A DNA stretch of 63,748 bases. Origin: Gekko japonicus. Lineage: Eukaryota. The stretch spans positions 1-63,748 of the forward strand of contig NW_015169788.1 in assembly GCF_001447785.1 (NCBI RefSeq), read 5' to 3'. Position 1 is the first letter of the stretch; each line of letters begins with the position of its first letter. The notes below the pieces were generated by a model. It was given only the letters and a program-made list of their open reading frames with translations, made no database searches and was not told the DNA's origin. The position numbers and the translations under genes are program-made. Positions 1 to 63,748 of this stretch are shown in pieces.

Positions 1-166
1 ATAATTCTGAGTGAGGGATTTTTAGAATCTTGAAATAAGCCATACAACTTTATTATTTAGGCAACAAAACCTAGAATGGAAAACAGAAGAAAAAGAAGGT
101 ACTTAAGAAGTGACAATGTAAGGCAGCATTCAGGTATCCTTCCTCAGTGCTCCCTAGTATACTTAC

Positions 167-3100
167 CGTGAAAAAAGAGGTACCACAAAAGCGGGCACAT
201 ATTCCTCGCACAAAGCCCTCATGTGCTTGTAATGTACGGATGCATTCACGCTTCATCAAGTTCCAAATTTTAACCTGTTAAAACAGCAACATTTTCTCAA
301 CTAGTATCAATTCAGTAATAATACTGCTTTTGTAGCAAAACACTAAGCTTCAGTTAAGGTTAAAGGATTCATTCCATCTGCACCATCTGATCTGGGACTT
401 GAGACCCATACGTGGGCTCAAAAGCTTACACAATGTTTTCTGTCAATTTAGTTGGTCCTATGAAAGGTATTGGAGAGAAGGCAGCATGGTACAGCCCAAT
501 CTCATCAGATCTCAGAAGCTAAGCAGGATCAGCCCTGGTTAGTACTTGGATGGGAGACCTCCAAGGAAGATGACAGAGGAAGGCAATGGCAAACCACCTC
601 TGCTTCTCATTTGCCTTGAAAGCCCCTTGCTGGGGTCTCCATAAGTCAGCTGTGACTTGATGGCACTTTACTCTCACACAATGAAAGGTATTACATGGAT
701 TTCATTCTTGGTTTTTGATTTTGCATGGGCCAACATGGCTGTATAACTTTTCCCCCCTAAGGAAACCAGCCTTAAGTGAATTTTGGTGACCTGGGTTCCA
801 AAGGAGGGCCTTTTCTGCTACTCCCCCCAGCTTATGGCATGCGTTTCCCCAGGAGTTGACAGTGATGACAACCCTGAAGGCTTGTCAAACTAGTTTAAAG
901 ACCTACCTGTTCCAGAGGGCCTTTGATATAGACAACAGGATTTATACAACAAGATTACGATGGTTGGGGCTACTCAATAATGGGGGCTTCTATTGTTTAT
1001 TGCTTTATGCCCTCCCCACCAAGGTAGGCTCAGGGTGGCTGAAACCATGCCCGATTTATTTTTAAATTCTGTTCTGCAGGGCATGGTTTCCTGTCCTGAA
1101 AAACACAAAATGCTCTACAGGGGTGTCGAACGCACTGGAAATGTGTTATTTAAAGTTTTAAAGAAATCTTTAATTGTGTTTGTCTGTGTCCTTTATAAAG
1201 TTTATATCTCCGCTACCCGGCATTACCTTTTATGACACACATGGCCCGGCCCAACAAGGTCTCATTGATGTCAGATCCAGCCCTCATAACAAATGAGTTC
1301 GACACCCCTGCCCCTACCTCTCACAACAGCAGTACAGGTAAGATTAGAATATCAACAGCCAATCCATATGCAAAAGAACCTCCTCAGGAAACTCTTCTAT
1401 TAGCATGTCACAGCCGGGGAAACCTCCTACAAGATAATGACTCAGTCCTACCCCACCTCCCTGAGTAGATATACATTACTTGCCTACCATTTTTCTTCTC
1501 ACATTGACACAGAGTACTCCATCTTTCTGTGTTATACCTCTGAGGATGCCAGTCACAGGTACTAGTGAAACGTCAGGTACTACAATCCCAAGACCACAGC
1601 CATACAGCCCAGAAAATCTACAACAGCTAATGAACTCCAGCAATGAAAGCCTTCGACAACATATTAAATTAATATTACTTCAACATTTCTGCCATTTCAT
1701 TGCTGCTACATCTAGCAAATCTCGCCTCCAATACAGTAAGCAACTGTTGCAGAAAACTAGAAGATTACACCAGGTAAATAACTTGGCAAACCAGGCAATG
1801 AAAACTGAACATTTGCAGGAAGAGTATTTAGTGGCAAGAGTTCAAATGGCAAAGTTTTATTTGGCCATTTAATGTTTTAAAGAGTAAATAAAACCGTTTT
1901 TGTTCTCTTTTGCATATCCTTTGCTCTAACACTTTAGAGTAACATTTCAGCATGCAGTTATAGGAACACATTTGACTGAAATACAAGGAATTTTTGATTC
2001 CTTAACTGAAATAACACAACATCCATAGAACAAATAAGACAGACGCCTTTCCACAGATTTAAAACTGTCTGAAAATTATTCTTACCTCTCCATCACATGC
2101 ACCAGACAAAACTGTAGACAAGCTCTGTGGGTGCTTAGCCATGCAGTTAACACCATCCCTGTGACCATCTAATGATGCAATAAAAGGCTTCGCAAACACA
2201 CGGTCCAACTTTGTGGCATTTAGAGCCCTCGTGTATTCCCTTGGAACTTCAAATGGATGCAGTGCAGGATCATAATTTCGTGGAACTAAGATAAATATAT
2301 AAACATGAATACGTTTAAGTAAGAAGCTATTACCTTAAAGATTTTTCTTTTTTATATACTGTTAGTAGTCACATCATCACTATCTGGGAGAACAAAACTG
2401 TTCTTCTTACTTAAAGTCAGCCTTATTAGCTTTGAATTGGAAAGTAAAAAATAACCATATTCTGTTCACACAGCAGAGTTTGGAGACAACATCAGAAGAC
2501 CATGGTTGTTATACTACATTCATTGGTCTTCTAGGACAACTGTCTGGCCACTGTGTGATACAACACACCAGACTAGGGACTCTCAAGGAAGCGATGGTCC
2601 GCCCTCTCCTAAAAAAAAATCTCTGGATCCGACCAAATTGGCAAACTATTGGCTGGTTTCCAATTTGCCCTATTTGGGCAAATTAATTGAGAGGGCAGTG
2701 ACGATACAGTTGCAGAGCTTTATGGATGACACTTCCATGCTTGATCCCTTCCAGTCCGGCTTCTGCCCAGGCCATGGGATGGAGACAGCACTGGTCGCCC
2801 TCACAGACGACCTCCGGAAGCATCTGGATCAGAGTGGGACAGCGGTGCTGCTGCTGTTGGACCTGTCAGCAGCGTTCGACATGGTCGACCATCAGCTACT
2901 GGCCCACCACCTCACCAACATGGGGATTCAGGGGCTTGCCTTACAATGGCTCGTCTCCTTTCTCCAAGGTCGGGGACAAAGGGTGGCTCTGGGGAGCAGC
3001 TGTCCCAAAGGCACCTGCTGATCTGTGGAGTGCCTCAAGGGGCGGTGCTGTCTCCAATGCTATTCAACATCTACATGCGTGCCCTTGCCCAGAGGCATGG

Positions 3101-4844
3101 GCTTGGGTGTCACCAACATGCAGATGGCACCCAGCTATATCTGTTGTTGGGCAGTTAGTCCGACTCTACCCCAGAAGACCTGGACTGGGCGTTACAGGAT
3201 GTGGCTGGATGGCTTAGACTGAGCTGATTGAAACTGAATCCGACGAAGACGGAGGTCCTGTGCCTGAGTCAGAGCGGATCGGGGGTAGGGATCCCATTAC
3301 CAGCCTTCGATGGGGCACCGTTGGTGCCAGCGCCGAGGGTCAGGAGTTTGGGAGTGCTCCTGGATGCCTCTTTAACAATGGAGGCCCAGGTAGCGGCCAC
3401 TCTTTTACCATCTTCGGCTGATTAGGCAGTTGGTTCCCTTCCTCAAACGCAATTATCTGGCAGCAGTGATCCATGGTATGGTCACCTCAAGGTTAGACTG
3501 CTGCAATGCTCTCTACATGTGGCTGCCCTTGGCGCAACTCCGGAAGCTGCAGCTGGTGCAAAATGCAGCGGCCAGGCTGTTGATGGGTCTCCCTATACGA
3601 GAGCACATCCAGCCTGTGCTGAACGTATTGCACTGGATGCCAATAGCATACTGGATTCGGTTCAAGGTGCTGGTTTTGACTTTTAAAGCCCTTTATGGAC
3701 AGGGACCTGCCTACCTAAGGGACTGCCTTTCCCCACAAGTTCCCCAGAGAGCACTACGGTCAGGGTCACAAAATTGTCTGCCCACCCTGGTCCACAGGAC
3801 GCCAGGATGGTATCGACTAGGACTAGGGCCTTTTCTGCAGCTGCTCCTGCTTACTGGAATGAGCTTCCGGGTGAGATCAGGGCCCTGGGGGACTTTGTTC
3901 AATTTCACAGGGCCACAAAAATGGAGCTCTTCCATCAGGCATATGGGTATGGAGCCACATCTTACCATCTATGTCCTGTCCCAGTCTTATTCCCAGCCTG
4001 AGCCCGCCAATAGTGGAGGTACTGCTTATCTTATTATAGTCACATCGTCATCGCTATGTTAAGGGTTTTAATAATGTACTGTGTATTTTATACTAATATT
4101 TATATTAATTTATATTATTGTTTTATCTATGGTTCTCTTGTAAGCTGCCTTGAGCCTGCCCCGGTGGGGAGGGTGGGGTAAAAATCTAATAAATAAATAA
4201 ACAAACAGGATTATGGGTTTGATCATGCAGGGCTCTTCTTATGTCATCCTCAAGTAGGTCTCCTTCCCTTCCACTTTAACTGCCATGCAACTGCTCAGGA
4301 AAGGCTCAATCGTATCTGCTTTGCTTGCAGCAGGTCCCAGCCAGGTCCAGTTCCCTAGGATCTCCAGACAAAAGGAACTGGTCATTGGTAGGTGATGCAA
4401 AATTCCCCTACCTGAGACCATGGAAAGCCTCTACTACTCAGAGTAGGGAATATCGACCTTGCTAGATCAATGAACTAATTTAAGTGCTACACGAACACGC
4501 CAGCATTCCATCACCGCTACGGTACTTTCATTACGCAATCAGGAGCAATTATTATACAGCTTTATCCTAGAACGCTTCATGGAGGGGGTCGCCACGAGTC
4601 CCCTCGACAGCACGTTCTTCTTTATGGACAGAGAGAAATATAGCTTCACGCGTTATTATACAGCTTTATCCTAGAACGCTCCATGGAGGGGGTCGCCACG
4701 AGTCAGTAGCGACTCGACAGCACGTTCTTCCTTATGGACAGAGAGAAATATAGCTTCACGCAGCGGCATCTCACCACGTTGGAGGTCCTGCTTGGTCTCG
4801 CGGACGTAGTCATCCGGGTTCCGGCTCAACACCTTCACCTTCAT
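167..4844 (-). CDS. DCAF13: DDB1- and CUL4-associated factor 13 (WD40/Sof1), exons 1-3 only; gene continues beyond window start
   Basis: Exons 4844-4775 (ATG, MKVKVLSRNPDDYVRETKQDLQR), 2285-2086 (200 nt, ends ...SGACDGE) and 274-167 (VKIWNLMKRECIRTLQAHEGFVRGICARFCGTSFFT). All GT-AG with consistent phases; matches recalled DCAF13 N-terminus; head-to-head with SLC25A32 as in other vertebrates. Confidence 0.96.
472..680 (+). mobile_element. 5S rRNA-derived SINE (5S-Sauria-like)
   Basis: 5S-like head (cccaatctcatcagatctcagaagctaagcagg...ttagtacttggatgggagacc) plus RTE/Sauria-type tail; 12-bp target-site duplication atgaaaggtatt at 460-471 and 681-692. Confidence 0.8.
1118..1310. mobile_element. 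Non-autonomous hAT-like DNA transposon
   Basis: Terminal inverted repeats caggggtgtcgaac ... gttcgacacccctg; TSD not clear. Confidence 0.65.
1530..1665 (+). mobile_element. Penelope-like element terminal repeat (pLTR) remnant containing a minimal hammerhead motif
   Basis: tacct-CTGAGGA-tgccagtcacaggtactagt-GAAA-cgtc-aggta followed by ...agaccacagccatacagcccagaaaa...gaaagccttcgacaac, typical of squamate Penelope ends. Confidence 0.65.
2570..4205 (+). mobile_element. 5'-truncated, decayed L2-clade LINE (RT region plus 3' tail) in DCAF13 intron 1
   Basis: Frameshifted RT peptides LKEAMVRPLLKK, SNLPYLGKLIERAV, LLLLDLSAAFDMVDH, GVPQGAVLSPMLFNIY, LKLNPTKTE, LQLVQNAAARLL; ends in an (AATA)n tail. 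Confidence 0.9.
4551..4761. repeat. ~100-bp tandem duplication adjacent to the DCAF13 exon 1 donor
   Basis: Two near-identical copies of tatacagctttatcctagaacgct...ggtcgccacgagtc...gagagaaatatagcttcacgc. Confidence 0.85.
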
Positions 4845-5225
4845 CCTCCACGAGGAAAAGGGCCGCCGTTCAGCTTATCAACTACCCCCTCCGCTAAATT
4901 GCATAGAGCTGAAAGACCCAAGCAAGTCTCAGAAATAACTTCCGGGTGAATATAGCCAATGCAGGTGAAGAACAGATGGAAGGAAACCGGCGTCTCTACA
5001 GTCACGTGAGCAAATAGTTTTACTTTCCTAATCCCACCCATTAGAAAGCCGGGTAGGCAATACTGTGTTCTGATTGGTAGAGCTGTCCATCAGTTTCCGG
5101 TAGATGCAGCCTGTGAGGGGAAAGGGGTCAAAGAATAACGTCACTAATTTCTCCCATGTGATTGGCTACGGTCTGCGCAAAGGGTCTTTTTCGGGAAAAG
5201 CTCTCCTTCGCGTGTTCTGTTTTCG
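4845..5225. promoter_or_regulatory. Bidirectional DCAF13/SLC25A32 promoter
   Basis: 381 bp between divergent ATGs (4844 and 5226), CpG-enriched; CCAAT/ATTGG boxes (~4956, ~5073, ~5161), ETS-type ttccgg motifs (~4940, ~5095), E-box gtcacgtga (~5001). Confidence 0.8.
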
Positions 5226-8200
5226 ATGACTGTCACTGCCGCCGTCCCGGGGGCTCCGGCATGTACAGTGGCGGGGGCTGCGCCTGCTCCCACGTCGGCG
5301 TCGCCTGCTGCACGGTCCCTCTTCAGGCACGTGCATTTCGAGAACTTGGTGGCCGGGCTGAGCGGAGGCGTAATCTCCACGCTGGTGCTGCATCCGCTGG
5401 ATCTGGTGAAGATCCGCTTCGCAGGTTAGAACCTCCTGCCCTTTCCCCCTCTCCCTCAGCAGCAACGGCTGCAGAGGCGACGTCATCCCTCACCCCCAAA
5501 CTGCTATCGCCACAGTGCCACGTGCCAGTTCTAGCCCCCCCCCTCCTCCCCTCGAGCTTTCCCCACGGGCACCAACTGTCAAATTCCATCCCTACCCCAG
5601 GGATGCTTAGTCGGAAGTAGGCTGATCCTCTGCAAAGCGAGGTGCTCACGCCAAGGCACTTTGGCTGCATTCAACTCTGACTTTAAACAGTTCTCCAGTG
5701 TTTCTCTCGAGATCCTGTTTTCCCACTGGCAAGGTCATCTGCGTGCAAAGTATATGCTAAGACTGGGCTGTGGTCTTCTGGATAAGGATAGCTCAAGAAA
5801 CAGGCTCTCCTGAAGTCATTTCCGAGCTGTGTTTTGGGAGTCTGTAGTGCTTGACATGGGAGAGAACATCCCCGATTGCCACTCACCCACTGTTGCCACT
5901 CAGTAGCCATCATATCAATCGCACGTACAGTCGGCAATGTACCTGACACTAGAGAAAGGGGCAAAGACCATCCTGGCACTGCAAGCCAGAACTGTTATGA
6001 CTCACTGACATAGGCATGTAGAAATGTACCACAGCCAGAACAGCTACAGACATATGAGGACATTTTATAACACTGCAGTCAAGAAGAAGAGATTGGATTT
6101 CTACCCTGCCCTTCACTACCCAAAGGTGTCTCATAGCGGTTTACAAACTCCTTTCCCTCCCCACAACAGACACCCTGTGAGGTAGGTGGGGCTGAGAGAG
6201 CTCTTGACAGAAACGCAAACCCGGTTCTCCCAGATTAGAGTCCACTACACCAAACTGGCTCTCTGCAGATTATTCCAAGTATATGCTTAACATTTATATA
6301 ACTCTTCCAGTGTTCAAAGCACTTTGTGTGCATTGTCTTGTTGCATTGCTTGCAGCAGTTCTACACAATACCAGTGTTGTATATTTGGGATACAGAGAAA
6401 AGCCTGAGTAACTTGTTGATTTCACGTCAGAGGTAACATTTGCTTCAGGGATCTCATTATTTTAGCCACTTTTATCGGCTAAATTCACTATTCCATAGGA
6501 ACAAATATAGTGTTAATGTTGGCTTAAAGTTTCATTAACTTTACAGTTCTCACCTGGAAAAGATCTACTTGCTTACTTGTGTTTATATATGTTGTTATTG
6601 ATTCATTCTGGAATATACTTTCTTCAGATTTCTCTCCAATTGCTTTATCTAGTGAGTGATGGCTTAGAACTCAGGCCAAAATACAATGGAATCCTTCACT
6701 GCTTGTCAACCGTCTGGAAACATGAAGGATTGCGTGGTCTGTACCAAGGGGTAACACCAAACATGTGGGGAGCAGGTGCCTCTTGGGGCCTGTACTTTTT
6801 CTTGTAAGTTGAACTGTTAAAATACTTCCCAATGTTCTGTTCAAATATGTGATTGTAATGCATCTTTATCATTATACATAAACATAGACATACTTTATTA
6901 TAGTCTGCTTTGATTGCAAAGGCTGCGGGTGCATGAATATGTCACCCTGTATAACTGTGGTCCTTTTAATCCAAATGTTCCTGATGTCCCTTACAATGCT
7001 TTCTGTATTTAGTATTAATCACAGACCTAGAAAAATCCAAGATAAGCAAAAAGTTTTTCATGTGATCTAAGCAAGTGGGCTGGATTCAGTGATCTGTCAG
7101 CAGAAGGTGCTGATGGTCACAGATCTTTCTTGCATTCCCTCCCCCCAAGCAGTCCTTTGTGACCCAGGAAGAATTTATTCCTGGGATTGCAAGACCTGTG
7201 TGAACTAATAACCATGGAGGTCAGGAGGCTGCAAGGGTGGAGGGGACAGGGGACAAATTGTCCTTTCCACCTGTGTAGGACAAGGGAAAAATGAATGTAA
7301 TTTCTGAACGTGAGTTCTGACATTTCCTCTGATGTGTTTATATGCTGACAGCTGACACTGTGCCTTTATAAGAGTTTAATAATAGTATATTCAGATTTTG
7401 GTATTTAGCCCAGATGGAAGAAATCTATAGTAGAACATATGTATTTTATAATTGTATTTTTCTGTATAAAAAGTTATAAGCAAAAATATTATTCAAAACC
7501 TTTGTAGATGGAATGCGTAAGTTACAAGGACGCCAACAGCAAAGGTTATAAAATAAGTGTTCCAAAAACAATTAGTTCTTTTGTTGGATAGAGAATCTGG
7601 TACCAGGAAACCTGCCAAGAACTAAGCTTAATGTGAATCACAGCCCTTATCAGCTAGCTCTCCAAAAGGAGAGGAGGGAGGCTAGCCTTGCTCAGGCCAT
7701 AGAGAGTCCCAGTGTTCTCTAATGTTTCCCATTGTTCTGAAGACCAGATAAGCAAATGCAATCACTGACATGCATGACCAGTATCAGGAAAGACCAATAG
7801 GGTTTAGAGTCAAATGATGCTTCCATGATGTTAACTGCTTGATACCAATTAGAGATTCTTGAATGTGTAAATCATATGTGATGTCACTTGGGGTATAAGA
7901 CTCTCTGCCCTTCTTGGTTAAGGCAAGATACAGCTTGATGTCGCTGGGGGCCTAAAGGTACTCAGCCCTGTATCTCCTGTTTCAGTTACAATAAACAAAT
8001 ATTCATCTAACTCATTGGACTTCGACTGTGTGATTCCAATCCGGCCACAGGGTCACATGGGGCACAGATTTGTGCATCACCTGTCAGTTGAGCTCTGCTC
8101 ATGGAAGAGACAGAAGGGAGTAATTTCAACCTGTTCTTCTTGCCCACTGCAGCTTCTCAACCCATATGGCTGTTTGTCCTTAGGGGTCCCACACCCTGTC

Positions 8201-11200
8201 AATAAACTTTCTTGGGGCTAAAAAGGACTTCTGAGATGAGGGATGATTGGGAAAGACTGCAGTGAGTCAGGCTTGGGTTGGTTTTTGATCTTGGAGGTTA
8301 GTTGATCCAGGCTTATTTCAAGTTTTTCTAGATAGACCCAAAGTAAATCAGAATAAGGATTGCTGCTGCAATATCTAGAATATCTTGTTCAGGCCCTCTA
8401 GCTGTGTTATACTGTTGTTTTTAGCAACCACTGTTCTGCATAAATTATTTTAAGCTATCAAGGTTCAAAGTACCTCAATACTTAAGACTGCAGTTCAGTT
8501 AATAGGATTAGAGAAGCAGTGAGCAATCCCAGTGTGGTTCCGAATTTAACCTGCACTGAATAAGTAAAACTTTTATAAATGATTCAACTTGGTATAAAAG
8601 CTGGGTGTCTGCCATGAACTTTACCTGGTTAAGTCCAGAGCATACACAAAGATAATCTATGGATAGAAGCTTTTACTTGTCTTTCTGTTGCTTGCCAGAC
8701 CTTGCTCCAGGTTACTGTTCACCAGATAGCAATTAAAGCTTATTAGAGTCCCCCTCTGGGGGGGGGAGGTTACTAAAATAGATAACTCTCTGTGTATGGA
8801 GAGCCACAAAGTATATAAATGTGGCTTATAGTTGATAATATGGAATACTGTTGTGTTGTTGGTGCTTTTTTTTTACCATACAGCTATGGCTAGTTCCTAA
8901 GTTTTCACTAAATACCACTTCAACATGAACTGCTTAAATAATATTGCAGTCTGTTAATTGATACCTTTTCTTCCCTGATCTGTTCATAGAATCCCTCTGA
9001 TTTATGTTTTCTTATAGCTGAGCAATGTACAAGGGGATAGATAATTACTCTGTGGGGAATAGCTTAATCTTTAAAAGTAGTTGTACATTTTTAAACTATA
9101 AAGAGCAAAGAGGTCCTTTGTGTAAATATTTTTTTCTCTCCACACACACACACACTATGGATAGGGTCTAAAGAACCACACAGCTAGTGTGTCTCTATCC
9201 CAATGCCACTTATCAAACCACCTGTGGAACCTGGGAGAAACTTCTGTGAAATGTTACAGACCTGCTGTTTGAATGAAATCCTTCTAGGCATGTAACTGAA
9301 CTTGGGTGCACCTACAATAGTTCTTTGACATCCAGCCTGTATGTTTTATATTCACATAGATTTCTGATGCACGTACCGTATATATGTTTCTAGATAACTG
9401 GCAGATCCAGAGCTTCCCTGCATTCTCTGTCTTCTAGTAGCTCAATACTGAAGATTGCAAGGCCCACATGGACACATGTTGGGGGACTGAGTGAGGAGGG
9501 GAAATTGGGTAAGATTGCCCCCTCTTCTGCTCACAGATCTTCCCAGGCTTGGCTGGGAGAAGAGGGATGGGGCAATTTTGATAGGTTCTCTCTCCCACCT
9601 CCCACCCCCGATTCAAATGACTTTTTGTCCATGTAGGACCTGTGATATCCACCATCAGTTTTCAGAAGTCAAAAAGGAGTGCCACAGAAAATGGAACTTT
9701 AGTAGAATACAGCCCAGTGTGGCTCTTGTGTTTGTAAAATAATCAATTATCTGTATTTCACTCCTCAGCTATAATGCCATTAAAGCTTACAAGACAGAAG
9801 ATAGGCAAGAAAGCCTTGGAGCAAGTGAACACCTAGTATCAGCTGCTGAGGCTGGTGAGGAAACTGTGAACAAGATACTGTCTGCTATTTTTTGTCCATG
9901 TTTATACATTTTTGTTGCTGACTTGAGCTCAAATGCTCATGTTTGATTCAGCAAAACTATCTGATCACTGAAAAATGCTAGGCCTTTCGGATACGTAGAA
10001 TATTCACAATATAACCCGAAGCAATAAATCCTAAACAGAATTGCAGCCTCCTAAATGCATTGTCTTACAGTGCATTCCTAAGAAGACTTTCCTGGGAGTA
10101 AGCCCCACTGAGTAACCTTCAGTAGGATTCTGAGTAGACTTCTTTAGGATTACACTTTAAGTGTCCTTAGAAGGATGTGACTCTGTTTAGGACTGCACTT
10201 AGTACGTAGAAAATCCCTGAACTTGCAGTGGGTTTGCTTCCCTTGAGCTGTACCAGATTCTTATCCATTCTGTTTGGGTTCAGTAGAAAGATGCTCAAAG
10301 AGAGATTCTTAATCTTTGTCATACTTTATTCTAAGTATGACATGTTTGCCAACTGAATACAGGTATTTATTTTTCTGCAATTCTGAATACTCTTGGTATT
10401 TGGCATTTGCTCTTTGTCAGATAAAATTGTTGATTGATCTAAACTATTTAGAACACCTGGTTGGCAGGATTGCAAGACATTCCTTTTCTATGCAAAGAGC
10501 CATGTTAGGAGTTCCATGTGCCCCAGGAACTTTAGACTTGAGTTTCTGTCACAGCAGAGTGGCATGCCTCATAGTATCTCTTTAAACTGAGGGTCCTCTC
10601 AGAAGCATTTTGTGGTATCACATGGTCAGCAGCAGCTGTTAACCAAAAAAGTTTTTTAAAAATGCCACTGTGCATTCCCAAGCTAGTCCTAAATAGAGTT
10701 AAACACTTTTAAGTCCATTGGAGTCTGCTCTTTGGATCATGGGGATCCGGATGGCTGGCGACCAAGTCCAAGCAGGCTCTTGATTTCTTCTCCTTCGGAG
10801 CGACGCTGCTTTTTCGGGCGCAGCTTCCGGCGAATGTCCCATATGCTATGGTACCATATCTCCATTTGAAAACAAGCCTATGGTTGCATGTTCCATGTGT
10901 GTGCACTTTCTCTCTCTCTCTCTCATGCTGCTTCCTTCTCCATTTTCCTTTTAGTATTAACCCTAGTTTATTGTGATTTCCAAATCAGCAGGTTGGCCTT
11001 TGTCCACTAAACTAGAAATAGAAACTGAGCAGTGGGGTTTCTTATTTAGGTTTGGTCATGTTGATGTACAAATCTGTGCCCTGTGTGCTCCCGGGGCCGG
11101 ATAAGAAACACACGGAGTCCAGGGAGAGGATAAATATATGCAATAATCAGGAAAATACAGGACTGAATACCTTGGCACCCAGTTAACACCAAGCTGTATT

Positions 11201-14200
11201 CTGCCCCAATCAGGAAAGGCAGTAGATCTTATACCCCAAATGACACCATGACAGGTTTTTTAAAAAAATAATTATTATTTTCTATACAAAACAGAAATAA
11301 ACTGTCGCATAAAGTGGTAAATGTTGGATCAGGTCAGTGGCCCATCCAGTCCAACACTGTCACACAGCGACCAAAAATACCAGGTGCCACCAGGAGGACC
11401 ACTGGTGGGGCCAGGACACTAGAAGCACTCCCAACGTTGCGCCCCCCCCCAAAGAACCGAGAATACAGTGCATCACTTGCCCCAGACCAAGAGTTCCTAT
11501 CTATGCCTTGTGGCTAATAGCCACTGATGGACCTCTGCTCAATATGTTTATCCAGTTACAGATAATAGTGCTGTAATTACAGATAATTACAGATAATAGT
11601 ACTGTAATTGATACAATTGTCACATTTCTGTCTGTTAGGAGCCATTACCCTGTGTATTACAAATCCAATTTGGGTGACAAAAACTCGGCTTGTGCTACAA
11701 TATGACGCTGGCATTGATCCTTCAAAGAGGCAGTATAAGGGAATGGTAGATGCCCTTATAAAAATATACAAGTGTGAAGGTATACGTGGCTTATACAAGG
11801 TAAGTCTGGGAGTACTGGTGTGTAGTGTGATTAAAGCATTGTTAGTGATGTGACAATGTGTATGTGAAAGTGTCATGACGTGAGTTTCACTACCATAGGC
11901 TTGCTGATGGGCTTCATTTTCCTTTGCAAGCTCTTCTGCATTTTTTTCCTGTTGTCACAGAGCCATACCTAAAGCCTTATAAAGAGTCAGATCTAGATGG
12001 ATTGAAAAATGACATTTGGGGCCAGCTTGAGTGATTTCTTCTTGTAGCTGTGTTGTTGCTGGCAAAGACCATAATACTATAACCATTTACTCCAAAATAC
12101 TACTCTCCATAGAATCAGTAGTCCTGTATATTGTCTGATCTTGGTCTATTTCTGCTGTCTATTGTGCACAAATTTGACTCTTCAAAAATGGGGGGAAAGG
12201 TTGAATCCAGGCACCTTTTCCAGCCAGTCTTACCCAATTGTACTCCTTAGTATAGACCCCTTCCCATATGGCTTTTGTAAATGCAAGTCCTATGATTCCC
12301 AGTGGTAAAGGGAACCACTCCTTCCTGTTTCACCATCAGAAAAGCTGGTTGAATCCAGCCCCAAATTTCTGGTGGTACATTGGAGTAGTGTACTGCTACA
12401 TCATCCAAAAGGATGTTCCCATCGAAATCAGTACCTAGGCATATACAGGTTAAGGCTGTTTTTCAAACTTGTGCTACTCAGTTAGTTGTCAGTGGGTAAG
12501 TCTTCTACAAGTGGGAAGCATGTCCATTGGGTTAGGAGTCAGGATCCAATTAGTCAGTCTTGAGTAGTGTGAGGGACTTTGCAAGAGATTCCCTCAGTTT
12601 TCAAATCGGAGCTAGTTTGAACAGATGCTGCTCAACCCTTTATGAATGTTGCTTTTTAAACTATATGCCAACTGTTCTGGCTAGTACTTCAGTAACACCA
12701 AACTGTGAAAAACTACAAGAAATAGAGCAAAATGTCATTCTTGTAAGGGCTCTGTAGTTTCTTATAATAGACTGAACAGAAAACAGTTTTCCCAGGATTT
12801 TCTGTTATGTATATTGCTGCTGGAAAAAATGCACTTGTAAGTAGTTTCATTGCAACTATAGAGGCTGGTAACTATTGTTTAGCTATTGTTCTAAGCATAT
12901 GTCTATTAAAACTATTGCATTTTTCCTTCTAAGGAAAGAAAATAGCTGGACAGTTATGATAACATTTATAAGGACCAGCAGTACTGTCCATGTATTTATG
13001 TTCAAGGTTTCATAATACTATGCTTTGAAGCCAAATGTTTATGTGTAGTAATAAAATAACTGTAAAGTTATCCTGTAACGTGAATCAGGTTGGCTAGCTT
13101 TAATGTTTTGCTCTTTAAACTCTGTAAAAGAAATCTGTGTTTTAGGGATTTGTCCCTGGTCTGTTTGGAACAAGTCATGGAGCACTGCAGTTCATGGCAT
13201 ATGAAGAATTTAAGTCAAAATATAATAAGCATTGGGACAGACCATCAGATTCAAAACTGGTAAAGTACTCCTTTATTATGGATTATTTTATGTATATAGT
13301 ATATGATATACTCTGTCACTGAGAAAAGTTGTTTTATTTTGCTTTCATGACTAATAGGCATTGATGGCCCCATCTTTCATTAATTTGTCTAGCTCCTTAT
13401 AAAGGCAATCAAGCCAATGGCTACTATTGTATTTATAGCAATAAATTGCACCATTTAATCATGTGTTGTATGAAGAAATACTTTCATTTGTCTGTTCCTT
13501 ATTTAGTATTAGTCTCATTTATTATTAGCAACATTTCTATATTTAAAGGATAGAAAATATAAAATATTCATAAACTGTGAAACCTACAAATATAAAGTTT
13601 ATTATTGGTTCCTTTAATACAGTTGTTTGAAATTAATGTTCGCTTCATTTCATTTTTAGAGCACTTTAGAGTATATCGCTATGGCAGCACTGTCAAAAAT
13701 GTTTGCTGTTTCAGCAACATATCCGTATCAGGTTGTGAGGGCGCGTCTCCAGGATCAGCACAACAGATACTTGGGAGTAGTGGATGTAATGCATAGAACA
13801 TGGAGGTAGGGCATGGGAATCCAAACCTGTTGCAAAAGTACCTCCTTTACAAACAGTGCAGTGCTAAAAAGAGTTGCACCCTTCTAAGTACATTGAAGTC
13901 AGTGGGCTTAGAAGGGTATAACTCTGTTTACGATTGATTTCTATGTTGAACATTGTTTTATTTTCAGCTCATGAGTGTTTTATTTTCAGCTCATGAGACC
14001 TAAACACCTACACATATCAGGTTTACAAATAATGTAACAGTAAAATGAAATGTGAAAAATAAAATGAGAACAAGCTTGCTGTATATGAACCATCATTTGC
14101 TTAAGGGGGTAGAGCTGGAGTATGCAGATAAGCTACCCTGCAGAGTTCCAGTACAGAGTAATTAATGAATTGTTAATTTTTCAAATTAAGTACAGCAAAA

Positions 14201-16441
14201 CTTTAACTGGCATTCATGGGTGAATTGGGTTTGCCAGTTAACCAAATGTGCTGGTTTACAAAGCTTTTACTTGACAGCAGGAGGGCAGCAGGGCTGAGTG
14301 GCTGGTGGCCATGTGCAGGATTTGGAGACTGCTCCAGTGTTGCCTGCTTGAAACTGCTGCCTCCTGGCTGGCACCCTGCCCGAGCCACCTGGCCAGCCCC
14401 TCCAAGTCACTCCACTGGTGTGCTCAGCTGGACATAATGGGCATGCTAGTTAATCACACAAGCTGTTCAGTTAACTGGGTGTCAGTTAACAAAACTTTTA
14501 CAGTAGTACCTATTTTAACACCGTGGTTGTGTGAAACAGCTTTATAAAAGAAGTACTGAGAACACTGGTTCTCATGGGGTTCACGGTATCACCATGTATG
14601 AGTGACAAATGAGGGAGCAACCACCAAGTTGACCATCTTTGTGAGGCTCCTGTGCTTGAGTGGCCTTGGAATCCTGTCCAGGTCACCTTGCTTGTCAAGT
14701 CTTTCTCCTGGGAGAGCTGTGTCCCCTTCTGTCAGCCCCACAGCTCCTACTGAGGCCCTGTTCCTTAGCCATGCAGGTCTTTTATCAATCTCTGCCGCGG
14801 TTAAGAGGTGGCGTCCTGCCCACAGCAGTGATGTGTCACTTCCAGCCTGCCTAGATTTATTTCCATCTGAGCTGATCATGCTGCAGAAACATCCCCAGGT
14901 GGGGTTGCCGACCTCCAGGTGGGTGGAATTGAGCTGAACAACTGTGATGTATTATGCCAAGGAAATTATCCACAGACTATTAGGTTCTTATCCAGTATTC
15001 CGTTTACTTGGAGTAATTCAGTCTCTCAAAAATCATTCATAACAACGCCATCAACACTAACGTGATGCCGTTAATGGATTTGATCAGAGTCACCAAGAAA
15101 AATGGCCATACTGCTTGTTAAATGAATGAGTGAATGGAATTTCAATGTTATACACTCTGACAAAGTTGTAAACGAAATGAGACCTGATATGTATAGTCCG
15201 TTAGTGCTGATGGCGTTATTATGAATGATTTTTGAGAGATTGAATTACTCCAAGTAAACGGAATACTGGATAAGAACCTAATAGTCTGTGGATAATTTCC
15301 TTGGCATAATACATCACAGTTGTTTAGCTCAATTCCACCGTCCATCCCGTGATCTCTCCTCTTGGTTTGCAACCTCCAGGTGGGGTCTACCAGAATTACA
15401 ACTGATCAGTTCCCTTGGAAAAAATGGCAGCTTTGGAGGGTGGACTCTGGTATTATGCTCTGCTGAGGTCCCTCCACTTCCGAATTTCCAAGCCCAAATT
15501 TGGCTGCCCTACCCCCCCCCCCCAAAGTACGCTAAATGAAGCAGCTTTATATGAGGTATTACTGTTCTGTCCTTCCATTTAAAGTCTGTAGTGTCATTCT
15601 TGCCTGTGGTTTGGTGAAAATGTTGCTCTTCTGCCTTCAACTTTTGTTTGGGCGAAAATGTTGCTGTTCTGTCTTCAACTTTCACTTGGTCTTTTGCCCC
15701 TGTGCCTTCTGCTTAAACAAGCAGGACTGCAGTAGTGCCCCACAGCAGATGAAGCAGAAGAGTGGCATAAGGACTGGTGTGGGGGGGTATAAGATGCATA
15801 GTAGCTGCATCCTCTACCATGGCCTTGAACCTTTTTTAAAGATATAGGCAGGACCTTTGGCTTGAGTTCTGGCAATCCTACTCAAAATATAGTCTGCATG
15901 TCTTCCCCACTCCTGATATGGTCAGTATAGAGGGGGAAATCACCTGTCATAGCAAACCATGTGACTCATAGAATACTGTAGATGTTGACAAGTATAGTAA
16001 GTAATGGGCCATGTGCAGTCTCAGATGAGAATATGCCCTTAAATCCGGTACTTCTCCAGTAATTGAAACTTTTGAAATAGTGTAATTTTAAAGGGCCTAG
16101 ACACATTTCACCCATTTATTTTTCTGTAACTATACAGACAAGGCTTTCAGCTTTTAAAAAGACAAAATTCTTACTAGTCTAATCACCAGCTAATTTCAAG
16201 ATCGCATTTAGAATTTTAAGTCATTTTAAAGAATTATGCAGAAAATTGTGGAATGATCTTCCTATCAAATACATTTGGAAGTTATGAATGTTTTCTGCTT
16301 CTCTATAGGAAAGAAGGAGTTCACGGATTTTACAAAGGAATTGTACCTAATGTGCTCAGAGTAACACCTGCATGCTGTATTACCTTTGTTGTGTATGAAA
16401 AAGTATCCCAGTTATTGCTTGGCTTTAAAAATAGCAGCTGA
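5226..16441 (+). CDS. SLC25A32: Mitochondrial folate/FAD carrier SLC25A32, complete, 7 exons, 329 aa
   Basis: Exons 5226-5424, 6653-6803, 9769-9854, 11639-11799, 13146-13259, 13660-13805, 16309-16441 (990 nt), all GT-AG; carrier signatures [31 protein letters not shown]; candidate AATAAA at 16782. Confidence 0.97.
6080..6263 (-). mobile_element. tRNA-derived squamate SINE (Squam3-like), internally deleted
   Basis: Same family as the many copies at 33-34, 39.7, 47-50 and 58.5 kb (ccacaacagacaccctgtgaggtaggtggggctgagagagctc...ccaaactggctct). Confidence 0.7.
14922..15339. mobile_element. MITE-like element with 141-bp inverted arms in SLC25A32 intron 6
   Basis: 14922-15062 is the near-perfect reverse complement of 15199-15339, with a 136-bp spacer. 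Confidence 0.8.
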
Positions 16442-17457
16442 ATCCTGGAGATTGCGTCAAGAAGGGCATCATCATCAAATACCCGTCTGTTTTAAGACTT
16501 AATTTTTCTGGCATTCACAGAAGAACAGGGGAATAGAACACATTTTGACAGAAGCAACTGAATCTGAAAGTCTCTGCCTGGAATTTTCCATGCTAACCTT
16601 GTCTCTGAGCGACTAGATGCAGCTCAGCAACAACACTGCATATTTTGTTTTGTTCTTTAGCTAATTGTTCTCCCTAACTCTGTTCTGAGAAAAGCAATGA
16701 ACTCTGGACTGGGAAATGGCAGAAAGGTCATGATGTCAAAATACTGGAAGGCACAATATTTGGTATGCTATTTATATCACCAATAAATTGTGTATATGAT
16801 GTCTACAACGATGATTTCAGCTTTCCATATTCTTTCCATCCCTTTTAAGCAAGGCTAATTGTGAAAGAAAATTTAATTGGCCTTTATTAATTTATAGCAT
16901 GGCATTGGGAATATGTGCATTATGTTAGTCCTGAATGCTTTAATATAGAACCTTAGGACGTAGCAAAAAATTGAACTGGTGTCATATTGTATTTTAAAAA
17001 TTTATGGTGTCTTCTCACTCTTATCAGCTTCCAGTTAAAAATGCAACTGAATTAATGAACAGATTTTAAAAAGCTGCCTTTTTACAGCATTTGAAATATA
17101 ATTCAGAATTAAGTGTACAGGTAGCCCAGTCCTATGAATGCTTGGCTTTGGCAATTGGCAGGTTCAGAACCAGCCTGTACCTACTCCAATCAGAGCAACA
17201 GACTGCTGAGGTTAGCCCTGTCACTGCTTGATAAGTGAACCTCAAGAAAAATGAACAGGAACCATCACTATTATTTCTATCACCTCCTTGTGACAACAGC
17301 AGCAACTGCTACCCATCCAGCAACTATATTATTAGCTTTGTTTCTACCACTGTTGTCCAAATTCAATACCGCTTCTTGGAAATGTCCTCATAGCGCTGAA
17401 ACTTTACCAAGATGGTATATGCTGGGGTAACAGTATACAAAGGTTAATTTGTACATA

Positions 17458-17805
17458 AAAGTAAAGGTAAAGGTTTCCCTTGCTCGAAAGCCAGTCGAAT
17501 CCAACTCTAGGGGGGCGGTGCTCATCTCCGTTTCCAAGCCGAAGAGCCAGTGCTGTCCGAAGACATTTCCATGGTCATGTGGCTGGCATGACTAAATGCC
17601 AAGGCGCACGGAATGCTGTTACCTTCCCACCAAAGCGGTACCTATTTATCTACTTGCAATTTCTTGCTTTCGAACTGCTAGGATGGCAGGAGCTGGGACC
17701 AGAGACGGGAGCTCACTCCGTCATGCGGCACTCAGGTCTTGAACTGCTGCACTACCTTCCAGTCTGGAGTTCAGCGTCTTAACCACTGAGCCACCACAGC
17801 CCCAA
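17458..17805 (-). mobile_element. Sauria SINE between the convergent SLC25A32 and CTHRC1 3' ends
   Basis: (aaaggt)n tail, Sauria-type body (gttaccttcccaccaaagcggtacctatttatctac), tRNA-like head; 13-bp TSD taatttgtacata at 17445-17457 and 17806-17818. Confidence 0.85.
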
Positions 17806-18290
17806 TAATTTGTACATACCACTAACATATAATGCCGGTGATATTCAGAGTTCTGTATAGCCTTCTCCTTCAGTACACAGTAGGGTCTTCTTGCTTTACT
17901 CATAAATACTGAAAAGTGGGTTTCTTTTTAGTAGGAAATGACATTCAAAGTAAAATCATACTTTATTTTATAACTGTAGGTTTGAACAAAGGTAAATGTT
18001 CCTAATTTCGGTATTTATAAAAGATCATCTTTATTAAGAAATGTAAAAAACTGTCTAGAATTCATATAAAATAGTACATAAATACAGATTTCTGTATCAG
18101 AATCTATATTCCAAAACATTATGAAAAACATGCTAGGATACTTGTTTCAGTAGGAAAGTCAACTGCTTACTGGTATGTCTATAAAATCTGTGCGTTATAG
18201 CCAAGTGCTTTCTTCCATATATAGAAAACTAGCAGGGGGGAGTTATATATTGTATATAGTGTTGGGGAAGTGAAACTTGGGAAGAGCATT

Positions 18291-27016
<8,726 letters not shown>

Positions 27017-28244
27017 GGCTGGCGGGCTGCGGCGCAAGCGAAGCCTGTGGAGCCCGGATGAATCGGGCAGTGTCTGCCGCGTGGATGAATGAGCCTTTTA
27101 CGGCTCCTGCCCCTGCTCCGGCTCCCTCCCCGGGGACAGCCAGGAATGCGCAGCCGGCGGCGCTTTGCAGCAGCAGCAACAGCCTCCTCCCGGCCAGGCG
27201 ACGGTGCGGGGGAAAGCCGACTCCCTCCCGCCAATTATTGCGGGATCGGGGGGGGGGCAGTTGGAGTGCAGTTATGGGCTGGGGGAGTTACGTATGTGTA
27301 TATATAGGTTAAGCTAGCTTCATCCACGGAGTGGTATCGCCTTTCCGGCACTGCCAGAGAATGGCCACTGGAGGGCACAGGGCTAACCCGCAACGCCGTC
27401 CCTCCGGCAATGGTGTGGCCTCCCCCCCCTTTGGTCTGTTGCAGCAAGAAGGAAAAGGGAGTCCTGTGTTGTCGCAGAAGAACACCAGAACTTATGCTGC
27501 AGCACACATCTGTTAGGCTTCAGGGTGCAACAAGACACCGTTCAGGCATAGAATCGCCTCAGGTTAGACACAGACTAGGGGAAAATACAGTCCCTGCTTT
27601 TTCTGGAGACAGAACTTCTTCAAAGCCCGGCATTGCTCATACATATTACATTTCCAGGCACATTCCTTGCTCTCCGGCTGGGTTTATAGTAAGAGGAAGG
27701 CTAGCCTGCCCATCTCCCAGGGCTTTGTTGTTTGCAGATGTTGTGATGGGTAATTAGGGAGGAGCTCAGTGGTGGAGCATCTGCTTGGCAAGCAGAAAGC
27801 CTCAGCTTCAATCCCCAGCATCTCCAGTTAAGAATCCGGGAACCACTGCCAGTCTGAGTAAGACAGCATTGATCTTGAGGGACTAAGGTTATGATTCAGT
27901 CTAAGGCAGCTCAGCATGATATAGTGGTTAAAGTGTCAGACTAAGATATGGGAAATCCAGGTTCGAATCCCCACTTGTGGCATGGAAGCTTAGTGGGTGA
28001 CCTTGGGCCAGCCATACACTCTCCGCCTAACCTATCTCACAGCGTTGTTGTGAGGATAAGATGAAGGAGAGAAGGATGTAAAGATACTTTGGGTCCCCAT
28101 TGGGGTGAAACTCAGAATGTAAATAAATAAATGTGATCAGGTATAATAGTAAGTGTGTAAGAAAGGCAATTGTGGTGCACTGCTTATTTGGGGGGACTGT
28201 TTCCCCTTTAAAATTATTCTTTGTGTAATAAACTGGGTAGTTTC

Positions 28245-29340
28245 TGCTGCCACCAGGAATTTTAAGAAATTCCAAATCTTCTCTGTTTCTGCTGTTGGTA
28301 ATGTGACCCAGGGCCTGGGCTTTCAAAGGCCTATGTGGCCCTGAGGAACTGAATTCTGGGTTAAACTTAAACAAAATATGATTTATTGATTAAGGAATAA
28401 AAATAAGTTGCTAGTTAACTGTAGTTTTTGGGGAAAGGAACTGGTAAATAAACTGGCAAGGTATCACACACAGTCTTTTGACATTAAGATCCCACTCTGA
28501 CAGGAATCTCTCACATAGGCAGCCACACTGGCTAAGCTCTTTGTATTATTGACTCTCTTTCATAACTTCAGAGTCTCACAGACCCTTCTCATTTAAACTC
28601 TTAAAGCCGTATATACTGAACTCTGAATCAAACCGGGTTCTTCAGATTAGAGTCTGGCACTGTGACCATACCCCTCTTTTATTTTGTGTGGTTATGTGTG
28701 ATGTAGTTTTAAATTTCTTGTTTCTTTATCTCACTCAAAGTATCTATCGCTGCCACCAGGAATTTAATCCCAGTCTTTCATTAACCTTTCCCACAGTATT
28801 GTGCCCAAGCTCCTTCATTGGACTATGTGGTTCTGAGGATAAGACTCTGGGTTTACAATAAACAAGATAAAACTTTATTGGTAAGAGAAGTGTATTGGTT
28901 ACAAGATGTTTTTGTTAAGTTGCTTAGTAGAATCTTTCACTTTTTACTCAGGTCTCTTGTCAGCTTTCCCCCCTCACACACTTATAATACTCTGACAATA
29001 TTAGATTTTGCCTGATATGCCCCCTCAAGTATATTTTCTTCCTCCTTTAGAATCTTAATGCCTTTCACAGCACTTCTGTATGATTCTAATGAGAAGGCTG
29101 CTTCTCAGACTCTGTAGATTGACCACAGCTGCTGACTTCTGACTTCAAACTCAAACTGAACATTCTGCCTTCTCTACACACGTGCACACCTCCTAGCTCC
29201 ACACACACACTCAGTCACCAACAAATCACCTCACTCACTCATCTCCTCCTTTCACCCCCTTGTTCTACTGACACCAACCATCTTAAAGAAACACACACAT
29301 ATAACTTGAAATCATTACAGGCACTCTTAATCATTACACC
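28245..29340. repeat. Two diverged copies of an LTR-like repeat
   Basis: Both begin gctgccaccaggaattt (~28247, ~28749) and share ctatgtgg..ctgagga..ctgggtt..aaacaa..tttatt; class uncertain. Confidence 0.4.
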
Positions 29341-30234
29341 ACACTGGCTAGCAGCCCAACTGGCAGCCTCTTCCACAGTAGTCATAACTGTATCACCAAT
29401 CATGATGTTATTCGCTGAGAATGTACCACATCATCCATGTACGGAAATGAACACTGAGGTGATGCAATTTTCACAGTGCCGTATCTTCTCCTCTAACATA
29501 ATGTGCAAGCCAGCTGCCAGAGAAAAACAAGCTCTTGTTCCTGTCCCCCTAGTAAAGGTTTCCATAGCCCAATAGACTGGGAAAGAAGATCACAATGCCA
29601 AACAGGAAAGGTAGGTTCAGTTCTTGTTCCTTGAAGACAGTGAGAAGACCATAACAAGGCAAATACTACCTTTTGGGTGCCATGCTGGCACCAGTAATGA
29701 AGACTGGGAAAGAGAGAAGCAATAGGATTAGAACCCAAAATAGACTATAGAGAGCAGCTCCTTAACACCACATTCACAAGAGAAACAAAAAAATCATGAC
29801 CTTTGTAGTTTTCTAGAGTGTTGCCTGAAACCCCCTTCTATGCTTAGGAGCCAGAGTACCCAGTCCAATACCAAAAGGGCCTTATTCCAGATTCTAACTC
29901 AGGAAAATGCAGGCTTCCATATAACAAGCTCCAGGTTCTATCCCCCAACTGTACATGTAGTGATAAGGGTTGCAGCACACAAGTGGTAACCAGAAGAGGA
30001 GTCAAGAGACTGAGCACTGGACATGCCCCCCATCACTTGCACTGGTGACTGTAACAAGATAGCCCTTTGGGGAAGGTGAGCCCACTGCCACCCCCTCATC
30101 ATGAAGACCATGCGTGCGCACACACACATTTGTGTCAAGTTGCACCCAACTTATGGAGACCTCCATAGGGTTTTCAAGGCAAGACACTAATAGGTGGTTT
30201 GCCATTGCCTTCCACTGTGTAGCAACCCTGAACA

Positions 30235-31679
30235 ACATAAGTCCAACACACTGTCACACAGTGGCCAAAAATACCAGGTGCCATCAGGAGGTCCAGCAGT
30301 GTGGCCAGGACACTAGAAGCCCTCCCACTGTTCCCCCCCCCCTCCAAGCACCAAGAATACAGAGCATCACTTGCCCCAGACTGAGAGTTTCTATCTATAC
30401 CTTGTGGCTAATAGCCACTGATGGACTTCTGTTCCATATGCTTATCTAATTCCCTCTTGAAGCTGTCCGTGCTTGTAGCCGCCACCACCTCCTGTGGCAG
30501 TGAATTCCATGTGTTAATCACTCTTTGGGTGAAGAAGTACTTAGAATCATAGAATGTTAGAGTTGGAAGGGACCTTGCAGGTCATTTAGTCCAACCCCCT
30601 ACACTCTGCAGGAGTATACTGAAAGATAGCCCTACACACCTACAACAGTACTCCAATAGAACAGAGTAAAAATTACAAATATTTGGGTCTAATATTCAGT
30701 GAAACCTTGAGCTGGAATGCCCAAATTGCTTCCTTAAAATCTTCAGCAAATAAGATCATTGGTGTGGTACTGAGATTCTGTTACAACAAGGGAGGTCTAC
30801 TAATAGATCCAGCCCTTAAACATTTTGTCAGCAAAGTAATCTCACATAGAATGTTACAGTTGGAAGGGACCTTGCAGGTCATGTAGTCCAACCCTGTCCA
30901 ACCATTCTGCAAGAGCATAGCCGAAAGATAATAGTCCTACAACATACCCGAAAGATGGTTGTCCAGCCTCTGCTTGAAAACGTCCAGCGAAGGAGCATCC
31001 ACCACCTCCCGAGGCAGACCGTTCCACTGCTCAACCACTCTTACAGTTAGGAAGTTTTCCCTGATATTTAGCCGGTATCGGCTCCCTTGTCATTTCCACC
31101 CTTTAGATCTAGTCTTGCAATCTGGAGTGAGAGAGAATAGATCTGCTCCATCTTCTACATGACAGCCCTTCAAATACTTGAAGACTGCAATCATGTCCCC
31201 TCTAAGCCTTCTCTTTCCCAGGCTAAACACATCCAACTCTTCCAGCCTTTCCTCATAAGACTTGGATTCCAACCCTCTCACCATCTTGGTTGCCCTCTTC
31301 TGGACACGGTCGAGCTTGTCAACACCCTTCCTAAAATGGGGGCCAAAACTGGACACAGGACTCCAGGTGAGGCCTGACCATAGCAGAATAGAGTGGAACG
31401 ACCACCTCCCGTGAACTGGACACAAGGCTTTTGTTAATGCATTCGAAGATTGCATTAGCTTTCTTCGCAGTCACATCGCACTGCAGGCTCACGTTTAGCT
31501 TGTGATCAACCAGAACACTTAGATCCCTTTCACATGTGCTGCTCTCAAGCCAAGTCCCTCCCGTTCTATATCTGTGCCTTTGATTTTTTGTACCTAAGTG
31601 TAGGACTTTGCACTTCTCTCTATTGAAGTTCATTTTATTTGTCTCAGCCCACTGTTCCAGCCTATCTAGGTAATTTTGA
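30235..31679 (-). mobile_element. Cluster of CR1 LINE 3' fragments
   Basis: Minus-strand peptides LDRLEQWAETNKMNFNREKCKVLHLG, PLYSAMVRPHLESCVQFW, KRRLRGDMIAVFKYLKG; tagaatcatagaat tail motif at ~30542; CR1 homology stops at ~31679. Confidence 0.9.
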
Positions 31680-33144
31680 TATATTACTATATGGTATATA
31701 CTGTATATGGTATAGAACTTTGGGGGTTGAAAGAACAAACATATGTTATGATAAAACAATTTAATCCAATATGTAGTGAATTATAGGGGCTCGATAGAAT
31801 TTGTAAACGTATGCCCCGGTTGAGTTAAGAAGGAGGCCATTTGGGAGTTCCATTATTTGTTCCCTTCTGATAAATGGTTATCTGACCAAATTGATAGGTT
31901 GTCAGCTCTTGAAGAAGGGTCTTCTTGAAACGGTCTTTGGGATTTGCTGAGCTGATGGTAGATTTCTGCTTGAAGCCCTCGTTCCAAGCACCACGGGAGA
32001 CCTCCCTGGAGACACTGCACGTAGAGGAGGACTTCAGCTCATATATTGTGTATCACGTACTCATAATTCGGTGGTCCTTAAATCGTTCACGCCAATTGCT
32101 TTTTGGATTCTCCGTGCCTTGCGTAATATGTTCAGATATCTTCTACCTTGTATGTTTATAAATGCTATCGAATCCCTATTATTAATTCACTGTGTGTTGG
32201 ATGAAATTGTTTGATTGTAACATATGCGATATATGGTTAGTTAGCTTGCTTCACGGTGTTCTTAACAGCTAACTATAGCATCCAACTGTGATCCCCATTT
32301 GAATTTTGCTTGTTCCTTGAGAATCAGCAGCCGGGGCAAAGGGCGGGGATGGTCTGTTGCTCTCAGCAGAGCGTTCAGCTAAGCCAGAGTCCGGTTTCTG
32401 AAGAAATGACACCCTGCGGGGAGGGGGGAACAGAGGCCGCTTCCCTGTCCCCAAGGGGGTGGGGGGCAGTGACAGACCAGGGGGCCGGCAGCAACAGACT
32501 GGGGGGGCCAGGGTCATGCGTAGGGTGTTGCAGGGCTGGCTCCAGAAAATCCCTTCCCCGAGCAGTCGTCTGTGCCCCCTGCATGGAGCAGGATGAGGAG
32601 GGGGTGCCCTCGGCCAACTCATACGCCCTGAATTGTCCCCCCCCCCTTGGCCCCACTCTCCCCTGGTGGGCCCTCCAGCTGCTGCTGCTGGCCTGATTGG
32701 AGACCTTCCTCTCCCCTTATGGGGGGTGGCGCAGGAAACGCCCCCCGGCTCTGTTCCCACAGCTGTTGTGCAGGGTGTGTGGTGGATCTGGCACTGGGGG
32801 CGTGAGGCCGAGTGTCCTCTGGGAGGTGCCACCCAAGGAAGGTGCCCCTGATGCAACCCAGAGGTCGGGCTGATCTGAGGCCACACTCTCTTCTCCCCGG
32901 TGGGGCCCCCAGCATGGTTCTCCCCTCCTCCCTTGTATCCTCCTCACAACCACCCTGCGAGGAAGGTTTTGCTGAGGGTAGGAGGACTGGCCCGAGGCCA
33001 CCCAGGCAGCAGGGGGCGGGACCTGGGGATCCCAAGCCCTGATCTAACCACAAACCCAGCCGTCAGCAAAGAGGGCGGTGGGTGTGGACTAGGGGAGGCC
33101 CATACAAGCGGTGGTATAAATGTTTGACTGGCTGAAGCACTGAG

Positions 33145-34555
33145 GAAGAAGAGAAGAAGAGATTGGATTCATACCCCATGGCCCTTCACCACCCGAAGGA
33201 GTCTCCGAGTGGCTGACAAACGCCTCCCCCTTCCCCTCCCCACAACAGACAGACACCCTGTGAGGTAGGTGGGGCTGAGAGAGCTCTTTCCAGAGCTGCC
33301 CTTGAGAGAACAGCTCTTATCAGAACCACGGCTTGCCCACGGTCACATCAGCAGGTGCGAGTGGAGGAGTGGGGAATCAAACCCAGTTCACGCAGATTAT
33401 AGAGTCCGCGCACTTAACCACCACACCAAACTGGCTCTCAAGAAGAAGAAGAGGAGGAGGAGGAGGATGGATTCATACCCCATGGCCCTTCACTACCCGA
33501 AGGAGTCTCAGAGCGGCTGACAAACTCCTTCCCCTTCCCCTCCCCTCCCCTCCCCACAACAGACACCCTCCGGTGAGGGAGGCGGGGCTGAGAGAGCTCT
33601 GACAGGAACTGCTCTTTTTCCAAGGACAGCTCTTATCAGGACTACAGCTTGCCCAAGGTCACCCAGCCAGGTGCAAGTGGAGGAGGGGGGGATCCAACCC
33701 GGTTCTCCCAGATTAGAGTCCAAACACTGAACCACGACACCAAACTGGCTCTGAAGTGTGCCTGTCCTGACCCTGTGCCTCTTGTGGGGCAGCCAGCGAC
33801 TTCTTCCAGACCGAAGGGGCCCTTCCTGTCCTGGTGGGCCCTGGGCCCACGCTCCTTGGGGGTCTCACGCGTGCTGTGACGGGTGGGCTCTTCAGTCTCG
33901 TTCCTCCAAAGAGCTGAGGGCTCTTTCGCCTCCCCTCCGCCATTTCATCTTCCTGTGCGTCAGGCCGGGCCAGGCGTGAGCCAAGGTCCTCTGGTCTGCT
34001 TCCAGGTGGTTGCTCGGAGAGCTTGGCCTTGCGGGTTCGTGAGAGGTGGAAGGGAGAAGACCTCAGGACAAAATGGTGGGGGCTGCCTCTGCCTCCCTTT
34101 GGGTGTCGCGGTGAAGTGCGCGGACTCTAATCTGGGAGAGCCGGGTTTGATTCCCCCACTCCTCCACTCACACCTGGCTGGGTGACCTTGGGCAAGCCCT
34201 TAGTTCTGACAAGAGCTGTCCTTGAAAAAAGACCAGTTTCTGTCAGAGCTCTCTCAGCCCCACCTCCCTCCCAGGCTGCCCCTCCCAGTTTGGTGTCGTG
34301 GTCAAGTGCGCAGACTCTAATCTAGGAGGACTGAGTTTGATTCCCCATTCCTCCACTTGCGCCTGGCTGGATGACCTTGGGCAAGCCATAGTTCTGTCAG
34401 AGCTGTTCTTGAAAAGAGCATTTTCTCACAGAGCTCTCTCAGCCCCGCCTACCGGGTGTCTGTTGTGGGGAGGGGAAAGGAGTTTGTCAGCCGCTCTGAG
34501 ACACCTTTGGGTAGTGAAGGGCGGGGGATAAATCCAATCTCCTCTTCTTCCTCTC
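33145..34555. mobile_element. Cluster of Squam3-like tRNA-derived SINEs (two minus-strand copies 33145-33750, two plus-strand copies 34100-34555)
   Basis: tRNA-like head (tggtgtcgtggtcaagtgcgcagactctaatct...gtttgattcccc), shared body, (TCT/TCC)n tails. Confidence 0.8.
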
Positions 34556-35152
34556 AACCGCCCCCCCCCCAGCTCCCTGGACTCTCCTCCCTGCATTCCT
34601 TGGTATCTCCCTTATTGCAGGCAGGCGACTTCTGGTCGCTAAAGGTTTGGAGGCAAAACATCTGAGCCACCATCTCCTCCTCCTCATGCTGAGGCCGTGT
34701 CAGACTCCCCGTCAAGTTACTCTCAACAACACTCTGTTTGGCAGTGATGCGTTTATTGAGATATGTGCATGATCCAGAACAGCGCTTGTGTTAGAACTGA
34801 AGTTTTTTGGCGGGCATAATGCTTAATATAGGTTGTTCAAACAGATCCCTGTTCCCTTCCCCCATGTACACGTCACAAGTACCCGCCTAGTGTTGCCATC
34901 TCAACCAAAAGGAAAATACATGGTTTGGTTATCTACTGCTCAAGCTCGTACCAGGAGCTTCAAGGACACCTTTCCCTGGGAATTGCGGGAAAAATCATGG
35001 CGCCTAAAAGCAAAGGTTCTCACTCTCTCCCCTCCCCGTAGCAAGCGAAGCAAAGCGAGGTTTGACGGGTGGCTCTCATGGCCTGGCTTGGGCCGGGTGC
35101 TCTCCCACCAGGCCTGCCCCTTGCTCCTCCGCCTCTGTCTCCTCCCACGCAG

Positions 35153-38100
35153 GCCCTGGAGCAGGAGCGGTGGCAGAACTTCCAGCAGCTGTGCCAGCTG
35201 GACGAAGAGGCCCTGGTCCCCACCCAGGAGGCAACGGAGTGCCGCATCTGCTACCTCGACGTGGAGCCGGGCGAGGGGGTGCTGCTGCGGGAATGCCTGC
35301 ACAGCTTCTGCAGGTGAGGTGCACCTGTGCCGCTGCCGCTGCCTGGGGAGGGGTGGGGCAGGGGGAGAGGAGGATGGGCGGCCGGAAGCCTGACGCGAGC
35401 GCATCCCCTTCCCCGGCCAGGGACTGTCTGCGGCAGCTGATCAACTGCAGCGAGGAGCCCCAGGTGGCCTGCCCCTTCCGGGACGACAGCTACGCCTGCA
35501 GCAGCCATCTCCAGGATCGAGAGATCCGGGCGGTGAGTGGCCCTCCCTGCAGCCTGGGCTACTGTGCCCTGAGAGAGAGAGCTGGGCCCTGTAGGGTGGC
35601 CGGCAAGCCGCTGGAGATACTACGGAGCGGTCTCCCTTCCTGGCCCAACTCAGGATGGCCTGGAGGACTGCTGGGTTCTGTGTTGTCCCTCGCCTGTCGG
35701 GATAGAGAAGTTGCTCATCGTAAAAAAAGCCCCGGCCCCTGGGTCCAAGCCTGCTGGGTCTTTGGACTTGGGAGTCCTGTCCCCCAGCCCCTGGCTACCT
35801 CTACCCCCCCCCGGGACACTGAAGCAGCGCCTCTGTCTCCGCAGCTGGTGTCGCGGGAGGAGTACGAGCGTTTCCTGGAGAGGAGGCTGGCGGTGGCAGA
35901 GAGCCGCGCCCAGAACAGCTACCACTGCCAGACGGCCGACTGCCTGGGCTGGTGCATCTACGAGGACGACGTCAACGACTTCCGCTGCCCCATCTGCTGT
36001 GCGCTCAACTGCCTGGTCTGCAAGGTGAGCGGAGGGCGGCCACGGCCGGTGGAAGGCAAAGACCTTCCTGGCTCATGTCCCCTTCCCAGCTTTCAGCAGA
36101 CCCATGTGAAGGGGACACCGGAAGAGCTGGGGCTGCCTCAGGCCTGCCTCATCCAGCCTCCTGTTTCCCACGACAGCTGAAAGAGCTGCCACGGAGGGCC
36201 CGGCCTGCCCCTGATGTTTCTTCCTAGCACTGCCTGGGTGACGGAGGTTTACTGCCCTTGGATGGGGAGGTTCCCTTGGCAATGGAGGGACTCTGCCTGG
36301 CTCCCTTTCAAAGTCATCCGTGCTTCTGGCCGGGAGGACATCCACTGGCAGAGAATCTCACCACTGAATTGCTGTTGCGTACAGAAATGATTCTTTTGGT
36401 CTGCCCTGAACCGGCTGGGTGCCCCCACCTTCTGGAACCATGTGAGCAGGAGACAGAGCTCTCTCTGCGTCAACTCCTTCCATTCTACAAACTCCCCTCA
36501 CGTCCCTTTTCCCCACGGGAAAGCTGCTGCAACCCCTTAAGGGCGTTGGTGGCCCCCTTCGGCCTTTCTGCAATACCCATTCTGAGTCCCCTGTGTCCGC
36601 CTGTTTGGGAATGGTCCAGGAGCCTGTTTCTTGGGGACCTGGTCTCACAGCAGCTGCAGGGCTGCCTGCTGACCTCCTAGACAGCCAGTGGGGTTCTGGG
36701 CCCCAGTCTCCCCCGAAACCATATCAGCAGGGGTCATTTCCTGCAGGAGCGGAGCTCCGGCAGTAAAGAGCCCAGGGGGCGGGCACATGCAACAAGCCCC
36801 GCCCCCTGCTCCCAGCAGCCCTCAGTCAGAGAAGAAGCAGAGCCCCCCCCCCGGCCCGCCTTCAGGTACGAGCTCTCCCTCCTCTGCCAGGACAGATCTG
36901 CACACTTCCCTCCACCCCAATAGCTAGCAATCCAAAACAGTCCAGTGGAGCCTGAGCAGTGGGTGTTGCCTTCTGACACACTTCCGGTGATGTCAGGGGG
37001 TGTGGCATATGTAAATAAGTTATGCTAATGAGTTATGCTAATGAGTTCCTGCACCTCTTTTTCTATGAAATGACCCCTGCATATCAGCATCCCGTAGGGG
37101 TTGCTCTTAGAGTTGCCAGCCTCCAGGTGGGGCCTGGGGATCTCCCGCTTTTACCACTGATCCCCAGCTGAAAGAGATCAGCTCCCCTGGAGAAAATGGC
37201 TGCTTTGAAGGGTGGACTCCATGGCATTGTACTATGCTGAGGCCCCTCCCCTCCCCAAACCACACCCTCTCCTGGCTCCACCCCCAAAGTCTTCAGGTAT
37301 TTTCCAACCCAGACTTGGCAACCCTAGTTGTTCTTAGCCAGGAGAAGAGAGAAGAGACAACCAGGCAGTGATCCAGCTGAAGTCGTTAAGGCAGCTGCAT
37401 CCTTGGCAGAGTCAACCAGAGGTGACCGCGGCCTTTTCCAAAGGCAGCGGAGATGCTGGCTCCACACCTGAAGAGGGCGTGCCCTCTCCCTCGCACTCCC
37501 CTTCCCCACTTAGGGAATAGGCTGAAGGGACACAAGCCCACGCGGCCTCCTCATTCCATTTGACCTCCTTTTGTTCTTCCCGGGTTCTTGGACCCCGAGT
37601 CCAAACCGCAGAAATGGCTCGGTGGGATGGGGGCGCCCACGGGAAGGGAGCCCAAAGAAAGTGAGCCCCTTTTCTCAACCGCAGGCCATTCACGAGGGGA
37701 TGAACTGCAAGCAGTACCAGGACAAACTGCAGTTCCAGGCCCAGAATGATGCCGCGGCCCGGGAGACCAGCAACATGCTCAAGGTGAGTGGCAGCTGAGG
37801 GCCCTCTGGCTGGCATGGGGCTGGCCAGCGGCTCCTTCACCCTCCTTTGCAAAAAGTGGCTTATCTCGTGTGGAATGCAGTCGCATCAGGCTACACGGCC
37901 CGTAGAGAAAGCAGGCCTTCCGTAGACCTCAGAGGCCAGGAAGAGATGTGAGAAGAGCCCTGCTGGATCAGGCCAGCAGTCCCATCTAGTTCAGCAACCT
38001 CATTCATCCAGTGGCCAGCCAGTTAATCAGGAGGACCAACCACAGGGCATAGAGTCCGAGGCCTTCCGCTGAGGTTGTCTCCTGGCTCTGGGATTTGGAA

Positions 38101-41100
38101 GTCGACTGCCTCTGAATGTGATTCCCCTCAGTCACCATGGCTGATGGCTGCTGACAGACCACTCCTCCATGACTAACCTCCTTTTAAAGCTATCTGTGCC
38201 TCTGGCCATCACTACGTCCTCTGGCAAGGCATTCCACATTTTAATCACTCTCTGTGTAAATTAGTATTTCCTTTTGTTCATCCTGAACCTACTGCCCAGT
38301 GGATGCTCTTGAGTCCTAGAAAAGTCCCATCTGTTCACTCTCCACCCCATGCGTAATTTTATAAACCTCTGTCATGTCTCCCCCTTTAGTCGTCTCTCTT
38401 CTCAACTGAAAAGTCCCAGACTCTTCTTCAGCCTGTTCCTCCTAGGGAAGGGGCTCCAACCCCCTCCTCATCTTGGTTGCCCTCCTCTGTCCTTGTTCCA
38501 GCTCTGCCATGTCCCCTTGGAGATACGGAGACCAGAACTGTGCACACAGTATTCCTCAAATGAGGCCGCACCCTAGGTGTAGGCATTGTCATTTTGGCTG
38601 TTTTATTCTCAATCCCTTTCCTAATAATCCCCAACACAGAGTTCGTCCCTTTCGCTGCTGCTGCATGCTGGATTGACATTTTTTGGGGGGGGGGGGGGAA
38701 GGGGGTTTTTTTAAAAAAATTTTTTTTTTAAAAAAAAAAAAAAAAAAANNNNNNNNNNNNNNNNNNNNNNNNNNNNNNNNNNNNNNNNNNNNNNNNNNNN
38801 NNNNNNNNNNNNNNNNNNNNNNNNNNNNNNNNNNNNNNNNNNNNNNNNNNNNNNNNNNNNNNNNNNNNNNNNNNNNNNNNNNNNNNNNNNNNNNNNNNNN
38901 NNNNNNNNNNNNNNNNNNNNNNNNNNNNNNNNNNNNNNNNNNNNNNNNNNNNNNNNNNNNNNNNNNNNNNNNNNNNNNNNNNNNNNNNNNNNNNNNNNNN
39001 NNNNNNNNNNNNNNNNNNNNNNNNNNNNNNNNNNNNNNNNNNNNNNNNNNNNNNNNNNNNNNNNNNNNNNNNNNNNNNNNNNNNNNNNNNNNNNNNNNNN
39101 NNNNNNNNNNNNNNNNNNTCTTTCCCTCTCAGTCTCAAGAAGGTTCAGACTCCATTCGCCTGGACTTGGGAGTCAGGATTTCTGGTTCCAGTGCGCATCG
39201 CTTTACACATACCTACACTAAACATTTTCCATATTGTTGCCCACTCGCCCGATTTGTGGAGACCCTCCCTCCTGGACCTCTTCACAGTCAGCCTTGGTTT
39301 TAACTGTCCTAAATAACTTTGTGGGACAAAAAGGGGAGGGGAGAAACCGAACCTAGAAACCTGGGATCCAGAACCTGAAAAGGTTAGTCAAATAGAAAAG
39401 AGGGCCAACAATAAAAGCTTAATATATATAGTATATAAAAAGATGCGTGTATTTATTAACAAAGAATTTTAAAAATATATAAGGGCCCAATGTAAAAATA
39501 CCAGAATCTAACACACGAGGGCCAATGGACTTGACCTGACGTGTTTTGGCCTGCGTAGGCCTTCTTCAGGGGGTCTGCCCTAATTCCAGGTGCTTTGTGA
39601 CCCCAATGCTCTCTTCCCTCCTCCCTGAGAACTGCCCATTTATTTCTCCCTGTTTGCTTCCTGTCATTTAACCAGTTCTTAATCCATAGGAGAACCTGCC
39701 CTCTTATCCAAGGGCTGTTGAGCTTGGTGAGGCACCCTTCACTCAGCGTCTCAGAGCGGCTGACAAACTCCTTTCCCTTCCCCTCCCCACAACAGACACC
39801 CTTTGAGGTCGGTGGGGCTGAGACAGCTCTTGACAGAAACGGCTCTTTTTCAAGGACAGCTCTTGTCAGAACTACGGCTTGCCCAAGGTCATCCAGCAGG
39901 TGCAAGTGGAGGAGTGGGGAATCAAACCTGGTTCTCCCAGATTAGAGTCCGTGCACTTAACCACGACACCAAACTGGCTCCCTACTGTAGAAACTTTGTC
40001 CCCCCTGCCCCTCAATGCCTAACAATTCTGCCTTTGATTACAGCTTCTTCTTGGTGCCCGCCTGGTCTGTTTTTTGTGGCTGGGCTCCGTTTCCTGCCAG
40101 GCCGCCTGTAACTGCTTCTCCCCCCCCCTTCCCCCTTCCAGATGCTGGTGCAACTGGGGGAGGCCATGCACTGCCCCGTCTGCCGCATCGTGGTCCAGAA
40201 GAAGGGCGGCTGCGACTGGCTCCGCTGCCCCGTCTGCCAGACCGAGATCTGCTGGGTGACCAAAGGGCCCCGCTGGGGGCCAGGGGTGAGCATGCCGGGC
40301 GGGGGAGACCAGTTGGAGCAGAGGGCCAATCAGTGGGTGGCCAGAGGCCTCCCCACCCCCCCACCCCACTAGCCAAATTCTGCACCAGGAACAGGCTGGC
40401 ACCAGTGTTCCCTCTAAACTGAGTCAGTGTTAACTAGTTCACAGTGTTTTAGCCTCCGGCTCACGCATTTTTCTCTTAGCTCAGAGCAAGCTATTTGATG
40501 CAGCAGCCAAGTCGCTCACTGACAACTTTAATGCCAGTTGCTCCCAGAGTAGGATTTTTGCTCACAAGACACCACAGCTTAGAGGGAACATTGGCTGGCA
40601 CTGCAAGCCGCCCTGCCTCCCTGGCACAGGGCCTGCCCCTTTGCCAGCCTTGTCCGATGGTTCTGCGGCGAGTGGGTGCCGCGTTGCCCCCTCCTTGCTT
40701 GCCCCTTTATTTTTTTTCCTGTCTCATTTCTTGCCCGGAACGGCTGATTTCCTCCTCCTCTACATCTGAAGCTGCCTTATGAGACCCCCCCCCCCCCCGG
40801 GTTGGGGGGGGCCGGGGGGAGTGAGGCTCCCCGGGGTGTCGGGCGGAGGCTTGTCTGAGCGCCTGCCGCCTGCTCCTTTAAATAGCGGGGGGCTGAGCCC
40901 AGCCAGGCCTTCTGCACGCACAGTGGCAGCCGAGGGCCTGAGCCATGATCCCCGGAGGGGCTTGGGGGATTCACTGCCACAGCAGGGCACCAAGGAAACG
41001 TTTGTAGACATCGGAATCTCTTACTCCTTCCCGGGTCCTGTAGGTGTCGCCTGTACAGAGTGCTGGTTCGGCGTTTTTCTAAAAGCCTTGTTTATAGCCC

Positions 41101-42672
41101 AGCCCTGTGACTGGAAAGTTATACTTGGAAGGGCAGGGCCAGTGCCTGGTGAGGCTCGGGAGGGAGGGAGGGGGCGGGGCTCTGCATTGCAAAAGAAAAG
41201 TTGCACTTGAGAGGGTCGCAAGTGCAGTTTGTCTTGGCGTCAAATTCTGGCATGCCTCTCCAGCCAGGGGCATTGAGGCGAGAGAGGGAGCCATGCAGGA
41301 GGTGGCAGCAAACACTTCCTGAGGAAAGGGCTTCCCACCTGCCCAGCCTCGCCTCCTCGGCGCTGACCCATAGAGAGACCTGAAACTGGGGGCTGCTTTG
41401 TTAATTGCTGGCTGAACGTTTCATTTTCATCTCTTATTAGGATGCTTCATTTGGGTCTGTTAGCTGCCTTGGGTAGTTTCGAAGAGAACGGTGGGAAATA
41501 CCATGTGAGACCAAACCATATCATAGCACAGGATGTAAGCTGTCAAGCTCTCCAAAATGTTCCTGCAGGCTGGATGTTATTGGGGGGAGGGTGTCCCCCT
41601 TTCAGATGGAGAACCTGAGAATTGACAGCTTCCTTCTCTGCGCAAGCCGGGTTCTTTTCAAGGCTGGGGAAGGACGTGTAAGGTTAACAGTCCTGACATG
41701 TAGAAAAGAGTCCAGTAGCACCTTAAAGACTTAACAAAATTTGTGGCAGAGTATGAGCTTCTGTGAGTCCCTGCTCACTTTTTCCAGTATCACTTTTCCT
41801 AATATCTCAGAGTGATTTCATATGCCGAATGACAATAGCAGGCATAATTGGATACTAGATGTGATAATGTAGAGAGGCAAGTAGGGGTGGAGAAATGAGC
41901 ATTGGTAATGAGACGGGAAACCTAGGTCTCAGTTCAGTCCAGGAGGATTCACTGCCTTGCGCTTCATTATCAGTTGCAATTCCTTTGTAAGAGAACTGCT
42001 ACTTGTAGGTCAGCAGCTGAATGTCCTGGAAGGTTAAAATGTTCCCCCCACTGGTTTTTGAACATTGTGGTTTCTAAAGTCAGACTTCTGTCCATTTATT
42101 CTTTGTCATATAGACTGGCCTGTCTGTCCAGTGTAGAGGGTGGAAGGGCATTGCTGATACGTGATGGCATAAATCACATCAGAGGATGAGCAGGAGTCGG
42201 AACCTGAGATGGTCTGGCTGGTGTTGCAGGCCTTGGTACCAGAGTCCATGTTACTGTTGCTTAACCTTGCGGGTGAAAAGTTGTTGAGTTCTGAGCTGTA
42301 TGTGACCACCAGTGGTGTCCTGTTGTCATTTTCTTTGGGCTTCTTGTTCTCACCATATCAGGAGGACACTGTAGTTGCAAGAATGCCTGTTGTAGATCCT
42401 TCAAGTGAGTATCTCTGACTGAGGGGTTAGACCTGATGTGACTGTGTCGGGCTTGGCTACAGACATTGGATTGTTTGGTGTGGTTGGGATGGTTGCTGGA
42501 GGCTGACCTGTCACCTTCTGGTGTAGTGTGGTGCTTGTGTGTCCTGGCATGCTTTGACCCACCCCGATGCGTTCATTCTCCTTCCCTGCAGGGTCCTGGG
42601 GACACCAGCGGAGGCTGCCGGTGCAACGCAGATGGGCAGAGGTGCCACCCCAATTGTCAGAACTGCCACTGA
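35153..42672 (+). CDS. SHARPIN: HOIL-1L/RBCK1-like RBR (RING1-IBR-RING2) E3 ubiquitin ligase at the SHARPIN locus; last 6 coding exons only
   Basis: Exons 35153-35313, 35421-35532, 35845-36024, 37685-37783, 40142-40285, 42592-42672 (161/112/180/99/144/81 nt), GT-AG, in frame: [83 protein letters not shown]. The sequence is RBCK1-like; the symbol is inferred only from tail-to-tail synteny with CYC1-GPAA1. AATAAA at 43070. Confidence 0.8.
36728..37079. mobile_element. Non-autonomous hAT DNA transposon (related copy ~56987-57346)
   Basis: TIRs caggggtcatttc / gaaatgacccctg; 8-bp TSD catatcag. Confidence 0.85.
37945..38680 (-). mobile_element. CR1 LINE 3' fragment
   Basis: Peptide [27 protein letters not shown]; 3' UTR shared with copies at ~11320, ~30235, ~52472 and ~59270. 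Confidence 0.75.
38749..39118. other. Assembly gap (N run) with low-quality homopolymer left flank
   Basis: 370 Ns; 38680-38748 consists of pure homopolymer runs. Confidence 0.99.
40403..40593. mobile_element. ~200-bp hAT MITE (copies also at 49311-49493, 52944-53151, 55645-55852, 60889-61094, 63504-63709)
   Basis: TIR cagtgttccctctaa ... ttagagggaaca(c/t)tg; 8-bp TSDs gctggcac, cctgggag, cccaccag, ctc(g/a)gcac, gccatgag. Confidence 0.9.
41700..42480 (-). mobile_element. Decayed Penelope-like retroelement (GIY-YIG region plus terminal repeat)
   Basis: Minus-strand peptide [27 protein letters not shown] (GIY-YIG), GLN.DLGF.SHYQC-like end, Penelope terminal sequence agagtccagtagcaccttaaagact. 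Confidence 0.8.
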
Positions 42673-43431
42673 GCACCTGCTGCCAGGAGAGAAAGACACA
42701 GCCCCCCCCCCGCCCGAACTACTGTGGGTGGGGCTTCGCTGGAGACTGAGGATCCTCCCTCCCTCCCAGGTCTTCCCACACTGGACTTTTTAACCCTGTA
42801 GTGGCTGACGAATGCATCCTCCATCCAGAGCTGGGGTGGAGGCTGATCTTCCCCCAAAGGGTGGCACCCCCACAAACAAGCGTCAGGGGCGGGTCAGTTC
42901 TCCCGGGCGCCCTTCCTCCCCCTTCCCTTTCTGCACCACCCTGATCTCATGCCAAGGGCACGGACGCCCCCAGCCCCTGGACAGAGAGAACAGGGGCCCA
43001 GGCAGGAGAGCGGGGCCGCGGAAGGGCTCGAGATGTACATTGCTGCACAGACGGGCGGAAGACCCATTCAATAAAGGTGTAAACACTGTGAATCTGCTGG
43101 AGCTGTTTTCGGGGACTGGGGGCAGGGTGCCGAGGGTCACCGTCCTCTCTCCCAGGCGCACCACCCTGCCTGCTCGCGGCTGGATTTCAAGACAGAGGCC
43201 GGTCTGGTTGAAGACATGTGTTTATTGGGCACCTGCCACCCCTGGGTTCCCAGGGTCCCTTCCCAAGGCTTCACGGGTGACTGCACGGATGGAGAGACGT
43301 TAAATAACAGAAACCGCACTGGAGAGGAGCGCCCGTCCGCCTGCCAGCCCGTACGTACATTCCCAGGGCGGCAGAGGCGGTGCCCCTCAGGCAGTAGAGG
43401 TCGGTCGGTCGGTCCAGGCCCCCTGGACAGG

Positions 43432-46773
<3,342 letters not shown>

Positions 46774-47359
46774 CTGGAAGAAAAAGAGGACAGGATGTGA
46801 TGCAAGGACCAGCAGGGAGGGGGACCCAAATACTGCCTGGTTCCCGGGGGAGGCCTTTGCCCAGGGTGGCTGAACCGACAGGAGCTCCCCCCCCACCCCA
46901 CCAGGCCTCCAACTCGCCCACCATCAGAACCGGAAGTGAAGGAGCTGCTTGGTGCGGAGAGTGGCCCGACCACTTCCCCAGCAGCCCAAAGCGGAGCCAA
47001 GCCACAGAGGCCTCCCCTCCCTCACCCCTGCAGGACATGCCTCGCCTGGCCAGACTGACCGGGGGGGGGGGTGTCCAGAGGCAAGGGAGCCCCCCCGCCC
47101 CCCTCAGCTGTCTTCTCCCAGCACCTCAAACTCCCCATGGGGCTGCGGTGTCTTCCCAGCCCCACCGGGAAGCCCCCCCTCCCCTTGTCAAGTGTCCTCT
47201 GGGAGGAGCTCCCACGGGGATGCTGCACTCTGCCCCCACAGATCTTGCCCTCTGCAGCCCGGCCACCACCTGGCTCCACGGCCACGCCACTGGCATGTGT
47301 CAAACAAGGCCATGCCGGGTTGGGGGGGGGAGAGGGGCAAGGGCACTCCCCCCAGCCAC

Positions 47360-48095
47360 CTGCCCTTCACCACCCAAGGGAGTCTCAGAGCAACTCCTTT
47401 CCCTCCCCCTCCCCACAACAGACATCCTCCTGTGAGGTAGGTGGGGCCGAGAGAGCTCTTGACAGAAACAGCTCTTTTCCAAGGACAGCCCTTGTCAGAA
47501 CTATGGCTGGCCCAAGGTCATCCAGCCAGGTGCAAGTGGAAGAGTGGGGAATCAAACCCGGCTCTCCCAGATTAGAAGAAGAAGAAGAGGAAGAGATGAA
47601 TTTGGCTGACAAACTTCTTTCCCTTCCCCTCCCCACAACAGACACCCTGGGAGGCAGGTGGGGCTGAGAGAACTCTTGACAGAAACGGCTCTTTTTCAAG
47701 AACGGCTCTGGCAGAACTATGGCTTGCCCAAGGTCATCCAGCCAGGTGCCAGTGGAGGAACGGGGGAATCAAACCCGGTTCTCCCACTACACTAGACTGG
47801 CTCCATTGGTGGAAGAAGAAGAGGAGGAGGAGACTGGATTTATCCCCCATGGCCCTTTACTACCCGAAGGGAGTCTCAGAGCGGCTGACAAACTCCTTTT
47901 CCCTCCCCCTCCCCACAACAGGCACCCTCCTGTGAGGGAGGCGGGGCTGAGAGAGCTCTTGACAGCAACGGCTCTTCTCAGAACTGTGGCTTGCCCAAGG
48001 TCATCCAGCAGCTGCAAGTGGAGGAGTGAGGACTCAGACCCGGTTCCTCCCAGATCAGGGTCCTCTGCGCCCTTAAGCCCTGCACCGAACTGGCA
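47360..48095 (-). mobile_element. Three tandem Squam3-like SINEs in CYC1 intron 1
   Basis: Repeated ccacaacagaca..gagagctcttgacagaaac..caaggtcatccagc..gtggaggagtggggaatcaaacccgg units. Confidence 0.8.
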
Positions 48096-48361
48096 ACTCC
48101 CCCCCCCCGCATATGCCCCGGAGTGGGGAGCGTGGGCGGCCGGGGGCGTGTGTGTGATTGTGTGTGTCCCCAGGGCCAGCCGGCGCTAAAAACGCCTGCC
48201 CGCTTCCGCCACGCCGGCGCGGTGCCGCAGGGCGACCCGGCTGAGGCGCTCACCCCGGTCCAAGGGCGCTCCGCGGCGGAGGGCGAGGGGATCCCTCCCG
48301 GGCGCCCCCCCCCCGCCTTCCCCCCCCCCCCCCCGGGCCCCCCCCGCCCAGCAGCCCCCCC

Positions 48362-48567
48362 NNNNNNNNNNNNNNNNNNNNNNNNNNNNNNNNNNNNNNN
48401 NNNNNNNNNNNNNNNNNNNNNNNNNNNNNNNNNNNNNNNNNNNNNNNNNNNNNNNNNNNNNNNNNNNNNNNNNNNNNNNNNNNNNNNNNNNNNNNNNNNN
48501 NNNNNNNNNNNNNNNNNNNNNNNNNNNNNNNNNNNNNNNNNNNNNNNNNNNNNNNNNNNNNNNNNNN
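48362..48567. other. Assembly gap in the CYC1 CpG island
   Basis: 206 Ns flanked by extremely GC-rich sequence. Confidence 0.99.
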
Positions 48568-48700
48568 GCGCGCGGGAGGGGGCGGGCCCGCCGCCTCCGG
48601 ACTTCCGGGAAGGAGTGCGCGTGCGCGCTCAGGCCCCGCCGCCTCCCGTCGGCGGACGGCCCACCCGGCCGGGCTGTCGTGGGAAGGCCCCGGCAGGGAG
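48568..48700 (-). promoter_or_regulatory. Putative CYC1 proximal promoter
   Basis: CpG-rich; GC box ggggcggg, GABP/ETS acttccgg (~48601), NRF1-like tgcgcgtgcgc (~48616), as expected for respiratory-chain genes. Confidence 0.6.
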
Positions 48701-49214
48701 GTGGGAAGGCCTTTGCGAGGGGGGCGGCGAGCCCTCCTCCCCAGTGACCCCCCCTCCCCCGCAATGCCCGGGGCCAGGAGGGAGCAGGGCCTGGGCAGTG
48801 GCGGCTCCCCAGCTCGCCTGCTGCCCGGCGGAAGGAAGGGGAATCCTCGGCGCGTTAGAGGCCGGTGCCCAGGCGGGAGGTTTGGTCGGGGCAGGAAGCA
48901 GTCCCGTGGCCAGGGGGCATCCAGATACCTTAGGGGGCCTTAATTCAGATTCTGGAGGAAATGGAGAGGTGCTTCCTGGCTCCACGTGGCCACCATAGCT
49001 GGTCCTTCACGCCAGACAGCTGTGCAGGAATCCTCCGCTCCTTCCCCGCACCTGCTATTGCGGGGGGGGCTGGGCTGGATGGGAAGTCGGGGGGGGGGGC
49101 TAGCCCCAAGTTGCCCCACTGTAACTACGGGCTTGGCAGGAAGGCAGTCGAGCACCCCACCCCGAAACCACTTCCCCGCAGCAGTGGGCTTGCAGGCAGC
49201 CGTGGTACAAGGAG

Positions 49215-50155
49215 GAGACTGGATTTATACCCCATGGCCCTTCCCTACCCGGAGGAGTCTCAGAGCGGCTCACAGTCTCCTTCCCCTCCCCACAACAGAC
49301 ACCCTGGGAGCAATGCTCCCTCTAAGCTGTGGAGTCCTGAGAGCAAAAAGTTCTACTTTGTGAGCTGCTGGCTTGAAAATTGTGAGCGAGCGAGCTCCGG
49401 AGCCATCTATCCTGAGCTAAGGCAAAAAGGTGTGAGCCGGAGGCTAAAGAACTGTGGGCTAGCTCACCCTAACTCGGCTTAGAGGGAACACTGCCTGGGA
49501 GGTCGGTGGGGCTAAGAGAGCTCTCCCGAGAACTGCTCCTGAGAGAACAGCTCTGAGGGAACTTGTGACTGACCCAAGGTCACACCAGCAGCTGCATGTG
49601 GAGGGGGAGTGGGGATCAAACCCCGTTCTCCCAGATGAGAGTCCGTACTCTTGATTCCCCACTCCTCCACTCACAGCTGCTGGGGTGACCTTGGGCAAGC
49701 CGTATTTCTGGCACAGCTGTTATCTTAAGGGCAGTTTCTTTCAGAGCTCTCTCAGCCCCGCCTCCCTCACAGGGTGTCTGTTGTGGGGAGGGGAAGGGAA
49801 AGGCGTTTGTAAGCTGCTCGGAGACTCCCTTGTGTAGTGAAGGGCAGGGAATAAATCCAATCTTCTCCTCTTCTTCTTCAAATGAAAGCCAGTCTGGTGC
49901 AGTGGTTAAGTGTGTGGACTCTAATCTGGGAGAACCGGGCTTGATTCCCCACTCCTCCACTTGCACCTGCTGGATGACCTTGGGCAATACATAGTTCTGG
50001 CAAGAGCTGTTCTTGAAAAAGAGCAGTTTCCATCAGAGCTCTCAGCCCCACCTGCCTCGCAGGGCGTCTGTTGTGGGGAGGGAAAGGTGTTTGTAAGCCA
50101 CTCTGAGACACCTTTGGGTAGTGAAGGGCCAGGGGTATAAACCCAGTCTCTTCTT
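49215..50155. mobile_element. Cluster of Squam3-like SINEs, one interrupted by a hAT MITE
   Basis: Same SINE family; MITE 49311-49493 with cctgggag TSD splits the first copy. Confidence 0.8.
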
Positions 50156-51762
50156 TCTCAAGGAATGGTAGGAACCTGATTTGTATAACCGTCTTGTATG
50201 AACTTTAAATTTGTGCATCTAATTTTAGATTATTTTATTCAAGTTATTGTTTTATCGTTTTTCTTACCTGTGAATGTTGTAGTATTTATGTAAATACTGG
50301 CTGTGGACCATTAATAAAATCTGACTGATTCTGGGTGGCATTTCAGAACCTAGGTGCACGTGAGGCGGGCAAGCAATGAGGCGTTTATTTATTTATTTAA
50401 GCATTTTTACCCCGCCCTCCCCTGTGGGCTCATCCTGCCCAGGCGAGGCCGCTTTCTCAGCTGCACCGAGTGCCGGGCTGTGCCTCTGTGGGCCTGGGCC
50501 CTTGAGAAGCAGCTAAAAAGTGCAGCCAGGCGGGCGGCTGCTCTCCAAAGGCATTCAGAGCCTGTGCATGGAGCTCTGCTGGGCACCAGGCAACCCCCCG
50601 AGAAGTGGGTGGGCCTTTCCCTTGACCCTCGCTCTTCCTGTGCTCTGCTTTGTGGGCGCCCAGCTCCTGAGACAAGCAGGGCCTTGGCTGGGTTGGCCCC
50701 CTACCCGGTGCCATTCAGTTCCCTGCTTGAGAGGTGCACCTGAGGGGGTTCAGTGTCTTTTGGAAGAGGCTCTGCTCTTATGGGGAAGGGGAGATGACTG
50801 AGCTCCTGCTGGGCTTTCGGAGGTCTTGTCTGGCTCTGTCGTCCCGCAGGGTTGGCGCATTGGTCTGCAGTTGGGCAGCCAGAGTCCAGGAGCCCCTTAG
50901 AGACCAACTAGATTTCCGGGGGGGGGGGGGGGGAGATGAGCTTTCAAGCGTCGAAGCTCCCTTTGTCAGACAAGAGTCTGGGTTCAAATCCTGGAGGGGT
51001 TTTTTGGTCATCTTCTGGGCGTGGGACAGGGGTCCCTGCGGTTGTGGAGGGGGAGGTAGTTGTGAATTTCCTGCCTTGTGCAGGGGGTTGGACTAGATGG
51101 CCCCGGAGGTCCTTTCCAGCGCTTAATGATTCTCAATCCACCGGTCGTTACACAGAGTACCTGGAATGGCTGGCAGTTGCCCCTGAGAGCGGCAGCGTTT
51201 TATCTGGCAGGATACAGACTTTGGGAGGAATACGAACGGAAAGCCAGACTTCTCTCACAGCCATCTCTCTTTATTTTCACATCAAAGGCTGTACTGCCAC
51301 CTGTGACACACCCTCATCTGCCCCCCCCCCACCGCAGCACCTGGGACCCCCAGTACGAAGCCCCAGTGCGGGCCCCTGGCCTCAGGAGGAAGACTTTGGA
51401 CCGCAGGCTGGCTGGGGCTGCCCAGACAGGATCAGCCTCTCCTTGGCCCCTCCTGTGGAAGGGGGGGGGGACAACAGCACCTCACCCACTGGAACACGGG
51501 CGGTCCTGCTCCAGTTGCAGGGGCCAGAATCCCGCTCTCCTGGCCAAGGCCTGTCCTTTCAAGCCCCCCTCTGCTGTCAGTCGCCCCACTCCTGTGCCCC
51601 AGTCCCCCAACCCTCCAGGCAGCCGCTGTGGGGCCAAGCAGGTCCAAGAGGGCGGCGTTCCGGCCTCCCTCTGCAGACTCAACGGTGGTCCATCGGCCTC
51701 CACTCGCCCTCCGAGGGTCAGCTGCCAGTTTCCAGCGTGGAGCCTGCTGTGCCTGGGGAGGG

Positions 51763-54700
51763 CTACTTCCAGAAGAGGACGTTCCACAGCAGGAGCCAGC
51801 AGGGGTAGACGAAGAGGGCCACGAAGGGGAAGACGACGGAGCCGTAGAGGTGGTGGTCCAGGAGCCCCTCCGCAATGGCCTGCAGGAACCGCTGCCAGCC
51901 CTCCAGCACGGAGATGGGGTACTCGATGAGCTCGTGGTACAGGAAGATGCCGAACAGCAGGGTGGCGGCCGGCGTGACCAGCACCAGCAGCACGGCCTGG
52001 AGCGCCCTGGGGGGGGGGGGGGGCAGGTGAGTGGGGCAGGGGGCAAGACCACAGCCAGGATGCCCAGTCCCTGCACGCATCTCCCCCGCCCCACGGGAAA
52101 AGGCCGGACCTCTTTCCTCCGCGATGCCTTGCTCCGCAGAGGGCCCAGGAACAAAGCCGAGAAACCCAGGTGTTTCTCAGGGGGAGCAAAACCCAGGCTG
52201 CCCCTCAGCGAGTGCGTCAGAAGGGGCTGTGCTTCCACGGAACGGTACACGGGAACAGATTCCTTGTGTAAAAACTGCTCTGCAAAGTAGTTTCTTCCAC
52301 CTAGTACCTATCCCATGACTGAAGAGACACTTGGTGTTTCTGAACTCAAAGAACAGTGCGACGTTCGGCACCAACAACAGATTTCACTCCTCAGAAAGGG
52401 CGTCCAACAAACCAAACCCTCCCAGTCAACCGCTGACTGGCTCAGAGCACAGACTGGCACCAGAAGATGGGCATAAGAACATAAGAGACGCCAATGTTGG
52501 ATCAGGCCAGTGGCCCATCCAGTCCAACACTCTGTTATTACACAGTGGCAAGAAATACCAGGTGCCATCAGGAGGTCCAGCAGTGGGGCCAGGACACTAG
52601 GAGCCCTCCCACTGTTGCCCCCCCCCCCAAGCACCAAGAAGACAGAGCATCACTTGCCCCAGAGTCCCTATCTATACTTTGTGGCTGATAGCCACTGATG
52701 GACCTCTGCTCCATATGCTTATCTAATTCCCCCTTGAAACCGTCCATGCTTGTAGCCGCCACCACCTCCTGTGGCAGTGAATTCCATGTGTGATTCACTC
52801 TTTGGGTGAAGAAGGACTTCCTTTTATCTGTTCTAACCCGACCGCTCAGCAATTTCATGGAGTGCCAGCTCTTGGAGGGCAGAAGCCAGGAGGAGGAGAA
52901 TGTCTCAGCCACTCAGGGGCTTCTAATTCCAGCTACCCACCAGCAGTGTTCCCTCTAAGCTGTGGAGTCTTGTGAGCAAAAAATCTACTTTGTGAGCTCC
53001 TGGCATTAAAGTTGTGAGCGAGCAATTTGGCTGCTGCATGGATTAGTCTGCTCTGGAGCCTCCTCCTTCCTGAGCTAAGACAAAGATGTGTGAGCTGGAG
53101 GCTCAAGAACCGTGAGCGAACTCACACAAACTCAGCTTAGAGGGAACACTGCCCACCAGCCCCCTGCCCGGGGGGGGGGGGGGCAGATGCTGGAAGGTAG
53201 GCAAGGTCGGCCCCAGTCGGTACTTGGACGGGAGACCAGCAAGGAAACCCAGGGCCGTAAGGCAGAGGCGGGCAGCGGCCACCCACCTCTGAACGTCCCG
53301 GGCCTTGGAAACCCTACGGGGTGGCCGCAAGTCAGATGTGGCTTGACACCGTTCCCCACCCCACCCCCTTCCACGGGACGTCTCCCCCCAGGGCTGCGGC
53401 TGCTCAGCCGAGGGGTGGGGGAGGAGCAAGAGCTGAAAGGGACTGTAATGACTCCCCCCACCCCAAAATCCGGTACGTACTTGGGCCCGGTGGGCTGGAC
53501 GGCTGCGGCCACAGGCACCATGGTGACGGCCAGCAAGAAGCCGAGAGAGAAGTTGATGAGGGCGATGCAGCCGAGCTGTATGGCCAGGTACAGCAGGGAG
53601 AGCAGCTTCAACATCATCCAGCCGCGGTCGCTGCCTGCACCCGTCAGGACCCTGCGCAGGGCACAAACACGCAGCCGCTCCATACGTGGCCCGGCCACAC
53701 CCTAACCCTCCGCTGACGTGGGGGGTGGGAGGCTGTGGCTCAGTGGCAGGACATCTGCTCGGCACACAGGAGGGAGGTCCAATCCCCGGGAGCGTCTCCG
53801 GGTAAGAGGAACCAGGCGGGAAGCGCTGTGACACAAGAACTCATCCCCCCCCCCCAGAGACCCTGGAGAGCCGCTGCCCGTCTGCCCGGGCACTACTGAC
53901 CTTGAGGGGTGGACGGTCTGGTTCGCGAGAAAGCAGCTTCGTGTCTCCATGGGGTCCAGAGAGGCCCCCCACCACAGCCAGCCCCGCCCCGCCCCCTTCC
54001 TCCTGGCCTCGGGCAAGGAGTGTCTCTCAGGGGCTCTGGCTCCGCAGCCCCCAGCCCGGGCCCTCTGCGTGTGGGGGGAAGAGCAGCCAGAGCTCCCTCT
54101 GTGCCCCCCTTACCTGTGTGTGTTGTGGGGCAGCGCCAGCCCCGCCACGTAGATGGCGATGACGGTGAGCACCACGGCCTCCGACTCGGACACGGGGAAG
54201 TGCTGCGTGGCCATGTGCTGCCCCAGGATGGGCACGAAGTAGAGGGCGAGCCCCGTGGCGTGGCAGATCAGCAGCGGGGGGACCAGGGGCAGCAGGCTGG
54301 GACGGGGCTCCTGCGGGGGAGGGGGGGAGAAAGGAACGGGTCCGGGCACTCAGAAGGCAAAGCAGGGGCTCCCGGGGGCCGAGGAGGGACTGCCTGGGAG
54401 AGAGACAAACACCTCCCCCCCCAGCTCTGGGGACAGGCAGCTCTTCCCTTCCAGACTGAGCACGGGGGGAGCGGTTTGGCAGAGAGAAAAGGGGATCTTG
54501 ACCTCCCCACACACACACAGCCACCCCCCCCACAGAAGGCAGGGAAGCAACCCCCCACCCCACACACGCTGGCTGTCCTCGTGGGCTTTCCATTGTGGGG
54601 TCACGAGAACAGCAGACGTTTCATTTGCAAAACAGTTTCCAGCCTTCATGGGGGGGGGATCACAGTTTGCAGGATGCATTTCCTGGGTGTCAAAAACACG

Positions 54701-57700
54701 CCCCGTCGTCTCCCAGGCAGTCACTTAACAGAAGCAAACGGCAGCAGGGCCCCCAAGCGTTTGGGGCGTGTGGGCAGAAGGACCCGCACAGCCCAGGGAC
54801 TGACCCCGCTGGTGGCCACGGCAAGCCCTGCCCCGGGGCAATCCACCAGGAGCGCACTACCCGCCACGCACCTCTGCCGCCATGGGGCCTCCGTCACAAG
54901 ACTGGTCCGCAGGGTCCACGTCGCATCGGCTCAGCTTCATCCACAGATCCAGAGCGTGGGGAAAGAATCAAGGGGGAAAGACCCACACAAGCTTGCGTGT
55001 CCCAGACGAAAGCTCGACCCAGCCGGGCCCTTCCTCCACTGCCCCGCGGAGGAGCCCCGTCTGCTGCTGTGACCTGCCTGCCCTGCAAAGTCCGGGGGGG
55101 GGGGCGCCCACCGGAAGACAGGTGGCTCTCCTGCCCACTTCTGGTGCTAACAACCCCGATAAGCAGGTTAGGCTGAGACTCACTGGAGGCTCAGAAAACT
55201 TCAGGGCGGGCCAGGGACGCCCACATGGAATGCCCAGATCCGAGTCTGACTGATTCGCACACCTTTTGCAGTCCTCAGACCCAGCTCAAGGGGTGCTGGG
55301 GGGGGGACCCCATGTCATGACACTGCCCCCCACCCCCACCTTGCGTCAGGGCTCCCCTGGGATCTGTCCGAACACCTGCCACCAGCTGGGATGGAGGCTG
55401 CCTTCCATCCCCGGCAGAACNNNNNNNNNNGGTGTCGCTCTTTCTAGTCTTGTGGGGGGCCTGAGGCTGGATCCCGTCTCTTTTTGCCGCGACACCATCT
55501 GGAAACATGACCGTCCAGCTGCATGGGAGGGAGGGCCTGGGTGGAGGCCGCGAGGCAGGAGACTGAGAAACCGCTGGAGCCAAACCTCTTCTTCCCACCT
55601 CACTGAACCCTCCCTGACTTTTGATGGAGGACGGCCCTCGGCACCAGTGTTCCCTCTTAAGCTGAGTGAGCGTGAGCTAGCTCACCGTTTTTTAGCCTCC
55701 GGCTCACACCATTTTTGTCTCAGCTCAGGCAGGAGGGCTCCAGGGCAAACGAATTCATGCAGCAGCCGAATCGCTTGCTCACAACTTTCATGGCAGTCGC
55801 TCACAGAGTAGCATGTTCGCTCCCCAGACTCCACAGCTTAGAGGGAGCACTGCTCAGCACCCCTCGCGCCTTTGCCCTCGGAGGGCCTCTGGGGTCCCGT
55901 CCTGCTGGCCGGTGTGGAGCTCAGCAACCAGCTGGCTCTCCCCTCGCCACGTCTGCTGGCAGCCCCCACCCCCGGCTGGCTGGGCACCCCTCTCTTCCGG
56001 GAGCAGCCAGCCCAGCAGGGTGGGAGGCGACAGTCCCTCCCTCCTCCCCCGGAGCTGCCGGCCACCAGCACATCGAGGGCGCGTGGACTGCGCCCGCCCG
56101 ACTATCACAGGGCTGGAAGGCTCCCCCCCTCCCCCAACGTGACGGAGCAGCCCGGTTCCGGATCGAAGGCAGTAAGAGCCAGGACTGCCCCCCCCCCCCC
56201 GCCCCACTCTGTCCGCAGGATATCTTCAAGACGAGGATGAGGATGAGGAAGCCGAAGGCCGGCATGTAGACCCCGATGGAGACGAAGCGGGAGAGCGAGG
56301 GCAGCAGGTAGAAGAAGTAGGACTGGTGTAGGCGTTCCAGCAGGTTGTTCAGCTTCCGGAACATTCCCTCCAGCGTTCTGGGGAGGAAGGCCAAGAGTAT
56401 GGGGGACCACATCACCCCCTCCTGAACCCGCTCGTCAGCACCTCCGCCCCCCCGGGCATCCTGCTGCCCCCTCGGCCCCATGACCGGCTGGCTGGCACAC
56501 TCACTTGCCCACGGCGCCCATGTCGTACTTGTACTGGCGGAAGCTGTTGATGCCCCGCACCGTGACGGCCTCGATGTGGTAGCGCAGAAAGAGGCCGTGG
56601 TCACCCTGCGGCCGGCCAGAGCCCTGCTTGAGCACCATCAGGAGCAGCGTCTGCAGAGAGTGCAGGTAGGCCGGCAGCGAGTCCCAGTCGGAACGCTGCA
56701 GCTGCGTTTTTGGGGGTGGAAAGCGGAGGGGCGGGGTCAGCCAGGCCTGGGGACAGAGCAGCCCCCTGGCCCAGGCCCCCCCCTTCCCTGCCCCTCCCGG
56801 ACCGGCCACCGGGAACCCAAGGAGCCTGCCCAGGGGCTCAGCGGCAAGGGAGGGTCCCGCACGGTCCAGCCAGGAACCGTCCGCTCTGCAGCCACTCTCA
56901 GTTCGTGGGCTTGCGCAGGCAGACAGCTGGAGGGACCCTGGACTGGCCGGGGCCTTCGGGCTCCTGATAGCGTCCCTTCCCCCCCCCTAGGTCATTTCCC
57001 AGAAAAAGAGGTGCAGGAGCTCATTTGCATATGCCACACACCCTGACAAAGGGCAGGCATGTTTAAAATGAGTTATACACATGAGTTTAAATCCCCACCC
57101 CCCACCCTGAGTCTCTCTGCAAAAGTGGAGAGGCTCAGGGGGAAAGGGAGGCAGTCGTGCCTGGGTTCCCTGCCCGCTGTTCTCCAGGTGCCCTGTGGCT
57201 GCGGAGCACCTGGAGAAGAGCCGGCAGGGAACCCAGGTATTTAAGTCCCCCCCTCCCTGAGAGTCTCCGCGGGCGGGGGGGGCGGGGCTTGGACTCTTTT
57301 CTGCCGGAGTGCCGCTCCAGGGCACTCCGGCAGGAAATGACCCCTGTCCACCCCCCACGTGTCCCTTCACCTTTCCCTGGATGGTGCAGAGGAGGTTGCT
57401 CTTCTGGCAGAAGGCGTAGAAGAGGTTGACCAGGTCCAGGTTGGGCAGCTGCCCGTTCAGGCCCTCCACGGCCAGGTCAAAGCTGGTGATGACGTCGCTG
57501 CTCAGCTCCAGGGAGACGGCGGCCTGGATGGCTCCGGCCCGGCCCAGCATCCCCGACGACTGGATCTCTGGGGAAGAAGCGAGAGGCCCAGCTGGTGAGG
57601 GGCTGCCTGGCACAGATCTATCCCCGGAAGAACACCCGGGCACACAAGGGGGGCTGCCCCAGTGACATTCGTTCTGCTCTCTTATGCCCCGCTTTTCTCT

Positions 57701-60700
57701 CCAGTGGGAACCCAAAGCGGCTAACGTCACCCTCTTCATTTCATCCTCACAACAACCCCCCCCCCCCAAGGCAGGTTGGGCTGAGAGCGTGCAACTGACC
57801 AAAAGTCACCCAGCAAGATTCTGTGGCACAAGCAGGGATTCGAACCCAGGTCTTCAGGATAAGTCCAGTTGCTGCTCTGGGTCCTTTCAAAGTCACCCAG
57901 GGCTAAGACATAAGCAGGCAGGTTTTAGGACCACGGGGGTCTGCAAGTTCCTCTGCATGGACTGACGGCAAGCATCCTCACGCCACTTGGGCAAATGCGA
58001 CAATGGAGGGGGGGGCACAGAGTTCAATGCCTCCTGTTCCCAAAGGAAAGAGGTCAAGAGCTGCCGCCACTCACAGCCACTCCGCCTCCAGTCCTTACGC
58101 TACAGCACAGCCACAGCACAGGCGGATCGCTAGCTGGGACTCGATACTTCTAACTGGTACCGAGGAGGGGCCAGTCCACAGTTAGTTCTCATAGAAAACG
58201 GAGTTGGATTTCACTGCAGGTAGATCCAGGTGGGTTGCCTTGTGGGTCCGAAGCAGCTGGACAAAGTTGTGAGCCCAGCGGCTCCTCGGGACCAACAAAG
58301 TTTAATTCTGGGTATAAAAGCCTTCATGTTCAAGCTCACACCTTGAATAAAACTTTGTTGGGTCTTAAAAGTGCCACTAGATTCCAACTTTGTTCTGGTT
58401 TCCACTACCTTTCCCAGTGCAAAGGGACCTCATCAGAAAAAGAGAAGAAGAGGAAGAAGAGCCAGTTTGGTTAAGTGTGCGGACTCTAATCTGGGAGAAC
58501 CGGGTTTGATTCCCCACTCCTCCACTCGCACCTGGCTGGATGACCTTGGGTCAGTCACTAGTTCTGTCAGAGCTTTCCTTGAAAAAGAGCAGTTTGTGTC
58601 GGAGTTCTCTCAGTCCCCCCCCACCTCACAGGGTGTCTGTTGTGGGGAGGGGAAGGGAAAGCAGAATCTGGCGCAAAGTCCCTTCCAGTCAAGGGGAGAG
58701 GTCGATTAGATCTCGGATGGGAGCTGTGGCCCAGCAGAATCGGCCAGGTTCTGACTGCTTGTGTTTGGCAGCAGGAGCCACGACTCTCGATAGCTGGTCC
58801 CCCCGAAAGTCTTCGTCTCAGAGGTGCTCCTGGACTCAGATGCAGCTCTCCTGAGACCTGCCTTTGTAAGCCACGTCCGGGGAATACACTGTGGTTTTGC
58901 AGGACTGTCCCGAGGACAGAGGCCCGTGTGGGACATACGCGAGTTGCCTGTGCCGCCAGCTTGGCTTGAGGGGGGGGGGGCAGCCCGAGGAAGCCTCTGC
59001 CCGGGGAGCTGGAGAAACCGGGACAGAAGCTGGGAGCCGAAAGGGGCCGGCAGAAGCGCCTCTGGGTCCGTGTGAAGGGAAGGCCCCACCCCGGCACAGC
59101 TCACCGGTGACGTTGACGTTGTGGTACGCCTCCAGCCAGGCCTCCATGCCGACGAGGTCGTGCTCATTCACCAGGAAGATGATGTCCTTGGCCCAGTAGA
59201 TCTGACCTGGGGGAGAAAGGCGGCCTGAACTCTGCCCCACGTGAGTCACCAACCACAGGGGCTTCAGGGCATAAGAGAAGCCAGTGTTGGGTCAGGCCAG
59301 TGGCCCACCCAGTCCAACACTCTGTGTCACACAGTGGCCAGAAATACCAGGGGCCATCAGAAAGGTCCAGCAGCAGAGCCAGGACTCCAGAAGCCCTCCC
59401 ACTGTTGCCCTCCCCCCCCCAAGCACCAAGAAGACAGAGCATCCCTTGCCCCAGACTGAGAGTTCCTATCTATACCTTGTGGCTAAGAGCCACCGATGGA
59501 CCTCTGCGCCATATGCTTATTCAGTTCCCTCTTGAAGCTATGCTTGTAGCCGCCACCACTTCCCATGGCAGTGAATTCCACGCATTATTTACTCTTTGGG
59601 TGAAGAAGGACTTCCTTTTACCTGTTCTAAGCCTACTGCACCATCATTTCATGGAGTGCCCACAAGGAGTTCTCGTATGGTGAGAGAGGGAGAAAAGGAC
59701 TTCTTTCTCGACCTGCTCTATCCCATGGGTGGTTTTGTAAGCATCTATCGTATCAACTCTCAGTCGTCGTTTCCCAGGCTTTTAAAACACACACGCACAC
59801 GAAATGAAATGAAACATCTGTCCTAAGCTAAACCCGCCCACCCCCCACCCTGGCCTCACTGCCGTCTTGAGCAGCTGCCTGCCCCCCTGGAGGGCCACCG
59901 GCTCACCTCGGAAGTAGGACGCCAGGGCCAGCATCAGTCCCACCGCCTGATTGTTCTGCTGGCCTTGGCTGCAGGGAACGCTCAGCACCAGGGATTCCGT
60001 GCTGGCCGCCCGGGGGGCCCTCAGGATCCCGTAGACGTTGGTCCCCTTCACCATCTGCAGAGAGGAGGGGTCAGGCTGCAGACGCCATCTCTCTCCAGCC
60101 CCACGGGCTGGCACCCGCCTGGCAAGAGAGAGCTCCCCCCCCCATACACACCCTCCCACTTCTACGCACGAGTCTCATCCCCTGGCCGCCCCCCGGCCCT
60201 CCCCAAGGCCCTCCGTCAGCCCGGCACCTACGTATCTCTCTCGCAGCTCATCGGGGAAGGGCAGGGTGCGGGCGAAGCTCTGCTTGTACACCTCCAGGCC
60301 CAGGTTCCACATGGTCTTCTCCAGCCAGGCCACCGGCATGCCCCTGGGGACAGCGAGAGGAGCGTGAGTGGGCACGACCCCCACCCCCTGCCCAAACTCC
60401 ACAGCCCCCGCAGGGCTCCCGGGCAGGCGGAAGAAACGGTCTGATTAATTTCCCGGGGGGGGGGGGGCGGGGCTCCCCTGCCTCACCAACCAGCTAATCT
60501 AGGCAAGATTTGTGGCTGCTAAATTACTGACCGCGTGCCCGGGATGCGGAGTCCTCAGTGCCCCAGGGACCCACTGAAATCAAGACACTTTGCATTGCCC
60601 ACAAACAGGCCCCAAGCTCTGACTCTGGAGGATCTCCAAGGGAAAGGAGCAGGCCCGAGAGTGTCCCTTCCCATCTCTGGTACTCCAATTTGGCTCAGTT

Positions 60701-62827
60701 CTTCAGACTCCCTCCCTGAAATCAGGGGCTGTGGCAGGGGTCCGTGCCCCACACTTCCCGCAGTGAGCACAGAAGCAATGAATTCACTGAGCTTCTGTGC
60801 CACCTCCCCGAATTCTTTTAGCAATCCCTGTATTCCTGTGCCATCTAAAAGCCCGAGTGTATAGTATTTTGTTGTAAGCTGCCATGAGCAGTGTTCCCTC
60901 TAAGTTGAGTTAGTGTGAGCTAGCTCACAGGTTTTTAGCCTCCGGCTCACACATTTTTGCCTTAGCTCAGGAAGGATGGCTCCGGAGCAAACTAATTTAT
61001 GCAGTAGCCAAATTGCTCACTCACAACTTCAATGCCAGTAGCTCACAAAGTAGAATATTTGCTCACAAGACTCCACAGCTTAAAGGGAACATTGGCCATG
61101 AGCCCTGTTTCTAGGGAAGGGTGGCCTAGTAAATGTAATTTAATAAATAAACAATGTTTATTGTTATATCTACAAAAAGTGTGAAGTAGAGAAGGTCAGA
61201 TAACAGAGAGGATGGCAGAAAAAATCATGAAAGGAATAGACGAAATTAAGGTAATTAAATTTAAAGAACTTGAATATACATTTCTCACAAAATGGTACAA
61301 GGCACCAGCCCAATTAGCTAACATGACCCCAGGATTAAGCTCCCTCTGTTGGCATTGTGGACAATCTAAAGGCTGGTTTGCACAAATGTGGTGGGAATGC
61401 AGAGAAGCAAGGGCATTCTGGGAAGAAATTACTAAAGCTATAAGGAAAGTAAGTAAAATAACACTAAACACAGACCTCAGCTTAATGTTGATAAGTACAA
61501 TGGGAAGCCCGATAGTGGATAAGAAGGATCAAACCTTAGTTAAGGCTATGATATCGGCGGGGAAAGCAGTTATAGCTTTCAGTTGGAAAGACAAAAGTAG
61601 ATGGACAGTTGAAATCCGGCACAACAATTTGTTTGAGTTTATACAGTCAGACATCGTGGCAACTATACGCAAAGAGACAATATGGGAAGAAAAACCTGCA
61701 GAAGTTTGGAATAGATGGAAGACCTACTTGGAATGGATATCAAAGGAAGGAAGAAAAGACATTCAGTGGAAGATTCAGACTTTGTGCCCGTGGCTGGGGT
61801 CAAAAGAATAAAGACAACAAGAAGATAGGGAAGGGAGGAGGGAGGAAGGGGAAGGGGAGGAAATTGTAAGAAATTGAATCACATGCACTGTAGGAGTCTA
61901 AAAAGAAAAAAAAACCTAATCAAAATATACGATAAAAACAAACAATGTTTATTGTTGTCTTGATGCTTCTAGCAACCCATTTCTCTACATTCCTTTTGCA
62001 AGCCTAACTACTGACTTGTATTTCTTTCGCCAGAGCCTGTGGTCCCTCCTGCTGGAGTCTGGGGTAGACCGTCTATTTTTCAAAACAAGCCTCTTTCCTT
62101 CTTATAGCTTCATTGTTAACTTGAGCCATTAGCCACTGCGGCCTGCTCTCCGGCTGGGTGGTCCCTTTCTGGGCCGGAGGTTTGCATTCTCCCCGAGCCT
62201 CAACTCGCCTGGTTTTGAAGAGGGGTTTCCAGACATCCCGGCAGGATTGGACTTCCATTTCCCGCTCTTAATTCCCTTCTGCCGAGTCCCTCCCGAAGCC
62301 TTCCACAAGGAGAAGTCCAGAGAAGGCCAGCTCTCCTGACCTTCGCTGCAAGGCTCAGCCTGGGCACGCTCTGGGTGGGCATGGTCCCCACAGACGGGCG
62401 AGGCCTCCTACTTGTGTGGGTGCCCAGAAAGGGCCCACAGCAGGAGCCGGGCATGGTGTGTGTGTGTGTGTACCTTCGCTGCAAGGCTCAGCCTGGGCAC
62501 GCTCTGGGTGGGCATGGTCCCCACAGACGGGCGAGGCCTCCTACTTGTGTGGGTGCCCAGAAAGGGCCCACAGCAGGAGCCGGGCATGGTGTGTGTGTGT
62601 GTGGGGGGGGGGGTCCTGTGCAGGCCGGCAGCCCGAGGCCGGCCATTCTAGGGGCAGGAGGAAACTCACCCCGCCTTCTTCTTGTGTCCGGCGAACTCTC
62701 GGGCGTAGGAGAGGGCCCGCTCCCCGTACACGAACTGCTCCTCCACCATGGTCAACCCCATGGAGTTCTCCGACATGTAGGCCCGCAGGGTGGTAACCAG
62801 CCCAGCCCCACCAGGAAGCTGCTGCTG
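51763..62827 (-). CDS. GPAA1: GPI transamidase component GPAA1, exons 2-12 (exon 1 not found in window; exon 2 frameshifted as assembled)
   Basis: Exons 62827-62670, 60343-60232, 60054-59907, 59206-59105, 57567-57371, 56701-56505, 56377-56224, 54955-54872, 54310-54114, 53651-53481, 52006-51763; motifs [66 protein letters not shown]; candidate polyA signal ~51270. Confidence 0.95.
54956..56223 (-). other. U12-type (minor spliceosome) AT-AC intron 8 of GPAA1
   Basis: 5' site AAG|ATATCCTG, branch-like CCTTGAT about 10 nt before the 3' end ...CCCCAC|GCT; the splice keeps the frame (LVLK|ALDLW). Confidence 0.92.
61160..61930 (+). mobile_element. L1/Tx1-type LINE 3' fragment (ORF2 C-terminus)
   Basis: AT-rich island; ORF 61212-61811 with degenerate zinc-knuckle [18 protein letters not shown]; purine-rich 3' UTR and A-rich tail. 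Confidence 0.75.
62339..62602. repeat. 133-bp direct tandem duplication ending in (TG)n
   Basis: 62339-62471 is repeated essentially identically at 62472-62602. Confidence 0.9.
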
Positions 62828-63748
62828 CTGCAAGGGAGGGTGAGGAGGCCCAAGTTTGCTCCCCAACACACAGCCCAGGCAGAAGACGCGCCATCAGCCC
62901 TCACAGAGGGATGGAGGGGGGCAGCAAGGCACCTTCTTCCTCAGCCACCACTGGGAAAAGGAAGAGGAGAGCTGGGAAAAGGAAGGGCAGCAAAAATTAA
63001 ACTGACTTTTCCCGGCTCTCCTCTTCCTTTTCCCAGCGGTGGCCGAGAAAGAAGGCACCTTGCCGTCCCCCCGTCCCTCCTTGAGGGCTGACGGTGCGTC
63101 TCTCTGCGGAGCGACTCCCTCCTCCCCGGGCGCCTGCATGCCCAGGAAAAGGAAAGCAGCCGGAAGAGCTAGAGAAAAGCAAGGCTGCACACACCGGGGC
63201 AGTGGGGGCAGCTCCTCCTTCTGCTGGTGCTGGTGCCGCCGCGGCGCCTGGCTCCATGGAGCCAGGCTCCTCTGTCTCCTAGTGTCGGAAGCGCGCCGGG
63301 GTCCTGTGGGCTGTGCCACTGCCTTCTTCCGCCATGCTGGCCAGGCGCGTCAGCGGCCACCCCTGCCTCTCCTTCTGCGCCCTAAGGGCCGACCCGCACT
63401 CTAGGCGAGTGCCTAGATCGCCTAGCGGGTGAGCCAGCCCTGCGTGCACTTAACCACTACACCAAATTGGCTCTCTTAGGCTCTTTTAGGATTGAGGTGG
63501 CACCAGTGTTCCCTCTAAGCTGAGTTAGTGTGAGCTAGCTCACAGTTTTTTAGCCTCCGGCTCACACATTTTTGTCTTAGCTCAGGAAGGATGGCTCCAG
63601 AGCAATCTAATTTATGCAGTAGCCAAATCACTCCCTCACAACTTTAATGCCAGTAGCTCACAAAGTAAAATTTTTGCTCACAAGACTCCACCGCTTAGAG
63701 GGAGCATTCCCCAGACAGAATGGAATCCCTTGAAAAACAACAGAACAA

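What the first reader, a model, noticed from the sequence alone, without database searches (positions are those of the whole stretch)
35153..42672. SHARPIN-position gene that retains a complete HOIL-1L-type RBR ligase with its catalytic residues
Seen: six spliceable in-frame exons encode RING1-IBR-RING2 with [10 protein letters not shown] (catalytic Cys equivalent to HOIL-1L C460) and the C-terminal CQNCH* (H510 equivalent). The gene is tail-to-tail with CYC1, next to GPAA1. Known: in human the order is GPAA1>CYC1><SHARPIN, mammalian SHARPIN ends after its NZF and has no RBR, and RBCK1 lies elsewhere (20p13). A SHARPIN/RBCK1-related gene is annotated in fish. Inference: this reptile SHARPIN orthologue keeps the ancestral RBR, so squamate LUBAC may have a third catalytic subunit, possibly with HOIL-1L-like oxyester (Ser/Thr/glycan) ubiquitylation activity that mammals lost.
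Basis: partly seen in the sequence, partly recalled or inferred. Interest (0 to 1): 0.8.

Follow-up and report, generated by a model that had tools for sequence, protein, structure and literature searches.

The report
Gecko SHARPIN gene's RBR ligase half
These six exons are the intact, HOIL-1L-like ubiquitin-ligase (RBR) half of the gecko SHARPIN gene, a domain that mammals lost but that public annotations already show in SHARPIN of nearly all other jawed vertebrates; in this assembly the other half of the gene is missing.

Summary
Six + strand exons (35153-42672) have canonical AG/GT borders and splice in frame. They give 258 codons encoding RING1-IBR-RING2, with every known HOIL-1L catalytic residue kept. 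The N gap lies inside intron 4 and hides no coding sequence.

The product is 100% identical to RefSeq XP_015272444.1 (Gekko japonicus "RBCK1-like").

The RBR does not belong to true RBCK1. It sits at 99/99 support in the clade of ~700-aa PH-LTM-UBL-NZF-RBR proteins. NCBI already names these "sharpin" in squamates, turtles and birds, and "RBCK1(-like)" in amphibians, coelacanth, sharks and fishes. Sharks and teleosts also have a separate ~520-aa RBCK1 without a PH domain. Synteny with CYC1 and GPAA1 holds.

So "the SHARPIN orthologue keeps an ancestral RBR" is right, but it is general and already annotated. I found no paper that discusses it.

The PH-LTM-UBL-NZF exons are absent from the whole window. 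SLC25A32 and CTHRC1 lie upstream instead. The LUBAC-tethering part is therefore not linked to the RBR here. I could not tell a real rearrangement from a misassembly.

Whether squamates also have a separate RBCK1 was not tested.

In passing: a conserved alternative 3' exon gives a short, mammal-like SHARPIN isoform across vertebrates.

The parts
35153..35313 (+). RBR exon 1: C-terminal part of the pre-RING1 helix and the first half of RING1 (ALEQERW...CLHSFCR)
   Evidence: AG acceptor and GT donor. Pfam RING hits. tblastn at 98% to gecko sharpins.
35421..35532 (+). RBR exon 2: second half of RING1
   Evidence: AG/GT borders. The splice 35531->35844 is seen in three RNA-seq runs and in the X1 contig.
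35845..36024 (+). RBR exon 3: RING1-IBR helix and IBR
   Evidence: Pfam IBR hit. 95-100% identical to gecko sharpins. RNA depth of 3-7x with empty flanking introns.
37685..37783 (+). RBR exon 4: end of the IBR and the IBR-RING2 helix ([12 protein letters not shown]...NMLK)
   Evidence: AG/GT borders. Present in the spliced X1 contig.
38749..39118 (.). Assembly gap (N run) inside intron 4
   Evidence: no orthologue has residues between exon 4 and exon 5. The gap was not filled.
40142..40285 (+). RBR exon 5: RING2 with the catalytic Cys ([10 protein letters not shown]), plus the W462 and E471 equivalents
42592..42672 (+). RBR exon 6: Zn2/Cys6 region, C-terminal His (H510 equivalent) and the TGA stop
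34561..35152 (+). Stretch upstream of exon 1 that is continuous with exon 1 in one spliced transcript contig. It is either a leader or a retained intron end. It holds 8 upstream ATGs and an in-frame ATG at 35078.
   Evidence: X1 record 3. ATG scan and CpG profile.
31955..32062 (+). Non-homologous 5' exon used by the RefSeq model XP_015272444.1 (its first 34 residues, then the donor)
   Evidence: tblastn of P0001. RNA depth is only about 1x and no supporting splice was listed.
43432..43536 (-). Last coding exon of CYC1 (context: tail to tail, 759 nt from the RBR stop)
   Evidence: ORF ...[19 protein letters not shown]. Pfam Cytochrom_C1 on an upstream exon.
26582..27037 (-). First coding exon of CTHRC1, in the only CpG island of the region (context: the upstream neighbour where the SHARPIN 5' half would be expected)
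   Evidence: ORFs. Pfam Collagen and CTHRC1_C on the exon at 20661-20924. CpG profile.

Best explanation
The six exons are the 3' module of the gecko orthologue of SHARPIN, in its long isoform (PH-LTM-UBL-NZF-helix-RING1-IBR-RING2). They encode a complete HOIL-1L-type RBR ubiquitin ligase.

Inferred mechanism: RING1 binds a ubiquitin-loaded E2 such as UbcH7. Ubiquitin is passed to the RING2 cysteine that corresponds to C460. It is then discharged onto a hydroxyl group (Ser/Thr or sugar), with the C-terminal histidine acting as general base, as in human HOIL-1L.

SHARPIN and RBCK1 are paralogues that separated before sharks and bony vertebrates diverged. Both began with an RBR, and mammalian SHARPIN later lost it.

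Shown here: the exon structure, the residue conservation, the placement in the tree, the synteny, and splicing of the exons in RNA.

Inferred, not shown: catalytic activity, oxyester specificity and membership of LUBAC.

In this assembly the 5' half of the gene is not next to the RBR half, so what the RBR is attached to in Gekko remains open.
For: Exon structure and frame.

The product is identical to RefSeq XP_015272444.1.

P0001 aligns without gaps to the human HOIL-1L helix-RBR at E = 1.2e-113. The equivalents of C460, W462, E471 and H510 and the cluster cysteines are kept. Their roles come from PMC9834252 and PMC11962058.

Tree of 58 RBR modules: PH-type clade 99/99, no-PH RBCK1 clade 99/87. 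The window lies inside geckos (99/98) and squamates (100/100).

Full-length PH+LTM+UBL+NZF+RBR 'sharpin' exists in Paroedura, Heteronotia, Eublepharis and Sphaerodactylus, and from sharks to birds.

Three shark species (Carcharodon, Mustelus, Scyliorhinus) carry both paralogues on different scaffolds.

Anchors to human proteins by bit score: the PH-type LTM-UBL is closer to human SHARPIN (132 v 105 bits for Rhineura; 110 v 100 for shark). The no-PH shark protein is closer to human HOIL-1L (126 v 92).

The gene lies tail to tail with CYC1, with GPAA1 beyond.

RNA: a spliced contig joins exons 1 to 4, the 35531->35844 splice is seen in three runs, and the introns are empty.

The Gekko RBR branch is the shortest among the geckos (0-0.009 substitutions per site), which indicates purifying selection.
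Against: No PH, LTM, UBL or NZF exon lies anywhere in the window, nor does the conserved short-isoform tail exon. SLC25A32 (+) and CTHRC1 (-) occupy the upstream 35 kb.

One transcript contig, and the read depth in run X21, run through the 35153 acceptor instead of splicing into it.

Expression is very low, at 1-7x.

The tree holds no mammalian RBCK1. The human anchor is by PDB bit scores only, and the RBRs of both shark paralogues score alike against human HOIL-1L (419 v 423 bits).

Activity, substrate and HOIP binding are untested.
Confidence: 0.88

Rival explanations
1. The gene is really split in Gekko. An intrachromosomal rearrangement with one breakpoint in the intron before the RING1 exon moved the RBR half next to CTHRC1. 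The RBR is then transcribed by itself and gives a protein of about 283-292 aa with no LTM or UBL and only half of the activating helix. Such a protein could not be tethered to HOIP in the canonical way. The N half would persist elsewhere as a mammal-like SHARPIN.
For: Eight kb of gap-free sequence joins exon 1 to the CTHRC1 promoter side. SLC25A32 and CTHRC1 keep a tail-to-tail order.

GC switches from 0.39-0.43 to 0.56-0.67 at 32.2-32.4 kb. RNA reads from 2026 runs tile across 32097-32490.

The X1 contig and the X21 depth read through the 35153 acceptor.

In G. japonicus RefSeq the N half (XP_015275509.1, 463 aa) lies on a separate 30-kb scaffold, and the RBR model starts with a non-homologous exon.
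Against: The 463-aa protein is simply the short isoform, which is conserved from fishes to birds. It says nothing about a split.

The G. kuhli N-half and RBR-half models have consecutive accessions (KAL8181425 and KAL8181424) on one 129.8-Mb scaffold.

Four other gecko genera have the full-length gene.

The RBR shows no relaxation of constraint.

The read-through leader has 8 upstream ATGs and no CpG island.

Runs X22 and X23 show exon 1 covered with nothing upstream of it.

The window carries estimated-length N gaps, which is typical of a short-read scaffold. It matches the RefSeq model exactly, so it may be the same assembly and therefore not independent support.
Confidence: 0.35
2. This is an assembly artefact or an unresolved join. 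The gene is intact in the animal, and the sequence upstream of about 33-35 kb was wrongly joined at a repeat.
For: SINE-like high-copy blocks at 33082-33870 and 34067-34657, and a CR1-like element at 31.0-31.8 kb, sit between exon 1 and the CTHRC1 block.

The N half is on an orphan 30-kb scaffold.

The two halves have consecutive accessions in G. kuhli.

The RBR is strongly conserved.
Against: There is no N gap between 27 and 35 kb.

RNA reads from independent samples cover the composition switch.

I have no direct evidence of a misjoin.
Confidence: 0.45
3. This is a translocated true RBCK1, or a decaying relic or pseudogene of an RBR.
For: NCBI calls the product 'RBCK1-like'. Expression is very low.
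Against: The RBR lies in the PH-type clade at 99/99 and is only 61% identical to shark RBCK1, against 72% to the shark PH type.

All splice sites, the reading frame, the zinc ligands and the catalytic residues are intact.

The Gekko branch is the shortest among the geckos.

The exons are correctly spliced in RNA.
Confidence: 0.04

Closest known systems
RefSeq 'sharpin' long isoforms of other geckos and sauropsids (for example Paroedura picta P0076, Heteronotia binoei P0077, Eublepharis macularius P0075; about 690-740 aa)
   Same: The RBR module is 95-97% identical, with the same exon junctions and no indels. It falls in the same clade.
   Different: Those proteins carry the Sharpin_PH, LTM, UBL and NZF domains in front of the RBR. 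In this window those exons are absent.
Gekko japonicus XP_015272444.1 'RBCK1-like' (P0001)
   Same: Identical over all 258 RBR residues. It is the existing annotation of this locus.
   Different: The model adds a 34-residue non-homologous N terminus from 31955-32056. The RNA laid here did not clearly support that exon.
Human HOIL-1L/RBCK1 RBR (PDB 8EAZ, 7YUJ, 8BVL, 9EGV)
   Same: RING1-IBR-RING2 aligns without gaps (382.6 bits). C460, W462, E471, H510 and the Zn2/Cys6 cysteines are kept. I358 at the allosteric ubiquitin site is replaced conservatively by Leu.
   Different: It is the paralogue, not the orthologue. His469 of HOIL-1L is Gln in all six sauropsid SHARPINs whose RING2 I read. HOIL-1L has no PH domain.
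Mammalian SHARPIN
   Same: Same chromosomal neighbourhood, tail to tail with CYC1 and next to GPAA1. The N halves of the full-length reptile and shark orthologues (Rhineura, Carcharodon) match the human SHARPIN LTM-UBL better than that of HOIL-1L.
   Different: Mammalian SHARPIN ends soon after the NZF and has no RBR (established knowledge, not tested here).

Membership tests
RBR (RING-between-RING) E3 ligases | RING1 with a C3HC4 zinc-ligand pattern | tested here: met
   Pfam zf-C3HC4 scores 25.3 bits against a cut-off of 21 on P0001. All ligands align to HOIL-1L RING1.
RBR (RING-between-RING) E3 ligases | IBR domain between the two RINGs | tested here: met
   The Pfam IBR score is below its cut-off (17.8-22.8 v 24.3). 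However, the whole IBR aligns without gaps to the solved HOIL-1L IBR.
RBR (RING-between-RING) E3 ligases | RING2 (Rcat) with an active-site cysteine | tested here: met
   In [10 protein letters not shown] the Cys aligns with position 460 of HOIL-1L, which is Ala in the C460A crystal construct.
HOIL-1L-type oxyester-forming RBR | Active site of C460, W462, E471 and the C-terminal H510, plus the Zn2/Cys6 binuclear cluster | tested here: met
   All are conserved in the alignment. The definition comes from PMC9834252 and PMC11962058.
HOIL-1L-type oxyester-forming RBR | Ubiquitylation of Ser/Thr or sugars that is sensitive to hydroxylamine | not testable with these tools
   This needs a biochemical assay.
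HOIL-1L-type oxyester-forming RBR | Complete helix N-terminal to RING1, needed for activation by M1-linked di-ubiquitin | tested here: not met
   Exon 1 starts in the middle of the helix. The first half (...PDEMELWRMQQEKEGILKYQQ) is encoded by an exon that is not in the window.
SHARPIN orthologue (PH-type paralogue) | Position tail to tail with CYC1, next to GPAA1 | tested here: met
SHARPIN orthologue (PH-type paralogue) | Groups with PH-domain-bearing proteins and not with no-PH RBCK1 | tested here: met
   99/99 support in the tree. Identities.
SHARPIN orthologue (PH-type paralogue) | Sharpin_PH, LTM, UBL and NZF encoded in the same gene | tested here: not met
   These exons are absent from the window. 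They are present in a separate G. japonicus protein, P0223, on another scaffold.
LUBAC subunit | LTM/UBL that binds the HOIP UBA; co-purification with HOIP | not testable with these tools
   The LTM and UBL are not linked to the RBR in this assembly. Binding needs an experiment.
True RBCK1/HOIL-1L orthologue | Clusters with no-PH RBCK1; lies next to TBC1D20/TRIB3 | tested here: not met
   It lies outside the RBCK1 clade. Its neighbours are CYC1/GPAA1 and CTHRC1.

The most novel reading that the evidence does not exclude
In non-mammalian jawed vertebrates SHARPIN may be a two-output gene. A conserved alternative 3' exon would give a short adaptor isoform like mammalian SHARPIN. The long isoform would be an active, LUBAC-tethered, HOIL-1L-type O-ubiquitin ligase. 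LUBAC outside mammals would then carry up to three catalytic centres, and mammals would have kept only the short output. In Gekko the two outputs may have been physically separated by a rearrangement, which would be an independent replay of the mammalian loss.
Probability: 0.4. Interest if true: 0.65.

Novelty: new member of a known kind. Interest (0 to 1): 0.4.

Why it matters
The LUBAC field, which works almost entirely in mouse and human, treats SHARPIN as a non-catalytic adaptor.

The sequences show that this is a mammalian derivation. From sharks to birds, SHARPIN carries a second HOIL-1L-type ligase with every catalytic residue intact. It appears to sit alongside a conserved short isoform that resembles the mammalian protein.

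This bears on how zebrafish, Xenopus and chicken knock-downs of 'sharpin' or 'rbck1' are read. It also bears on how oxyester and glycan ubiquitylation evolved.

The data are already public as annotations, and naming is inconsistent: the same orthologue is called sharpin, RBCK1 or RBCK1-like. The value here is in pointing this out and testing it, not in discovering a new gene.

For this locus the practical point is different. The gene is cut in two in the assembly, and that needs to be resolved before any claim is made about Gekko.

Tried and rejected
That includes G. kuhli, other geckos, and RBCK1 loci.
- The search of earlier findings gave nothing for RBCK1, TBC1D20, TRIB3, CSNK2A1 or MAF1 in this genome. 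A separate RBCK1 in this genome could not be checked.
- tblastn of ten full-length squamate and bird sharpins found no N-half exon in the window, even at E = 50. Neither did the G. japonicus and G. kuhli N halves or the 40-residue tail.
- The Logan-derived proteins P0059 and P0228 were unspliced genomic ORFs from other geckos. They say nothing about the 5' end.
- Eight literature searches found no paper that describes an RBR in non-mammalian SHARPIN. Landgraf et al. 2010 (zebrafish Sipl1/Rbck1, PMC3004267) is not held, so I cannot exclude that it mentions this.
- The protein was not left open by the word searches.
Exons were searched by reference. The database protein P0001, which is identical to the conceptual splice, stood in for the joined sequence. 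The joined translation was made only inside scripts, from window.fa, for local pairwise comparison and for the tree.
- No mammalian RBCK1 or SHARPIN sequence could be put in the tree. All three word searches were filled by closer relatives.
- The translocated-RBCK1 and pseudogene readings were rejected (see the rival explanations).


Full report
**1. What is in the sequence**

The + strand between 35153 and 42672 holds six exons: 35153-35313, 35421-35532, 35845-36024, 37685-37783, 40142-40285 and 42592-42672. Each has an AG acceptor and a GT donor. Together they make 777 nt in one frame, ending in TGA.

Searched one by one by reference, they give RING and IBR Pfam signatures. Exon 5 matches the RING2 of human HOIL-1L at E = 2e-22.

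The conceptual product has 258 residues. It is 100% identical to residues 35-292 of P0001, which is RefSeq XP_015272444.1, 'RBCK1-like' of Gekko japonicus. The window is therefore G. japonicus or something indistinguishable from it. The locus is already annotated.

I sent no joined model to any search tool. P0001 served as its referenced stand-in. The joined translation existed only inside scripts, for local comparison and for the tree.

**2. The assembly gap**

The N run 38749-39118 lies inside intron 4 (37784-40141). Exon 4 ends on a full codon (...NMLK) and exon 5 begins MLVQLGE. Every orthologue from geckos to sharks aligns across that junction with no residue missing.

A hidden coding exon is therefore very unlikely. 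This rests on homology, not on the unread letters, which I neither filled nor looked up.

**3. Catalytic equipment**

P0001 aligns without a gap to the human HOIL-1L helix-RBR of PDB 8EAZ (382.6 bits, E = 1.2e-113).

- The Cys of [10 protein letters not shown] falls on position 460, which is Ala in that C460A crystal construct.
- The equivalents of W462 and E471 and the very last residue, H510, are kept.
- All cysteines of the C-terminal region are kept.

According to PMC9834252 and PMC11962058, C460, E471 and H510 form the active site. H510 is needed for O-linked ubiquitylation and blocks discharge onto lysine. The C terminus forms a Zn2/Cys6 cluster that is required for activity.

I358 at the allosteric ubiquitin site is Leu here. 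His469 is Gln, as in all six sauropsid SHARPINs whose RING2 I read.

By sequence, then, this is a competent HOIL-1L-type ligase. Activity itself is inferred.

**4. Which gene it is**

The word searches return well over a hundred proteins of about 690-740 aa with Sharpin_PH (PF16764), LTM (PF25393), ubiquitin-like, RanBP/NZF and RBR domains.

- They are named 'sharpin' in squamates, turtles and birds. The squamates include the geckos Paroedura, Heteronotia, Eublepharis and Sphaerodactylus.
- They are named 'RBCK1' or 'RBCK1-like' in amphibians, coelacanth, sharks, gar, bichir, bowfin and teleosts.

Sharks and teleosts also have a protein of about 520 aa without a PH domain. In Carcharodon, Mustelus and Scyliorhinus the two proteins lie on different scaffolds.

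A maximum-likelihood tree of 58 RBR modules separates a PH-type clade (99/99) from a no-PH clade (99/87). Invertebrate sequences lie outside both. The window falls inside geckos (99/98) and squamates (100/100).

Identities tell the same story: 96.9% to Paroedura, 72% to the shark PH type and 61% to shark RBCK1.

No mammalian sequence was available by id, so I anchored the two clades to human proteins through PDB bit scores.

- The PH-type LTM-UBL is closer to human SHARPIN (132 v 105 bits for Rhineura; 110 v 100 for shark).
- The no-PH shark protein is closer to human HOIL-1L (126 v 92).

Synteny fits. The last CYC1 exon (43432-43536, - strand) is 759 nt from the RBR stop, and GPAA1 follows on the - strand.

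The core inference stands: the SHARPIN orthologue has kept an ancestral RBR, and mammalian SHARPIN is the derived form.

**5. How new this is**

The architecture is already present in RefSeq and UniProt for most non-mammalian jawed vertebrates, and for this very locus. I found no paper in the held library that discusses it.

The one paper likely to mention zebrafish Sipl1 domains (PMC3004267) is not held.

I therefore file it as a member of a known, annotated kind whose biological meaning seems under-appreciated.

**6. What is missing here**

tblastn with ten full-length sharpins finds only the six RBR exons in all 63.7 kb. The same holds for the Gekko N halves and for the conserved short-isoform tail.

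The upstream region holds:

- SLC25A32 (+ strand, about 5-12 kb);
- CTHRC1 (- strand, about 19-27 kb), whose promoter is the only CpG island of the region;
- a CR1-like element;
- a GC switch at 32.2-32.4 kb;
- SINE-like high-copy blocks.

In G. japonicus RefSeq the PH-LTM-UBL-NZF part is a separate 463-aa 'sharpin' (XP_015275509.1, P0223) on a 30-kb scaffold. In G. kuhli the two halves are separate models with consecutive accessions on one 129.8-Mb scaffold.

**7. RNA evidence**

I laid three raw RNA-seq runs of the same species, plus one run held as contigs, on 31900-37800.

- Exons 1 to 4 are spliced together in one contig of 1798 nt.
- The 35531->35844 splice is seen in all three raw runs.
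- Introns 2 and 3 have no reads.
- Expression is very low (1-7x).

The contig, and the depth in run X21, continue 592 nt upstream through the 35153 acceptor. In runs X22 and X23, by contrast, exon 1 is covered with nothing upstream of it.

The read-through stretch has eight upstream ATGs and no CpG island. It looks more like a retained intron end than a true 5' UTR.

However, no read links them to PH/UBL/NZF exons.

**8. Split or misassembly**

For a real rearrangement:

- 8 kb of gap-free sequence runs to the CTHRC1 side.
- Independent RNA reads cover the GC switch.

Against a real rearrangement:

- The two G. kuhli halves have consecutive accessions.
- Four other gecko genera have an intact gene.
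- The Gekko RBR branch is the shortest among the geckos (0-0.009 substitutions per site).
- The window has the character of a short-read scaffold. It matches the RefSeq model exactly, so it may be the same assembly and gives no independent support.

My estimate is about 0.35 for a real split and 0.45 for a misjoin, with the remainder undecided.

If the split is real, the product would lack the LTM, the UBL, and the first half of the helix that PMC9834252 shows is needed for activation by M1-linked di-ubiquitin. It could then hardly be a LUBAC subunit in the canonical sense.

**9. An observation made in passing that changes the picture**

PH-LTM-UBL-NZF-only models of 420-500 aa from geckos, a snake, chicken (sharpin isoform X2), alligator, frogs and teleosts share one feature. 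So do several transcript contigs. They all end in the same tail, placed directly after ...YQQ: (E/G)KGRRE...L(D/E)DF....

This reads as an ancient alternative 3' exon in the intron before the RING1 exon. Non-mammalian SHARPIN would then make both a short, mammal-like adaptor and a long ligase isoform.

It also means that the 463-aa Gekko 'sharpin' is not evidence of a split.

**10. Limits**

- A separate RBCK1 in squamates was not checked, so 'third' catalytic subunit versus 'replacement' stays open.
- No dN/dS could be computed, because no orthologous DNA was available.
- Activity and HOIP binding are untested.

Noticed in passing
not in the window; C termini of P0223, P0173, P0174, P0177, P0182, P0206, P0197, P0205, P0213, P0217, P0219-P0221: Short 'sharpin' models (PH-LTM-UBL-NZF, no RBR) from geckos, a snake, chicken, alligator, frogs and teleosts all end in one shared tail after ...YQQ: (E/G)KGRRE...L(D/E)DF.... 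This looks like an ancient alternative 3' exon that gives a mammal-like short isoform beside the long RBR isoform.
   Followed up: partly
window 27300-35152: The upstream neighbours are SLC25A32 (+, about 5-12 kb) and CTHRC1 (-, about 19-27 kb), not the SHARPIN 5' half. GC switches from 0.39-0.43 to 0.56-0.67 at 32.2-32.4 kb. The only CpG island is the CTHRC1 promoter at 26.6-27.2 kb.
   Followed up: partly
window 33082-33870, 34067-34657, 36628-37415: High-copy SINE-like blocks. The first two are in opposite orientation, shown by 'opposite strands' joints between about 33249 and 34467. RNA-seq depth there is 100-500x against 1-7x on the exons. They limit any read-based test of the 5' end.
   Followed up: no
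window 24922-26442 (-), 2506-4062 (+), 31090-31759 (-): There is an uninterrupted 506-aa reverse-transcriptase ORF inside CTHRC1, and two further LINE/CR1-like fragments. One of them lies just left of the GC switch.
   Followed up: no
window 40142-40285 (RING2): The position of HOIL-1L His469 (CTVCHTEICW) is Gln in this gecko and in all six sauropsid SHARPINs whose RING2 I read ([10 protein letters not shown]). It is His in a teleost PH-type protein. It is probably not a zinc ligand. Its significance is unknown.
   Followed up: no
window 42672-43432: Only 759 nt separate the RBR stop from the CYC1 stop on the other strand. The X1 transcript contig has 648 nt beyond exon 4. The two 3' UTRs may then nearly meet or overlap.
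   Followed up: no
window 57798-57848 (-): A 17-residue tblastn match to the RING2 segment [17 protein letters not shown] (59-65% identity, E = 0.001-0.15) lies in the GPAA1 region. It is probably chance.
   Followed up: no
window 48362-48567 and 55421-55430: Two further N runs. The first lies about 1.6 kb upstream of the first CYC1 exon, between CYC1 and GPAA1. The second is in a GPAA1 intron or exon region.
   Followed up: no
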